Positions 1 through 64,000 of a stretch of 64,000 nt of DNA are shown here, piece by piece. The notes beneath the pieces are model-generated. The model was given only the letters and a program-made list of their open reading frames with translations, did not search any database and had not been told where the DNA came from. Source of the DNA: Opitutales bacterium (GTDB lineage: Bacteria > Verrucomicrobiota > Verrucomicrobiia > Opitutales > JABSRG01); the NCBI GenBank assembly GCA_049599475.1, contig JBMYOQ010000003.1:64001-128000 (forward strand), written 5' to 3'. The position numbers and the translations under genes were made by a program. The number at the start of each line of letters is the position of its first letter. Position 1 is the first letter of the stretch.

Positions 1-434
1 ACCTCTCCGAAATTGAAGATGTCTTTCCGGTTGAGATCGCGGAAAATGCGGCCGACGCCGAATCAGTGATTGATGACATTCGCAATAGCGGCAACCGACT
101 GGGAGTGATTGTGTGCGATCACCTTATGCCAGAGAAAAACGGTGTTACTTTCCTCAAGGAAACCAATGAGGAGATGGGGCTTTCCGAAACTCGTAAAATT
201 TTGCTCACCGGCCAAGCGAGCCACGAGGATACCATTGAGGCGATCAACGAGGCTCATATCAGCAGTTACATCGCAAAACCTTGGGATCCCGAAGATTTGC
301 GCAAGCATGTCCGCACGCAACTTAGCGAATATATCGTGAAAGCCGGCATCGACCCAATGCCTTATATCCAAGACCTCGACCCGGTGATTATCGGAGAGGC
401 CATTCGCCAAAAAGGCCTTTTGAGCGACGCATAG
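1..434 (+). CDS. Response regulator receiver-domain protein, 5'-truncated by the window edge
   Basis: Frame is open from base 3 (LSEIEDVFPVEIAENAADAESVIDD...). Receiver motifs VCDHLMP (phospho-Asp), LLTG and YIAKPW are present. Confidence 0.85.
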   Translation, partial: LSEIEDVFPVEIAENAADAESVIDDIRNSGNRLGVIVCDHLMPEKNGVTFLKETNEEMGLSETRKILLTGQASHEDTIEAINEAHISSYIAKPWDPEDLRKHVRTQLSEYIVKAGIDPMPYIQDLDPVIIGEAIRQKGLLSDA

Positions 435-532
435 CTCTCCGTCGGAGAATATTCCTCCAAATCTGAGGAAAATCAGATTTACGAGTTGGCATCCTACTCG
501 CAATCGGTCGTATTCCACTACAGCGACCGATC

Positions 533-2209
533 ATGCGTTCTCTCCTCGCCACCCTTTTCGCAATTGCTGCCTTTCCGATGGCTGTCGCATTGCTGTTTCT
601 GGGCTCGGCGATACCCGGCCAGAGATCCGGTATTTCTCCGGCTCGCCTTACATTTGTCGGCGCCCAAGGCCCCAGCCTTATTGATGAGGCAGAAGCGCTC
701 CTAGCCCGCGGCAAACCTGGTCCCGCTCGATTCCTCACACTTGCTTCGGACGCCATCCACTCCTCAGCACTCCTCGACAGCATCGATAAACGCCTCGAAG
801 ACGATCCCTTCTTGAAAATTGCGGGAGGTCGGGATCCCTATTTTTCGGAGTTATCTGATCTCCTGAAAAACCAGTCACAACCGATACCCGGCAAGGCAAG
901 TGCGGCTAATTTCATCGTCTTTGGCCCCGCTAGAGAGTCTCTAAGTCGCATGCTCAGCTATTCCGAGAACGACTGGGTACAACGCATTCTCTCCGGTCGA
1001 ACCATCACAGGCCTACCGCATTTACCCCCTTCAGATTCAGCCGCAGGCGCTCCGATGGAGACTGCCCTGCTGATCTCAGCCCTGCTCACCCAAAGCGAAG
1101 CCATACCCAGTAAACTCAGCATCGAGTTAGCCAATTGGATAGACCGTGCCAAGCAGCGCGACGTGACAATACTCCCCATTCTTGATCGCGCCCTCATCGA
1201 TACCTTAGGACTCGCTCAGCGGATGGATTGGGAGACTTTGAAAACAGTCTTCGGCAGATCCGAGAGCTGGGACAGCATTTCTTGGCTCAATGCAGCTCTG
1301 CGCGCGCCAGATACCGATACCGGCACCAATGCAGAAATCATTTCCGCCTGGCTGACAGTTGCTTCCACAGAAGCATTTCGTACCTACATCGCAACGCACC
1401 CAAGCCAGGGATGGAATGATGTGTCCACCAGCTTACGGCGGGGGATCGATTCTTTGGATCTCCTGATTCAAGAAGACCGCCCAGTCTATCAACCCCCTGA
1501 GTGGCTCGCGAATATCTACCCATCAGCGGCGCGTAATGTTGAAACCCTCAGCCTCGATTGGACCACAGGAAAGTACTCAAAGCTTTCAACTCTTCGCTTC
1601 TCTCTTTTCGCCCTCGCAGGCCTCGTTGTTTCAGCCTCTCTCATCTTTTTTCTCAAAGTTGCTGATCAATTAGAAATACAAGCCACCAAAGCTACCCTTG
1701 CATCTGGCACAACTGCTGCAATATTCACACTGATATCCTGGGCTCTTACAGAACCTAGTCTCTTAGAATCCACGCAATCTTCCACTCCCGAAATCCGTTT
1801 TAATGCCGGCCCCGGCGCACTTATGGGGTCTCTGAAAGCCGCCGCTATGAATCCAGGATCTATAGACCAAGTCACACTGCTCGTGCTAGGAGTATTCCTA
1901 CTCATTCAAATCATCATTTATTTGGTCTGCTTGGTCCGCGTGAGCGACATCAACAAGCAACCGGTCAGTCCATCGCTGAAAATCGCCCTTTTGGAAAATG
2001 AAGATAGCCTCTTCGATACAGGATTATATGTCGGCCTCGGCGGAACGGTGCTTTCCCTGATTCTTGTCACCTTGGGCATCGTCGAAGCCAGCATCATGGC
2101 GGCCTATGCCTCGACCCTATTCGGGATCATCTTTGTGGCGGCTCTGAAAATCTTCCACGTCCGTCCCCTACGACGCTCCCTGATTATCCAAAACGAGAGA
2201 CCCTTGTAG
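533..2209 (+). CDS. Multi-pass membrane protein with a C-terminal MotA/TolQ/ExbB-like proton-channel segment
   Basis: N-terminal hydrophobic anchor, large soluble domain, then several TM helices. The last three carry GLYVGLGGTVLSL (cf. GLxGTV) and IMAAYASTLFG (cf. ALxTTxxG). The family call is an inference. Confidence 0.6.
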   Translation: MRSLLATLFAIAAFPMAVALLFLGSAIPGQRSGISPARLTFVGAQGPSLIDEAEALLARGKPGPARFLTLASDAIHSSALLDSIDKRLEDDPFLKIAGGRDPYFSELSDLLKNQSQPIPGKASAANFIVFGPARESLSRMLSYSENDWVQRILSGRTITGLPHLPPSDSAAGAPMETALLISALLTQSEAIPSKLSIELANWIDRAKQRDVTILPILDRALIDTLGLAQRMDWETLKTVFGRSESWDSISWLNAALRAPDTDTGTNAEIISAWLTVASTEAFRTYIATHPSQGWNDVSTSLRRGIDSLDLLIQEDRPVYQPPEWLANIYPSAARNVETLSLDWTTGKYSKLSTLRFSLFALAGLVVSASLIFFLKVADQLEIQATKATLASGTTAAIFTLISWALTEPSLLESTQSSTPEIRFNAGPGALMGSLKAAAMNPGSIDQVTLLVLGVFLLIQIIIYLVCLVRVSDINKQPVSPSLKIALLENEDSLFDTGLYVGLGGTVLSLILVTLGIVEASIMAAYASTLFGIIFVAALKIFHVRPLRRSLIIQNERPL

Positions 2210-2232
2210 ACCTTTTTTCCTGCTAAGCCGGA

Positions 2233-3729
2233 ATGAATCGAAGCATTCTATTGGTCATTTGCGATTTCTTGCTCTTGAGCATGCTCGCTCTGGCGCGTTT
2301 TGATCAGCCTGAAGAGGAAACCGTAGCCGAGACGGAGAGCGCTTCCATGGATCAAGCCCCTCCCGAGTCTGAGATTCTAGAGCTCCTCGAACTCAGTCTG
2401 CAAGAGGAGCAATCGATCCAGAGACAACTCAAAGAAGAACTCGAAGCAAAAGCACAGACGCTTGAAGAAACGGAGGCAGCCCGCAAAGCCACCGAGTCGG
2501 CACTGAGCGAAACAAAATCTGCGCTGAACGAGACAGCGGCCACCTTACAGCAGCGAGAATCTGCACTCGAAGAAGCTCAATCTCTTGCCGATGAGCGATT
2601 TGTAGAATTGAGCGAAGCTCAGCAAAAGGCGCAAGAGCTGGAATCTTCGTTTCAAGAATCCGAAGCAGTAAAAGCAGAACTGGAAAAGACCCTTTCCACC
2701 GCTCAATTATCCAGCGAGGTAGCTCTCGAAAGATTACGCCAGACCGAAGCATCACTCGCAAAGGCTGAGGCGGAAAAAGCAGCCCTTGAGGCAGAAAAAG
2801 CCAAGATCGATGCCGAACGCCGCGAAGTTGAAAAACGAGAGCAGTCGCTGAAAACCGAACTGCGAGTCGCCGAGACTGAGCGAAACCTTATCGCAAAGAA
2901 CCTCGAAAACGCTCAGATACAGCTCGAGACCGTCCAAATCGAAAAGCAGGCCTTGCAGCAACAGACTGAACGGCTGAGTGAGGGTGTTTCCAATCTCGCA
3001 CAGACCTCTCAAGAAATCAGAAAAGAGATCCAAGAAAGTCAGCCGCAGTCTCCGGCAAATATTTTCAGTCAGTTTAAGGACGAGCGCGTGACTCTGACAT
3101 GGCAGGCCACATATTCTGGCATGTTCGGCACCCGCAATCGGCAATTCGAAAGCGACGGAATATTAGTCGAAAGTTCCCAGGGCACTCACATTGTTTTCCT
3201 GACCGAAGAGACTCCTTTCAAAGCAGACAGTCAATGGACAGCCCCCATGAACCTTAAGCTGCAAATATCCGGCTCGAATGGCTTCGAAACAGCACCAGTA
3301 GCCGTTTCATTTTCAGCAACGGACCCGCGAATCGGCATTATACCTGTAGCCTTGGGCAGAGAATCATCGATAAGCTTCTCAAAAGACCCTTTCCGTTTCG
3401 ATAAAGCGGTGCTCGTGAGACCCGAGAACGGCTACTACGGCGAGGCGGGCTACCGCTTATCCCCCCAATCGAATCTGGTCCTAGATCTAGATTCTCGGAT
3501 CCTCTCCGGTTTATTTGGAGACTTTAATCCGAGCCAAGGCGACTTTGTCTTCGCCCTTACGGGAAACCTCGCAGCGATGATGATCAACGGCGATCGAGCC
3601 ATACGTCTCGAATCCCCGAGCAACTCACATTCGATTCCTGTGAACGACTCCTACAAGGCAGAGCAGGCCAAGAGCACAATGGACCAAATCAATGGCCGAA
3701 TCTCCCGCCTGCCTTCCAGTCTTCGCTAA
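2233..3729 (+). CDS. Single-pass protein: ExbD/MotB-like TM with Asp, long coiled coil, trypsin-like C-terminal domain
   Basis: MNRSILLVICDFLLLSMLALARF has Asp11 in the TM. About 200 aa of E/K/A/Q-rich heptads follow. C-terminal DPRIGII and FNPSQGDFVFALTGNLAAM resemble HtrA/trypsin motifs. Confidence 0.55.
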   Translation: MNRSILLVICDFLLLSMLALARFDQPEEETVAETESASMDQAPPESEILELLELSLQEEQSIQRQLKEELEAKAQTLEETEAARKATESALSETKSALNETAATLQQRESALEEAQSLADERFVELSEAQQKAQELESSFQESEAVKAELEKTLSTAQLSSEVALERLRQTEASLAKAEAEKAALEAEKAKIDAERREVEKREQSLKTELRVAETERNLIAKNLENAQIQLETVQIEKQALQQQTERLSEGVSNLAQTSQEIRKEIQESQPQSPANIFSQFKDERVTLTWQATYSGMFGTRNRQFESDGILVESSQGTHIVFLTEETPFKADSQWTAPMNLKLQISGSNGFETAPVAVSFSATDPRIGIIPVALGRESSISFSKDPFRFDKAVLVRPENGYYGEAGYRLSPQSNLVLDLDSRILSGLFGDFNPSQGDFVFALTGNLAAMMINGDRAIRLESPSNSHSIPVNDSYKAEQAKSTMDQINGRISRLPSSLR

Positions 3730-3974
3730 CAGAGACATCCCAAAGGCCCCAATTGGTCCTTCTCGGAAAACGCATGCGGATCTCAGGGATTTCCCGTAGG
3801 CTTTCTGACACGAATACCGGATAAAAAACAAAGCGGACGATTCAAATGTGATAATAACACGTATCATTAAAATTAATTGTAAAACCATTGTTAGTGCCCC
3901 TCCAGACGTAACCTTGATCAGCGAATTAGGTTAAATCGGAGTAATCACACCTACGGCTCCAATCCTCATAGACC

Positions 3975-6056
3975 ATGCATCAATATCGATATCTACTATC
4001 TTTTATAGCAGGGGCATTCGGATGGATCATCAGTAGCACAGGGCTCTCGGCAGACACCGTCTCAACTCAGACTATCGACGAGACCGTTCACGCCGAAAAA
4101 ATTGACGGCCTTGTGTTTTCGAAAATCCAGACCTCTGAGCTCACCCCCGCCCCCATAAGCGACGAACACACGTTTACCCGAAGAGTTTACTTAGATACAA
4201 TTGGCCGCATTCCTACGGTCTCAGAGCTTGAGACCTACATCAACTACGAGCACCCAAATAAACGCAACCGTCTCATAGACCACCTCAGCCGACACCCCGG
4301 CAGAACGAGTCATCAGTTTAACATCTGGGCGGATCTCCTAAGAATTAAGAGCCAGACGCGGCAGCAGCCCGGAGTCGGCGCAGCTTACGCAAACTGGGTA
4401 AAGGAAGCGATCAGCTCCAATATGCCCTACGACCAATTCGTCCGCGAACTCGTCACAGCGGAAGGCTATCCGTGGGAAAACGGCGCGATCGGTTACAGCA
4501 TGCGCGATGCGGGCATGCCCTTGGACAATTTATCCAACACGATCCAAGTATTCCTAGGCACTCAGATTGTCTGTGCCCAGTGTCACGACCATCCTTTTGA
4601 CGACTGGACTCAGCACCAATACTACGAGACAGCCGCGATGACCTATGGTCTGCATAATCGTATCAATTATCGCCAAAAAGAGGGATTCGTTGAGTTTCGC
4701 AACCTCCTGAAAGATAGCACTTTAGATAAAAAGGACAAAGAGCGTGTGCGCATTGCTGCTGGGCGGGCCTTCAGACCGCTATCTTACGGAAATTCCGAGA
4801 GCAAACGCCAACTCAAGCTCCCCCACGATTATCAATACAATGATGCAGAACCCAAGCAGGTCGTAGAGCCCTACCCACTCTATGGTGAAATCGACGAAAC
4901 GATCACTATCGATAATCGCCTTCAAGTCTTCAGTGAATGGCTCACAGATTCCGAGAATCCACGTTTCGCCAAAACGATAGCCAACCGGACTTGGAAGCGC
5001 CTCATGGGCGTCGGACTCTTCGAACCCGTAGATGATTATCGCCCTACGAGCGATATTTCCAATCCAGATCTGCTGGAATACCTCGAGACCCTATTGGTAG
5101 ATCTCGACTTCGATCTTCAGGCTTTCGAGCGCATTTTGTTAAAAACAGAGACGTATCAACGCGTAGCCCTACCCTACACGCCCGAGGATTATACTTCATA
5201 CGCCTTTGAGGGACAGCAACTCAAGCGCTTGTCGGCGGAGCAACTTTGGGACTCGATCATCGCAATCGTCACGGAGGACCCCGAAAGCATCCAGCGCCCA
5301 TACAATCCCGAACTTCTGTTCAATGGCCAGCTGGCACTGTTGAGTTTGACTCCGTACCAGATGGCGCACTTGAGCCTCGAATACGCGAACAAAGACGACG
5401 AGCTACGTGAGGGAATCATCCGAATCACCAAAGAGTCCCGTCTCGCCCGCGAATCTGGCAATCAAAATAAAGTCCGCAATCTTCAAAAAGAGCTAGGAAA
5501 ACTCACTCGCGAGCGCCGCCAGCTCATGGAAACCCTTTCGTTAAAATACCAAGGCATGCCCGCGGATGCTAAAAGCTACGCATCTAGCATGAATTCTATG
5601 AGTATGATGGGCGGAGAGATGATGGACAGTAGCATGTCTGAGAGTAGCGAAGCCAAGGGAGCGCTTTTGCAAAAAATGCGCAGGCTCCGCACGGCTCGAG
5701 CTTCCGAGCTTCAGAGTCCCACGAATCCAGGACATCTCCTGCGAGAGCTAGGACAATCCGATCGCGAGTTGATCGACAATGCTTCCACGGAGCCTACCGT
5801 GCCTCAGGCACTCGCGATGATGAATGGCACCTGGCAAGCACAGCTATGGAGTAAGAATTCTACCCTCAGAAAGCGTGTCTACGACACCTATGAGACGGAC
5901 GAGAAACTCGACCTGCTTTTCCAATCGACTCTTTCACGGCCTGCGACACCTGAAGAACACGCTATCCTCACGGATAAAATGGAGACGGGTGAATACTCTG
6001 ACAAAGAGCTCCTATGGGCTCTGCTCAATACGCGGCAATTCATGTTTATCCAGTAG
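3975..6056 (+). CDS. DUF1549/DUF1553 (PSD1-type) exported protein with CxxCH motif
   Basis: FTRRVYLDTIGRIPT, QVFLGTQIVCAQCHDHPFDDW, NPRFAKTIANRTWKRLMGVGL, PTVPQALAMMN and LLWALLNTRQFMF; N-terminal signal peptide. Confidence 0.9.
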   Translation: MHQYRYLLSFIAGAFGWIISSTGLSADTVSTQTIDETVHAEKIDGLVFSKIQTSELTPAPISDEHTFTRRVYLDTIGRIPTVSELETYINYEHPNKRNRLIDHLSRHPGRTSHQFNIWADLLRIKSQTRQQPGVGAAYANWVKEAISSNMPYDQFVRELVTAEGYPWENGAIGYSMRDAGMPLDNLSNTIQVFLGTQIVCAQCHDHPFDDWTQHQYYETAAMTYGLHNRINYRQKEGFVEFRNLLKDSTLDKKDKERVRIAAGRAFRPLSYGNSESKRQLKLPHDYQYNDAEPKQVVEPYPLYGEIDETITIDNRLQVFSEWLTDSENPRFAKTIANRTWKRLMGVGLFEPVDDYRPTSDISNPDLLEYLETLLVDLDFDLQAFERILLKTETYQRVALPYTPEDYTSYAFEGQQLKRLSAEQLWDSIIAIVTEDPESIQRPYNPELLFNGQLALLSLTPYQMAHLSLEYANKDDELREGIIRITKESRLARESGNQNKVRNLQKELGKLTRERRQLMETLSLKYQGMPADAKSYASSMNSMSMMGGEMMDSSMSESSEAKGALLQKMRRLRTARASELQSPTNPGHLLRELGQSDRELIDNASTEPTVPQALAMMNGTWQAQLWSKNSTLRKRVYDTYETDEKLDLLFQSTLSRPATPEEHAILTDKMETGEYSDKELLWALLNTRQFMFIQ

Positions 6057-6077
6057 CCCCCCTACCCAAACCACCCC

Positions 6078-7373
6078 ATGAACCCACTTTTTAAAGCCAA
6101 CGATTTCACGCGGCGCCAATTCATGGAACGCGCGGCGAAGCTCCTATTTGGAGTGAATTTATTGCCTGTATTCGATCAAAATATCGCAGGTGCTGCGGTG
6201 GACGCCGCTAGTAAGATCACCCCCAACGGTAAGCGAGCAAAGAATGTAATCTATCTCTACATGGCCGGAGGTATGAGCCAGATGGATACATTCGACCCAA
6301 AGCCCAAGAGCGACAATCAAGGCCCAGTAGACTCAATTGGTACCGAAGTGGATGGCCTATTCGTGAGCCAATACCTTCCTCTCATGGCGATGCAGATGCA
6401 AGATGTCGCGGTGATTCGCTCCCTGACGTCCACTCAGGGTGCCCACCAGCAAGGGCGCTACTTCATGCACACAAGCTACGCTCCCCGCGGTACCATTAAG
6501 CACCCAGGGCTCGGATCATGGATTTTGGCCCTTCAAGGGCGAGACAATGTAAATCTTCCCGGCGCAATCCGAGTCGGCGGCAATGACGGTGGTCCCGGTT
6601 TTTTGGGTACCGAATTTGCCCCGGTCCCCATCGGAGACCCCAACAAAGGCTTACAAAATATAAAGCCCTACGGAAAAGTAAGCACCGAGGATATCGAGGA
6701 CAGAATCTTCCTTTCAGAACTTCTCGATGTAGAATTTCACAAAGAATACCCAGTCGAAAAAGTCCAGAGCTACGAAACCGTATACCGTGAAGCGATCAGC
6801 TTGATGAGCAGCTCAGATATGGACGCCTTTAACATCGGCTCAGAGCCGGAAAGCCTCCGCAGAAAATATGGGGCATCTCGATTTGCCCGAGGATGTCTCC
6901 TCTCGCGCAGACTTATCGAAAACGGTGTGCGCTTTGCCGAGGTAATCCTGGGAGGATGGGACACCCATAACAACAATTTCGAAAATGTAGAGGCCAAGGC
7001 CATGGAGCTGGATCAGGCTCTGAGCGCCTTATTGCAAGACCTACGGGAGCGCCAGCTGCTAGATGACACTCTGGTAGTCGTGTCCACAGAGTTTGGGCGC
7101 ACGCCAAAGATCAACGCAAATAATGGCCGCGACCACTTTCCCAAGGCATTTACCTGCCTGCTCGCCGGAGCAGGGATCAAAGGGGGCACCATCTATGGGT
7201 CGACAAATAGCGATGGCACCGAAGTCGAGTCGAACCCCATTACGATTCCCGATTTCAACGCCACGATCGCCCAAGCGGTCGGCCTCCCGATTCACGATGA
7301 AATCAGAGCTCCAAACGGGCGCCCATTCACCATCGCAAACGACGGCAAACCCGTCACAGACCTATTTATCTAA
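6078..7373 (+). CDS. DUF1501 family protein with twin-arginine (Tat) signal
   Basis: TRRQFM Tat motif; YMAGGMSQMDTFDPK, GGWDTH, EFGRTPKIN and GRDHFP. This is the usual partner of DUF1549/1553 genes in PVC bacteria. Confidence 0.9.
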   Translation: MNPLFKANDFTRRQFMERAAKLLFGVNLLPVFDQNIAGAAVDAASKITPNGKRAKNVIYLYMAGGMSQMDTFDPKPKSDNQGPVDSIGTEVDGLFVSQYLPLMAMQMQDVAVIRSLTSTQGAHQQGRYFMHTSYAPRGTIKHPGLGSWILALQGRDNVNLPGAIRVGGNDGGPGFLGTEFAPVPIGDPNKGLQNIKPYGKVSTEDIEDRIFLSELLDVEFHKEYPVEKVQSYETVYREAISLMSSSDMDAFNIGSEPESLRRKYGASRFARGCLLSRRLIENGVRFAEVILGGWDTHNNNFENVEAKAMELDQALSALLQDLRERQLLDDTLVVVSTEFGRTPKINANNGRDHFPKAFTCLLAGAGIKGGTIYGSTNSDGTEVESNPITIPDFNATIAQAVGLPIHDEIRAPNGRPFTIANDGKPVTDLFI

Positions 7374-7592
7374 GGGTTCCCCCAAAAGGCTGATTGTCTT
7401 TAAATCTGCGTACTCGGGCAGAGCTATATTTCCGTGTAAAGGCCGCTGGGAGCCTGCGGAGCTCGCTTAACGACTGTGGCCGCCACAGGCGTACATCCCT
7501 TTCAATTTCTATCGCCCTACCGCCTCTGCGCTCATTCTGGGACGCACGGGTCTTACAAATGGCGCGGCCATTAGAGAAGAAATGGGGCGTCC

Positions 7593-7672
7593 GCCGATCT
7601 CCGAGCTGTGGAAGACAGCAATTTCGCCCAGCTGATACGCCGCATTCGGCCGCTCGGAGATCGGCCGCTACC
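7593..7672. repeat. REP doublet (REPIN-like) of GTAG type
   Basis: Perfect 14-bp inverted repeat GCCGATCTCCGAGC (7593-7606) / GCTCGGAGATCGGC (7652-7665). The right arm read on the minus strand is GGTAG-CGGCCG-ATCTCCGAG-CGGCCG, a GTAG-capped hairpin. Confidence 0.6.
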
Positions 7673-7793
7673 GATGACATCATCCTATACGCGGCGCCAT
7701 TTCAGGGCTTACACTCAACCCTCCGAACCACGTGCACCCGGATTTGAATTTGAAACCACATGACCAGAAGGCACGCGGTTTTAAGGATTTTCA

Positions 7794-7815
7794 GGATCCC
7801 TTACGTAAGGGGTCC
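7794..7815. terminator. Near-perfect palindrome downstream of efp, possible terminator
   Basis: GGATCCCTTACGTAAGGGGTCC, 27 nt past the efp stop; no clear U-tail. Confidence 0.35.
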
Positions 7816-7841
7816 AATAGGGCTGCTTTCAGACGGCCTGA

Positions 7842-8405
7842 TTAGGCGCGGCCCTGGTAACTCTTATCAGCAGTGTTTACCTTGATGACGTCACCTTGCT
7901 TGATGAAAATGGGGGTGCGAATCTCTAGACCGGTAGATACGACAACTGTCTTTTGCACGTTCCCCGAAGTGTCACCTCGCACCGCTTCCGGAGCCTCAAC
8001 AACTTCCATTTCAAGAGAAGCAGGAAGCTCGATACCCAATGGGCGGCCATCGACAAAAAATATGCTATACTCCGAGCCTTCGACGAGAAATGGCTTCGCA
8101 TCGCCGATTACATCGAGACCTACTTCGATTTGATCGTAGGTTTCGAGATCCATAAAGGCATATTCTCCCTGGTTCTCGTAGGAGAATTCCATGTTCTTCA
8201 GCTCCTTGTGAAGGACATCATAACTATCTCCGACATTGGTGCGCACGTGGACAGTTTTGCCATTTTTCACATTCTTCAGCTGCATTGAGCAGAAAGATGC
8301 GAGGTTCGGAGGCGTGTGGATAGTGCGCTCTACTACGATACAAGGTGTACCGTTGTATTCGATGACGTTGCCTTTACCAATTTTGTTAACTGTCGTGTTG
8401 CCCAT
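7842..8405 (-). CDS. efp: Elongation factor P (atypical tip loop TPPNL)
   Basis: FMDLETYDQI, VRGDTSGNVQK, TGLEIRTPIFIKQGDVIKVNT and C-terminal YQGRA; 187 aa. Confidence 0.95.
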   Translation of the reverse strand: MGNTTVNKIGKGNVIEYNGTPCIVVERTIHTPPNLASFCSMQLKNVKNGKTVHVRTNVGDSYDVLHKELKNMEFSYENQGEYAFMDLETYDQIEVGLDVIGDAKPFLVEGSEYSIFFVDGRPLGIELPASLEMEVVEAPEAVRGDTSGNVQKTVVVSTGLEIRTPIFIKQGDVIKVNTADKSYQGRA

Positions 8406-8491
8406 AAATCTTGAGTAATTGAGGACAGAGAAACCAATCTAGGACCCGCGTTCTGTCCAGCCGTTTCTACAACTGGTCAGCTAATGGTCTG

Positions 8492-8605
8492 TAAAAATAG
8501 TAGAGCCGGATGAAACCCAAAACATCCGGCTCTACTATTTCTCACCTCCACAAGGAAGGCGTTTATTTTCTACTTTACCCCAATGTATTACCCAAAAACT
8601 GAATA
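8492..8605 (-). ncRNA. Candidate sigma54-dependent small RNA (~110 nt)
   Basis: Bounded by a -24/-12 promoter (8616-8632) and a terminator (8493-8540) between divergent genes; no credible ORF. Confidence 0.45.
8493..8540 (-). terminator. Strong intrinsic terminator hairpin
   Basis: 18-bp perfect stem AAATAGTAGAGCCGGATG (8495-8512) / CATCCGGCTCTACTATTT (8523-8540), with a T-run on the minus strand. Confidence 0.8.
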
Positions 8606-8615
8606 TACCTAGTTT

Positions 8616-8632
8616 AGCACCGGTCATGCCAA
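8616..8632 (-). promoter_or_regulatory. Putative sigma54 (RpoN) -24/-12 promoter
   Basis: Minus strand TTGGCATGACCGGTGCT has exact GG-N10-GC spacing (consensus YTGGCACGNNNNTTGCW). Confidence 0.55.
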
Positions 8633-8713
8633 TCGAGATTCAGAAAAAAAACAGATGAAAATTAGTTTCATATCAGAATCTAATTATTCTGCATTCCCGA
8701 CTCCCCTCGCCTC

Positions 8714-11638
8714 ATGAATCGGTGCCGCCTGCCGACTTTCAGCAGGTCAATGTCTAACTCTTCTAGGAAAACTCATGGTCGGCATGCGTTGCTTATCCCG
8801 TTGCGTGATGCAACGGAGCTGTTTGCAGCGCCCTCATGGCACACTTTGGATTCGGATCTCCTACAAGTCAGGGAATGGACTCTGGAACAAGGCGAGCAGG
8901 TATTTGCCATCGATGAGAGCGATTTTCAGGCATTTATTATCTGGGGGCCTTCCGGACCCGCTCGGGAATATGCCCAAAAGATTAAACAGTCTCACCCGTT
9001 TGCCCCAGTCATATGTCTGCTCGACAGTCATATCGATTCGCCCCCAACCACGGAAGCTCGAGAATCATTCAATGCGTGCCTCGATATCCGAACCGGGTTT
9101 TGGAGCCCCGATTGGCTTGCTGGCCATCTGGAAGAAGCCCGCCAAAACTGCGTAAACGAGCAAGCTCGCGAAACAGCCGAACTCACCCTTCAGAACGCGG
9201 CGCGCGAGCCCGCGACCACGGCCGCTGAAACTTTTGTCCGAATGATTACGGACCACCTCGCGAAAACCCTTCAAGTAGAGGTAGCGATGGTCGGCCGCAT
9301 CTGCGAGTCTTCGATGAAATCTCTCAGGAGCCTAAGCCATCGTTCCCAGGCACTGCGTACGACTGCCGTCTCGGTGAAGGGCTATTCTTCACTCAACGTG
9401 GAGATTCCCCTCGAAAACTCGCCTTTGGAAAAAGTAGTCGAGCGGGGCGACGATGTCTTCTACGGAGAAAATTTAGGTCAGAGGTTCCCAAAAGATTTAT
9501 ACATAAAGGGGCTCAACGCTGAAAGCTTCCTGGGCGTACCCTTGCGAGACAGCAGACGAAACATCATCGGTATCATCGCGATTTTCGATATTTCACCGAT
9601 GCAGAATCGGCGCTTGATCGAGTCGACCATTCATATTTTTGCATCTCGCATCGCAAACGAGATAGAGCGTGGACAAGTCGCCGAAGAGCTCAAGGCACAG
9701 GCGAGCATCCTGCAGCAAATCAACGAGGGTGTCGTAACGGCAGACCTCAATGGTATGATTACCAATTGGAATCCGCAGGCAGATGCCTTGTTCGGAATCA
9801 CACATCAAGAAGCCGTCGGCACGTCCCTCTCGAATCTCCTCCCAGATAAAGATCGTTCGACGCTACGCCAAAAGCTTATCGCGCCGGTATTGATCGATGG
9901 TCATCATCAAACCGAGATCGAGTTTCGCCACAAGACGGATCGCCCGATCTACTGCCTTGTAAATATTTCAATCCAACGCAGCGGACGCGGAAGCATCATG
10001 GGCATCATTATCTGCTGCACCGATATCACCGCACATAAAGCCTCCGAGGCGCGCGAACGCGAATCGCAACAACGCCTAGCATTTCATATCGATCGAGCCC
10101 CCCTGGCATTTATCGAATGGGATAGAGACTTCAAAATCACCGCTTGGAATCCAGCGGCTGAGCGCCTCTTCGGTTACAGTAAGGAAGAAGTCATTGGCTC
10201 TGACTGTTCCAAAATCAACGATGATGGAAATAAGAATCCAGCATTTGTCGCCTCCGCCGAAAGACTGGAACATGTCCGAAATCGGATTAAACACGTAACC
10301 GAAAACATTACCAAACTAGGACGTCGCATCACATGCGAGTGGCTCAACACTCCGCTTATTAACGAGAAACAGGAAATTGTAGGCTTTGCATCCCTGATCC
10401 AGGACATCACTACACGGATTGAATCCGAGAAAGCGCTGCTCGAAGCTAAGGAAGCAGCCGAGGGCGCAAACCGACTCAAGAACGAGTTCCTTTCGGTAAT
10501 GAGCCATGAGATTCGAACCCCGCTGAACTCGATTATTGGGTTTGGAGATCTACTAATGTCGATCGAGGAAGATCCCGAGAAACGGGACAATCTCGACGTT
10601 ATCCGAGGAAGCAGTCGAGAACTCCTCAAAATTATCGAGAGCGTCCTAGATTATTCTAAAATCGAGGCAGGACAGATAAATACAGAGTTCTCCGAAATGG
10701 ATCTCACCGCAGTCGTATTCGAAATATGCGAGCACTACAATCGTGTCGCGGACGCCAAAGACTTACGGCTCAAATTTGACCTTCAGGACGACATCCCAGC
10801 GCTCATCGAATATAGCTGGGATTGTATCCGAACTATCATTAACAACCTTGTCGACAACGCTATCAAGTTTACAGAAGAAGGCGAAGTTAATGTATCAGTC
10901 AAAGCAGAACCGTGCATGGATTCCGACAAGTGGCACTACTGTATTAAAATAAGCGATACGGGTGTCGGTATCGACCAAAAGAAAATACCCAAGCTTTTCC
11001 AACTTTTCGGTCAGGTAGACGGATCTTCCACCCGGCGATTCGAAGGCCTCGGGCTGGGTCTGGCCACTTCCAAGAAGCTCGCTGAGCGCATCTCCGCGAC
11101 TATTGTCGGTGAATCTCAGGTGGATAAGGGTTCAGAATTCTCAATTCTATTTGATGCCCTTCCGGTTGTTGATGAGCCCGAAGAGCCAGCAAAACCATCA
11201 GAGGAGGAAGAGACCAAGCTCATCGCCGAAAAATATCCGCTCCGGATTCTACTTGTCGAAGACGACCCGAGCACTCAGTTCATGTTTGTCCGGCTCTTGA
11301 AGAAATTTGGGTACGACCCCGCTGTCGCGGGTGATGGAGCTGAAGCCGTAGAGCTCGTCCACAGCAATGCCTATGACTTAATCTTCATGGATGTCTTTAT
11401 GCCGCGCATGGACGGTTACGAAGCGACCGAAGCCATTCGTACTGGACAACATCGTACTGACGGCGAACGCGTTTTCATCTGTGCGATCACCGCAGACATT
11501 CACTGTGCGAGCGAAGAAAACTGCCTGAGCGTAGGCATGGACGCGTGTCTGAAGAAACCAATTTTTGCCGGCAACACGATCGAAGTCATCGAAGCATGCT
11601 TTGCCCACCACGGTTACCAAGCAGTGAACAAAAGCTAA
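8714..11638 (+). CDS. Hybrid sensor histidine kinase (GAF-PAS-PAS-HisKA-HATPase-REC), cytoplasmic
   Basis: GAF (ESFLGVPL..IIGII), two PAS (WNPQADALFG, WNPAAERLFG), MSHEIRTPLN, NLVDNAIKF, DTGVGI, GLGLGL and REC (LIFMDVFMP). The start may be ATG 8750. Confidence 0.93.
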   Translation: MNRCRLPTFSRSMSNSSRKTHGRHALLIPLRDATELFAAPSWHTLDSDLLQVREWTLEQGEQVFAIDESDFQAFIIWGPSGPAREYAQKIKQSHPFAPVICLLDSHIDSPPTTEARESFNACLDIRTGFWSPDWLAGHLEEARQNCVNEQARETAELTLQNAAREPATTAAETFVRMITDHLAKTLQVEVAMVGRICESSMKSLRSLSHRSQALRTTAVSVKGYSSLNVEIPLENSPLEKVVERGDDVFYGENLGQRFPKDLYIKGLNAESFLGVPLRDSRRNIIGIIAIFDISPMQNRRLIESTIHIFASRIANEIERGQVAEELKAQASILQQINEGVVTADLNGMITNWNPQADALFGITHQEAVGTSLSNLLPDKDRSTLRQKLIAPVLIDGHHQTEIEFRHKTDRPIYCLVNISIQRSGRGSIMGIIICCTDITAHKASEARERESQQRLAFHIDRAPLAFIEWDRDFKITAWNPAAERLFGYSKEEVIGSDCSKINDDGNKNPAFVASAERLEHVRNRIKHVTENITKLGRRITCEWLNTPLINEKQEIVGFASLIQDITTRIESEKALLEAKEAAEGANRLKNEFLSVMSHEIRTPLNSIIGFGDLLMSIEEDPEKRDNLDVIRGSSRELLKIIESVLDYSKIEAGQINTEFSEMDLTAVVFEICEHYNRVADAKDLRLKFDLQDDIPALIEYSWDCIRTIINNLVDNAIKFTEEGEVNVSVKAEPCMDSDKWHYCIKISDTGVGIDQKKIPKLFQLFGQVDGSSTRRFEGLGLGLATSKKLAERISATIVGESQVDKGSEFSILFDALPVVDEPEEPAKPSEEEETKLIAEKYPLRILLVEDDPSTQFMFVRLLKKFGYDPAVAGDGAEAVELVHSNAYDLIFMDVFMPRMDGYEATEAIRTGQHRTDGERVFICAITADIHCASEENCLSVGMDACLKKPIFAGNTIEVIEACFAHHGYQAVNKS

Positions 11639-12537
11639 AAGAGCTCCGCGAAAGTCAGTAAATAGCTGTCGATAAAGGGCGATAATCCGGCAAAATAAAG
11701 CCAGCCGCCGAGCGCAAGCATTGGACCAAATGGAATCGCCATACCCATTTGCAAAGGTTCATCCGACTCGCCCTCTTCCTCGGGCGCCTCCTTCTGGGTA
11801 AACTTCTGAACGATCATTACCGGGATAACAAGGAGTGTTCCAATCATCGAGCCTCCAAAGATTGCGAACAGCCCGCCTTGCCATCCGCAGAAGGCCCCAA
11901 TACAGCCCATAAACATGACATCGCCCTCACCCATCGCCTCTTTTCGCAGTGCAATTTCAGCGAGGAGACGTATCCAATATATGGTACCTGACCCTATGAG
12001 GACACCGATAATGCTGAGTATGCCTGATTTCAAATTTGCCTCGAGACCGTAGCCTCCACTGATCCCATGGAGCTGCGGAAATACAAAGCTTAAAACGACC
12101 CCAAGAATCATGCCTCCGACAGAGAACCTCAGAGGAATAATCATGTGATCTAGGTCGATAAAAGTGGTCGCGATCAATATCGCCGCGAAAGCCATCCCGA
12201 TTACCGCCACGAGCGGTTCCTGGACTAACCATGCCCAGAGGAAAAAGAACCCCGTCAGGATTTCTACGAATGCGTAGCGAAAGGAGTATGGTTTTCCGCA
12301 GCAGGCCGTTTTTCCCCTCAAGTAAAACCAAGTAACAATGGGGATATTCAAATACCAAGGTATGGGTTTACCACAAAAACCACAGCGCGATCCCGGAGAG
12401 ATTACGGAGAGTTCCGCAGGTATTCGGTAAATGCATACATTCAAGAAACTGCCGACAATCGCACCGAGGCAAAAAGTGAAGCACCAGAAGAACCAGGGGA
12501 AATTACTCTGAATAAAATAGAAATTTTCGAGAGACAT
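11635..12537 (-). CDS. pilD: Prepilin peptidase / N-methyltransferase (A24)
   Basis: GSFLNVCIYRIP, SRCGFC..CC Zn motif, FIDLDH, MGEGD and IPFGP. Confidence 0.93.
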   Translation of the reverse strand: MSLENFYFIQSNFPWFFWCFTFCLGAIVGSFLNVCIYRIPAELSVISPGSRCGFCGKPIPWYLNIPIVTWFYLRGKTACCGKPYSFRYAFVEILTGFFFLWAWLVQEPLVAVIGMAFAAILIATTFIDLDHMIIPLRFSVGGMILGVVLSFVFPQLHGISGGYGLEANLKSGILSIIGVLIGSGTIYWIRLLAEIALRKEAMGEGDVMFMGCIGAFCGWQGGLFAIFGGSMIGTLLVIPVMIVQKFTQKEAPEEEGESDEPLQMGMAIPFGPMLALGGWLYFAGLSPFIDSYLLTFAELF

Positions 12538-12543
12538 AAATTA

Positions 12544-13446
12544 CTAAGACTTCCCTCCTAGAGCTGCGGAACGCATGGCTTTTTCAGGCACTTGGTCACG
12601 TCCTGTCCATATTTCCAATGCGCGAGCTCCCTGATACACAAGCATATCCAGACCGTTGCACGCGGCGACTCCCTGAGCCTTCAGGGCCCGCATCATGATC
12701 GTTTCTGGAGGGTTATATATCATATCGAAAAATACAGAATCTGGAGCAAATCCAGACATATCCATCGGAAGTCGATCCTCTGCCTTTAGCCCTGTAGACG
12801 TAGCATTGATGATGAGCGCCGATTCTGGAAGCTGCGGATCCGATTCAAATAAGAACGGATAGATTTCCGCTTTGGGATATAGTTTTCTGATATCTTGAAC
12901 CAATGCATCTAGGCGCGCCGAGGAGCGATTGCCGATCCACAGCGCCTGGCAATCACGACTTAAGCACTGCACAGCAGCTGCCCGCCCAGCACCTCCGGCC
13001 CCCAAAAGGACAACGGGTTTATCCAGCAAAGACACATTCAGATTGCGAGCAATCGCAGTCTCTACCCCATAACCATCTGTATTATATCCGTAATAACCAG
13101 AATCCTTCCAAAAGAGCGTGTTGATAGCTCCAATAGCTGCAGCATCGGGATCCATATCAGCCACATATTTTAGAGCTTCGACCTTGTGCGGAATCGTCAG
13201 ATTGACCCCTCGAAATCGTTTCTCATGCAACAAGCCGAGGGCTTCCTCAAGATTTTCGACCGGTATGTCAAAACGGGTGTATTGCCACTGTTCATACGAG
13301 GCGTCCGATTTCGCGAGTTCCTCTAAGGCCGCATTGTGCATATGTGGACTGAGGCTATGCTTTATCGGATGCCCTAATACCGCCAACCAGATCCCGGGTC
13401 GGTCCCAAGACCTTAGGTCCTCCAAAGTAAAAGTCTCATCATTCAC
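12544..13446 (-). CDS. aroE: Shikimate dehydrogenase
   Basis: GHPIKHSLSP, NLTIPHK, GAINT, NTDG, GAGGAGRA, INATS, DMIYNP and GLDMLVYQGA. Start placed at GTG 13446, overlapping the upstream stop (the ORF track starts at 13521). Confidence 0.93.
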   Translation of the reverse strand: MNDETFTLEDLRSWDRPGIWLAVLGHPIKHSLSPHMHNAALEELAKSDASYEQWQYTRFDIPVENLEEALGLLHEKRFRGVNLTIPHKVEALKYVADMDPDAAAIGAINTLFWKDSGYYGYNTDGYGVETAIARNLNVSLLDKPVVLLGAGGAGRAAAVQCLSRDCQALWIGNRSSARLDALVQDIRKLYPKAEIYPFLFESDPQLPESALIINATSTGLKAEDRLPMDMSGFAPDSVFFDMIYNPPETIMMRALKAQGVAACNGLDMLVYQGARALEIWTGRDQVPEKAMRSAALGGKS

Positions 13447-14314
13447 TAGCTTCACGCTCATAGGCTTCGTCAAAATTTTTGATAAATGAATCAAAGAGGG
13501 CCTGTTTCTCGGCGTCTCCAATCTTTTGATATTGATGGGCTAAATTCCGACAACAACGGCAGATCACCTCCCCGACCGGACACGGATTGAGCACCCGCTC
13601 ATCCTCGACGCCCTGAGGACGCAATAGATCGATGATCAGCTCTTCGCGCGTGCGCATTTGCCCCCGATCAAAGGGATCGATGTAAAAGATACTTTCTCCG
13701 CTGAAGCATCCGACTAAAAATCGCCCCGGAGCGCCCACAGGCTCGAGTTCGATGCCCACGCGCTGTCCAACGAGCAGGTAGATAGTCGAAAGCGTCAAGG
13801 GGATACCCTTTCGACGATCGAGCACTCGGTTGATAAAGCTATTTTGCGGATCGTAGAAATTATCAAAATCACCCCGAAACCCATATTCGTGGAATAAGAC
13901 TCGATTGAGCAGACGGCAGCGCTCGAAGTCTGACGACGGATGCACTGCGAGCTCATAGTAGCGTTTCGCGAGGATATCTAAAAATTCGCAAATATCCTTT
14001 GCGGAGACTTCAGGATAAACGGTCCGGCACAGCATGATTAGCCCGGTCTCCAGCTCATATTGGAAACTATCAATAAAGGTCCGGAAATTCAGAATCACAT
14101 CCTCGATTCCCAGGTCTGCCATCCACTGGCGTGCGATCTTTTGCTGTTGTGCATCATCCACATCGGCGTATTCGCGCAAAAAGATTTCGGCCTCCCCTAT
14201 GTGCTTTTGAAATAACCGCAACAACTCCTCCCTGACAGACACGGATTCATCATCCACGAGGCTCATCAGAACATCTTTGGATGGAAGGGAAACGGTATTT
14301 GAATTAGCACACAT
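13439..14314 (-). CDS. SirB1 / transglutaminase-like (Transglut_core2) protein
   Basis: GFRGDFDNFYDPQNSFINRVLDRRKGIPLTLS..GAPGRFLV..YIDPFDRG. Confidence 0.85.
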   Translation of the reverse strand: MCANSNTVSLPSKDVLMSLVDDESVSVREELLRLFQKHIGEAEIFLREYADVDDAQQQKIARQWMADLGIEDVILNFRTFIDSFQYELETGLIMLCRTVYPEVSAKDICEFLDILAKRYYELAVHPSSDFERCRLLNRVLFHEYGFRGDFDNFYDPQNSFINRVLDRRKGIPLTLSTIYLLVGQRVGIELEPVGAPGRFLVGCFSGESIFYIDPFDRGQMRTREELIIDLLRPQGVEDERVLNPCPVGEVICRCCRNLAHQYQKIGDAEKQALFDSFIKNFDEAYEREASE

Positions 14315-14381
14315 CTAAACCTGCAATACTAGCCAGCGATTCAAGCTTGGCTAGTTCAAACAACGTCTCACGAGATTAGAA

Positions 14382-15188
14382 TCATTCACCAAAAAATGCG
14401 TTGTGAACTTGCTCCAATCCGATGCTGGTTAGCGGGCCATGCCCGGGACATACGATTGTCTCGGGATCCAAGGACATCAATTGATCTCGGCTCGTCTGAT
14501 AGGCCTTTCTAAAAGAGACCATTCCACCGCCCATAGACCCCGCAAACAGGGCATCCCCCACCACTACAACCGTTTTACCCAAGCCTTCGACCACGAAGCT
14601 CGCTCCATCAGCGGCGTGCCCGACTGTTTCCAAAACAGACAAACGTATCGAGCCTATCTTAATCTTTTGACCATACTCGAGAGCGTGGGCTCCTTTTACC
14701 CGCGCCGTGTCGACCGCGTACACCGGTGAAGACCAAGCATGCTCTAGTGCTGGAAGGCCCATAACATGGTCCTTATGAGCATGCGTAATCACGACCGCTT
14801 TGACATTCAAGCTCAACTCATCGACCTTTTCGATTAAAGCCACGGGCTCTGTCCCGGTATCGAATATCACCGCATTTCGATCCCTATCATGAATAATAAA
14901 TGCATTCACAGTGCCGCCGCGAAAGGGAGTGGATACCATTACTAGCCCCTCGAGATCCGGCACCTCAGGATACCAAGACTGTTGGGCCAGGCTTACGAGG
15001 GCTTTCGGTGCGAGGTTTAGCGCTGGGGCCAATTTCTCCAAGGCCTCTACATCAACCTGCTCCTCAAGCAAAGCGCGCACTCGGACCGAGTCCACGCCTG
15101 CGCGCGTCGCTGCCAATTCGACAGGGATCATCTGGCCGACCATTGCTTTTCTCAATACATCGGCATGGGTATCTTCAATTTCGATCAT
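14382..15188 (-). CDS. MBL-fold metallo-hydrolase with N-terminal HTH-like extension
   Basis: THAHKDH, GHAAD, GDALF and PGHGP motifs; ~70-aa helical N-terminus. Confidence 0.88.
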   Translation of the reverse strand: MIEIEDTHADVLRKAMVGQMIPVELAATRAGVDSVRVRALLEEQVDVEALEKLAPALNLAPKALVSLAQQSWYPEVPDLEGLVMVSTPFRGGTVNAFIIHDRDRNAVIFDTGTEPVALIEKVDELSLNVKAVVITHAHKDHVMGLPALEHAWSSPVYAVDTARVKGAHALEYGQKIKIGSIRLSVLETVGHAADGASFVVEGLGKTVVVVGDALFAGSMGGGMVSFRKAYQTSRDQLMSLDPETIVCPGHGPLTSIGLEQVHNAFFGE

Positions 15189-16006
15189 TGTTCAGCAAAA
15201 GGGCGTTTTGTCTGGAACCCCAATTTCGACAATAAGCCCAAGTAGTCACTGGGAAATGGAGCAGAAAATTCAAGAGGGTCCTGACCCTCCAGATTGAAAG
15301 TCATCCGGCTGCAATGCAGCGCTTGCCTAGGATGCGTAAGGGCCTCAGCCATCTCGGGAGTCCATCCAGTCTCAGTAAATTTGATGAACCACAGAGCATC
15401 GGGACCGTAGATTTTGTCACCAACAACTCTATTTTCCAGCCATTCGGCATGAGCACGGATCTGATGCTTGCGCCCGGTCTCGATATTTACGTGCACGAGC
15501 GTGTGCCCTGTCGCCTCTTCGATCGGAGTAAAATGTGAAATAGCCTTACTGCCCTGCTGTCCTTTCTGGGCCTTACACTTCACATGCACGAGGGACTTTC
15601 GATCATTCACCAAAGGAATGTCCACCGTGTGCCTTTCGCCAATCCCCACGGGCAGAGTGCCTTCCAGGATCGCGTGATAATGCTTCTTTACCACCCTTTT
15701 CGCCATGGCAGTCTGCAAGATTGAACTCATACCTGAATCTTTGGCCAAAATAACAAGGCCTGAGGTCTCTCGATCCAACCGGGCAACCAAATGCACTTGG
15801 TCCAAATTACGAGCCTCGCGCAAGGCACCAACCAAGCTAGACCACGGGCCATTTTTTGAAGGGTGGCACACTAGCCAGCCTGGTTTATTCAGCACAAGAA
15901 TGCGCTCATCCTCATGCAATATCCAGGTTTCCAATTCCTCAGGATTCACAAGCGGCGCGGTCTCCCCCACCCATTTTTCTAGATCGATACCCTCGTTAAC
16001 GCTCAT
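15185..16006 (-). CDS. RluA-family RNA pseudouridine synthase
   Basis: NKPGW..HP, RLDRETSG (catalytic Asp), TGRKHQIRAH, GDKIYG and QALH. Confidence 0.92.
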   Translation of the reverse strand: MSVNEGIDLEKWVGETAPLVNPEELETWILHEDERILVLNKPGWLVCHPSKNGPWSSLVGALREARNLDQVHLVARLDRETSGLVILAKDSGMSSILQTAMAKRVVKKHYHAILEGTLPVGIGERHTVDIPLVNDRKSLVHVKCKAQKGQQGSKAISHFTPIEEATGHTLVHVNIETGRKHQIRAHAEWLENRVVGDKIYGPDALWFIKFTETGWTPEMAEALTHPRQALHCSRMTFNLEGQDPLEFSAPFPSDYLGLLSKLGFQTKRPFAEQ

Positions 16007-16021
16007 AGCAAGGCAGGGACG

Positions 16022-16336
16022 CTAAAGGTCATAATTTTTAGGGTACTTATAGCGTGGTCGTTTCACTTTGGAGGCAAGTTCAGGAGTCAGCTTCACCTCG
16101 CCCGTAAATGGAAACCGCGCGACCCGCAGCTGCGATTGAACTCCCTTGGGTAAAATGTCTTTTTCAAGATAAGCACGCATCTCCAGCACCCAGTAATAGA
16201 GCTCGTAATCATCTAAGGACGCGAAATCAGCCCCGGGTTCAGCGGTGAATTCCGTAAGACGATCGAGCATTGTGCGCATGCGCTCGCGCACCCCGACTAA
16301 GCGCTCTTCTAGAAAACTGTGCAACTGCGCGTCCAT
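16022..16336 (-). CDS. Hypothetical protein (104 aa)
   Basis: Fills the gap between yicC and the rluA-type gene in a tightly packed operon; no recognised motif. Confidence 0.65.
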   Translation of the reverse strand: MDAQLHSFLEERLVGVRERMRTMLDRLTEFTAEPGADFASLDDYELYYWVLEMRAYLEKDILPKGVQSQLRVARFPFTGEVKLTPELASKVKRPRYKYPKNYDL

Positions 16337-16356
16337 CCCAGGCGATTCAGGCGAGC

Positions 16357-17232
16357 CTACTCGACATTCGCAATCTGTTCGCGGAGGCGCTCCAATTCAT
16401 TCTTTGCATCGATCACTCCTTGAGTCATCTCAAGCTTGCTCGCTTTGGAGCCGATCGTATTGAATTCGCGGTTTATCTCCTGAACGATAAAGTCCATTTT
16501 CCGCCCAACCGTATCTCCAGAGGCAATACATTCGCGCATTTGGTCAAAATGACTTCCCAAGCGCGTGATCTCTTCCGCGACATCGCATCGATCAGCAAAG
16601 AGCGCGATCTCCTTGAGCACTCGCTCATCGCTCAAATCTAAGTCCTCCAGCCCGGACTGGCGCAAGCGCTGAAACAGGCGCTCGCGATAGGCATCCACAA
16701 CACCCTCAGAATTCGCCTGGATTTCCGTAAGGAGCTCGTTGAGCCTCTCGACTCGAGCACTCACATCTGCCTTGAGCGCACTGCCTTCGTCGCTCCGCAT
16801 CTGCAAGAATGCTTTCAGCCCCTGATTAAAGGCTTCCATCACAATCTCCTGAACACTTTCAAAGTCTGGAAGCGCACTCGCAGGTTTGATGGCCTTCACT
16901 AGCTCCAGCAAAAACAGGCTATCCGGTGCGAATGAGACATCCGCTCGCTCAGACAAATCTTTAAACTTTGAAATCGTAGCCTGAACCGAAGCATCGTCCC
17001 ATTTGAGGCCTTCGGCTCCGCCAAACGGTGTAGCCTTCAGCGCCACGTAGACTTTACCCCGAGCAATTGCCCCGCGGACACGCTCAGTGATCAGTTGGTC
17101 TACTCCGATCCACTCTTTGGGACTCGAGGTAGACACCTCCAAATTGCGTCGATTGACCGAGGAAATTTCGACCGTAATTTCAATCTCTTCAGTACTGGCA
17201 GAACCTCTGCCATAACCTGTCATACTTTTCAT
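16357..17232 (-). CDS. yicC: YicC/YloC family endoribonuclease
   Basis: MKSMTGYG, SVNRR, DVAEEITRL.SH, GRKMDFIVQEINREFNTIGSK and ERLREQIANVE. Confidence 0.93.
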   Translation of the reverse strand: MKSMTGYGRGSASTEEIEITVEISSVNRRNLEVSTSSPKEWIGVDQLITERVRGAIARGKVYVALKATPFGGAEGLKWDDASVQATISKFKDLSERADVSFAPDSLFLLELVKAIKPASALPDFESVQEIVMEAFNQGLKAFLQMRSDEGSALKADVSARVERLNELLTEIQANSEGVVDAYRERLFQRLRQSGLEDLDLSDERVLKEIALFADRCDVAEEITRLGSHFDQMRECIASGDTVGRKMDFIVQEINREFNTIGSKASKLEMTQGVIDAKNELERLREQIANVE

Positions 17233-17251
17233 GTGATAGCAAAAAAGGGCT

Positions 17252-18499
17252 CTAGAGGGCCAGTCCCTCTGTCAAACGAGCAGCCTCTTGGACATCCTTA
17301 TCGCCGCGTCCACTGAGGTTACAAATAATAATAGAGTCAGGGCTCATCTCAGCAGCGCGCTTCAGAGTATATGCGATACCATGTGATGACTCCAGCGCGG
17401 GGATAATTCCCTCGGTGCGCGAGAGCTTTTGGAAGGCATCCAGTGCATCCTCATCCGTCGCAAATCCAAACTGAGTACGACCCAAGCTGTGATAATAAGC
17501 GTGCTCGGGGCCAACGGCAGCGTAGTCTAGGCCTGCGGACACCGAGTGCGTGAGTTCGATCTGCCCCTCCTCGTTTTGGAGGATCCATGTCTTAGCACCT
17601 TGGAGCACGCCGAGCTTGCCTCCTGAAAAACGAGCCGCGTGATCTCCCACCTTTTCGACTCCGTGGCCACCCGCTTCAACACCTGTAAGCGTCACAGAGC
17701 TTTCTTCGAGAAACTCATGGAAAAACCCAATCGCATTGGATCCCCCACCCACGCATGCGACCATTTCATCTGGCAAACGCCCCTCGGCTTCCATGATCTG
17801 CGAGCGCGTCTCTTCACCAATAATTCGGTGGAAATCGCGAACAATCATCGGATACGGATGAGACCCCAGCGCTGAGCCAAGAATGTAGTGCGTTTCTTCC
17901 ACATTGGTGACCCAATCCCGCATCGCTTCATTCACAGCTTCCTTGAGAGTCTTTTGTCCCGCTTCAACTCCACGGACTTCCGCTCCACTCAGACGCATAC
18001 GATAAACATTCAGAGCCTGACGACGCATGTCTTCGGCGCCCATGTAGATCACACACTCGAGCCCCATTTTAGCGCACATGGCGGCGGTCGCGATACCGTG
18101 TTGTCCCGCACCCGTCTCCGCGATAATGCGTTTTTTGCCCATGCGCTTAGCTAGCAATGCCTGCCCGAGAGCGTTATTTATCTTATGCGCTCCGGTGTGC
18201 AGCAAATCCTCGCGCTTGAGGTAAATTTTTGCGCCACCACATTGCTCAGTGAGGCGATCTGCGAAGTAAAGTGGAGAGGGTCGCCCGACGAACTGCTTGA
18301 GCAAGTAGCTCAACTCCTCCTGGAAATTTGGATCAGCCTTCGCTTCATAATAGGCCTTCTCCAGGTCGAACAAAGGAGTCATCAAAGTCTCCGGGACATA
18401 CATGCCCCCAAATGGACCGAAATGCCCCCGTTCATCTGGGAGAGCATTTTTGGACTCCCGAGTGATCGGGCTAGGATCTAGAGCTGGCGAAATAGTCAT
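17252..18499 (-). CDS. trpB: Tryptophan synthase beta chain
   Basis: [16 protein letters not shown] (PLP Lys), [25 protein letters not shown] and LSGRGDKD. Confidence 0.98.
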
Positions 18500-18517
18500 A
18501 GGAAAATAATCAGTACT

Positions 18518-19978
18518 TTAGTAAAGATCGCAACTCAGACGATACTTCACTGAGACCATCGTCAAATCATCATCGTAATGATCTGCTTCAGAAAAACGTG
18601 CGACTTGCTTCAGGAGCGTTTCATTGAGTTCCTTCATGGAGATCTCGGTATTTTCGCGGAGAATATCCGCTAAACGCGCAAAGGAGAACTCCTTCCCGTC
18701 TCGATTCGCGGTTTCCGTAATCCCGTCTGTGTAAAGAAAGAGCTTGTCCCCAGGGTTGAAGGGTACGGTGACGTCTTTCAGAGTCCGGCTAAAAATACGG
18801 TTATCGACCATGCCAAGCGCCATACCCGAAGATTCAATGCGTTCCACAGAGGCTTCCGCATTCAACTGGCTGCGGACCACCAGAGGCAATTCATGTCCAG
18901 CGCGCGCCACCGTCACCGAATTCTCAGCAACATCAATTATCGCGTATACAAAGGTGATGAACATCTCCTTGCGCATTCCTGCAGCCATCAACTCTTTGTT
19001 CATCGCCAATAAAACTTCGGAGGGCGATCCCAGGCTCAATGCGTAGTGCCGCAAGTGAGTCTGCGTGATGGCCATCATCAAGGACCCCGAGATCCCCTTT
19101 CCTGATACGTCCGCGACAGCCACGCCGATGCGATGATCATCGATCTGAAATACGTCGTATAAATCCCCTCCGACCTTCTGCGCTAGGATGTAGGTAGACG
19201 CGATATCGAGCTGTTTGAGGTCAGGATATTCGCTGGGCAGCAACAGTCGCTGAATATTCGCGGCAAGCTCGATATCGACATCGAGTCGATTCTTCTCAAG
19301 CAAGAGGTGGATATTCGCGGCGTTATGGAGCGCCATCCCCGCGTGTTCAGCGATATTTTCTACCAACGAGAAATCAACATCCGTGAACGGTTGGCGGTTG
19401 GCAGGATTCGCGACGCAGAGAACTCCGATCAGCTCATTGCGAAATAAAATGGGGGAAGCGATGATCGAGTGCACCTGTAAGGCCTCATCACTGTGCTGGA
19501 AAATCCGCCGATCCGAAAGAGCGTCGCGGATCAAAACACCTTTCTTAGTCTCCGCCGCCTTCCCTACAATACCTTCGCCGATTGGAAACGACTCTGAGCG
19601 CAAGATGCGTTCGAGGAATTTGGAACGCGTCCCCAAATTTGCCATCTCATCGGAGGGCAGCGGCTTGTGCGGGGGAAATAGACCCTCGATCGCGGCACAA
19701 CGCAGGAGTTTGCCATCAACATTTTCAAAAATCGCAGCGGTCATGGCTCCCGTACTTTTGACGGCAGCATGTGTGATGCGCTCAAACAGTTCCTCGCGGC
19801 GGGTTCCCTCCCCGAGAGCCTCCACCATGTTGTGCATGAACTCGATGACCATCTGCCGCTCCTGTTTGAGCAGGAACGTCTCATCCTGCGCTTCTCTTAA
19901 AGCTTTTTGAGAAGTGAGCCTACGACGGTAAAAAATAAACAGGAACGCGACTGCGACCGCTAGGAGTGTTTCCAGCAT
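18518..19978 (-). CDS. Membrane-anchored GAF + PP2C/SpoIIE serine phosphatase (RsbU-like)
   Basis: N-terminal TM; GAF (GEGIVGKAA..IIASPI); VGGDLYD, ADVSGKG, RAGH, YTDGITE and DDDLT. Confidence 0.9.
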   Translation of the reverse strand: MLETLLAVAVAFLFIFYRRRLTSQKALREAQDETFLLKQERQMVIEFMHNMVEALGEGTRREELFERITHAAVKSTGAMTAAIFENVDGKLLRCAAIEGLFPPHKPLPSDEMANLGTRSKFLERILRSESFPIGEGIVGKAAETKKGVLIRDALSDRRIFQHSDEALQVHSIIASPILFRNELIGVLCVANPANRQPFTDVDFSLVENIAEHAGMALHNAANIHLLLEKNRLDVDIELAANIQRLLLPSEYPDLKQLDIASTYILAQKVGGDLYDVFQIDDHRIGVAVADVSGKGISGSLMMAITQTHLRHYALSLGSPSEVLLAMNKELMAAGMRKEMFITFVYAIIDVAENSVTVARAGHELPLVVRSQLNAEASVERIESSGMALGMVDNRIFSRTLKDVTVPFNPGDKLFLYTDGITETANRDGKEFSFARLADILRENTEISMKELNETLLKQVARFSEADHYDDDLTMVSVKYRLSCDLY

Positions 19979-19990
19979 TGAGATATGTGC

Positions 19991-20512
19991 CTATGCACGA
20001 TCCGATGGCTCATCAACCTGATTCTTCAAAAATGCGATGACGTCCTGGAACTTACTCACGTTGCCCTCATCCACGTCACAGAGAGCTTCATGTGCCCTTA
20101 AAATCGTATCCTTGCTACAATTTCGGCCTGTTTCAATGGGTTCGCCTGCTCGTCGGCACTGCAACTCGTCGTAAACCAGCTCCCCGCTTACATCGATTGA
20201 AAGAATATTATCGAGCCCCAGATTGCGGACCAGCTCCAAATGGCGATCTCCGAGCCTCGTTAGCACGATACAATGCCCTTCACCCTTATCTTCCACTTCG
20301 ATAGCCGCACTGGCCAAGATGCCCAGAAAAGTACTATCTACCGTCGTGCAGGAGGAAAAATCGATGACGAAGGTGCTGCGTCCCTTGTCGACCATGTCTG
20401 TGAAGAAATTGGCCAGAGGCTGGGAGTTCATGTAGTCTGCGCGCCCTTTGATTTGCACGATCACAGGGTCTCGATATGCACTGACCAAAAATGTTGTAGC
20501 AGATTCCGCCAT
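19991..20512 (-). CDS. STAS-domain anti-sigma factor antagonist (RsbV-like)
   Basis: IKGRADY, VIDFSSCTTVDSTFLG (phospho-Ser motif) and NLGLDNIL. Confidence 0.88.
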   Translation of the reverse strand: MAESATTFLVSAYRDPVIVQIKGRADYMNSQPLANFFTDMVDKGRSTFVIDFSSCTTVDSTFLGILASAAIEVEDKGEGHCIVLTRLGDRHLELVRNLGLDNILSIDVSGELVYDELQCRRAGEPIETGRNCSKDTILRAHEALCDVDEGNVSKFQDVIAFLKNQVDEPSDRA

Positions 20513-20536
20513 AGACGGTTCACAGATAGGTGTATG

Positions 20537-20574
20537 AAAAAGCCGGATACTGAAGATTGTCTGAGCTATCCGGC
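20537..20574 (-). terminator. Terminator-like hairpin between the peroxiredoxin and STAS genes
   Basis: GCCGGATA (20542-20549) / TATCCGGC (20567-20574), followed by TTTTT on the minus strand. Confidence 0.5.
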
Positions 20575-20727
20575 GTTAGACCCATAAGTCGTAAGGTATT
20601 TAGAATTCTTTACCGATATTGAGCCGCTTGGTTTACAGCACCGATATTTAATAAATTTGATGCGGTTGAAGAGAATTTCCGAACACCTAAGTTCACAGGA
20701 ATAAATCGAGGGTTCTGCTCCCGAGTA

Positions 20728-21201
20728 CTAGCCCTGTATAGCGGCCTTGATTGCTTCAAAATCAGGCATTTCACGAGGATCATCTGATACCGCAGCGTAT
20801 TTTACAACTCCCTCATTATCAACAACAAAGGCAGAGCGTTTAGCTACACCTTTCAAGCCTTTAAGCTCTTCAAAGAGACAGCCATAGGCCGTAGCGACTT
20901 CCTTATTAAAATCACTCAATAAGGGAAAGTTCAGAGATTCTTTCTCAGCCATCACTTCTAGGGTGAATGGGCTGTCTACACTGATACCGTAAACTTGGGC
21001 GTTTAGGGCGCTGTAGCTGTTCAGAGAGTCACGGACAGTGCATACTTCTTCCATACAGACGCTGGTGAACGCCAAGGGGAAAAATAAGAGCACGACGGAT
21101 TGCTTTCCGTAAGAATCCGAAAGCGTCACCTCCTTGATTCCGGAGGCGTCTTTAGTGGGTAGCGTAAAATCGGGAGCTTTATCACCTATTTGGATGGGCA
21201 T
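20728..21201 (-). CDS. Peroxiredoxin (AhpC/TSA family, AhpE/BCP-like)
   Basis: GDKAPDFTLP, FFPLAFTSVC..E.C, GISVDSPF, LLSDFN and RSAFVVD. Confidence 0.93.
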   Translation of the reverse strand: MPIQIGDKAPDFTLPTKDASGIKEVTLSDSYGKQSVVLLFFPLAFTSVCMEEVCTVRDSLNSYSALNAQVYGISVDSPFTLEVMAEKESLNFPLLSDFNKEVATAYGCLFEELKGLKGVAKRSAFVVDNEGVVKYAAVSDDPREMPDFEAIKAAIQG

Positions 21202-21315
21202 GGCAGGATGGGATGGGAGTCAGGGTTCTGGATGATTAACGCTGTAATCTCCGGCTTTTTCAGGAAAAGGCAAATCAAGCTTCAGCGAATTTTTCGTAAA
21301 GATCAAATTTCCGCG

Positions 21316-21852
21316 CTAAAAGGCGTTTTTCCACATCATTGACTCCACCGGGCGCGGGGAGCGCTCGTTGTATTTCGCAGACGATTTTGTGTTGTAAGGC
21401 ACCAGAACCTCTCCTTGAGCACAGAAATAGATAAGCTGTGCAATCGGCATCCCAGGATAAACCCGAACGGGCTGGTGCACGGAAATCTCCAGTGTCCAGT
21501 AATTACAAAAGCCAATATCGCCCTTCCCTGCCGTGGCGTGAATATCAATGCCCAAGCGGCCTACACTAGATTTACCCTCGAGAAACGGGACATGGCGGTG
21601 CGTTTCAGTGTATTCTTGAGTGACTCCAAGATAGGTGCGACCTGGATGTAGGACGTATCCCTCATCGCTCATCTCGAAGTGCTCTACCTCATTGTGCTTC
21701 TTAGCATCCAAGACGGCCGCAGTATAGACCGCTAGATTCGCCCCTAGATGGACGTCGTAGCTATTGGATCCAAGATTGGAGCGGTCGAACGGAGAAATCA
21801 CAATTTCTCCCTGTTCCATAGCCTCCAAAATCGCAGAGTCGCTTAATATCAT
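21316..21852 (-). CDS. dcd: dCTP deaminase
   Basis: MILSD, SYDVHLG, EGKSSVGRLG, TAGKGDIGF, TLEI and YPGMPIAQL. Confidence 0.95.
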   Translation of the reverse strand: MILSDSAILEAMEQGEIVISPFDRSNLGSNSYDVHLGANLAVYTAAVLDAKKHNEVEHFEMSDEGYVLHPGRTYLGVTQEYTETHRHVPFLEGKSSVGRLGIDIHATAGKGDIGFCNYWTLEISVHQPVRVYPGMPIAQLIYFCAQGEVLVPYNTKSSAKYNERSPRPVESMMWKNAF

Positions 21853-21930
21853 AGATATGGCGTATCACTCAGGAGCCAAGAGACAAGCACAAGTCGGCCA
21901 ATACAGCGCTATGGGTCAAAACTTATAGAC

Positions 21931-23271
21931 TCAAGAACGCGTTCTAATATGCGCCATCACCGCTTTTTCAATGCGCCCTCCAGAATAGGACGCCTCTAAG
22001 TGCCGATTGATAGGCTCAGAAAATTCGAGGTCCCAATGTTTAAACAGATTCGCGAGCACTAGCGGAGTCTGCATTAAAGTATGATTTCTCCCGAGACAAA
22101 CATGAGACCCACCCCCAAAGAAGCCGAAGGTTTTGGGGACAAACCGTTGCTTTTCGATAAACCGTTCGGGATTGAAGGTGAGCGGGTCTGGATAAAACTC
22201 TTCCAGGAAGTGCCCCAGATTGTTCAGATGGAGAACGTCGGTGTTTGCAGGCACCTGGTAACCGCCAAATTCAAAGGGCTTAATCGCATACTTGAAAAGT
22301 TGTAACGCACCTGGGCGAATTCTCTGCGTCTCCATAATCACCGCTTTCAGGCGGCTCATACTCTGGAGTTCCATTACATTCTCGCCGTCCCAAGCGTCCA
22401 ATTCTTCGCGCAGCCAATCAATCCAACGCGGCGTGCTATACAGCTCCATAATCGCAAAGTTGATCAGGGCCGCAGTGTTATCCGTCCCAGCGAGTAGGAC
22501 AAAATAGAGATCGTTGATCAAATGGTCGCGCGATACGGAGTCTCCTTCTGCGTCCAACCTGAGCTTAAGGATCTCTGAGTAGTTATCATCGATATCCGTC
22601 GGCGCCTCGAGCCGCTCGTCGACAATCTTTCCGAGCCATTCGAAGGTCTCCTTGCGCAATCTCCGATATTCTTCGCGCTCATAATAAGAGGCCTTGGAAT
22701 CGTCTAAGAAGAGACCTCTCAACATTTGGACCTCCCACCGAGTCATCCTCTGCGTAACATCCTTCGGAATTTCAGCCTGGGCAACCGTTCTGGAGTTTCC
22801 CCAGGTGATCAATTCGGCCCAGAATGGGATAATATCCACCGGCTGCTCGGAGCGACACACCTCATCGATTCCATTCCGAAAAACTTGGTGAAATGCGGGC
22901 ATATGCTTCATCGCCGAAGACATCGTAAATGCCGGCTTCAGGTAAGCGCGCTTTTCCTTGTGGGGATCGCCATCCAGTCCAGTTACGTGATTGGGCCCCA
23001 TTTCCTCGAGAAACGGCGCGTTGGGCTCCGCATAGTTCCAGAGTTCGGGCTTCTGCCAAATGAAATTGTTGGCATCAGGTCCCGCGAGCACGACCCACAT
23101 ACGATTCCTAAAATACGTACGGAAAATCGGGCCACACTGACGATAGCCCTCCAACTGGAAATTCAGGGGATCCTCCCGATAAGCCTGATTACAGGACTCC
23201 TCGGACCCTCCGGGAAGGTACAGAGGCAATTCTTCTACCATTTCCGAAGGGGGTGCTGTGACTTCACTCAT
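21931..23271 (-). CDS. Cytochrome P450
   Basis: Heme motif FGGGSHVCLG, ExxR (ETQR), FNPERF and I-helix AGTDNT. Confidence 0.93.
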   Translation of the reverse strand: MSEVTAPPSEMVEELPLYLPGGSEESCNQAYREDPLNFQLEGYRQCGPIFRTYFRNRMWVVLAGPDANNFIWQKPELWNYAEPNAPFLEEMGPNHVTGLDGDPHKEKRAYLKPAFTMSSAMKHMPAFHQVFRNGIDEVCRSEQPVDIIPFWAELITWGNSRTVAQAEIPKDVTQRMTRWEVQMLRGLFLDDSKASYYEREEYRRLRKETFEWLGKIVDERLEAPTDIDDNYSEILKLRLDAEGDSVSRDHLINDLYFVLLAGTDNTAALINFAIMELYSTPRWIDWLREELDAWDGENVMELQSMSRLKAVIMETQRIRPGALQLFKYAIKPFEFGGYQVPANTDVLHLNNLGHFLEEFYPDPLTFNPERFIEKQRFVPKTFGFFGGGSHVCLGRNHTLMQTPLVLANLFKHWDLEFSEPINRHLEASYSGGRIEKAVMAHIRTRS

Positions 23272-23311
23272 GCACTCGAAGCAGCAGGAGAGATGCCGTA
23301 GCCTCCAAGAA

Positions 23312-24691
23312 CTATCCTCGGCCTATGCGGTATGTCTCGAAACCAATCTTGCGCAATCTGTCGTGATCAAGGAGTCCCCGACCATCGAATACGAATGCCG
23401 GCTTCTGCATACTACGATAAATTTTCACGAAATCGAGATCCTTGAACTCATCCCATTCGGTCAAAACGAGCATGGCGTGTGCACCGTCGAGAGCAGAGTA
23501 AGCATCTTCTGCACACGTGATCTGTGCATTCGAAGATCCACCCTCCTCGTCAGGCTTCTGCCCAACATCCTTGAAAATGCCCTCTGCCTCGACCTTAGGA
23601 TCGTAGATCGCCAGGTGCGCTCGCTCTTCCAATAGGTCCTTACAGATATAGATTGCCGCAGATTCACGGGTATCGTTGGTGTCTTTCTTAAAGGCAAAAC
23701 CGAGCACCGCGATTTTCTTATGCGACACAGTATTAAAGAGCGTCGAAATAATTTTACGGGTGAATCGATGTTTCTGGTAATCGTTCATTGAGACGACTTG
23801 TTCCCAATACGCCGCGACTTCAGGAAGCCCAAAGTGTTCGCAGAGGTATACCAGATTCAAAATATCCTTCTGGAAGCAGCTACCGCCAAAACCAACAGAC
23901 GAGCGTAAGAATTTCGGCCCGATACGTGAGTCTGTTCCAATCGCCTTCGCGACTTCATTCACGTCTGCTTCAGTAGCTTCACAGAGCGCAGAAATGGCAT
24001 TGATTGAAGAAATACGCTGCGCCAAGAATGCATTTGCAGTGAGCTTCGAGAGCTCGGAAGACCAGACGTTTGTCGTCAAAATATTTTCCCGTGGCACCCA
24101 GTGTGCATACACGTCAACCAGCTTCTGGAGTGCTTCTTGACCTGTGGGGGTCTCATCACCACCGATCAATACACGGTCTGGCGCATGCAAGTCTTCAATA
24201 GCAGTGCCCTCCGCCAGGAATTCAGGATTTGAAAGCACCTCAAAATGAATACCTTTCTCATTTACCTCGAGAATGCGTTTGATCGATTCGGCAGTCCGAA
24301 CGGGAAGGGTAGACTTTTCGACTACGATCTTTGGGCCTTGAGCATCTTTCGCAATTTGTCGTGAAACAGCTTCGACAAAGCGCAGGTCCGCGGCCCGGCC
24401 CGCACCTACCCCAAAATTCTTGGTGGGCGTATTGACACTAATAAAGATAATATCCGCATCCTGAATTCCTTTGGTAACATCAGTAGAGAAAAACAGGTTC
24501 TTACCCCGGCGGCTTTCGACGACCTCTTGAAGTCCTGGCTCGTAAACCGGGAGCTCATCAGACATCCAGGCGTCAATTCGCGCCTGATTGATGTCAACAA
24601 CCGTGACTGTGACGTCGTCACATTTTTCTGCGATTACGGCCATTGTGGGTCCTCCCACGTAGCCTGCCCCGATACAGCAAATTTTAGTCAT
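23312..24691 (-). CDS. ugd: UDP-glucose 6-dehydrogenase
   Basis: [38 protein letters not shown] (catalytic Cys) and [12 protein letters not shown]. Confidence 0.96.
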
Positions 24692-24746
24692 TAGAACGCA
24701 AGCAAGCCTCGGTGCGAAAGCATGTCAATAGTCTAGGCGACCAGAC

Positions 24747-24774
24747 AAAAAAAAGCCGACTCCTCAGAGTCGGC
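24747..24774 (-). terminator. Intrinsic terminator of ndk
   Basis: GCCGACTC-ctca-GAGTCGGC stem with an 8-nt T-run on the minus strand. Confidence 0.85.
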
Positions 24775-24793
24775 CGAAAATCAAGCGTAACGA

Positions 24794-25192
24794 TTAAGCA
24801 AAAAATCGCTTTATTTCCGCAGCGGCGGACTCCGCCGAATCCGAGGCATGTACGATATTTTTCATCATCGTAGTGCCAAGATCACCACGAATAGTGCCTG
24901 GCGCAGCCTTCGTTGAGTCCGTTGGACCCAGCAAATCGCGGACCTTAGAGATTACGCTGTCACCGGAAAGAATCATTCCGATCACAGGTCGAGAGCTCAT
25001 GAATTCCTCAATCTCTGGGAAAAATGGCTTATCCGCAACGTGAGCGTAGTGCTCGCGGAGAATTTCGGAAGATAGCTGCATCATGCGGCAATCTTCGATC
25101 TCGAATCCTGCCTTTTCAAAGCGGCTGATCACGTCTCCAGCGCATTTTTGCTCCAGACAGTCGGGTTTCAGTAGAACTAGGGTTTTTTCCAT
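24794..25192 (-). CDS. ndk: Nucleoside diphosphate kinase
   Basis: TLVLLKPD, EHYAH..DKPFF, GPTD..A.PGTIRGD and NIVHASDS. Confidence 0.97.
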   Translation of the reverse strand: MEKTLVLLKPDCLEQKCAGDVISRFEKAGFEIEDCRMMQLSSEILREHYAHVADKPFFPEIEEFMSSRPVIGMILSGDSVISKVRDLLGPTDSTKAAPGTIRGDLGTTMMKNIVHASDSAESAAAEIKRFFA

Positions 25193-25266
25193 ATCTACGT
25201 TCTCTCATGAAAAATGAGATATTGTAGGGCAAGCTCAAACAGCTCAAACACTCTCTCAAAGTACAT

Positions 25267-25302
25267 AAAAAACGCCTGATCAGCGAACTGAACAGACGTT
25301 TT
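25267..25302 (-). terminator. Probable intrinsic terminator of the HU gene
   Basis: AAAACGCCTGATCAG-CGAA-CTGAACAGACGTTTT imperfect stem with A/T runs on both sides. Confidence 0.65.
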
Positions 25303-25323
25303 TCAAAAGTATCTAAGGGTAAA

Positions 25324-25599
25324 TTAGACGAGAGACTTGAGACCTGAGCCAGCCTTGAACTTCACAGCCTTGGAAGCCTTGATCTTGATCTTCTCTCCAG
25401 TTTGGGGATTTACGCCGGTGCGAGCAGCGCGCTTTACAACCTCGAAAGTACCGAATCCAATCAATTGGACGCTCTTGTCTTTCTTTACGCCCTTCTTGAT
25501 AGAGTCCAAAACAGCTTCAACTGCACGCTCAGCAGCAGCTTTAGAAGTTTCATCACCCAGGTTTTTTTGCACTTCAGCAACGAGTTCAGCTTTATTCAT
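25324..25599 (-). CDS. hup: DNA-binding protein HU
   Basis: MNKAELV..VQLIGFGTF..RAARTGVNPQTGEKIKIKAS..KFKAG. True start is ATG 25599 (91 aa). Confidence 0.96.
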   Translation of the reverse strand: MNKAELVAEVQKNLGDETSKAAAERAVEAVLDSIKKGVKKDKSVQLIGFGTFEVVKRAARTGVNPQTGEKIKIKASKAVKFKAGSGLKSLV

Positions 25600-25946
25600 A
25601 TAATTGTAGTAATATATTGTTAGTGAGAATTGATATAAATCGCCGCTATTCAGAGAATGCACAGCGATTGCGGTCAACTTAATTTGGTAAGTTTTCCTGT
25701 TTTACGAGCTTTTTTACACGATTTATTTCGCTCTATAATTACGATCATAGCCGTTGACAGGAGCCGAAACCTCATTAATAGCGGACTCCAAGAGAGGCAC
25801 ACTCCTCAATCCTGCCTCATAAAAGGGATCAAACAAAACGGCTATTCGCCATTTTCGGTAGAAAAATCTCCCGTGGGAAAGAAATTACATTTCTAATACA
25901 TTTCCGTGCTTGTCGCGAATTGATCTGAGCCTAGCGTCTGTTCGCC

Positions 25947-27008
25947 ATGGAACGCGTATCCGACATCAACGTCATCTCTTCGCAGCAATTAACGGCTCCC
26001 GACGATCTTCGAGCGGGTGATCCCACGACTGAGCAAGAGGCGTCATTCATAGCCAAGTCTAGAAAGACTATACACGATATCACCTTTGGCGATGATCCAC
26101 GCCTACTCGTGGTCGTAGGCCCCTGCTCTATTCACGATCAGGAAGCAGGCCTCGACTACGCACGCCGTTTGAAGGCGCTCGCAGACGAGCTCAAGGACGA
26201 TGTATATATAGTAATGCGCGTCTATTTCGAAAAACCGCGCACCACTGTAGGATGGAAGGGCTTGATTATGGACCCTCAACTCGATGGGACTTGCGACCTC
26301 GAACAAGGATTACGGACCGCGCGATCTTTCCTCAAAAAGGTTATCAGCGTCGGACTCCCGACAGCGACCGAGCTCCTCGATCCAATTACCCCGCAATACA
26401 TTGCCGATTTAATTAGCTGGTCAGCCATTGGTGCCCGAACAACAGAATCTCAGACTCACCGACAGATGGCATCAGGTCTATCCATGCCCGTGGGCTTCAA
26501 GAACGGGACGGATGGCAATGTCACGGTCGCCATAAATGCCATTAAGGCGGCGATTCAATCTCAAACATTTCTCGGGATCAGCACAAACGGTCGCGCTTCA
26601 GCCGTAACCACTGCGGGCAATCCAGATTGTCATCTAATTTTACGTGGAGGCTCCAAGGGCCCCAATTACAGCAGTGAGCATGTGAAGGCTGCTGCCGAGA
26701 GTATCGAGAAGGCAGGATTAAAAACCTCCATCATGGTAGATTGCGCACATGCTAATTCTGCTAAGGATCCCGCCCGTCAACCGATTGTGATGGATGATGT
26801 CTGCGCACAGATCCAAGCCGGCGAGGATTACATTACAGGTGTCATGATTGAGAGCAATATTCACGCAGGAAATCAGAGCTTCCCGCAACCGAAGGAAGAC
26901 TTGAAATATGGAGTCTCTATTACAGATCCATGTATCGACTGGGAAACAACAGAATCCGTTCTGCGCGAAACAGCTAAAGTACTCTCCGAAGCACGGGAGA
27001 CAGCCTAA
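25947..27008 (+). CDS. 3-deoxy-7-phosphoheptulonate (DAHP) synthase, class I-alpha (AroF/G/H type)
   Basis: GPCSIHD, MRVYFEKPRTTVGWKG, IGARTTESQTHR, GFKNGTDG and YGVSITDPC. Confidence 0.96.
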   Translation: MERVSDINVISSQQLTAPDDLRAGDPTTEQEASFIAKSRKTIHDITFGDDPRLLVVVGPCSIHDQEAGLDYARRLKALADELKDDVYIVMRVYFEKPRTTVGWKGLIMDPQLDGTCDLEQGLRTARSFLKKVISVGLPTATELLDPITPQYIADLISWSAIGARTTESQTHRQMASGLSMPVGFKNGTDGNVTVAINAIKAAIQSQTFLGISTNGRASAVTTAGNPDCHLILRGGSKGPNYSSEHVKAAAESIEKAGLKTSIMVDCAHANSAKDPARQPIVMDDVCAQIQAGEDYITGVMIESNIHAGNQSFPQPKEDLKYGVSITDPCIDWETTESVLRETAKVLSEARETA

Positions 27009-27094
27009 GCTAGAGTCGGTTATTAAAAATTAGCGACTCCAGCTAATTTATTGATCGACTAGAATAAGCACAGCTTCTAGACAGTAAGTCTGCT

Positions 27095-28081
27095 ATGAAA
27101 GAACCAATCCGTATCGCTATTACAGGAGCTGCCGGTCAGATCGGCTACGCACTCTTGTTCCGCATCGCCTCAGGGTCTGTTTTCGGCTCTGACCAACCTG
27201 TTGCCTTGAATCTCATAGAGATCCCACCAGCCCTCGATGCTCTCAAAGGCGTCGTCATGGAGCTGGATGATTGCGCATTCCCTCTTTTGACAGACATTGT
27301 CGCCACAACAGACCTGAACGAAGGCTTTAAAGATGCTGACTGGGCTCTTCTCGTCGGAAGCGTGCCACGCAAAGCTGGCATGGAGCGCGCCGACCTACTC
27401 GGCATAAACGGAAAAATCTTCGTAGGCCAAGGAGAAGCGATCGCAGCGAATGCCAAGCCGAGCGTTCGGACTCTTGTTGTCGGCAACCCGTGCAACACAA
27501 ATGCCTACATAGCGATGAAAAATGCGGCGGGAATCCCCGACAGTCAGTTCTTCGCGATGACACGCCTCGACGAGAACCGCGCGAAAGCACAACTTGCTCA
27601 AAAAGCCGGAGTCCCGGTCTCTGCGGTGAAAAATCTCACAATCTGGGGCAATCACTCTGCAACTCAATACCCGGATTTCTACAACGCCACAATCGAAGGA
27701 AAAGCAGCGGATGCTGTCATCGACGACGAGACCTGGCTCAAAGAGACTTTCATTCCGGTTGTTCAACAGAGAGGTGCCGCCATCATTAAAGCCCGTGGTG
27801 CATCCTCTGCGGCCTCAGCAGCCAATGCGGCTCTCGATACTGTGATGTCTTTGATAAATCCTACACCTGAAGGCGAATGGACTAGTGTTGCCGTCGTCTC
27901 CGATGGAAGCTACGGCACAGTCCCTGGTCTCATGACATCGCTCCCGATTCGCACGACAGATGGCACATCTTGGGAAGTCGTCCAAGGACTCGAAATCAAC
28001 GACTTTAGTCGCGAGAAGATCGACGCATCCGTGAGCGAATTGAAAGAAGAGGCAGACACCGTTGCAAATTTAGCAAACTAA
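27095..28081 (+). CDS. mdh: Malate dehydrogenase
   Basis: [47 protein letters not shown] and [12 protein letters not shown]. Confidence 0.97.
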
Positions 28082-28109
28082 CACCCTCTAAAACGCCCAA
28101 TTTTCAGAC

Positions 28110-28136
28110 AAGGCCACCCTTAGGTGGTCTTTTTTT
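28110..28136 (+). terminator. Intrinsic terminator of mdh
   Basis: AGGCCACC-ctta-GGTGGTCT followed by a T-run. Confidence 0.85.
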
Positions 28137-28188
28137 ACGTACAGACAAAATTCTATCTAGATTGTTGGAATCCAGATTTCATTAAGGA

Positions 28189-29856
28189 ATGATTTGGTCG
28201 ACATTTCGTCGCATGTCGTTGGGCAATACTATCAATAGCCATACTGTAGAGCGCGTACTCCTGATAGATGATGATAAGTTCTCCCTACAGGTCATGAAGA
28301 TGACCTTGGAAAAGGCCGGGCTTTCCGTCGTGACTTCCTCAGACCCAATCGCCGCTCTAGAAATCCTCAAAAGCAACCCCAAGAGTCACTTTGCCTGCAT
28401 CATAACAGACTACCAGATGCCTGGCATTGACGGCATCGAAGTGGTTCGAGAGGCCAAGGAATTTGATTCCTGTCTGGGCACCATAATGATTACCGCGATT
28501 GAAGAGCAGGAGATCGTTAAAGAATCCTATCGTAGCGGTGCCCTCGATTTCCTCACAAAGCCGGTAAATCCGCGAGATCTAGTTAAGATCGCGCGCGACA
28601 CGGTGAAACTCACTTTCCAAACCCGCAAGGAGACAGAGACGGTCGCAGGTGTAGAGGAAGCCGGCCGCGAAGGCAGCGGTATCAGTGCTCCCCTGCCCCA
28701 AAGCCTAAAAGACAATTTAGAAATCGTATTCCGTCCCCGACACGCAGTCGGCGGAGACTTCATAATGGGATACGAGAAAAACGATTACCAGTTTGGCCTA
28801 CTCCTTGGCGACGTATCCGGGCACACCATTAAATCCGCCCTCCTCTCATCCTACTTCCAGGGCTTCATTCAAGGACAGACTAGTTCGGATTCCAATTTCT
28901 TACACACCCTAGCCAAGTTCAACCAACTCCTTTTTGAGAACAACGAATCTTCGGAGGGGAATCGCAGCTCCCTTTCACTCTGTCACCTTGCAATCAATAA
29001 GGATGCTCGAGCCGTCGAGATGACAAACTGCGGATTCAGCGCACCGATCGCGGTCGATCTTCAGGGCAATGTCTCAGACTGGCCCGAAGGCACATTCGCA
29101 ATTGGCTGGTTCGACGATATCGATCTGTGTGCTGAGGAAAAAATCACTCATTCCCTAGGCTACTTCTACGCAGCGACAGACGGTCTTGAGGATCACGCAA
29201 ACGACATTGGTGTAAATGCGTGGAGCCTATTTCATTTCTTAACGACCAAGAAAGAAGACACAAAATCGACAGAGCGTATTCTCGCGAATTCACGCGACGA
29301 CATTTTGGCAGTGAGATACAGCCTGAAAACGGCCGACGACATTCCTAGCGGCGGCCTTCCGGAAGTCATCTTTCACAATACTTATGCTGGGGCGGCCTAC
29401 AAAGAGGTAGACCAGATCCAAAAAAACTTCGTCGAGAGTATGACACTCGCGTTGAGCAGCAAGTTTGAGTCCCGCAAACACGACATCCTTCTGTGCATGC
29501 GCGAAGGCATCATCAACGCCCTAAAGCACGGATGCCAGGGGTCCAACAGTCACCGGGCGACTTTGACGGCATTCTATAAGGATGAGGAAAACACCCTCGG
29601 CATTATCATTTCCGACCCTGGTGACGGGCACTCATTTAGTGTCTCCGACCGAAAAGCCGACCTGGAGACCGACATGCCAGGAGCCAAGCACCTGGGCTTG
29701 GTCATGATTAATGAGCTTCCCGACGAGACTCAAAGCGACCGCAACGGCTCCTACGTGAGGATGCTTTTCAAGCTCAAAGACGAGAGTTCGCAGTCTATGT
29801 CGCAATTCCTTCCACCTTCCTTCTTCGGAAAAATCGAATCTCTCAGCACATCTTAA
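28189..29856 (+). CDS. REC-PP2C(SpoIIE)-HATPase (RsbW-type) partner-switch regulator, CrsR/HsbR architecture
   Basis: REC (LIDDD, ITDYQMP, FLTKP); PP2C (VGGDF, GDVSGH, TDGL, DDIL); kinase (EGIINALKHG, ISDPGDG, LGL). The start may be ATG 28213. Confidence 0.85.
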   Translation: MIWSTFRRMSLGNTINSHTVERVLLIDDDKFSLQVMKMTLEKAGLSVVTSSDPIAALEILKSNPKSHFACIITDYQMPGIDGIEVVREAKEFDSCLGTIMITAIEEQEIVKESYRSGALDFLTKPVNPRDLVKIARDTVKLTFQTRKETETVAGVEEAGREGSGISAPLPQSLKDNLEIVFRPRHAVGGDFIMGYEKNDYQFGLLLGDVSGHTIKSALLSSYFQGFIQGQTSSDSNFLHTLAKFNQLLFENNESSEGNRSSLSLCHLAINKDARAVEMTNCGFSAPIAVDLQGNVSDWPEGTFAIGWFDDIDLCAEEKITHSLGYFYAATDGLEDHANDIGVNAWSLFHFLTTKKEDTKSTERILANSRDDILAVRYSLKTADDIPSGGLPEVIFHNTYAGAAYKEVDQIQKNFVESMTLALSSKFESRKHDILLCMREGIINALKHGCQGSNSHRATLTAFYKDEENTLGIIISDPGDGHSFSVSDRKADLETDMPGAKHLGLVMINELPDETQSDRNGSYVRMLFKLKDESSQSMSQFLPPSFFGKIESLSTS

Positions 29857-29904
29857 TTCCAGCTTCAAGAATTCATATCGCGAACCGAATTTCATTTCAA
29901 TACC

Positions 29905-30393
29905 ATGTCTGAACGCCAACTAGTTACCTTTTACGTCGGAGGAGAATTCTTCGGAATCGACATTCTTTTAGTGAAGGAGATCAACCGAAAGCTCCAGCTT
30001 ACTCCCGTTGACCGCGTCGCGCCCTACATCGCGGGCTTGATCAATCTACGCGGCCAAATCGTGACCATCGTAGAGCTTGCCAAACGGCTCAATATCCAGA
30101 GCGACACTACCCCAGAGAATTGCATCATTCTGAAAACCAGCAATGAGGTCGACCGGAGGCAAATTGCAGTCGACGGCATCAGCGAAGCGCCCGTCGACCT
30201 TATGGGACTCCTGGTAGATGAAATTGGAGACGTTATCACAGTCGACACCGATAATTTAGAGGACCCGCCTAGAGACAGTGCTTCCGAAGAAAACCCCTTC
30301 TTTGAAAAGGTAGCTCAGCTCGATGGCTCGATCATCATTATACTCAATCTTCAGAACGTCCTTTCCGCCGAACTTTCAACCGCTGCAGCATAA
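29905..30393 (+). CDS. cheW: Chemotaxis coupling protein CheW
   Basis: QLVTF..FGIDI..VKEI, GLINLRGQIVTI and GLLVDEIGDV. Confidence 0.93.
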   Translation: MSERQLVTFYVGGEFFGIDILLVKEINRKLQLTPVDRVAPYIAGLINLRGQIVTIVELAKRLNIQSDTTPENCIILKTSNEVDRRQIAVDGISEAPVDLMGLLVDEIGDVITVDTDNLEDPPRDSASEENPFFEKVAQLDGSIIIILNLQNVLSAELSTAAA

Positions 30394-30406
30394 GTTACAA
30401 CACATC

Positions 30407-30715
30407 ATGAAAAAGGAATATTCCGACAATACCCTAACGATTCAGATGGAAGAAAACCTAGTGTCCTCTGTATCCAGCAACATCCTACAGACTTGGAAAG
30501 AGTGGCTAGCCGAGCTTTCTGAGACCCCCGATATCGTTATCGATATCGAGAAATGTGAGATTATTGATTCCGAAGGGATCAATCTTATCATCGGTCTCTA
30601 CCGCGAGTGCACCAGCAACAGTCGCAATTTCCAAGTGACCAACCCTTCGGCTGAGAATCTACGCCTTTTCGGCATCTTAAAACTCTCCCGAATATTCGGC
30701 CTTCAGCCTGCCTAA
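30407..30715 (+). CDS. STAS-domain anti-anti-sigma factor
   Basis: IVIDIEKCEIIDSEGINLII..VTNPSAENLRLFGILKL. Start at ATG 30407 (102 aa). Confidence 0.85.
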   Translation: MKKEYSDNTLTIQMEENLVSSVSSNILQTWKEWLAELSETPDIVIDIEKCEIIDSEGINLIIGLYRECTSNSRNFQVTNPSAENLRLFGILKLSRIFGLQPA

Positions 30716-30757
30716 GCTGAACGTTTCCGAAGCCTCAATTTAATTACCCTGCCACCT

Positions 30758-33700
30758 ATGGATGATGAACTGCTAGAATTGTTCGTCCAGGAATCCGAAG
30801 AACACCTGGACAATCTCGAACCTGCCCTACTCGCCCTTGAAAAGGACCACAGCGACGAAGCTGTAATTAATGAAATTTTCAGAGCTGTTCATAGTATTAA
30901 AGGTGCATCAGGATTCTTCGGTCTTGATCGCATTTCACAGATGGCTCACATCATGGAGAACCTGATGTCGCAGGTCCGTGAGCATGTCATGGAAGTCGAC
31001 AATGCTATGGTCGAAGCCTTACTCAAAGGCACCGACCGACTCCGTATGATGTTGGATAATTGCGGGGAGAGCAATGAGATCGACATCACCACGGAAGTCG
31101 ATGTCATCAAACAAATTTTGGAGAATCACGGTGACTCCTCTGCAGCGGCCGCCGTAGATTCAGAGCAAGAGTCCGACAAGGATCCGAGCGATATAGAAGG
31201 ATTCAGACCGGACCCATATGTATTGATGAATGGCCTACGTCACGGCCACAATTACTATGTCGTCAAGTTGAACCTTATTCGCGACGTTCATGCTCACCAA
31301 CGCAAGCCGTTCGACTTTTTCAAAGAGATCGAAGATTGCGGAGAATTCATTGATTCGCGCACAGATATTTCCGGAATCACCGGCCTGGATGATGCCGGAG
31401 CCGCCGATCCGACTTTCAGCTTCTTTTTCTCCACGGTGATGGTCCCAGACCTGGCAAAAGAGATTTTCGATGTCCCACCAGAGCAGGTGTGTCAGATATC
31501 GGATGATACAATAAAGAAGTATATTGATGCCTATGGGGCCAGAGAATCTGAAGAGGGAGCCGCGGCAGAAGCCGAAAGTGCATCGACAGAAGTCGTCGAC
31601 GACGCGGAATCTGAGAAGGTAGATGTCGAATCCCTGAAAGACGTCACCACACCACCTTTCCCCAAGCGGACACCCGAGGAGAAATCTGAGGAACCCGCTA
31701 AGGAAACAAAGCCCCAGCCGAAGGCCAAAGAGCCCGAGAAACCAGCACCCGCCAAGAGCGGACCGCCCGCGAAAGGACCCGCACGAAAAGTAGAAGAGAC
31801 GATTCGTGTGTCTGTTACAGTGCTGGACGATCTCATGAATTTAGCAGGAGAAATGGTCCTCAGCCGAAACCAGCTGGTTCGGCTAGCCGAGGAAAATAAA
31901 AACCAGAATCCTGGCCTGAATAAAGCAGTCCACAGCATCAGCTACATCACTTCCGACCTACAAGAGAAGGTCATGCAAACACGCCTACAACCTGTAGGGA
32001 TGTTGTTTAACAAATTTACCCGCATTATTCGGGATCTGTCCTCTAAATTGGGGAAAGAGATTAGTCTCGAAATATCCGGAGAAGAGGTCGAGCTCGACAA
32101 ATCGATCATCGAGGGTCTATCCGATCCATTGTCTCATATGATCCGCAATTGCTGCGATCATGGTGTCGAAACTCCCGACGAGCGCAAAGCAAACGGAAAG
32201 GACCCCAAAGGCCGAGTCCAACTACGCGCGAGCCATGCCGGAGACAAAGTGCTCATCGAAATCGTCGATGACGGTCGCGGCATAGACCCAGCAAAAATTA
32301 AAGCCAAGGCAGTTGAGAAAGGTGTCATTTCCCAAGAGGAGGCCGACGCCATTCACGATCAACAAGCAGCCATGCTCATTTTTGCTCCGGGATTCTCTAC
32401 CGCCGAGCAAATTAGCGATGTTTCAGGTCGCGGTGTAGGCATGGACGTAGTCAGAACGAATATCGAAGGCCTGGGTGGATCCGTAGAGCTTACCAGTCAG
32501 CCCGGCAATGGTACCCGTTTTGCCCTTACATTACCCCTCACACTCGCGATTGTGCCATCTATGATCGTCGCCTCAGGAGGCGGCCGATTCGCGGTTCCTC
32601 AAGTGAACCTCGAAGAAATCGTCCACCTCCAAGGACAACATCAAATCGAATTTATCCACGGCAGCCCAGTCTATCGCCTCAGAGGACGTCTCATTCCCAT
32701 AGTCTCACTCGCACAAGTCTTTGCCACCGAGCCGGGTGATCGCTTCATGAACAGCCAGGCGCGACAACATATTCCCGAGAATTCTTATATTGTGATCCTG
32801 AACCTGGAGAAATCCCAGTTCGGCCTCGTCGTCGATGGGCTCCATGACTCAGAAGAAATCGTCGTAAAACCCCTCAGCGCGCACATCAAATCAGCGCAGT
32901 GCTACTCGGGCGCAACGATCATGGGCGATGGCTCAGTCGCGATGATTCTCGATATACAAGGCATTGCAAATCTAGCATCCGTCGAAAGCCGCGATTTCGA
33001 GGCCGAAGCGGAAGCCGAGGAGGAAGATGGCGAAGCTATTCAGCAAATCCTAGCATTCCGCAACCATCCAGATGAGCGTTTTGCAATATCTCTACCCCTG
33101 GTTTCGCGAATCGAGCGCATCCACAAATCGCAACTGGAGCGAATAGGCGACAACGAGTTTATCAAGCATCGTGACACATCGCTTCGAGTGATTCGCCTAG
33201 AGAATTACGTAAATATCACAAAGCACATTGATCAGATTGATAATTACACGCTCATCATTCCAAAGCTCGTGTGCAAACCGATCGGCATTCTTGTCTCAGA
33301 GGTCGAAGATGCCATTGCAACTCGGGTAAAATTGGACACCGGCAGCGTTCGCACTGAAGGAGCTATCGGTTCTGCAATTATCGACAACGAACTCACCCTT
33401 TTCGTCGACATCTACGACATTCTAGAGCGCGCAGACCCCGAGGCATACGCTTTCTCCAAAGCCAGCCCCGACCTCGCTAGCAACAAAATTCTTTTGGCCG
33501 AAGACACCCATTTCTTCCAAGCTGTAGTAGGAAATTACCTACGCGAATTCTCCAAAGATGTCACCGTAGTGCCCAATGGGCGAGACGCCTTTGAGCTCCT
33601 TGAAAAAGAAGATTTCGACCTGCTTGTGACAGATATCAAGATGCCGGTAATGAATGGTTTTGAGCTAACTTCGAAAATTCGCTCGACCGGCCGACTCAAA

Positions 33701-33880
33701 GACATTCCAATCATAGCGCTTACTGCTCTTTCAGGTAAAACGCATTCAGACTTTGGATACGAATCTGGTGTCGATGCCTACGAGACAAAGCTCGATAAAG
33801 AAGGCCTCCGAGAGACCATCGAGCGTATCATGAAGGAGCGCCAAGTAAACCCGGCTCACGCGGCGCTGTTAACCTCTTAA
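30758..33880 (+). CDS. cheA: Hybrid CheA (Hpt, dimerisation, HATPase, two CheW domains, C-terminal REC)
   Basis: FRAVHSIKGASG, LMNLAGEMVLSRNQL, HMIRNCCDHG, GFSTAEQISDVSGRGVGMDVV, two CheW-like segments and LLVTDIKMP. Confidence 0.95.
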   Translation: MDDELLELFVQESEEHLDNLEPALLALEKDHSDEAVINEIFRAVHSIKGASGFFGLDRISQMAHIMENLMSQVREHVMEVDNAMVEALLKGTDRLRMMLDNCGESNEIDITTEVDVIKQILENHGDSSAAAAVDSEQESDKDPSDIEGFRPDPYVLMNGLRHGHNYYVVKLNLIRDVHAHQRKPFDFFKEIEDCGEFIDSRTDISGITGLDDAGAADPTFSFFFSTVMVPDLAKEIFDVPPEQVCQISDDTIKKYIDAYGARESEEGAAAEAESASTEVVDDAESEKVDVESLKDVTTPPFPKRTPEEKSEEPAKETKPQPKAKEPEKPAPAKSGPPAKGPARKVEETIRVSVTVLDDLMNLAGEMVLSRNQLVRLAEENKNQNPGLNKAVHSISYITSDLQEKVMQTRLQPVGMLFNKFTRIIRDLSSKLGKEISLEISGEEVELDKSIIEGLSDPLSHMIRNCCDHGVETPDERKANGKDPKGRVQLRASHAGDKVLIEIVDDGRGIDPAKIKAKAVEKGVISQEEADAIHDQQAAMLIFAPGFSTAEQISDVSGRGVGMDVVRTNIEGLGGSVELTSQPGNGTRFALTLPLTLAIVPSMIVASGGGRFAVPQVNLEEIVHLQGQHQIEFIHGSPVYRLRGRLIPIVSLAQVFATEPGDRFMNSQARQHIPENSYIVILNLEKSQFGLVVDGLHDSEEIVVKPLSAHIKSAQCYSGATIMGDGSVAMILDIQGIANLASVESRDFEAEAEAEEEDGEAIQQILAFRNHPDERFAISLPLVSRIERIHKSQLERIGDNEFIKHRDTSLRVIRLENYVNITKHIDQIDNYTLIIPKLVCKPIGILVSEVEDAIATRVKLDTGSVRTEGAIGSAIIDNELTLFVDIYDILERADPEAYAFSKASPDLASNKILLAEDTHFFQAVVGNYLREFSKDVTVVPNGRDAFELLEKEDFDLLVTDIKMPVMNGFELTSKIRSTGRLKDIPIIALTALSGKTHSDFGYESGVDAYETKLDKEGLRETIERIMKERQVNPAHAALLTS

Positions 33881-33884
33881 TCCA

Positions 33885-35054
33885 ATGCATAAACTCGGTA
33901 AACGCGTCTTAATTGTCGACGATTCGGCTATCTATCGACGCATCTTTGAGCAAGCAGCGAAAACGCTGCCTGAAGTCAAAGACGTAATTACTGCAAACAG
34001 TGGGCGCGACGCAGTAAAAGCGATTCAAAAGGAAGAATTTGATCTGGTCCTTAGTGATATGGTGATGCCTGAAATGGATGGCATAACCACTACACGCGAA
34101 ATCTTAAAAGTAAGACCCGGGCAAGCAATTGTGGTAGTCAGTGGCGTATCGACACGCGAAGCATCTACGACCATGGAAGCCCTTAGTGCGGGTGCCATCG
34201 ACTTTATACCCAAGCCTAAATCTGGCAGCATGCAGGATAATATGTCCTCGATTGCTCGCTCAATCAAAGAGCTGCTCTCGGCGGCAACGCGACCAATCAC
34301 GCGCAGTTCTCGCTTAGAAACAGAATGGAAGAAAGAGCCCACAAAACCTCCGGTTAAGAGTCCATCTATCGGAAGCCCTAAACTATCCCAGGTTCCTGAG
34401 AGAAAATCGATAATCGCTCAGGCCAACATGGGTCAATTCAACGCAGACTTAGTCTTGATTGGGATATCAACGGGAGGCCCCAACACGCTGCAAAAAATGC
34501 TCCCGCTGCTGCCCAAAGACTTTGGTGCTCCAATCATCATTGTACAACACATGCCCGAGGGTTTCACCCAAGCGCTCGCACGTCAGCTCAACAACTCCTG
34601 TAATCTACATGTCAAAGAGGCCGATGAAGGAGAGATTGCCGAGCGCGGCACCATCTATATCTCAAAAGGCGGAAAACACCTTGTTGTGGGTGAAAAGAAA
34701 GGCCCAGGCCGGTATTTACTCAAATATGAAAATAGCCCGCCCGTAAATTCATGCAAGCCAGCAGTCGACGTGCTCTATTCGAGCGTCGCCAAACTCAGCG
34801 ATATCAAAGTGGTCTCGATGATCCTGACTGGGATGGGATCTGATGGTGCAAACGGAGTAAAAGAACTCATTTCCTCAAAGAGCATTCGCACATTCTCGAT
34901 TACCCAAAACGCAGAAACGTGCGTCGTCTACGGTATGCCACGCGCAGTCGACGAGGCCAACCTTGCAGACGAATCCCTACCCCTTCAATCAATACACGAA
35001 CGACTCTGTCAGCTAGTCAGAGCATCTCATTTTACTGCCCGAACCGTTGCCTAA
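33885..35054 (+). CDS. cheB: Chemotaxis response regulator methylesterase CheB
   Basis: REC plus the catalytic triad motifs GISTGG, QHMP and GMGSDG; VVYGMP. Confidence 0.95.
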   Translation: MHKLGKRVLIVDDSAIYRRIFEQAAKTLPEVKDVITANSGRDAVKAIQKEEFDLVLSDMVMPEMDGITTTREILKVRPGQAIVVVSGVSTREASTTMEALSAGAIDFIPKPKSGSMQDNMSSIARSIKELLSAATRPITRSSRLETEWKKEPTKPPVKSPSIGSPKLSQVPERKSIIAQANMGQFNADLVLIGISTGGPNTLQKMLPLLPKDFGAPIIIVQHMPEGFTQALARQLNNSCNLHVKEADEGEIAERGTIYISKGGKHLVVGEKKGPGRYLLKYENSPPVNSCKPAVDVLYSSVAKLSDIKVVSMILTGMGSDGANGVKELISSKSIRTFSITQNAETCVVYGMPRAVDEANLADESLPLQSIHERLCQLVRASHFTARTVA

Positions 35055-35066
35055 GAAATTTCTATT

Positions 35067-35924
35067 GTGAACGCCACCACACCAGCCCCGACCACCTCCC
35101 GAGTATCCAAAGAAACATACGGTGTTCTAGTAGATTGGATCGAGCGTAATTGCGGTATATCTCTTGGAGACTCAAAGGCATACCTGGTGGAGACCCGCTT
35201 CGCTCCCATCCTCATAAAACTCCAGTGCCAAAGTTTCGACGACCTCGTCAAAAAGCTAAAGACATCCGCCGGAACTGCTATTAAGGATGACATCATAGAT
35301 GCGATCACCACCAATGAGACGCTTTGGTTTCGAGACCCCAATATCTGGAGCCACCTAGAAAGCGGCTTCCTCAAGGAATTTCTAGAGTCCAGCTCATCTA
35401 AGAAACGAATTTGGTCGGCAGCCGCGTCGTCAGGACAAGAGATTTATTCACTCGCCATGCTTATGGATAAGCTATCACGCAAATATCCAGACCTGCGCAA
35501 CAAAGTAATGGCCACAGAATTACTCGCCACCGATGTATCCAAGAACATCTTAAACATCGCACAGAAGGGCCGCTACTCGCGCCTCGAGATGTCCCGAGGA
35601 CTCGATGAGGAATATAAAAACCGATATTTCGATAAAGACCGTCTATTCTCCTCGATAAAGCGAGACATTAAAGCACGCGTAAAATTCCAAGCACACAACC
35701 TCCAATCACCCTTTGGACAGCTTGGAAAATTCGACATCATTTTATGCCGCAACGTCACCATCTACTTCTCGAGAGAATTCAGACAAGACCTGCTCAATCG
35801 CCTGGACGCGGCTCTCAATCCGGGTGGCGTACTCATTCTCGGAGCTACAGAGAGCATAATCGGATTTAAAACCAATCTCAAAAACCGCCCAGGACAACCT
35901 CCTAGTTTTTACTTTAAGGATTAA
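35067..35924 (+). CDS. cheR: Chemotaxis methyltransferase CheR
   Basis: TTNETLWFRD, IWSAAASSGQEIYS, ATDVS and FDIILCRNVTIYF. Confidence 0.94.
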   Translation: MNATTPAPTTSRVSKETYGVLVDWIERNCGISLGDSKAYLVETRFAPILIKLQCQSFDDLVKKLKTSAGTAIKDDIIDAITTNETLWFRDPNIWSHLESGFLKEFLESSSSKKRIWSAAASSGQEIYSLAMLMDKLSRKYPDLRNKVMATELLATDVSKNILNIAQKGRYSRLEMSRGLDEEYKNRYFDKDRLFSSIKRDIKARVKFQAHNLQSPFGQLGKFDIILCRNVTIYFSREFRQDLLNRLDAALNPGGVLILGATESIIGFKTNLKNRPGQPPSFYFKD

Positions 35925-35925
35925 C

Positions 35926-36306
35926 ATGAAAAAGGCCCTACATATCGATGATTCCTACACGGTTTATCAGATCGTGAGCTCCGCAGCATCCGTTCTCGAA
36001 GTGGAAGTTCTCCATGCTTCAAACGGCAGTGACGGTCTAGCTCTCTTGGAGGAATTCCACGCTGATCTCAGCTTAGTCATACTCGACTTCAATATGCCCG
36101 GAGCAAACGGCTTAGAGATCTTGAAAGACATCAAATCCAATCCTAATACCAAAAACATCCCTGTGATGATGCTCACATCTGATGGGGATCCTGGATTGGT
36201 TATGGATTTCATCAAAGCCGGAGCGGCAAACTATCTCAACAAGCCCTTCACCCAAGAGGATCTCATCAACAAGATGATGGGCTGTGTGGGAGAAGCGACC
36301 CTCTAG
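35926..36306 (+). CDS. Single-domain response regulator (CheY-like)
   Basis: HIDDS, ILDFNMP, MMLTS and YLNKPF. Confidence 0.9.
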   Translation: MKKALHIDDSYTVYQIVSSAASVLEVEVLHASNGSDGLALLEEFHADLSLVILDFNMPGANGLEILKDIKSNPNTKNIPVMMLTSDGDPGLVMDFIKAGAANYLNKPFTQEDLINKMMGCVGEATL

Positions 36307-36378
36307 CCTGCAGATTTTTGAGTCCAAGCCCACTTTGTTATCGCAGCCGAGCGGCCTTGCGCTTTCTCTCGCAATTCT

Positions 36379-37908
36379 ATGCTGCAGAGGCCCTTATTTG
36401 ACTGGTTAACTGAACGTAGCGTGGGCTGCTTTGCCCACGTATCCTCACTTCCGAGCCGCCATGGAATCGGCAACCTCGGCAATAGTACCAAAACGTTCAT
36501 CGATCTCCTGAGCGACTGCGGCATGTCGTCTTGGCAAATCTGCCCGATGGGTCCCACGGGCTACGGTGATTCGCCCTACTCTTCGTTCAGCGCTTTCGCG
36601 GGAAACCCCTACTTCATCGATTGGCAGGATTTTGTATCCGTCGGGCTCGTTCAAATCAGCGAAGTTGAGCCACTCACCCGCCTCTCTGCCGATAAAACTG
36701 AATACTCTGAGATTCATAAGATCGTCACTCCCTTGGCGCAAAAAGTCGGGAAGCGCTGGATCGAAAAGCCTATCCAACTTGATTCGGAATACACCTTCGA
36801 AGCATTCTGCGAAGAAGCCGCGTATTGGCTAGAAGACTACGCATACTTTCGCGTGTTGAAGAATGCATTTGGAGGGATCAACTGGATCGAATGGCCCAAA
36901 GCCTATCGCGATAGTGCCACAGCCCGCACCACCAAGCTGCCACCACAGGCCTCCGAAGATCAAGTCCTGATCGAAAAGTTTATCCAGTATTTGTTCTATC
37001 TACAGTGGCGCAAAGTACAGAGCTACGCCAAGGAGCGTAAAGTGGAGATCATCGGAGACCTACCCATTTTCGTAGCCCAAGATTCTGCTGATGTCTGGGC
37101 ACACCCTAGCCTTTTTTCCTTAGACCCCGATGGGCGTCCCAGTGTGGTAGCCGGTGTGCCGCCAGACTATTTCAGCGAAGATGGACAGCATTGGGGCAAT
37201 CCTCTGTATGACTGGAAAGCGCACAAGGCAGAGGGCTATCAATGGTGGATCCAGCGCATGCGCACGAGTTTCCAGTCTTTTGACATTGTACGACTCGACC
37301 ACTTCCGCGGATTCGAAGCCTATTGGGAAATTCCTGGAGATGCTGAGAACGCCCGATCTGGCAAATGGGTAAAGGGCCCGGGCCTCGACCTATTCAAGGC
37401 TATCCAAAAAGAAATCCCTGAGGCACGCATCATTGCTGAGGACCTCGGAGTCATCACAGAACAGGTCACTCAGCTGCGAGACGATAGCGGCTTCCCAGGC
37501 ATGGCTATCTTGCAATTCGCATTCGGGGGCGCTGCCGACAACATTTACCTCCCGCACAACCTTGTGACCAACCAGGTCGTCTACCCAGGCACCCACGATA
37601 ACGACACGAGCCTGGGCTGGTATCGAAGCATGCCTGAAAACGTAAAAGATCACTTCCGCCGATATTTCAGAGTCGGCGGAGGCGAAGCTGGATGGGATCT
37701 GATCCGCGCGGCCTACGCAGCTCCATCTCGGTTAGCCATTATCCCGCTGCAGGACCTGTTGTCTCTCGGAAGTGAGGCGCGATTCAATACGCCAGGCGCC
37801 GCCTTGGGTAACTGGCAATGGCGTGTTACGACCGAACAGCTAAACCATCTCTATCTGCACAACCGGAAATATCTCCGCAACCTAGCCGAGATTTACGGGC
37901 GCGGATAG
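36379..37908 (+). CDS. malQ: 4-alpha-glucanotransferase (GH77)
   Basis: SSLPS..GIG, DSPYSSFSAFAGNP, GVPPDYFS..GQHWGNP, RLDHFRG, IAEDLG and GTHDNDT. Confidence 0.96.
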   Translation: MLQRPLFDWLTERSVGCFAHVSSLPSRHGIGNLGNSTKTFIDLLSDCGMSSWQICPMGPTGYGDSPYSSFSAFAGNPYFIDWQDFVSVGLVQISEVEPLTRLSADKTEYSEIHKIVTPLAQKVGKRWIEKPIQLDSEYTFEAFCEEAAYWLEDYAYFRVLKNAFGGINWIEWPKAYRDSATARTTKLPPQASEDQVLIEKFIQYLFYLQWRKVQSYAKERKVEIIGDLPIFVAQDSADVWAHPSLFSLDPDGRPSVVAGVPPDYFSEDGQHWGNPLYDWKAHKAEGYQWWIQRMRTSFQSFDIVRLDHFRGFEAYWEIPGDAENARSGKWVKGPGLDLFKAIQKEIPEARIIAEDLGVITEQVTQLRDDSGFPGMAILQFAFGGAADNIYLPHNLVTNQVVYPGTHDNDTSLGWYRSMPENVKDHFRRYFRVGGGEAGWDLIRAAYAAPSRLAIIPLQDLLSLGSEARFNTPGAALGNWQWRVTTEQLNHLYLHNRKYLRNLAEIYGRG

Positions 37909-37909
37909 A

Positions 37910-37932
37910 CGGCATTTTGGTCCCAAATGCCG
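37910..37932 (+). terminator. Hairpin immediately after malQ
   Basis: CGGCATTT / AAATGCCG stem; no U-tail. Confidence 0.35.
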
Positions 37933-38072
37933 AGACACATAGCTGCTCGAACAACTGCCGCTTGGGATAAAAATTTCATACAACATCGCGCGCAATCACT
38001 CCCACAAGCTTCCCTCTTTTACCTAAAACCTTGCCAAAGGATGCCCGCGACCTGTTATAACAGCCCGAATAT

Positions 38073-39137
38073 ATGAGCGGCGAACTACCTGTCATACTCA
38101 CCTGTGCACAACCCACCAACCAGTTGACCCTGGGCAACTACCTCGGTGCTATCCGAAACTGGGCCAAAATGATCGAAGGCCATACCTGCTATTTCGGTCT
38201 AGTGGACCTGCATGCGATCACCAGCGACTACACGCCTGCGGACCTGCGTAAAAACACCTTCAGCTGCGCCGCCCAGTACTTAGCTTGCGGCCTCGATCCT
38301 GAGAAGAGCCACATTTTTGTACAATCACATGTAACAGGCCACACCGAGCTGGCCTGGGTGCTCGGTTGTATCACACCGATCGGCGACCTCCAACGGATGA
38401 CACAATTTAAGGAGAAGGCAGCCAAGCTGGGATTCAATGTTTCCGACGACGAGAACGAGCTCAAATTTGCCCATGAAGGGGCCCGGGCTCAGGCATCTGT
38501 AAACTCCGGCCTCCTCTTCTATCCCGTGCTCATGGCTGCAGACATTCTGCTCTACAATGCCGATGTGGTGCCGACCGGGGATGACCAGAAACAACACCTT
38601 GAGCTTTGCCGCGACTTAGCTCGCCGTTTCAATCACCGCTACAGTGATACATTTACCATTCCTGAGCCTGCTATCAGCAAGAGTGCCTCGCGTATCATGT
38701 CACTCCAGGAACCCACGAAAAAAATGAGTAAGTCGGATCCCGACCCACTCGCCAGCATTTTCATTATAGACGACCCCAAGCTCATCCGCAGAAAGATCAT
38801 GAGCGCGGTAACCGACTCTGGAAGCGAAGTCCGCGCCGATCCCGAGAAACCTGGTGTCACCAATCTGATGTCGATCCTGGGAAGCATAAGCGGCGAATCC
38901 AACGACGAGATCGAGCAACGCTTCGCGGGCAAAGGCTACGGAGATTTCAAAAAAGAAGTCGCCGAAGCTGTAGTCGAATTGCTGACACCCATCCAAGAGC
39001 GCTATCACGCATACTGCGCAGATAAGACCTATGTGAACGGTGTGCTTAAGGCGGGTGCCGAGGCCGCTCAAAAGCGCGCTTATAAAACTCTTGGTAAAGT
39101 GTATCGAAAAGCTGGATTTGTAGAACGGATTCGCTAA
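38073..39137 (+). CDS. trpS: Tryptophanyl-tRNA synthetase
   Basis: QPT..LTLGNYLGA (HIGH equivalent), YPVLMAADIL, GDDQKQH and KMSKS. Confidence 0.97.
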   Translation: MSGELPVILTCAQPTNQLTLGNYLGAIRNWAKMIEGHTCYFGLVDLHAITSDYTPADLRKNTFSCAAQYLACGLDPEKSHIFVQSHVTGHTELAWVLGCITPIGDLQRMTQFKEKAAKLGFNVSDDENELKFAHEGARAQASVNSGLLFYPVLMAADILLYNADVVPTGDDQKQHLELCRDLARRFNHRYSDTFTIPEPAISKSASRIMSLQEPTKKMSKSDPDPLASIFIIDDPKLIRRKIMSAVTDSGSEVRADPEKPGVTNLMSILGSISGESNDEIEQRFAGKGYGDFKKEVAEAVVELLTPIQERYHAYCADKTYVNGVLKAGAEAAQKRAYKTLGKVYRKAGFVERIR

Positions 39138-39171
39138 GGTCCTCTCCAACAGCTCTTAGCGTTCTCTCCAC

Positions 39172-40572
39172 ATGGATCATCCTGCCCCATCCAATTCTGA
39201 AGCCAGCCTCAATAAAATACCGTTCATAGCCGCGGACGTTGTGCTCAGTTCCGCCGCCGTTGCTGTGGCTTTATTAGCAGAAAAACCGCTTGGGGTATGG
39301 ACAGTCGCGGTCTGCCTCAGTGCGCTGTTTCTGGGATTCATTTTTCTAGTCGTGCCCTACATCCTTGAGTTTTCCCTCAAGCTCCAGGCTCGCAATGAAG
39401 ACTTGGAGAAAAATATTCAGAGCCAAAGCGACCTGCTCGAAGATGCCCTGGGGCGCTGGGACCGCCTTCACGGCGAGGTAAAATCTATTTTCGAATCTTC
39501 AAAAATAAATGCAGCCGGGTACGAGGGGCTCCTGCACCGATTCGACCAAAGACTGGAAGTCTTAGACGCTCGCCTGCTCGAAATAGAGCGTGTTGCCCGC
39601 GTCTTCGAATCCGGGCTCAAGGACATGGCCGAGCGTGCAGAAACTCTCCATGCCCAAGAGGCACAGGCCTGGGAATCACGACTCAGCAATCACCGCGACT
39701 CGATCCAGCAAACCATTTCTGCCCTCCGTTCCACATCCAGCGACTCTGGAAAACTGAATGAGGAACTCTCTCAAAAGCTCGAATCGATAGAAGCTCAATT
39801 CACCAAAATTGAGGACGAACTGGGAAATATCACACAGAGCCTTACCACAATCGGAGAAAGCACTCCAAGCACCCCATCCGAGGAAGAGCCTTGGACCGAC
39901 CCCAGTGGGCGCTACACCTCAATGCTCGATCGCGCTCTCAGTGGAAACGCAAATAAGCCGACTCTCCCCACGGTAAATGCCCCCAAGGTAGAGGAACCTG
40001 CGGACAACGAAGAAGTTGAAGAGCTTGATGAGGAGGAAGAACAACCCGAAGTTCAAGACTCTGAGGAAACACTAGAGGAGACCCCAGAGCCCGAAGCCAT
40101 CGACAAAGAGGCTATGCCTATTCTAGATGATGATTTCATCGATGAAGTCATCCCGGGTACTGAAGTCGAGGAGGCCAATGTAGAAGACGTTGATTGGCCC
40201 GAACCCGACGAAGCGGAAGCACCCACTACTGAGCCTGAAGACGCGCCCGACGACGAAACTGAAGAGCCCGCCGAAGAAGAAGCTGCGGACAGTGAAGTAG
40301 ATTCCGACGAGGCCGAGCCTGCATCTATTACCGCAAGTATTTTGATCGGAATTGGCGATAAGATCCATGTTCGCGGTGAAGGCCCAGGCCTCTCTCCAAA
40401 TACCGGAACAGAAATGGAGTTTGTAAATATCGGCAGCTATCGATGGAGCCACGACGGCCTCGCCGAACCAATCACGCTCGAATTTTACCTCAATGATGAG
40501 ATTCCTTCGGTAGAAGGCCCCATCACTCTGAATCCCGGTGAGCACATCGAGATCAGCCCAGACTTCCCATAG
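39172..40572 (+). CDS. Membrane protein: 2 TM, coiled coil, acidic linker, C-terminal beta domain (CBM20-like?)
   Basis: Two N-terminal hydrophobic helices, heptad region, ~130-aa E/D/P-rich tract, then IGIGDKIHVRGEGPGL...W. Confidence 0.75.
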   Translation: MDHPAPSNSEASLNKIPFIAADVVLSSAAVAVALLAEKPLGVWTVAVCLSALFLGFIFLVVPYILEFSLKLQARNEDLEKNIQSQSDLLEDALGRWDRLHGEVKSIFESSKINAAGYEGLLHRFDQRLEVLDARLLEIERVARVFESGLKDMAERAETLHAQEAQAWESRLSNHRDSIQQTISALRSTSSDSGKLNEELSQKLESIEAQFTKIEDELGNITQSLTTIGESTPSTPSEEEPWTDPSGRYTSMLDRALSGNANKPTLPTVNAPKVEEPADNEEVEELDEEEEQPEVQDSEETLEETPEPEAIDKEAMPILDDDFIDEVIPGTEVEEANVEDVDWPEPDEAEAPTTEPEDAPDDETEEPAEEEAADSEVDSDEAEPASITASILIGIGDKIHVRGEGPGLSPNTGTEMEFVNIGSYRWSHDGLAEPITLEFYLNDEIPSVEGPITLNPGEHIEISPDFP

Positions 40573-40701
40573 AACAGTATTGGGATTTGAAAATTGAGAT
40601 TTGAGATTTACCTCCAGGGATTTCCCTTTTCGGATTTATCACATTCCCCGCTTGCCCTCGGGACTTAAGGCTCTCATTTTCGCTCCCTTTTTAAGGGAAT
40701 A

Positions 40702-41913
40702 ATGGCACGAATCGTCCAGAAATACGGAGGCACCTCAGTCGGGGATGTGGATCGCATAAAGCGCGTAGCGGAACGCGTAAAGGCATGCTATGACGCGGGC
40801 AACCAAGTCGTCGTAGTGGTATCGGCGCGCTCCGGTGTAACGAATGAACTCATCGCCCGCGCTAAAGCGATAAACCCTCAACCTGACGAACGTGAGATGG
40901 ACATGCTCCTCTCCGTCGGCGAGCAGGAAACCATCGCATTGACCGCCATGGCGCTCCACACGCTGGGCATTCCAGCAGTCTCACGCACCGGCGCACAGGC
41001 AGGCATCCTTACCGATCCGTTCCATACCCGCGCACGCATCGTAGACATCTCAGGCGGCGACATCAACGATCAGCTCGATTCGGGCTCCGTTGTCATAGTC
41101 GCTGGATTCCAGGGCACCAATAAAGATGGCCATATCACGACTTTGGGACGCGGTGGCTCCGACCTCTCAGCGATCGCTATCGCAGAGGCAGTCGATGCCG
41201 ATCTCTGCCAAATTTATACCGATGTAGACGGAATCTACACAGCAGATCCACGCATCGTTCCCAACGCGAAAAAGATCAACGAAATCGCCTACGAAGAACT
41301 CCTCGAAATGGCCAGCAGCGGCACCAAGGTAATGCAGTCGCGCGCCGTAGAATTTGCCCAAAAATACAAAGTCCCCTTCGAAGTACGCTCTAGCTTTAAC
41401 AACAACCCAGGCACCCTAGTGAAAGAAGAAGTCGCATCTATGGAAGACGTCCTCGTGAGTGGCGTATCCGCGGACAAGAATCAGTCGAAAATCACGGTCA
41501 CAAACCTTCCAGACCGCCCAGGAACTGCAGCCATTCTCTTCCAGGCAATCGCGGCCGATGGTGTTATCGTCGATATGATCGTTCAAAACATCGGTCGTGG
41601 CGGTAAGGCGAACATGACTTTCACGGTCCCACGCGATGATGTTTACCGTGCTGAGAAGGCCGTAAAAGAAGCTTTCTCCGGTGCAGGCGACATCGAGTTC
41701 ATCGCTTCGGATATCGCGAAGATTTCGGTAGTCGGCATCGGCATGAAGTCACACAGTGGAGTCGCCGCGAAGTTCTTCGATTCTCTGGCAACTGCGGGAA
41801 TCAGCATCCAGCTGATCAGCACATCCGAGATCAAGATTTCCGTAGGGATCGATCTCGACAAGGCGGACGACGCCGTGCGTGCAGCCCACGACACATTCAA
41901 TCTGGGTGCGTAA
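40702..41913 (+). CDS. lysC: Aspartate kinase
   Basis: QKYGGTSVG, VVVSA, GFQG, TTLGRGGSD, DVDGIYTADPR and two ACT domains (STSEIKIS). Confidence 0.96.
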   Translation: MARIVQKYGGTSVGDVDRIKRVAERVKACYDAGNQVVVVVSARSGVTNELIARAKAINPQPDEREMDMLLSVGEQETIALTAMALHTLGIPAVSRTGAQAGILTDPFHTRARIVDISGGDINDQLDSGSVVIVAGFQGTNKDGHITTLGRGGSDLSAIAIAEAVDADLCQIYTDVDGIYTADPRIVPNAKKINEIAYEELLEMASSGTKVMQSRAVEFAQKYKVPFEVRSSFNNNPGTLVKEEVASMEDVLVSGVSADKNQSKITVTNLPDRPGTAAILFQAIAADGVIVDMIVQNIGRGGKANMTFTVPRDDVYRAEKAVKEAFSGAGDIEFIASDIAKISVVGIGMKSHSGVAAKFFDSLATAGISIQLISTSEIKISVGIDLDKADDAVRAAHDTFNLGA

Positions 41914-41947
41914 CAGCGACTAGAGATTTTCCGAACTCTCGGCCCTT

Positions 41948-43309
41948 ATGAAATTCATTTCAACACGCGGGCAGACAGAGCCCCACTCCTTCACTGAAGT
42001 CGTCGCAGCGGGCCTCGCTCCCGACGGGGGCTTATTCATCCCCGAGTCCCTGCCCAATCTCGGCGAGCGCTACCGCTCCTGGGAAAACCTGGACTACCCT
42101 AACCTTTGCGCCGCGTTCTTCAAAGTATTCGCGACCGACATCGAGTTTGGGCACATCAGTGAGATGGCCTACAAGGCCTACCAATCGTTTGATCATCCAG
42201 ACTACGCGCCTTTTACGAAGCTCGACGAGAAGACCTATGCGCTTGAGCTTTTTCATGGCCCGACTCTGGCATTCAAGGATTTCGCGATGCAGTTCCTCGG
42301 TCAGTTGATCGAGTACCAGGTAAAGATGTCCAAAAAGCCTGTCACCATCCTGGGCGCTACCTCTGGCGACACCGGGGCCGCTGCCATCCAGGGACTCATG
42401 AATAAGAAGGGAGTCCATGTATTCATCCTCTATCCAGATGGCCGAATTTCGCCCCTTCAAGAGCGGCAGATGACCTGCACTGGCGCGAGCAACGTATTCC
42501 CCATTGCGATCGAAGGTTCCTTCGACGATGCCCAGTATGCGCTCAAAGACGTCTTTGCCGACGCGGATTTCCGCAGCGAGGTTGGTTTGACGACCATCAA
42601 CTCCATCAACATTGCTCGCATCCTGGCCCAGTGCGTCTACTACCTCTACGCCTACTTCCGCCTCCCAGCAGAGGTGCGCGAGTCGGGCAATATAGAGTGG
42701 GTCGTGCCTACCGGTAATTTCGGTAATATCCTTGCCGGCTGGCTTGTCCAGCAGATGGGCGTGCCGCTCGGCTCGTTCCGTATCGCGACCAATCAGAATG
42801 ACATTCTTCATCGCTTGTTCGACAACGGTGTCTACGAAACAGAAACCGTGCAGCCTAGCTATGCACCGTCAATGGACATTCAAGTCGCGTCGAATTTTGA
42901 GCGATTCGTCTACTTCGCCGAAAAACAAAACGCCGAGCGCGTCCGCGAAGTCATGCAGACCTTCCGCGAAACCGGGAAATACGTATTTGCGGATTTCGAT
43001 CGCAGCACGTTCTCGAGCTCACGGACGCAAGACGCTGAAATCCCGAGCATCATCAAATCGGTATTCGAAAAACACGGATATACCATCGATCCTCACACCG
43101 CATGTGGCTTCAAGGATCTAAACGCGGAGAAGGTCAGCATCGTTCTCTCAACCGCTCACCCGGCAAAATTCCCGGAAGTCGTCGAGCAAGGAACAGGCTC
43201 TGAACCTCTCGCAGACAGCCTCGAAGCGCTGAAAGCTAAGGATATAATCAATCACAAGGTCGCACCCGAAGCCGAAGCGATTCGATCATTCATAAGAGAT
43301 AGCCTCTAA
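41948..43309 (+). CDS. thrC: Threonine synthase
   Basis: STRG, GLAPDGGL, ELFHGPTLAFKD (PLP Lys), ATSGDTG, NSINIAR, VPTGNFGN and TAHPAKF. Confidence 0.97.
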   Translation: MKFISTRGQTEPHSFTEVVAAGLAPDGGLFIPESLPNLGERYRSWENLDYPNLCAAFFKVFATDIEFGHISEMAYKAYQSFDHPDYAPFTKLDEKTYALELFHGPTLAFKDFAMQFLGQLIEYQVKMSKKPVTILGATSGDTGAAAIQGLMNKKGVHVFILYPDGRISPLQERQMTCTGASNVFPIAIEGSFDDAQYALKDVFADADFRSEVGLTTINSINIARILAQCVYYLYAYFRLPAEVRESGNIEWVVPTGNFGNILAGWLVQQMGVPLGSFRIATNQNDILHRLFDNGVYETETVQPSYAPSMDIQVASNFERFVYFAEKQNAERVREVMQTFRETGKYVFADFDRSTFSSSRTQDAEIPSIIKSVFEKHGYTIDPHTACGFKDLNAEKVSIVLSTAHPAKFPEVVEQGTGSEPLADSLEALKAKDIINHKVAPEAEAIRSFIRDSL

Positions 43310-43517
43310 GGCTTTCTCGGCGCCAGGTTTCAGGTCTCCGCAGGCTTCAACATTGTATTCTCCGCTCTTTCTCAAGCGGGTGAGTCTGGGGTGCTGTCTC
43401 GCCGGAAAGCGCCGAAAACCTCACTTTCTTTGATTATTTTAGCTATTTGAGATTAGACAGCGGCAGTTTGGGCGAATTGATTATCAATAACACGCCCACC
43501 CATCCGTTTTCTAATTT

Positions 43518-45716
43518 ATGCAAGCTTCGAGCGAACTCTCATACGGACTCCGGCGCACCCTGCTCATCAAGGTGCTGTCCAAGCCTCAACCAACAGCAGA
43601 GGATGTCCAAGCCGTCATCGAGCTAACCTCGTCGAAAATCGTTGAGCTCCTCCATGCTCAATCCATGACATTTTATCTGTTAGACGACGAGGAGATCACC
43701 TTTCGTCACGTTTATTATTCGCCCACTCTCTGGGAGAACGCTCCGGACAAAGAGGCTCAATTCAATGCCCAGGCTGAGAAATTATTGAAAATCCGCCTTC
43801 CGATGGGCAAAGGGATCGTCGGAAAGGTCATTTCCACAGGACAACCCCTTTTCTTCTTCCAGGGCGACGGCTCAGGGAATGAGATGATATCCCTGTCGGA
43901 TGCAGCCGGTTTCGATATCATGGCTATGGCTACCGTGCCGCTCATCGCTGCAGGACGCGTCATCGGAGCGGTACAGATGCTCAATAAAGAGCCAGATGCC
44001 GACACACAAATTTTTGAAGAGGAAGACTTGAGTGTCTTGCGCGAGGTCGCGGAATACGCCGCTCCTCTGATCCAACGCATGATGAATCCTGAGTATGCCC
44101 TTAGCGACCAGGATACTGCAAAATTCGTTGCCCGGTTCACGGATACTCCACTGTTGGCGACTCGGGATGAGGTGGACATCGATGACAAGCTAATGGAAGT
44201 CACCGGCGCCGAGGTTGTTCGCCGCACAAAGATCCTCCCCTTCAAACGTATTTCTCCCACAGCGGTTGAGGTGCTCATGCCCAACCCGCTCGATTACCAG
44301 ATGCGCGAGTCGTTCACGGCCACCACGGAGATGCACATTGAAGAGGTCTATGTGGCTCCAGCCTCCCTGATCGATCAGCTGCTCAACGAGTTTTTTCCAG
44401 AAAAGCCCGAAGAACAATCGCACACAGACAGTGCCGAGATACATAAGCTGGCCGATGCCCTCGGTGATGAGTTTTCAGTCGATGAAGATACCGAGGAAGG
44501 GGGAGGTCTCGACGACGAGGAAAGCGCGCCCATCATTCAACTGGCAAACCGCGTTATCGAAGATGCCTACGTTTCCGGAGCTTCCGATATCCATATCGAA
44601 CCTCAAGAAACCGAGCTCATTGTCCGCTACCGGGTCGACGGCGTTTGTCACGAGAAGTTAAAGCTTCCCGCTAAACTTGCCGGATCGCTCGTTGCCCGCC
44701 TGAAAGTAATGTCGGAGCTCGATATTGCTGAAAAACGCCTCCCTCAGGACGGGCGTATCGTATTTAAGAAGTTCACAAAGAAGAATATCGATATCGACCT
44801 ACGGGTTGCCACCGGGCCCATGAACTTTGGTGAAAAGGTCGTCATGCGGATCTTGGACAAATCCAAGTCTGCATTACCAATCACCGCTCTCGGTTTCTCC
44901 GAGGAAAACCTCACCCGCTACCGCGCTTGTATTCAGCAGCCGTATGGGATGATCCTACACTGCGGTCCAACCGGTTCGGGTAAGTCCATGACTCTGTTCT
45001 CGGCGCTCCGCGAAATAGCGACTCCGGATATCAATATCCAAACCGCGGAAGACCCGATTGAGTATACCATCCCCGGCATCAATCAGATGCAGATGAAAAA
45101 GGAGATCGGACTCACCTTCGCCCGCGCCTTGAGAGCCTACCTCCGGATGGACCCAGACATCATTCTCGTGGGCGAGATTCGCGACCAAGAGACCGCCGAA
45201 ATTGCCGTTGAAGCGGCTCTCACGGGTCACTTACTCCTTTCCACGCTTCACACCAACGACGCACCGAGCACCGTGGCCCGTTTCACAGACATGGACATCG
45301 AGCCGTTCATGATTTCGTCTTCGATGCTAGTAGTCTGCGCTCAGCGTTTGATTCGCCGGGTGTGCAAAGATTGCCGTCAGCTCTATACGCCTCAGGACAA
45401 CGAGGCAGAGATCCTCGAACGCGCGATCGGCTGGGTGGGTGAATGCTACAAAGCTAGCGAAAAAGGATGCCCCAAATGCGGCGGCTCCGGCATGAAGGGC
45501 CGTGTAGGTATTCACGAACTCATGCAAAACAATGAGGACCTCACCAAGGCGATCAACGAAGGCCGCGAAACCGCAGAGCTCAAGCGCATCGCCATGGCCT
45601 CCGGCATGAAAACCCTTCACCAAGACTCCATGCTCAAGGTAAAGGAACACCTCTCCACGGTCCTCGAAGGCATCTCCAACGTGCCGCCAGATATGATACG
45701 TTTGGAAGATCAGTAA
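43518..45716 (+). CDS. GAF-domain-fused PilB/GspE-family assembly ATPase
   Basis: N-terminal GAF; ASDIHIEP, LDIAEKRLPQDG, Walker A GPTGSGKS, Walker B VGEIRD, LHTND and the CKDC..CPKC Zn motif. Confidence 0.92.
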   Translation: MQASSELSYGLRRTLLIKVLSKPQPTAEDVQAVIELTSSKIVELLHAQSMTFYLLDDEEITFRHVYYSPTLWENAPDKEAQFNAQAEKLLKIRLPMGKGIVGKVISTGQPLFFFQGDGSGNEMISLSDAAGFDIMAMATVPLIAAGRVIGAVQMLNKEPDADTQIFEEEDLSVLREVAEYAAPLIQRMMNPEYALSDQDTAKFVARFTDTPLLATRDEVDIDDKLMEVTGAEVVRRTKILPFKRISPTAVEVLMPNPLDYQMRESFTATTEMHIEEVYVAPASLIDQLLNEFFPEKPEEQSHTDSAEIHKLADALGDEFSVDEDTEEGGGLDDEESAPIIQLANRVIEDAYVSGASDIHIEPQETELIVRYRVDGVCHEKLKLPAKLAGSLVARLKVMSELDIAEKRLPQDGRIVFKKFTKKNIDIDLRVATGPMNFGEKVVMRILDKSKSALPITALGFSEENLTRYRACIQQPYGMILHCGPTGSGKSMTLFSALREIATPDINIQTAEDPIEYTIPGINQMQMKKEIGLTFARALRAYLRMDPDIILVGEIRDQETAEIAVEAALTGHLLLSTLHTNDAPSTVARFTDMDIEPFMISSSMLVVCAQRLIRRVCKDCRQLYTPQDNEAEILERAIGWVGECYKASEKGCPKCGGSGMKGRVGIHELMQNNEDLTKAINEGRETAELKRIAMASGMKTLHQDSMLKVKEHLSTVLEGISNVPPDMIRLEDQ

Positions 45717-45760
45717 GACTAATGCATGAGGCTCCGCTGTGATTTCGATTTCATTTATCT

Positions 45761-47869
45761 TTGAGCTTGTCGAATACCTCTCAAGTTTTGCGCAAAGCAA
45801 CCACAGTCAAAAATTGGAAGTCAGCATGCAATCAAGCGTCTTATGAATCCACCTTGGAGAAATTCGCGGGTAGTGCAGCTGGCCACGCCGCCCAATGTGA
45901 AGAGCTTTTCTTAAGCCTCGGCAGCCGAATGATCGAAATCAGTTCGGAGACCCCAAAGATCATTGAAAACGCACAGGCTACGGTTGAACTCATTTCAGAA
46001 GACCTGAAAAATCAGAGCCTCGAAACCCTCATCGATTCTCTTTTCCATTCAATGGAGTCCTCCGTCGCTCTGCTAGAAACCGAAGAGCAAAGCAGTGAAA
46101 TTTTCCTTTCTGTATGTAAGAGCCTCACAGAAATTCAAAACGACTTCAAAGGTCACCTGCTCACCTTAAAAACCCTCTCCGTGGGTTTCGGTATCCAAGG
46201 AGCCTCCATCCCCGGCGCAGAGCAACGGTTCAAGCCCTTCGTTCTAGAGATGCAGGATTTCATATCCAAAATCGAAAAAACATTCGCCCAGCTCCAAACC
46301 CACAATCAAGAGGGCACTCAGAAAGCCATCGATCGCTCGCATGCCGTGACCACAACGGTAGCACGACTTCAAAAGCTAAAAGAACAATCCAAAGCGGAGA
46401 TCAAAGAGGCACTCAACTAATGGGAAGAGGTCAACAAGGAGCTTACCCTCTCGATGCAGGCCATCGAGAAAATTACAAACCGCGTCGCTCTGGCTTCGAA
46501 TACTATCGTCGGGCTTATGCAAACCGGCGACCGCATACGGCAAGCAGTTGAGCATATTCAAAGTGGCCTAGAATCGATCGACCCGAGATCTCTAGATCCA
46601 AAGCTTAGAAAGCTAATTGCGCCCAAAAAGCGACAGAAGACAGGTCAGTCCCTAGCTATTTTAAAACTTCAGGCGGCTCAGTTAGAATACATTTCAGACG
46701 ACCTTCTTTCTGCCAGAGATGGAATCGTCTCTCAATTCAGCGAACTCCATCTCTGCATGCAGGAACTTTCTGAACGAATCAGCCTTTCAGAGTCTACAGA
46801 AGACAATTCCCTGAGTCCCGAGAAGCTAGTCAACCAACTCACCGAAGTAGACCATCTAATCGAGGAAATTAGTGAGGAGCTCACCCACTCCAATGATATC
46901 CGCGAGGATAGCGTCCGAAACATTGGAGCTATTCTCACCCAAGTGGACGCTATCGAGGAGACTGGATTCGACATGCAAGTAAACGCGCTCAACGCGGTCA
47001 TCAACGCCTCGCAGATTGGGGAATCAGGGGCCTCACTTGCAGTACTTGCAGAGGAGACCATGCGTTTGAGTCAAGTAATGGATACAAGCATCGGTAAAGT
47101 CTTAGACGAGGCCAAATCCCTCCAATCCGATGTCTCTACCACAGAAGAATCCACCGATTTCGGAGAATCCCGAGCAGCATTCTCTAAGGTTCGAAACAAC
47201 CTCTCCTCTTCAAGCGCCCAATGCGCAGAGAAAAGGGCCTCGATCGAATCCGGTATGATGAAATTGAATAAAGTAATTACCAACGCGCGCCCTCAGCTCG
47301 AGTCACTCGAACACTTGGTGCAAGAAATGGATGCTATCAAGTCAAAGATCACAGACTACCTAAAGCCTTGGGAAAGTTTCTTCGGCACCGAGTGGATTGC
47401 CTCATACCTCAGCATGGATACCAGTCAATACACTATGGAGCATGAGCGCGTGGTTCACCAACAAGTTGCAAATCTAGCCAATCAAGTCCACGAAAACACG
47501 AAGACGGCTCCACCTCCTCAAGACGAGGGAGAGATTGAAATGTTTTCCGAAAGTGATGAAGTAGACATCGGTTTTCCCAAGGGCGACGACACTCCAGCGA
47601 AGAATACGTCACCAGCTTCACAAAACGCATCCCACGAAGACATTGAACTCTTTGATAGCGGAGATGATATAGAGCTCTTCGATAACGATGACGGCATCGA
47701 ACTTTTCGAAGGAGAATCAAACAAATCCGAAGCACCAACTTCTGAAAGTGCAAAAAAAACCTCATTTGAAGACGACGGAATCGAGCTCTTCGATGATGAC
47801 GATGGGATAGAACTCTTTGATGACGAGCAGGCAAATTCCGCCGAAGAGTCTACACGACCTCATGATTAG
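45761..47869 (+). pseudogene. Soluble MCP-like chemotaxis protein interrupted by one in-frame TAA (46418-46420)
   Basis: ORFs 45761-46420 and 46454-47869 are in the same frame and read KEALN*WEEVNKELTLSMQ. MCP-like ALNAVINASQIGESGASLAVLAEE, QTGDRIRQAVEHI and YTMEHERVVH motifs; C-terminal IELF repeats. Confidence 0.75.
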
Positions 47870-48102
47870 TGATTCTAATACAGTCTAATCTGTCGAAACT
47901 TCGATAATCAGGAATAATATTCACCAATTTAATTTGAAGTTCCTTTCAGATTCATAACGCTCCTAACGATATGTTCCTCTATGTGTAATCTAGCGGAACA
48001 TTTTCCGAGTAAGCCTGCTGATGAAGTTCTGAAGCGACTCATGGCACTAGGTTACATGCATTCACCCGTTTAACACGATGAATCAATGTTACCCATCGCA
48101 CC

Positions 48103-48465
48103 ATGAAATCAATATTAATTGCGGATGACTCCGCAAGCATGCGCCAGATGGTGGAGTTTACCCTTCGTGGAGCTGGCTATAACGTAACCAGCTGTCCTGA
48201 CGGCGAAGCGGCCTCCCAAACCGCACAAGGTCAGGCCTTCGACATGGTCCTGACCGACCTCAATATGCCCGGGAAAAACGGCATAGAATTGATTCGCTCC
48301 ATCCGCGGAAGTGGCCCCAATGCGACCAAACCGATAATCATGCTCACCACCGAGTCTGATCCTGAAAAGAAGCAACAGGGCAAAGCTGCCGGAGCCACCG
48401 GTTGGATCGTGAAACCCTTTGATGGAGATAAACTGATCGCGGTCGTGAAGAAAGTCCTTCGCTAA
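48103..48465 (+). CDS. cheY: Chemotaxis response regulator CheY
   Basis: ADDSASMRQM, LTDLNMP, MLTTES and GATGWIVKPF. Confidence 0.95.
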   Translation: MKSILIADDSASMRQMVEFTLRGAGYNVTSCPDGEAASQTAQGQAFDMVLTDLNMPGKNGIELIRSIRGSGPNATKPIIMLTTESDPEKKQQGKAAGATGWIVKPFDGDKLIAVVKKVLR

Positions 48466-48508
48466 AATCACCGGCAATACACCACCCTTTTAGCACTGCC
48501 CTGCTACT

Positions 48509-50632
48509 ATGCCAGATTCCGACCCATCCAAGGCATTCGCTGCCGCTTTCGTCGAAGAAGCCGCGGATCTCCTCGAAGAGATCGAAAACACGCTCATGGA
48601 GCTCGAACAAAACACGAGCAACCGTGACCTACTCGACCGCCTTTTCCGGGCTATTCACACGCTCAAAGGCTCGGGATCGATGTTCCAGTTCGAGGCCCTC
48701 GCCAATTTTGCGCACATTGTAGAGACGGTGATGGACCGAGCTCGCGACGGGAAAATCGATTTCACAGAAAAGCTGGCTGATACGATTTTACGCTGCCGCG
48801 ATTACTTCAACGAATTGCTGCAAGCCCAGCTAAACAGCATCAACGCATGCCCCGACACCGGAAAGCAGCTTGAGACCGAGCTGAAAGCCTACCTCGAGAC
48901 ATCCGCATCGAGAGATGAACCGACAGACACCGACTCCGCCAGCGATGACACCGAAGACGATCCCAATGCGGAATACGTAACCTGGGTATATTTTAAACCC
49001 GATCCCCTCATTTCAAAAAACGGTAACGACCCCGCAATATTGCTCGGAGACCTTCAGGAAACGGGCCCTAGTGTAGTGATCGTAGATGACAAATTCGAAC
49101 CCGAGGATATCGAAGACTTCGATCCCACGAATTGCTACCTGTCCTGGGACATTTTTATCGGAGGATATATTTCTGACGAAGCGATTGAAGATGTCTTTTT
49201 ATTTGTAGCGGAAGAAAGCGATATCGTCGTCAACCGTATTAAATTGCCCGGCTCAAATCCCCCCTCGCTCGAAGAGCCTCCAAAAATCGCCGCGAAAGCA
49301 TGGGAAGAAAGCCCTGATCGCGAACGCTCCCGTGCATTAGCTCATCTAAAGGCTGCCTTCACTCCACAAGTCCCGGAACAAGCTGCTACTCAACCCGAGG
49401 CAAAGTCTCAATGCGAAGCCGCACCGAAGACTGCCACAAATACGAAATCCCAAGAGAGTATTCGTGTCGCCGCACCCCGCATTGATGATCTCGTAAATCT
49501 AGTCGGCGAACTCGTGATTAACCAATCGCGCCTCGTTCAATTGGCCCAAGGCCTAGGCTCCGCCGAAATGGTAACCGCAGTCGAGGAAACGGAACGCCTT
49601 GTCGGGAATCTGCGCAACAACGTGTTGAGCATTCGTATGATGCCGGTGGGTACTATGTTTACCAAAATAAAACGCTTAGTCCGCGACCTTTCCCAGACAC
49701 TGGAAAAGCCGGTAGAGCTGACTTTAAAAGGCAGCGAAACGGAACTCGATAAATCAGTCATTGACCAGCTCTTCGATCCCTTGGTTCACATCATCCGCAA
49801 CTCGATGGACCACGGAATCGAGTCCGCTGAACAACGCGCCGCATCTGGAAAGCCTGAAAAAGGCAATCTCACCCTCGAGGCCATTCACAAGGGCGCATCA
49901 GTCATGATTCGTATTCAGGACGATGGCGGCGGCCTCAATGCTGAGAAAATCCTCCAGCGTGCGATCGAGCGAAAGATCGTGCCTGAGAATGTCCAACTGA
50001 GCGAAAACGAAATTTACGATCTGATATTCAAACCCGGCTTCTCCACAGCTGAGACCATTTCCCAAGTATCTGGGCGCGGAGTCGGCATGGACGTCGTAAG
50101 GCGCAGCATCGAGGAGCTACGCGGACAAATTCATCTAGACTCTGAACCAGGCAAAGGCACTACGCTTTCACTCACACTTCCGCTCACGCTAGCCATTATC
50201 GACGGCCTTCTCGTAGAAGTCGATCGGGACCGCTTCATCATACCGATGTCTCTGGTCACGGAAAATGTCGAAATCAGCAACGAGGAACGTTCACAAAACA
50301 ATGGTCGCAATTTAATTACTGTAAGAGGTAAGCAAATACCCTTTCTACGCCTGCGAGAAGTATTCCAATACGCCACGACCCCCGACCCCGATCTTGAAAA
50401 GGTTGTATTATTAGAAACGGACAACGGGCGCATTGGCTTTGTCGTAGATCGCGTCATAGGCACTCACCAAACGGTCATACAATCCCTGGGGCGCACCCTC
50501 GCCCACATCGACCTCGTATCCGGATCTACAATACTTGGAGATGGCTCTGTAGCTTTGATTCTAGACGTCCCGGGAGTCGTCAAAAGTGCAAGCGAACAAG
50601 ACCGCTCAACTCAATTACGGCAAAGCGCCTAA
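48509..50632 (+). CDS. cheA: Chemotaxis histidine kinase CheA
   Basis: FRAIHTLKGSG, P2-like region, LVNLVGELVI, HIIRNSMDHGIE, SGRGVGMDVV and one CheW domain. Confidence 0.96.
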   Translation: MPDSDPSKAFAAAFVEEAADLLEEIENTLMELEQNTSNRDLLDRLFRAIHTLKGSGSMFQFEALANFAHIVETVMDRARDGKIDFTEKLADTILRCRDYFNELLQAQLNSINACPDTGKQLETELKAYLETSASRDEPTDTDSASDDTEDDPNAEYVTWVYFKPDPLISKNGNDPAILLGDLQETGPSVVIVDDKFEPEDIEDFDPTNCYLSWDIFIGGYISDEAIEDVFLFVAEESDIVVNRIKLPGSNPPSLEEPPKIAAKAWEESPDRERSRALAHLKAAFTPQVPEQAATQPEAKSQCEAAPKTATNTKSQESIRVAAPRIDDLVNLVGELVINQSRLVQLAQGLGSAEMVTAVEETERLVGNLRNNVLSIRMMPVGTMFTKIKRLVRDLSQTLEKPVELTLKGSETELDKSVIDQLFDPLVHIIRNSMDHGIESAEQRAASGKPEKGNLTLEAIHKGASVMIRIQDDGGGLNAEKILQRAIERKIVPENVQLSENEIYDLIFKPGFSTAETISQVSGRGVGMDVVRRSIEELRGQIHLDSEPGKGTTLSLTLPLTLAIIDGLLVEVDRDRFIIPMSLVTENVEISNEERSQNNGRNLITVRGKQIPFLRLREVFQYATTPDPDLEKVVLLETDNGRIGFVVDRVIGTHQTVIQSLGRTLAHIDLVSGSTILGDGSVALILDVPGVVKSASEQDRSTQLRQSA

Positions 50633-50671
50633 ACATCAAAATTTAACAATAAATCCACACTGCCAAATAAT

Positions 50672-52477
50672 ATGAGATTCACCATAAAATTAAAACTAGC
50701 GGCAGGATTTGCCGTCATCCTCGGCCTCTTGGCATTCGCGTCATACGAAAGCCTCGTCAAGATGGACGAAATGCACACGCAGATCGAAACCCTCGTGGAC
50801 GAGTCTGCAGAACGCGTGCGCCTCGCAAAAACCGTTGACATTGAAATGCTCGAAATTGCGCTCGATGAAAAGAAGATCATTCTTGCCGCAGACGCCAAGG
50901 AGAAGGAAAAGATCTTCAAGCACTCGGATAAGATTATCCAATCGATGAAATCCGACCTGAAAGCCTTGGCCGCAATCGAAGACGATGCCGGGCTCCGGAA
51001 ACTCGAGAAATTCCAAACCGTTTTCGATGAATATCTCGGCTTTAATAAAGAGATCCGCGAGATGTGTCTAGCCGGTCAAAAAGATGAAGCTCTGGCACTC
51101 GCCATGGGAGACAGCAAAACGCTTTTAGACGAAGCCTCTGCATTAATGATGGAGGTCGTAAAAGCCAGCGAACAGTCGATGCAAAGGGATAAAGCCGCCT
51201 CCGAAGAGACTTATAGCGCCGCTCTTAGCCTGCTTATCACCGTCTCTGCCGTAGCCATGATTGTCGGAACTGTCATCGCGTTATATATCGGCGTATCCAT
51301 TTCACGTGGCGTGAATAAAGCCGTAGAAGTCTGCCAAGCCGTATCAGTCGGAGACCTCACCCAAAAGGTCGAAAACCTTTCCAATGATGAGGTAGGCGAC
51401 CTACTTAAGGCTCTAAACCGGATGATCGATAACCTCGCAGAAACGGCTCATACCGCCGAGAAAATCGCCGGCGGCGACCTGCGCGTTAAGGCAAAGATTT
51501 TATCCGAAAAAGACACCTTAGGGCAGTCCCTTGACAGCATGATTCAGAGCCTCCAGCGCGTGGTCGGTGAAGTCGCATCAGCCTCAGACCAAGTTGCTGC
51601 TGGCAGCCAGGAATTGAGCGCGACGGCCCAGCAACTTTCGCAAGGCGCCACCGAGCAGTCCTCTGCTGCCGAGGAAACATCCGCCTCAATCGAAGAGATG
51701 TCCGCGGGCATCCAGCAAAATGCAGACAACTCTCGCCAAACTGAGCAGATCGCGATCAATGCCGCTGCCAATGCCAAAGATGGCGGAGAAGCTGTCACGC
51801 AAACGGTCGAATCCATGCGTTTGATTGCCGACAAAATTTCTATCATTGAAGAGATATCTCGGAAGACCGACCTGCTCGCCCTGAATGCCGCAGTCGAAGC
51901 CGCACGCGCCGGAGAACATGGGCGCGGGTTCGCTGTAGTGGCCTCTGAAGTACGCAAACTTGCCGAACGCAGCCAAGCATCCGCTGCCGATATCCGCGAC
52001 CTATCCGCCAATGGCGTATCCATTGCGGAGAAGGCCAACGGACTGATCGAAGAACTCATTCCAAACATCGGCCGCACCTCGGATTTGGTCCAAGAAATCA
52101 GCGCCGCGAGTGCTGAGCAAAATACCGGAGCTTCGCAAATCACCAAGGCGATCCAAGAGCTCGACGAAGTCATCCAGCAAAACGCATCGGCTTCTGAGGA
52201 AATGGCATCGACTTCCGAGGAGCTTTCATCTCAAGCAGACCTACTGCTCAGTTCTGTATCCTTCTTCAAAACAGACGGCGCTCCCCCGAGCAGCCAGTCC
52301 GCGCCTCAACAAGCGACACCCGCCCCGGCGCCCGTGTCAAGCCCGGCAAGCAAACCCGCCGTAAAAGCTCAGGAACCGGAGCGAGACAGCGGAAGCGGCC
52401 CCATGATCGACTTGGATGCCGATGACGATTTTGCCAACGCTGAGGCAGGCTCAACAGGCGGCTTCGAGCGCTACTAA
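50672..52477 (+). CDS. Methyl-accepting chemotaxis protein (TM, four-helix sensor, TM, HAMP, signalling domain) with C-terminal pentapeptide GFERY
   Basis: [34 protein letters not shown]; two TMs; Pro/Ala-rich tether ending GGFERY. Confidence 0.96.
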
Positions 52478-52493
52478 CTCAGGATCGCCAAGC

Positions 52494-53030
52494 ATGAAAT
52501 CCTTCGATGCAGAGAGCCTCACAGGCCAATATATTACCTTCAAGCTGGGCGATGAAACCTTTGCAGTCAGCGTCCATCAAGTCAGAGAGGTTTTAGACAT
52601 CACCGAGTTTGCCCGGATACCCAACGCTCCCGACTACATGCGCGGAGTCGTAAACGTGCGCGGTAGCGCGATCCCCGTGGTCGACCTTCGCAAAAAATTC
52701 GGACTCCCTAGCACTGAACCCTCGGACGACTCACGCATTGTCATCATCGAACTCCAGACTGAGGATGAAGTCTGCGTGGTCGGCGGTATGGCAGATTCTG
52801 TGAAAGAGGTCCTTGAGCTTCGGTCCAGCGATATCGACGAGCCCCCGAAGCTCGGCGTTAATTGGCACAGCGAGTTCATCCAAGGTCTGGGGAAACAAGG
52901 CGACGAGTTCATCATACTGCTCAACATGCAGCACCTGTTTGAAATGGATGATCTCGCCGACACGCTCACCGAACTCAATCAAGACCAACTTGAAGCGGCC
53001 GCGCAACCTGCAGCGCAACCCGGTAAGTAA
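52494..53030 (+). CDS. cheW: Chemotaxis coupling protein CheW
   Basis: QYITFKLG..FAV..VREV, GVVNVRG..PVVDLR and DSVKEV. Start at ATG 52494. Confidence 0.94.
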   Translation: MKSFDAESLTGQYITFKLGDETFAVSVHQVREVLDITEFARIPNAPDYMRGVVNVRGSAIPVVDLRKKFGLPSTEPSDDSRIVIIELQTEDEVCVVGGMADSVKEVLELRSSDIDEPPKLGVNWHSEFIQGLGKQGDEFIILLNMQHLFEMDDLADTLTELNQDQLEAAAQPAAQPGK

Positions 53031-53039
53031 GGCCAAACC

Positions 53040-53876
53040 GTGTTCACTAAGACACCCCTAAGCGAGCTCGTCTTCAAAAAGCTGACGCAGCATATCCATG
53101 AGCACATGGGAATCATGCTAACGGATAAAAAGCGATCCATGCTCGAGAGCCGAATGGGCCGAAGGTTGCATAATCTTCAACTCAAGGATCTCAATACTTA
53201 TGGGAATGGGGTGCTGAACCGAAGCCTACCCGCTTCTGAGATGTCGCTCTTCTATGACCTCGTAACCACTAACAAGACAGATTTTTATCGGGAGCCTGTG
53301 CATTTCGATTTTTTGATAAAAGACGTTGTCAGCAAATACGTAAGAAGTAGCCAGGCGAGCAAGCGCTTTAAAATTTGGTCGGCTGGGTGTTCAGAAGGCA
53401 TGGAGGCCTACACAATCGGCATGCTGCTGAGCGACGTCTGCAAAAAGCATCCACATTTCGACTACAGGATTCTCGGTACCGACATTTGCAACGCCGCACT
53501 GAAGCGCTCGCGAAATGCAATATACAATAAAAGAGAAATCGAACCTATACCCGAAAAAACGCGGCAAAAATACCTACTCCGCGGCAAGGACAAAAATGAA
53601 GGCATTTACAAGATTGATCCCGCAATCACTCGGCGCTGTAGCTTCCAAACTCTCAATTTCATGGAGGCCCCCTACCCCATTAAAAGCAAGTTCCATGTGA
53701 TTTTTCATCGCAACGTTCTCATTTATTTCGACAAGCCCACCCAAGAACACGTGGTCCGCAACTTAGTGGATCACCTATTGCCCGATGGTATCCTATTTAT
53801 CGGACATGCAGAATCCATTTCGGGTTTTAACCTACCTCTGAAAGCGCTAGGGCCCACCACGTTTCAAAAAATCTGA
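53040..53876 (+). CDS. cheR: Chemotaxis methyltransferase CheR
   Basis: TTNKTDFYREPVHF, WSAGCSEGME.YT, GTDI, RNVLIYFD and IGHAES. Confidence 0.94.
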   Translation: MFTKTPLSELVFKKLTQHIHEHMGIMLTDKKRSMLESRMGRRLHNLQLKDLNTYGNGVLNRSLPASEMSLFYDLVTTNKTDFYREPVHFDFLIKDVVSKYVRSSQASKRFKIWSAGCSEGMEAYTIGMLLSDVCKKHPHFDYRILGTDICNAALKRSRNAIYNKREIEPIPEKTRQKYLLRGKDKNEGIYKIDPAITRRCSFQTLNFMEAPYPIKSKFHVIFHRNVLIYFDKPTQEHVVRNLVDHLLPDGILFIGHAESISGFNLPLKALGPTTFQKI

Positions 53877-53894
53877 GTCCCCACATAATACCCC

Positions 53895-55010
53895 ATGAGC
53901 TCCCCGAAAAAGATACAAGTGGTCATCGTCGACGACTCCGCAGTCGTCCGACAAACACTCAGCCACATTCTAAATTCAGACCCAGATATAGAAGTCGTCT
54001 CCGTAGCCCAAGACCCCTATATCGCGGTTGAGAAGATACGTAAGCACGCGCCGGATGTCTTGACCCTCGATGTCGAAATGCCGCGCATGGATGGCATCAC
54101 TTTCCTCGAGAAAATAATGCGCCAACACCCCATTCCAGTCGTAATGTGTTCAAGTCTCACGGAGGCCGGTGGTGAGCTCTACATGCGGGCCATCGAACTC
54201 GGAGCCGTTGAAGTAATTACCAAACCTCAAGTGGGGGTAAAGGAATCGCTCATGGATGATTCCGTGCGTATTTGCGATGCCATACACGCGGCAGCCCGCG
54301 CAAAAAGCAAAGGCAAAAAGGAATACCGCAAACCTTCCAGAGCCGCCTCCGAACCACGTCAATCAACTGAAAAGCTCAGTGCAGATGCCGTCTTACCCGC
54401 CACACGTCCCAAACACCTCAGAACCACAGAAAAAGTCTTCGTCATTGGCGCATCGACAGGTGGGACTGAGGCGCTAAAAGTGCTCCTAGAGACGTTTCCA
54501 CGAGATTGCCCAGGCACTGTAGTCGTACAGCACATGCCTGAAAATTTCACCGCTGCGTTCGCCAAGCGTTTAGACGGACTGAGCGCAGTAAACATAAAGG
54601 AAGCCGAAAACGGCGACGCCGTTCTCCCCGGTCATGTCTATATCGCTCCGGGAAACAAACATACCTTATTACGGCGCAGCGGTGCCCGTTACTACCTAGA
54701 CGTCCAAGAAGGTCCGCTCGTGAGCCGACACCGTCCTTCCGTCGACGTGCTCTTTCGCTCGGCAGCCCAGAACGCCGGCCCAAACTGTATTGCATCCATA
54801 CTTACAGGGATGGGCGACGACGGCGCCACTGGCATGAAAGAACTCCAAGACTCGGGGGCCTACACAATCGCTCAAGATGAAGCGAGCTGCGTCGTCTACG
54901 GCATGCCCGCCGAAGCGGTTGCACGCGGGGGTGTATCCAAAATATTACCTTTAAACGACATCACATCCGCCATGATCGATGCCGCTAAAGCAGCGAGCCC
55001 AGCAGCGTAA
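53895..55010 (+). CDS. cheB: Chemotaxis response regulator methylesterase CheB
   Basis: [34 protein letters not shown] and GMGDDGA. Confidence 0.96.
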
Positions 55011-55049
55011 AAAATTTAGGTTCAACAGGACAAACGTTAGGAGAATAAC

Positions 55050-55490
55050 ATGCCACTCGTAAGACTCATCTATTTCAGCCATAGAAACGAAGACGTCACC
55101 ATTGACGAAATCGAGAAAATTCTAGAAGTTTCCAGGAAGAATAATCGCGGAAAAAATATTACCGGGATACTTTGTTTTCATCAGAACTATTTCTTTCAAG
55201 TTCTCGAAGGGCGCCGCGCCGCCGTGTGTCATCTATACAATAAAATTGCGAAAGATCCACGGCACAGCAATGTCACGATCTCAGACTTCCGAGAAGTCCC
55301 TAATCGCGAATTCAGCGACTGGAACATGGCATATTTTCCCGAATCCAAAATTACTACGCCCGACATACTCGCACACTCGTGCGATGACGATCTGAATTTG
55401 GACGAAATGAGAACCGAGAGCATTATTAAGTTAATCCTTTCTTTCAAAGAAAGAATCCCCGAAGCCCAAACGGCAGGTGCGATAAAGTAA
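55050..55490 (+). CDS. Stand-alone BLUF blue-light photoreceptor
   Basis: LIYFS (Y8), SRKNN (N32), ITGIL, FFQVLEG (Q50), IAKDPRH and FSDWNM (W91, M93); RBS AGGAGA at ~55039. Confidence 0.93.
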   Translation: MPLVRLIYFSHRNEDVTIDEIEKILEVSRKNNRGKNITGILCFHQNYFFQVLEGRRAAVCHLYNKIAKDPRHSNVTISDFREVPNREFSDWNMAYFPESKITTPDILAHSCDDDLNLDEMRTESIIKLILSFKERIPEAQTAGAIK

Positions 55491-55527
55491 ACGGGGAAAA
55501 TTGACCGTGTGGGAGGGCTGAGCTCCG

Positions 55528-55667
55528 GAGGGTGTCTCAAAACTTCGAATATACCTCTATGCGGTAGCGCCCGTTCACCGCAACGGGCATGGGCGCGTCA
55601 GCCAGTGCGGCTAAGGCCGAGTCATGCCGGTTCGGTGACCCGGCGCTACCAATCCTGAGACACCCTC
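55528..55667. repeat. Nested inverted repeats: GTAG REP doublet inside a 12-bp perfect outer IR
   Basis: Outer GAGGGTGTCTCA (55528-55539) / TGAGACACCCTC (55656-55667). Inner GGTAGCGCCCGTTCACCG (55563-55580) / CGGTGACCCGGCGCTACC (55633-55650). Each inner arm forms its own hairpin. Confidence 0.7.
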
Positions 55668-55735
55668 TCCGTATCCCCCGAGAATGTGTGGGTAACATCG
55701 TAAATCCCCGTTGCTTCAATTGCACCCCAAACGGC

Positions 55736-56506
55736 CTAAGGCGCCATGCTTATTTCGATACGTGACACAGACTCGACAGTATCATCATCCCCTTCTTTCG
55801 GGTTGGCTGCGCCAAATCCGGTAACACGCTCAATCTTTTTGGGGTCTAGCGCATAGTAAACTAAGGCGCGCCTCACCGCATTTGCCCGATCCGAGCTCAA
55901 CTCCCACGGACCGTATTCGGGCTCAGCTTCATCCTTAAGTTCGTCGCCAATGTGAGCATCTATGCGTATCCGCATGGGGTGTTGCTCCGTGATCCACGAA
56001 ATATTTTGCATTACCAGGTTGCCCCATGGAGTAAACTGAGTCGAATCGCCTTCGAAAAGTGGTTTATGGCTGCGATTAAACACCTGCAGGCGCAGGCCGT
56101 CCGAGGTAACCGTTACCTTCACGGGAGAATCTTCGGCATCCGTTTCTACGTTTAAGTACTGTAAGAATTCCTGCACGACCGTTTTCACATAGTCGATAGA
56201 GTTATCCCCCATACTATTCTCCGCTTTTCCGGATTGCGCCTCACGGGTATCGGCCGAGGATCCCCCCATATCGATTGGGCTATCACTGGATTGCCCACTC
56301 TCCATATAGCGGAACGGGTTCTGGAACAATTGAACCGACTCCGAGAGCGAAGCCTCATCCTGTCCGATAATCCAGAGAACCATAAAGAGCGCCATCATCG
56401 CACAAAAGAAGTCCGCAGCCGCGACTTTCCAGGCACCGCCATGGAGTTCGACGACAGCTCCCTCATCTACCGGATGACCACGAAGCTCTTTTTCGGGATC
56501 CTTCAT
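55736..56506 (-). CDS. motB: Flagellar stator protein MotB
   Basis: HGGAWKVAAADFFCAMMALFMVLW (essential Asp); OmpA-like PWELSSDRANAVRR..RIEI. Confidence 0.92.
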   Translation of the reverse strand: MKDPEKELRGHPVDEGAVVELHGGAWKVAAADFFCAMMALFMVLWIIGQDEASLSESVQLFQNPFRYMESGQSSDSPIDMGGSSADTREAQSGKAENSMGDNSIDYVKTVVQEFLQYLNVETDAEDSPVKVTVTSDGLRLQVFNRSHKPLFEGDSTQFTPWGNLVMQNISWITEQHPMRIRIDAHIGDELKDEAEPEYGPWELSSDRANAVRRALVYYALDPKKIERVTGFGAANPKEGDDDTVESVSRIEISMAP

Positions 56507-56513
56507 TAAGCGT

Positions 56514-57368
56514 CTACTTCGCTCCCTTTACGAGTTCTTCCAGCTCAGCGGCCGACGGCTTCATTTCCTCTTCAATAAGCCTTCGCCCCATCTCTACGGC
56601 CATGATCGGGGCCATCCCTTTCGCAAATGCTTCAAGACACGCCGCAAGGACTTTGTAATATTGCACCTCTACTTCATTAGCAAAGTGCAAACGTTGGCAT
56701 AAGGGGCCCACAAAACCATAAGCAAAGTATACCCCTAGGAAGGTACCAGAAAGCGCTGCAGCGACCTTATAACCTACCTTACCAGCACCTTGGTCCAAAA
56801 CACCCATCGTTACAATAATCCCCAATACCGCCGCACAAATACCTACCGCAGGTAACGATTCCGCCGCCAAGTGCATTACAGTGATCGGCTTCTCATACTC
56901 TTCTTCGAGGCTGTGGATGTCCGATTTCATCAAGCCTGGCAGTTGCTCGGGCTTGATCTTGGCATCAATAATCGGGCGGAGATTATTGATCAAAAAACTG
57001 GTTCGATGCTCATTTGAAACAAAGGTCTGATACTTACTTAAAATACTACTCGCCGCTGGGTCTTCCATGTGCTCATCGAGCGCAATCAGACCATTCTTAC
57101 GCCCGATCGTGAACAGCTCGAACAGGAGCTGGAGCATTTCTTCAAAATCCTTGCGCGAAGAGCCTCCGCCTTTCAAGACACCTAATACAGCTCCAATCGT
57201 CCCCTTGAGCGCTGAAGGGGGCGATGCAATCACACTCAATCCTCCAGCAATACCGCAAATCAAGATCCACTCAGACAAGTGGAATAAGGCAGCAAGTTTG
57301 CCACCGGCGAGGAGGAATCCTCCTGCGGTACAACCTAATACAATTAATATCCCTACAACTGATGACAT
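56514..57368 (-). CDS. motA: Flagellar stator protein MotA
   Basis: GGFLLAGG, RKNGLIALD, LPAVGICAAVLGII, AALSGTFLGVYFAYGFVGP and AVEMGRR. Confidence 0.93.
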   Translation of the reverse strand: MSSVVGILIVLGCTAGGFLLAGGKLAALFHLSEWILICGIAGGLSVIASPPSALKGTIGAVLGVLKGGGSSRKDFEEMLQLLFELFTIGRKNGLIALDEHMEDPAASSILSKYQTFVSNEHRTSFLINNLRPIIDAKIKPEQLPGLMKSDIHSLEEEYEKPITVMHLAAESLPAVGICAAVLGIIVTMGVLDQGAGKVGYKVAAALSGTFLGVYFAYGFVGPLCQRLHFANEVEVQYYKVLAACLEAFAKGMAPIMAVEMGRRLIEEEMKPSAAELEELVKGAK

Positions 57369-57406
57369 GTTTAAGTGAGTCTATTGCGAATGCTATTTCG
57401 CTATAA

Positions 57407-57433
57407 AACTCGGTAAAAAGAACGGGATATTTA
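57407..57433 (-). promoter_or_regulatory. Putative sigma28 (FliA) promoter for motAB
   Basis: Minus strand TAAA-N15-ACCGAGTT, ~40 nt upstream of the motA start (consensus TAAA-N15-GCCGATAA). Confidence 0.5.
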
Positions 57434-57514
57434 ATGAATATACCGTATAGACAGCTTTGTTGTATCAGGATCTTAATACTGATATTCTATTATCAGTATC
57501 TCTTAAAAATAAAC

Positions 57515-57802
57515 CTAAGTTTTAGTGCGTCGTGCACCTAATGATTCGCATACGAGCTCGATATTCTGCCCGCAACTGCATTTCACCAAAATCTTCTTAA
57601 CTTCCTCATCCTCCATCACCAATTGAATCGTCGGTGCATGTTCTCCTTCGGAGATGGTCTCTAAATGCTCCCCGTTAGCAGATGGATCCAAGGCAGAACC
57701 CGGCTCAGGGACCCGCATATTAGAAGCCTCTAGCCCACTCTTCTTCTTTACCTTAACAACCGCTTTGGGCTGCTCGGTACGACCATTGAGAAAACTCTCC
57801 AC
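57515..57802 (-). CDS. Small hypothetical protein with CxCG...C motif
   Basis: Directly downstream of fliA; C-terminal ILVKCSCGQNIELVC. Confidence 0.7.
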   Translation of the reverse strand: MESFLNGRTEQPKAVVKVKKKSGLEASNMRVPEPGSALDPSANGEHLETISEGEHAPTIQLVMEDEEVKKILVKCSCGQNIELVCESLGARRTKT

Positions 57803-57835
57803 GAAAAACTACTCTCTATATAGAACCCCAAGGGC

Positions 57836-58654
57836 TTATTTTTGCATGGATGACTGCAGTGAGCCACGTAGGCCTGAAATGGCTTGGGCGTGAATCTGGC
57901 AAATGCGCGATTCCGTGAGCCCCATCACTTCGCCAATTTCTGCGAAATTCATCTCTTCATAATAATACATTACCAATACCTTCTGAGGCACATCTGGCAA
58001 ATCTTTGATGCGACTGCGGAGGATCTCGAACATTTCACGATTTTCCGCGGTCTCCCGAGAATTCATCTCAGTGGGGTCGCTAATCGCATCGGCGATTGTG
58101 GGTCCCTGCGAGTCTTCAGGATTTGAAGTATGGTCTAGAGGCACATGAGTGATTGGCTGCACTTGGCTCATGAGCCGCGCATATTCCTTCTCATTCATCC
58201 CCAGGTCTTCGCGAATTTCATCCTGAGTAGCGGGTCGGCGCAATTTTGCCTCAAGCTCATTCACACGCTTACGGAGATCCTTGGCTTTCGAACGATTCGA
58301 ACGTGGCAAACAATCAATCCGGCGTAGTTCGTCTAGAATCGCTCCTCGAATGCGAAGAATCGCGTAGGATCCAAAAGATTTCTTCTTCGAAGTGTCGTAC
58401 TTCGAAATAGCCATGATCAAGCCCTTTACCCCGATACTGTAGAGGTCTTCTACATCAATCTTCGAAGGGAAGTGTGTGTTCATTCTTGATACGATGGACT
58501 TTACTAGTGGTAAGTATTTCTCAACAAGCTCCCATGGTGGCTCTCCTTGAGCGCTCCCCTGTTGATTTTGAGAATACGCTTGGGCGGCAGCCTGCATAGG
58601 CGCCTTGGTATCTTCTTTTTTGGAGAGCGTTTCTGTGTCTAAGGATGCAGTCAT
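57836..58654 (-). CDS. fliA: RNA polymerase sigma factor FliA/WhiG (sigma28)
   Basis: LVEKYLPLVK, DLYSIG..GL, YAILRIRGAILDELR..D.LPRS and YYYEEMNFAEIGEVMGLTESRICQIH. Confidence 0.95.
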   Translation of the reverse strand: MTASLDTETLSKKEDTKAPMQAAAQAYSQNQQGSAQGEPPWELVEKYLPLVKSIVSRMNTHFPSKIDVEDLYSIGVKGLIMAISKYDTSKKKSFGSYAILRIRGAILDELRRIDCLPRSNRSKAKDLRKRVNELEAKLRRPATQDEIREDLGMNEKEYARLMSQVQPITHVPLDHTSNPEDSQGPTIADAISDPTEMNSRETAENREMFEILRSRIKDLPDVPQKVLVMYYYEEMNFAEIGEVMGLTESRICQIHAQAISGLRGSLQSSMQK

Positions 58655-58675
58655 TGTATATCAGGGCTATTACAT

Positions 58676-58975
58676 TTATGCGGCAGAACTAGATGTATCG
58701 GCAGAAGCAACATTTCCTTCAGTCTTCAAACCACCCTCTTGAGGGGCATCGACTTCTTGGCTTTCAACTGCTTCGGTGTGCGAAGCGTGGCTACTACGAA
58801 TACTGCTTACTATTATTTGGACGAAGAACTTCATGACAATTGCGGCAAGCAAGCAGGCTATGGCTGCATCACGAAGAACGGGGATAAAATTGCTCCCAAA
58901 CATCATACCATTGAAAAATGTGACAGAGAAAGCGATGAAGCTTCCAAGACAAATTGCAAATTTGGCTGAATGCAT
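58676..58975 (-). CDS. Small two-TM membrane protein between flhF and fliA
   Basis: Two hydrophobic helices and a polar tail; tight spacing within the operon. Confidence 0.7.
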   Translation of the reverse strand: MHSAKFAICLGSFIAFSVTFFNGMMFGSNFIPVLRDAAIACLLAAIVMKFFVQIIVSSIRSSHASHTEAVESQEVDAPQEGGLKTEGNVASADTSSSAA

Positions 58976-58998
58976 AGGGGAATTTTATAAGGTTTTGA

Positions 58999-60183
58999 TT
59001 ACAGAAGTTTGCGGGGGAAAGTGCGCTCTAAGAGTGCACTCAATACATCATCAGAGTAGTCTCCGGCCACGTTCTGACCGTAACTAGCGAAAAGCGGACT
59101 TAGCCCGCTGTGGCGAACAATCGGCCAAAGCTTAGTAGCCTGACTGAGCTCGTCTAAATGTGTAAATACAAGATGCGTTGCGCCCAGGGTGCTACCCATT
59201 CTCAAGGCATCACGTATCATAGAACTTTCATAGACCGTATTGATAATTAATATACGAGTATCGACTTTCATATCGTCCAGAGAGCGCCTTACGCGAATCC
59301 AATCTTCTTCGCGGGAACGATGTATGCCTGGAAAATCTAAATATACGGTTTCGTTATCAGGGATTTGGTTAAGAGAAGCAGGGTCACGGAAAAAATTTGC
59401 ACCCATTACATCACAAAACAAACGGAGAGCATCATCTGGGTTGGGCATATCTTGATCTACTTTCAAGACATGAACCCGTGCTCCTTTCATGAGCACATCG
59501 TGACTGATTCGTTTGCATAGTGCTGTAGTTTTGCCGACTCCCGGTGTACCTAAGAAAGCCATACGACCGGTTACGTTGACGGTATCTATACGCTCATAGT
59601 CTTGGCGAAGCCATCTCGAAACTTCAGTAAGGGCTCTTGGAACCGGTAATTCACAAATTTTTTCCCACTTGGGAGAGTTTTCCAGTGATGTTAGCAATGT
59701 ATTATCAAAACCTGCGGTTCTGAGCACCTTAGATAAATTTACATTATCAATATCAGGTGCATCTCGGCGGTATGCTTTTGTCGGATTTTTGCGAACATTC
59801 GGCTTAGCTTCAGCCTTTGATTCTACAGGGCTACTGGTATTGGGTTCTTCATTATCATCAACCGGGCTTTCGAAATTTTCCTGATCTGGAGTTTCTTCAT
59901 CGTCAGGTAATGTTACATTGAAACGTTGGCCCGGAGCGTGTGCCTTTACATCATCGTTCTCCTCCGCCGGTATGTGTGAAACGACTTCAAGCTTCGGAGA
60001 CGAGAGGAAGCGACTCAATCCCTGTCCATCGATTTGACGAACAGACAACACGCGGCCCTGTCCCCCCATTCTCTCCTGGATGATCTTCACCGCTTCTTCC
60101 GCACTACGCACTACAAACCTGTATTTCTTCCCCGGAATGATCTTCGGATCTGGTTTGGAGACGGTAGTACTAGTGTTCGACAT
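58999..60183 (-). CDS. flhF: Flagellar SRP-family GTPase FlhF (degenerate motifs)
   Basis: N-terminal FVVRSAEEAVKIIQERMG..VLSVRQ (FlhF B-domain start), GTPGVGKTT, THLDE and GQNV; upstream of fliA. Confidence 0.82.
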   Translation of the reverse strand: MSNTSTTVSKPDPKIIPGKKYRFVVRSAEEAVKIIQERMGGQGRVLSVRQIDGQGLSRFLSSPKLEVVSHIPAEENDDVKAHAPGQRFNVTLPDDEETPDQENFESPVDDNEEPNTSSPVESKAEAKPNVRKNPTKAYRRDAPDIDNVNLSKVLRTAGFDNTLLTSLENSPKWEKICELPVPRALTEVSRWLRQDYERIDTVNVTGRMAFLGTPGVGKTTALCKRISHDVLMKGARVHVLKVDQDMPNPDDALRLFCDVMGANFFRDPASLNQIPDNETVYLDFPGIHRSREEDWIRVRRSLDDMKVDTRILIINTVYESSMIRDALRMGSTLGATHLVFTHLDELSQATKLWPIVRHSGLSPLFASYGQNVAGDYSDDVLSALLERTFPRKLL

Positions 60184-60197
60184 TTTCGGCGAGAGAT

Positions 60198-60386
60198 CTA
60201 CTTGCGGTTAGAGAGGTGGCGAAGAGCTTGATAGCGAACTGAACCTTTGACCGGAAACCATTGGTAAAGCCGGCGGCGGAATCCAAGAATCTGAGCGTTG
60301 GGAGGAAAAGCGCATCCCACCACGGCACCGCTGGCATGATTGGCAGCGCTGCTGTTGTTGCTTTCACTCGTGATTGAGGCAGTCAT
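60198..60386 (-). CDS. Small hypothetical protein (62 aa) leading the flhF operon
   Basis: ATG 60386, stop 14 nt before flhF; MTASITSESNN...GFRRRLYQWFPVKGSVRYQALRHLSNRK. Confidence 0.45.
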   Translation of the reverse strand: MTASITSESNNSSAANHASGAVVGCAFPPNAQILGFRRRLYQWFPVKGSVRYQALRHLSNRK

Positions 60387-60611
60387 GCCAAAAGTTAAGC
60401 ATACCGGATACCTTCGACCGTGCCAGTTACACAAACCCCTCATAAACAACGATTTATATTCATAAAATTTTTTATTCAAGATTTCTACATTCGATCCGAT
60501 GCCCCATCTGGCATTCTGTTCCCACCTACGGCTTCCCACAAAATGGTATTATTTTCTCAATTTCGTCTGGGTTCCCCTTTGATGGCAACCTAGGTGCTCT
60601 TTGAATCGACG

Positions 60612-61829
60612 ATGCCCAATCGACGCCGTTTTCTAGCACAGTCTATCACTGCTGCGACTACTCTCCCGGGATTTTTGCAGAGCGCCTACGCCGCGAGCAA
60701 GCCCGAGGAGCTCTTCAAAACTCGCGATGCCACGGCTTTTATGCCGAAGCTCGCTCCTCTCCGGATTTCACACGACCGTATTATCCGCAAAACGGTCGGA
60801 CTTCGGCCTTTTCGGACTGAGGGTCCGAATCTCACAGTAGAGAAGCTGGCAGAAAAGACCGTATGCCATAATTATGGCCACGGCGGCAGCGGATGGTCTT
60901 TATCCTGGGGTTCAAGCAAGATCGCAGTGGAAAATGCACTGAAGATGGGAGCCGAGTCTTTCGCCGTGCTCGGTTGCGGCGCCCTGGGAATGACCAGTGC
61001 CCTTCTCCTTTTGAAGCACGGAAAAAAAGTCACCATTTATGCCAAAGAGCAGCACCCCCGGATAACCTCCAGCGTGGCCACAGGTGTTTGGTCTCCCGAA
61101 TCCCGTTTCTGCCTCAAGGCATTCGAGAGTCCGGAGAAGGAAGCATTCTGGGCATCCATGTGTCTCGAGTCTTATAATAGATACCAATTCCTGGTGGGTC
61201 TTCCCGGACACCCGATCGAATGGGCCGACACCTACTTTGTTTCCGACAAATCCAGCGAACAGCGCAAGGCCGAACGCGAAGCTTTCTACGAAGCCAATCC
61301 AACAGAGGCACGTTTCGCTCACTTCGAGAATATGGCGCAGGAGCTATCTCCTAAATCCGAGAACCTTCCCGACGAGATTAGCCCGTTTCGCAAACCCTAT
61401 GTGAGCAAGAACCGCCGGATGATTTTCAATATTTCTGCCTACTCGAAATATTTGATGGACGAAATTCGATTAAACGGAGGCAAGATTGTCGAGCGCACCT
61501 TCAAGTCCAAGGACGATATCGCGAATCTCGACGAACCTACAGTCGTCAATTGCACAGGCCTGGGCTCCAAGAAACTTTTCTCAGATGAAAAAATGGTGCC
61601 GGTTCGCGGGCAACTCCTCGCGCTGATCCCGCAGACCGAAGTGAATTACGGTTTGAGCACCGACGACGCCTACATGCTGCCCCGCAGAGATGGCATCCTA
61701 CTAGGCACGAGCCGCAACGGGGACTACGGAAGCACAGATCTATCAGTCAATGAAGAGCAAACCGACACCGCAATCATGGCCATCAGCGCAGCAGCATCGA
61801 CTCTGAAGTTCTCTGCTCGCAAGGTCTAG
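60612..61829 (+). CDS. Tat-exported FAD-dependent oxidoreductase, D-amino-acid oxidase family, circularly permuted
   Basis: NRRRFL Tat motif; GLRPFR and HNYGHGGSGWSLSWG precede the GCGALG dinucleotide motif; VVNCTGLG and PVRGQ. Confidence 0.85.
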   Translation: MPNRRRFLAQSITAATTLPGFLQSAYAASKPEELFKTRDATAFMPKLAPLRISHDRIIRKTVGLRPFRTEGPNLTVEKLAEKTVCHNYGHGGSGWSLSWGSSKIAVENALKMGAESFAVLGCGALGMTSALLLLKHGKKVTIYAKEQHPRITSSVATGVWSPESRFCLKAFESPEKEAFWASMCLESYNRYQFLVGLPGHPIEWADTYFVSDKSSEQRKAEREAFYEANPTEARFAHFENMAQELSPKSENLPDEISPFRKPYVSKNRRMIFNISAYSKYLMDEIRLNGGKIVERTFKSKDDIANLDEPTVVNCTGLGSKKLFSDEKMVPVRGQLLALIPQTEVNYGLSTDDAYMLPRRDGILLGTSRNGDYGSTDLSVNEEQTDTAIMAISAAASTLKFSARKV

Positions 61830-61916
61830 GCTGAGGGCCCGAGCAGACGCTCCTTTGTTTGCCAAATCGTATATTCATTCGACAAAGAACAGAGATTCCG
61901 CCACCTCATCTAGCTC

Positions 61917-62891
61917 GTGGCGGTCTCCCCTCTAGATATATCGATTAAAATATTTCCGGTTTTCTTCATCATATGCAGTGGTGTCGCTATCCGGAGGCTC
62001 AATTGGTTGAAACCAGAGGGCGACAGCTCGCTCATTAAGCTGCTTATCAATGTGTTGATGCCCTGCTTGGCATTTACACACATCGTCAATAATCCGGCCC
62101 TACAAAACCCGTCCAACCTCTGGCTCCCGCCACTCACCGGGGTCATCTCTATCCTCCTGGGAATCGGGATTGGTTGGCTGGCTATGCGGTGGTTTCGACC
62201 AGGAGCCCACAAACCGCGCCGTACCTTTGCGTTGACGGTTGGGATTTTCAACTACGGCTACTTTGCCATTCCCCTCGCCCTTGCTCTTTATGGAGAGCAC
62301 GTGGTTGGCGTGCAGTTTCTCTTCAACTTGGGGGTCGAGGCTACCTTATGGTCCGTAGGCGTCGCCCTGCTTCGCAATCCAGGCGAGGCGAATTCATTCT
62401 GGGAAAACATTCGACTCTCTATCACGCCTCCAGTCGTCGCGATCTTCATTTCGATGCTGCTCAACGTCTCTGGTATCGGTCTACACATTCCTGATGCGGT
62501 GATCGGCGCTTCCGACCTACTGGGACGCTGCGCCATTCCAATCGGAGTCCTCCTGGTCGGGGCAAATCTGCACGACCTCGTTCGCGATAATAAGGACTGG
62601 TATAAAGACTGGCAGATTCCCCTACTCGCCTGTTTCCTCCGCCTTTTGCTCGTCCCCATAATCTTTCTACTGATCTGCCGCGTCCTTCCACTTACCGACG
62701 AGCTCAGCCGTGTGTGTGTGATCGCGGCATCTGTCCCGAGTGGTATTTTCCCGATTGTCATGGCTCGTATTTATGGCGGCGATACGCTGGTAGCCCTTCG
62801 AGTCGTTATCTCAACCACCCTTGTAGGGGTTTTCACGATACCCCTTTGGATTTCTTTTGGAGAACAATTTTTAAGCGTCCGAGTCCCTTAA
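61917..62891 (+). CDS. AEC (auxin efflux carrier / malate permease) family transporter
   Basis: About 10 TMs; NVLMPCL.F, NYGYFAIP, PPVVAI, AIPIG, SVPSG and YGGD. Confidence 0.88.
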   Translation: MAVSPLDISIKIFPVFFIICSGVAIRRLNWLKPEGDSSLIKLLINVLMPCLAFTHIVNNPALQNPSNLWLPPLTGVISILLGIGIGWLAMRWFRPGAHKPRRTFALTVGIFNYGYFAIPLALALYGEHVVGVQFLFNLGVEATLWSVGVALLRNPGEANSFWENIRLSITPPVVAIFISMLLNVSGIGLHIPDAVIGASDLLGRCAIPIGVLLVGANLHDLVRDNKDWYKDWQIPLLACFLRLLLVPIIFLLICRVLPLTDELSRVCVIAASVPSGIFPIVMARIYGGDTLVALRVVISTTLVGVFTIPLWISFGEQFLSVRVP

Positions 62892-62894
62892 CCC

Positions 62895-63959
62895 ATGAGA
62901 CCTTCTATTCTCACGCTGGCATCAGCCATCGGCATTTCACTCACAATGCTTCCAGCCACATTCGCGGAGGAGGATCGCGATTACGGTAGCCTAGCCTTCT
63001 ACCTCGACAACGATCTCTTTGTCGGCTCCGACTCCGATTATACCAACGGCGCCCGCATTTCCTATATTTCGAGAGATATCGACCCTGCAGAGCTGCCCGC
63101 AGTGCAAGCTCAATTGCGACGTATAAGCGGCGACCCACAGAGTTGGTCGTTTGTTCAAAACATGGTGGGATTCCAGGAGCCCGAAACCATCCGCTACCAA
63201 TGGGGCATAGCCCTCACTCAATTGATGTTCACTCCAGAAGACCTCAATGCCCCGTCCGCCCCAGAAGGTGAGCGCCCCTATGCCGGCTGGCTAGGCTTGG
63301 GATTCTCTCTACATGTGAAAGACCCACATGCCATAAACTCTGTAGAGCTTACACTGGGGCTCGTCGGTCCACAGGCATTTGCTAAAGAAGCACAGGACTT
63401 TGTCCATGACGTTCGCGGATTCGCGCGCTTCGAAGGCTGGGACAGCCAAATCCCGAATGAGCCCACCCTAAACCTACATCTATCACAAAAACGCCGAATT
63501 CGATTCCTCGAGCACCTAAGCCTCCCACTCTCTTCAGATGGATTTCTCGAGCTGGGATCCGATCTCGGCACCTTTCGCACATCGGCGTATCTAGGCACGA
63601 TGTCACGTTTCGGATACAATCTCCCCGTGGATTTCTCGGATCCCCGCATCTCTCTCACCGCAAATACCCAGAAGATCGGCATCAATGACAATGAAAACAC
63701 TGGGCGATTTTCTGTCTACGGCATCATTGGGGGCAGAGCCACCGCAGTCGCCCATGATATTACCCTAGACGGACCCCTTTTCAGGGATTTCGATACAGGT
63801 GTTTCAAGTCGCCCGTGGGTTGCGGAGGCCTACCTTGGATTTGGAGCACGATGGAGTAATTGGGAAATGAGCTTCGTGCACACCTATCGTACCCGTGAAT
63901 TCGAAAGCCAAGCAGACGCACAAAGCTTTGGGTCTGTGGTAATCCGGGCCGTATTCTAG
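62895..63959 (+). CDS. Lipid A 3'-O-deacylase LpxR family (DUF2219) outer-membrane protein
   Basis: Signal peptide; DNDLF..SDSDYTNG, QLMFTP, RPYAGWL, GWDSQIPNE, DITLDG, EFESQ and C-terminal Phe. Confidence 0.88.
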   Translation: MRPSILTLASAIGISLTMLPATFAEEDRDYGSLAFYLDNDLFVGSDSDYTNGARISYISRDIDPAELPAVQAQLRRISGDPQSWSFVQNMVGFQEPETIRYQWGIALTQLMFTPEDLNAPSAPEGERPYAGWLGLGFSLHVKDPHAINSVELTLGLVGPQAFAKEAQDFVHDVRGFARFEGWDSQIPNEPTLNLHLSQKRRIRFLEHLSLPLSSDGFLELGSDLGTFRTSAYLGTMSRFGYNLPVDFSDPRISLTANTQKIGINDNENTGRFSVYGIIGGRATAVAHDITLDGPLFRDFDTGVSSRPWVAEAYLGFGARWSNWEMSFVHTYRTREFESQADAQSFGSVVIRAVF

Positions 63960-64000
63960 GAGCAGTTGCCTGTGATTCGCGTAATCGAGTCGCTCGAATA

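What the first reader, a model, noticed from the sequence alone, without database searches (positions are those of the whole stretch)
48103..57368. BLUF blue-light photoreceptor as the last gene of a complete che operon, facing motAB: candidate phototaxis system
Seen: cheY-cheA-mcp-cheW-cheR-cheB is followed 39 nt later by a stand-alone BLUF gene with its own RBS and no obvious terminator in between. All photochemical residues are present (Y8, N32, Q50, W91, M93, the same numbering as cyanobacterial PixD). motBA/fliA/flhF lie immediately beyond. Established: short BLUF proteins signal by protein-protein contact (PixD-PixE, PapB-PapA, BlsA). Inference: here BLUF may feed light into the flagellar Che pathway via CheA/CheW, CheB/CheR or the MCP. 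That would give blue-light taxis in a Verrucomicrobiota-like heterotroph, which I do not recall being described.
Basis: partly seen in the sequence, partly recalled or inferred. Interest (0 to 1): 0.78.

Follow-up and report, generated by a model that had tools for sequence, protein, structure and literature searches.

The report
Blue-light sensor ending F8 chemosensory operon
An intact blue-light sensor gene (BLUF) sits as the last gene of a spare, F8-class chemotaxis-like operon in a flagellated marine bacterium, and the same pairing recurs in six other lineages, so light likely feeds into this poorly understood pathway, probably tuning swimming or settling rather than steering the motor directly.

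Summary
In detail: cheY-cheA-mcp-cheW-cheR-cheB, a 39-nt gap, then an intact short BLUF (Y8, N32, Q50, W91, M93; model TM 0.88 to Tll0078), converging on motB-motA. The operon is class F8 (34H receptor), an accessory system. One metagenome pattern scan found cheB-BLUF in 15 of 15 hits, six lineages, on a separate F8 branch; a single clade with this operon is rejected. The pairing is rare: 0 of 42 other F8-type operons, 0 of 12 BLUF+CheW genomes of this phylum. In Burkholderiaceae the same slot holds hemerythrins or REC-EAL genes. 'Phototaxis' is weaker than claimed: tested F8 CheY and the closest solved CheY do not bind FliM, motAB adjacency is absent in the congener, and the operon's lead gene is interrupted. 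It is not undescribed: Spongiibacter nanhainus has a BLUF beside che/motAB whose deletion removes blue-light motility effects (PMC8805636). This scan noted BLUF beside che clusters on other DNA before (e1-9864774, e1-3309854). No binding, co-transcription or behaviour was shown. Verdict: new variant of a known kind, interest 0.5.

The parts
45761..47869 (+). Lead MCP-like gene of the F8 cluster, interrupted by an in-frame TAA at 46418-46420 (219 aa + 471 aa in one frame); acidic IELF-repeat tail
   Evidence: Atlas look-alikes 0.94-0.96, MCPsignal on 27-38% of members; 21% over 438 aa to the intact 660-aa lead gene of a same-order F8 operon, E 1e-4; weak homology only
48103..48465 (+). CheY of F8 type (Trp at the beta5 switch position); closest solved structure V. 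cholerae CheY4
48509..50632 (+). CheA kinase (Hpt, dimer, HATPase, CheW domains)
50672..52477 (+). Transmembrane chemoreceptor, 4HB sensor, class 34H, C-terminal GFERY pentapeptide-like tail
   Evidence: 7-residue gap in each arm versus E. coli Tar/Tap
52491..53030 (+). CheW
53040..53876 (+). CheR methyltransferase
53895..55010 (+). CheB (REC + methylesterase; S187, H213, D309 invariant in 14 aligned F8 CheBs)
55011..55049 (+). 39-nt junction with AGGAGA ribosome-binding site, no terminator-like site found
55050..55490 (+). Short stand-alone BLUF photoreceptor, 146 aa, Y8/N32/Q50/W91/M93, two-helix C-terminal cap; the only BLUF in the genome
55520..55672 (.). Palindromic region holding a ~90-bp repeat (55563-55650) with 63 blastn hits genome-wide including self hits; could end both converging transcripts (inferred)
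55736..56506 (-). MotB (separate, converging flagellar operon)
56514..57368 (-). MotA (separate, converging flagellar operon with fliA and an flhF-like gene upstream)

Best explanation
The BLUF gene is an intact flavin blue-light sensor placed as last gene of an accessory F8-class chemosensory operon, and it likely acts as a soluble light input to that system, whose output would tune swimming or settling rather than switch the motor directly. Shown: gene order, intact photochemical residues, PixD-like fold, F8 class, recurrence in other lineages. Inferred steps: (1) it is co-transcribed with the operon; (2) blue light triggers the Tyr-Gln-flavin switch and moves the beta5/C-terminal cap, as established for BLUF proteins (own knowledge); (3) this changes its binding to the F8 array, most likely the 34H receptor or the CheA-CheW baseplate (BLUF-MCP and PYP-MCP fusions exist), less likely a REC domain of CheB or CheY (as PixD binds PixE); (4) CheA activity changes and reaches motility or attachment by cross-talk, not by CheY-FliM binding.
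For: Intact sensor and fold. 39-nt gap with RBS. 15 of 15 pattern hits in metagenome contigs are real cheB-BLUF pairs, gaps -8 to +46 nt in the 14 measured, with a 4-nt stop/start overlap in 5. 14 of 14 with a full methylesterase domain fall in the F8 clade (98/98); 6 of 6 receptors tested are 34H. Six lineages, with BLUF and CheB groups matching, so pairs were kept while the BLUFs diverged to 43-64% identity. One clade for all linked operons is rejected (AU p 3e-70): independent recruitment or repeated loss. The slot after F8-type cheB holds other small sensors or outputs: of 17 of 30 Burkholderiaceae candidates scanned, 4 hemerythrins, 3 REC-EAL, 2 MCPs. Precedent: Spongiibacter BLUF knockout (PMC8805636), BLUF-MCP fusions in Achromatium (bioRxiv 10.64898/2026.03.30.715255), PYP-MCP fusions (PMC12826048).
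Against: Rare: no BLUF in 12 F8 operons of the same order and of plasmids, none within 1.5 kb of 30 Burkholderiaceae F8-type cheB, 0 of 401 Burkholderiaceae genomes by pattern. The 7 closest operons (same order, 99/94 support) lack it, so in this lineage it is a single case. In the phylum, 19 of 31 BLUF genomes have no CheW match and 0 of 12 with both are linked. The pattern is biased: its CheB motif matched 15 of 15 F7/F8 CheBs and 0 of 7 others, and F8 cheB is usually the last gene, so the slot is open to any insertion. The operon shows decay (interrupted lead gene, no STAS). The window's receptor has a periplasmic 4HB sensor, unlike the PAS-bearing receptors of most linked loci. No expression, binding or behaviour data.
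Confidence: 0.48

Rival explanations
1. Direct light taxis: BLUF modulates F8 CheA, and phosphorylated F8 CheY binds FliM, giving a photophobic or photokinetic swimming response.
For: Complete Che core, flagellins and FliM with an N-terminal LSQSDID motif. L039 also has F8-BLUF converging on a flagellar flhA...fliA-cheY operon. Spongiibacter wild type spreads less under blue light and the BLUF mutant does not (PMC8805636).
Against: P. syringae F8 CheY1 showed no FliM binding and its mutant swims like wild type; V. cholerae CheY4, the closest solved relative, fails to bind FliM. 7 of the 8 receptors I could align (of 16 MCP matches) lack the 34H gaps and belong to other systems. The conserved system in kin is the cheA-REC cluster.
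Confidence: 0.14
2. BLUF is only co-regulated with the operon and signals to a non-Che partner, for example a transcription factor or c-di-GMP enzyme, adjusting expression of motility genes.
For: In Spongiibacter the measured effect includes BLUF-dependent induction of che and mot genes. In L031 and L035 a MerR/HTH_17-REC gene follows BLUF on the same strand. REC-EAL genes fill the same slot elsewhere. Known short BLUFs use non-Che partners (PapB, BlsA; PMC4844311 passages).
Against: No such partner gene lies next to the BLUF in this window, and the genes after BLUF differ among the six lineages while the che genes before it do not.
Confidence: 0.2
3. Hitch-hiker: the BLUF gene landed by chance at the open end of a decaying accessory operon and has no functional tie to it in this organism.
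For: Single case in its lineage; sister operons lack it. Lower GC than neighbours (43.5% versus 50.1 +/- 3.5%, about the 5th percentile of 617 similar-length ORFs). The BLUF does not group with BLUFs of its own order. A repeat element sits right after it. The lead gene is interrupted.
Against: Tight spacing with an RBS; recurrence and retention in six other F8 lineages; the Che core and BLUF frames are intact, and identical pieces occur in a second study's run.
Confidence: 0.18

Closest known systems
Spongiibacter nanhainus CSC3.9 BLUF I6N98_15960 with its che/motAB cluster (Shan et al. 2022, PMC8805636; read: abstract, sections 6, 7, 10 and passages)
   Same: Non-phototrophic marine bacterium; BLUF next to a che cluster and motAB; the authors propose signalling to CheA/CheW/CheY/CheR; knockout removes blue-light effects on soft-agar spreading and on che/mot expression.
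   Different: There the cluster lies downstream of BLUF with omitted gaps of 3,999 and 33,489 bp; here BLUF is the last gene, 39 nt after cheB. The class of that che system is not given in the text I read and I could not fetch its sequence; figures and supplements were not seen. No direct binding was reported in what I read.
PixD (Slr1694) / TePixD (Tll0078) with PixE
   Same: [quoted passage not shown]
   Different: 28-30% identity only; no PATAN-REC gene adjacent; PixD controls type IV pili in a phototroph; oligomer state not tested here.
F8 chemosensory systems (P. syringae cluster II, R. leguminosarum Che2, Agrobacterium second cluster)
   Same: 34H receptor in the cluster, core cheY/A/W/R/B, accessory role beside a main system (PMC7184735 passages, PMC11253619 sections 19 and 22 and passages, PMC8429497 passages); tree placement with Agrobacterium/Shinella-type clusters, apart from E. 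coli and Ralstonia F7.
   Different: No BLUF in the 42 other F8-type operons examined; STAS and CheD absent here; lead gene interrupted.
Photoreceptor-MCP fusions (BLUF-MCP in Achromatium, bioRxiv 10.64898/2026.03.30.715255; PYP-MCP, PMC12826048; passages read)
   Same: A soluble blue-light domain genetically tied to chemosensory signalling.
   Different: Those are single polypeptides; here the sensor is a separate gene. Both are bioinformatic assignments without a shown taxis pathway.

Membership tests
Short BLUF photoreceptors | BLUF domain above the Pfam cut-off, stand-alone with helical cap | tested here: met
   109.9 bits versus 25; model pLDDT 83.7 with two C-terminal helices; best Foldseek match Tll0078
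Short BLUF photoreceptors | Tyr, Asn, Gln, Trp, Met of the photocycle | tested here: met
   Y8, N32, Q50, W91, M93 in a gapless alignment to Tll0078, invariant in 18 aligned BLUFs
Short BLUF photoreceptors | Flavin binding and ~10-nm red-shifted signalling state | not testable with these tools
   Needs purified protein
F8 chemosensory class | Cognate 34H chemoreceptor | tested here: met
   7-residue gap in each arm versus Tar/Tap
F8 chemosensory class | CheA/CheR/CheB phylogeny with F8, apart from F7 | tested here: met
   100/99 clade with Agrobacterium, Shinella, Azospirillum, Methylosinus clusters; references were named F8 by gene order and 34H, and no stage-1/2 F7 reference was in the tree
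F8 chemosensory class | Score against the Wuichet-Zhulin class HMMs (MiST) | not testable with these tools
   Models not held
F8 chemosensory class | Usual accessory genes (STAS, often CheD, lead MCP-like gene) | tested here: not met
   STAS and CheD absent, lead gene interrupted; accessory, not class-defining, so membership stands
Flagellar phototaxis pathway | Flagellar apparatus encoded | tested here: met
   8 Flagellin_N matches, FliM, FliN, MotAB
Flagellar phototaxis pathway | Cognate CheY binds FliM | tested here: inconclusive
   By homology unfavourable; not measured for this protein
Flagellar phototaxis pathway | Photoreceptor physically coupled to the kinase complex; light-dependent swimming | not testable with these tools
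PixD-PixE system | Adjacent PATAN-REC partner gene | tested here: not met
   Neighbours are cheB and, converging, motB

The most novel reading that the evidence does not exclude
F8 chemosensory arrays take modular, stand-alone cytoplasmic sensors encoded right after cheB: BLUF for blue light, hemerythrin for oxygen. These dock on the array and set CheA activity without being fused to a receptor. That would give the first defined, switchable input for the F8 class and a new non-covalent way to couple a flavin photoreceptor to a chemoreceptor array, recruited at least twice.
Probability: 0.25. Interest if true: 0.8.

Novelty: new variant of a known kind. Interest (0 to 1): 0.5.

Why it matters
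F8 systems are widespread and their inputs and outputs are mostly unknown (PMC11253619; bioRxiv 10.64898/2026.05.11.724241, passages). A light-switchable protein encoded inside the operon would let one turn an F8 pathway on and off with light and read its output, which makes an open question testable. It would also extend BLUF-linked motility control from Spongiibacter to an unrelated non-phototrophic marine lineage. If the link is only positional, the finding is an ordinary BLUF at an operon end.

Tried and rejected
Homologue searches with the BLUF protein found little: 2 proteins, 3 genome loci, none che-linked, none in metagenomes. The fusion search found 2 longer proteins with BLUF only, weak evidence either way. 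Complex prediction (BLUF with CheB, CheY, CheW) was not available, so no structural test of binding exists. The profile search of representatives was not available. No RNA holder was listed, so co-transcription is untested; run X2 does not bridge the cheB-BLUF junction, and its contig over the TAA has only about 22 letters on one side. My early idea that the whole operon was a recent import from alphaproteobacteria was dropped: it is sister to F8 operons of its own order. Sigma-28 and sigma-54 motif scans upstream of cheY and of BLUF gave only 2-3-mismatch hits; not counted. No rhodopsin match, but the control rang nowhere, so absence is not shown. LOV and phytochrome were tested by short motifs only. 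Taxonomy of the metagenome loci could not be read, and the Atlas call on MotA did not place the organism. Paper searches without a hit: BLUF+chemosensory+gene neighborhood (74), BLUF+phototaxis+Gemmatimonas (75), short BLUF+genomic context+chemotaxis (109). Searches gave the papers cited; none of the passages I read reports BLUF in F8 operons. Subscription journals are mostly not searched.
Full report
Verdict. The gene arrangement is real, and the BLUF-che link is better supported than one window could show, because it recurs.

1. What is in the window. ORF calling and Pfam give cheY 48103-48465, cheA 48509-50632, mcp 50672-52477, cheW 52491-53030, cheR 53040-53876, cheB 53895-55010 and BLUF 55050-55490, all on +. 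The gap is 39 nt with AGGAGA before the ATG. No terminator-like site on + and no nearby sigma-70-like site were found (consensus scan only). The BLUF scores 109.9 bits, aligns without gaps to Tll0078, and its model (pLDDT 83.7) matches Tll0078 and Slr1694 at TM 0.87-0.90. It is the only BLUF in the genome. motB and motA converge from the other strand, behind a ~90-bp palindromic repeat found across the genome. A second che cluster (cheW, STAS, cheA-REC, cheB, cheR, cheY) lies at 29905-36306.

2. The organism. It is held in two seawater/marine metagenome runs, one of which may be the source. The genome encodes 8 Flagellin_N matches, FliM and FliN, 16 MCP matches, two photolyase-family genes and no reaction-centre match (control rang). 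'Verrucomicrobiota-like' fits the PSCyt2/PSD1/DUF1501 genes in the window (the link to PVC bacteria is recalled) but was not established.

3. Class of the operon. The receptor lacks seven residues in each arm relative to E. coli Tar and Tap, so it is 34H, the receptor class of F8 systems (PMC7184735, PMC11253619, PMC8429497). A CheA+CheR+CheB tree of 27 rows (L044 left out for lack of two genes) places it sister to F8 operons of its own order (99/94), next to Agrobacterium/Shinella-type clusters and apart from E. coli and Ralstonia F7. Such operons are patchy in the order: 3 of 150 other genomes matched the receptor at E <= 1e-75. They read lead gene, STAS, cheY, cheA, mcp, cheW, cheR, (cheD), cheB. 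Here STAS and cheD are missing and the lead gene has an in-frame TAA. Of 8 receptors I could align (of 16), only this one has the 34H gaps. The cheA-REC cluster is the one conserved in kin.

4. Is the link conserved in kin? No. BLUF was found in 6 of 61 relatives and 28 of 401 genomes of the phylum, both counts including this genome. Of 31 other BLUF-bearing genomes, 19 had no CheW match. In the other 12, BLUF lay on another contig or about 170 kb away (compared by eye). One, G050, has BLUF back to back with an orphan receptor. The congener G001 (86% complete, MotA 94% identical) has no BLUF match and an unrelated gene beside motB. None of 7 same-order and 5 plasmid F8 operons carries BLUF (positive control hit).

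5. Does it recur elsewhere? Yes. I scanned metagenome contigs with one pattern joining a CheB C-terminal motif to a BLUF motif 190-250 nt later. It matches the window once and none of 100 shuffles. It gave 15 loci, and all 15 are cheB followed by BLUF on the same strand. Where contigs are long enough the order is cheA-mcp-cheW-cheR-(cheD)-cheB-BLUF. Gaps run from -8 to +46 nt in the 14 measured (the pattern limits the range). Six of six receptors tested are 34H, and 14 of 14 full methylesterase domains fall in the F8 clade (no stage-1/2 F7 reference included). They form six lineages, five loci being near copies in one of them. BLUF groups mirror CheB groups, with BLUF identities of 43-64% within lineages, which points to long retention. 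These operons sit on another F8 branch than the window's (100/100 with Aeromonas), and one clade for all linked operons is rejected (AU p 3e-70).

6. Limits of that test. The CheB motif matched 15 of 15 F7/F8 CheBs and 0 of 7 others, and the BLUF motif 17 of 29 unlinked BLUFs. So 'all F8' is informative only against F7, and adjacency to cheB is built in, so it says nothing on the partner. The pairing is rare: 0 of 401 Burkholderiaceae genomes by pattern, although 47 of 401 hold an F8-type cheB by similarity, and 0 of the 30 best had BLUF within 1.5 kb. In those 30, I scanned 17 first-downstream candidates: 4 hemerythrins, 3 REC-EAL, 2 MCPs, 4 PAS proteins, 2 housekeeping, 2 no hit. The slot after F8 cheB thus looks like a variable accessory position rich in sensors and c-di-GMP outputs.

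7. Output. In P. syringae the F8 kinase mutant keeps chemotaxis but swims less, the F8 CheY mutant swims like wild type, and that CheY did not bind FliM. This window's CheY is closest among solved structures to V. cholerae CheY4, which fails to bind FliM (PMC3774744 passages). Direct motor control is therefore the less likely output. A soluble sensor in a small swimmer would in any case give a temporal, not directional, response (own knowledge).

8. Mechanism, committed. Shown: anatomy, class, recurrence. Inferred: co-transcription; a normal BLUF photocycle; light-dependent binding to the F8 array, most likely receptor or CheA-CheW baseplate, given BLUF-MCP fusions in Achromatium and 12 PYP-MCP fusions; and an indirect effect on swimming or attachment. 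Confidence 0.48. Rivals: co-regulation with a non-Che partner 0.20, hitch-hiker 0.18, direct light taxis 0.14. No structural test of binding could be run.

9. Prior art and novelty. Shan et al. 2022 (PMC8805636) describe a non-phototrophic marine bacterium with BLUF beside a che and motAB cluster and a knockout phenotype, and propose signalling to Che proteins; its figures and supplements, which I did not see, may show the class and order. This scan's earlier notes report BLUF beside che clusters in Gemmatimonas and at the end of F7 clusters (unchecked leads). What I did not find in print is BLUF as a recurrent terminal gene of F8 operons. That makes this a new variant of a known kind. Interest 0.5; the bolder reading (modular sensors docking on F8 arrays) has probability 0.25 and would deserve 0.8.

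Noticed in passing
L097, L101, L104, L106 (first gene after cheB): Stand-alone hemerythrin genes (126-131 aa) directly follow F8-type cheB in 4 of 30 Burkholderiaceae loci, the slot BLUF fills here; possible oxygen input to F8 systems.
   Followed up: partly
L089, L092, L107 (first gene after cheB): REC-EAL genes follow F8-type cheB, a candidate c-di-GMP output of F8 systems.
   Followed up: partly
window 45761-47869: Lead MCP-like gene of the F8 cluster with an in-frame TAA at 46418-46420 and a tail of acidic IELF repeats; intact 660-aa counterparts occur in same-order operons. Pseudogene, split gene or read-through is undecided.
   Followed up: partly
window 28189-36306: Second chemosensory cluster (REC-SpoIIE-HATPase, cheW, STAS, cheA with two CheW-like regions and REC, cheB, cheR, cheY), conserved in G001 and G003; likely the inherited system; class not tested.
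   Followed up: partly
window 55563-55650: About 90-bp palindromic repeat with 63 blastn hits in the genome, often at contig ends; REP- or MITE-like.
   Followed up: partly
L039:7148-8146: Two tandem BLUF genes after an F8 cheB, converging on a flagellar flhA...fliA-cheY operon, as the window's BLUF converges on fliA-motAB.
   Followed up: partly
L031:5107-6848 and L035:468-1166: BLUF is followed on the same strand by a MerR/HTH_17-REC regulator (and a REC-HATPase gene in L031), recalling the BluF-BluR pair of E. coli (recalled).
   Followed up: no
L012:9712-12389 (G050): BLUF back to back with an orphan CZB-HAMP chemoreceptor; this BLUF has Gly and Tyr-Gln-Leu in place of the usual Gln and Trp-x-Met.
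   Followed up: no
L051, L056, L059, L061, L062: A group of same-order BLUFs keeps Tyr and Gln but has Phe or Tyr and Lys-Met where Trp-x-Met is usual.
   Followed up: no
window 43518-45716: GAF domain fused to a PilB/GspE-type secretion ATPase; a G003 counterpart appears as two ORFs.
   Followed up: no
G000:C1:18457-25886 (outside the window): Six flagellin-family genes in tandem.
   Followed up: no
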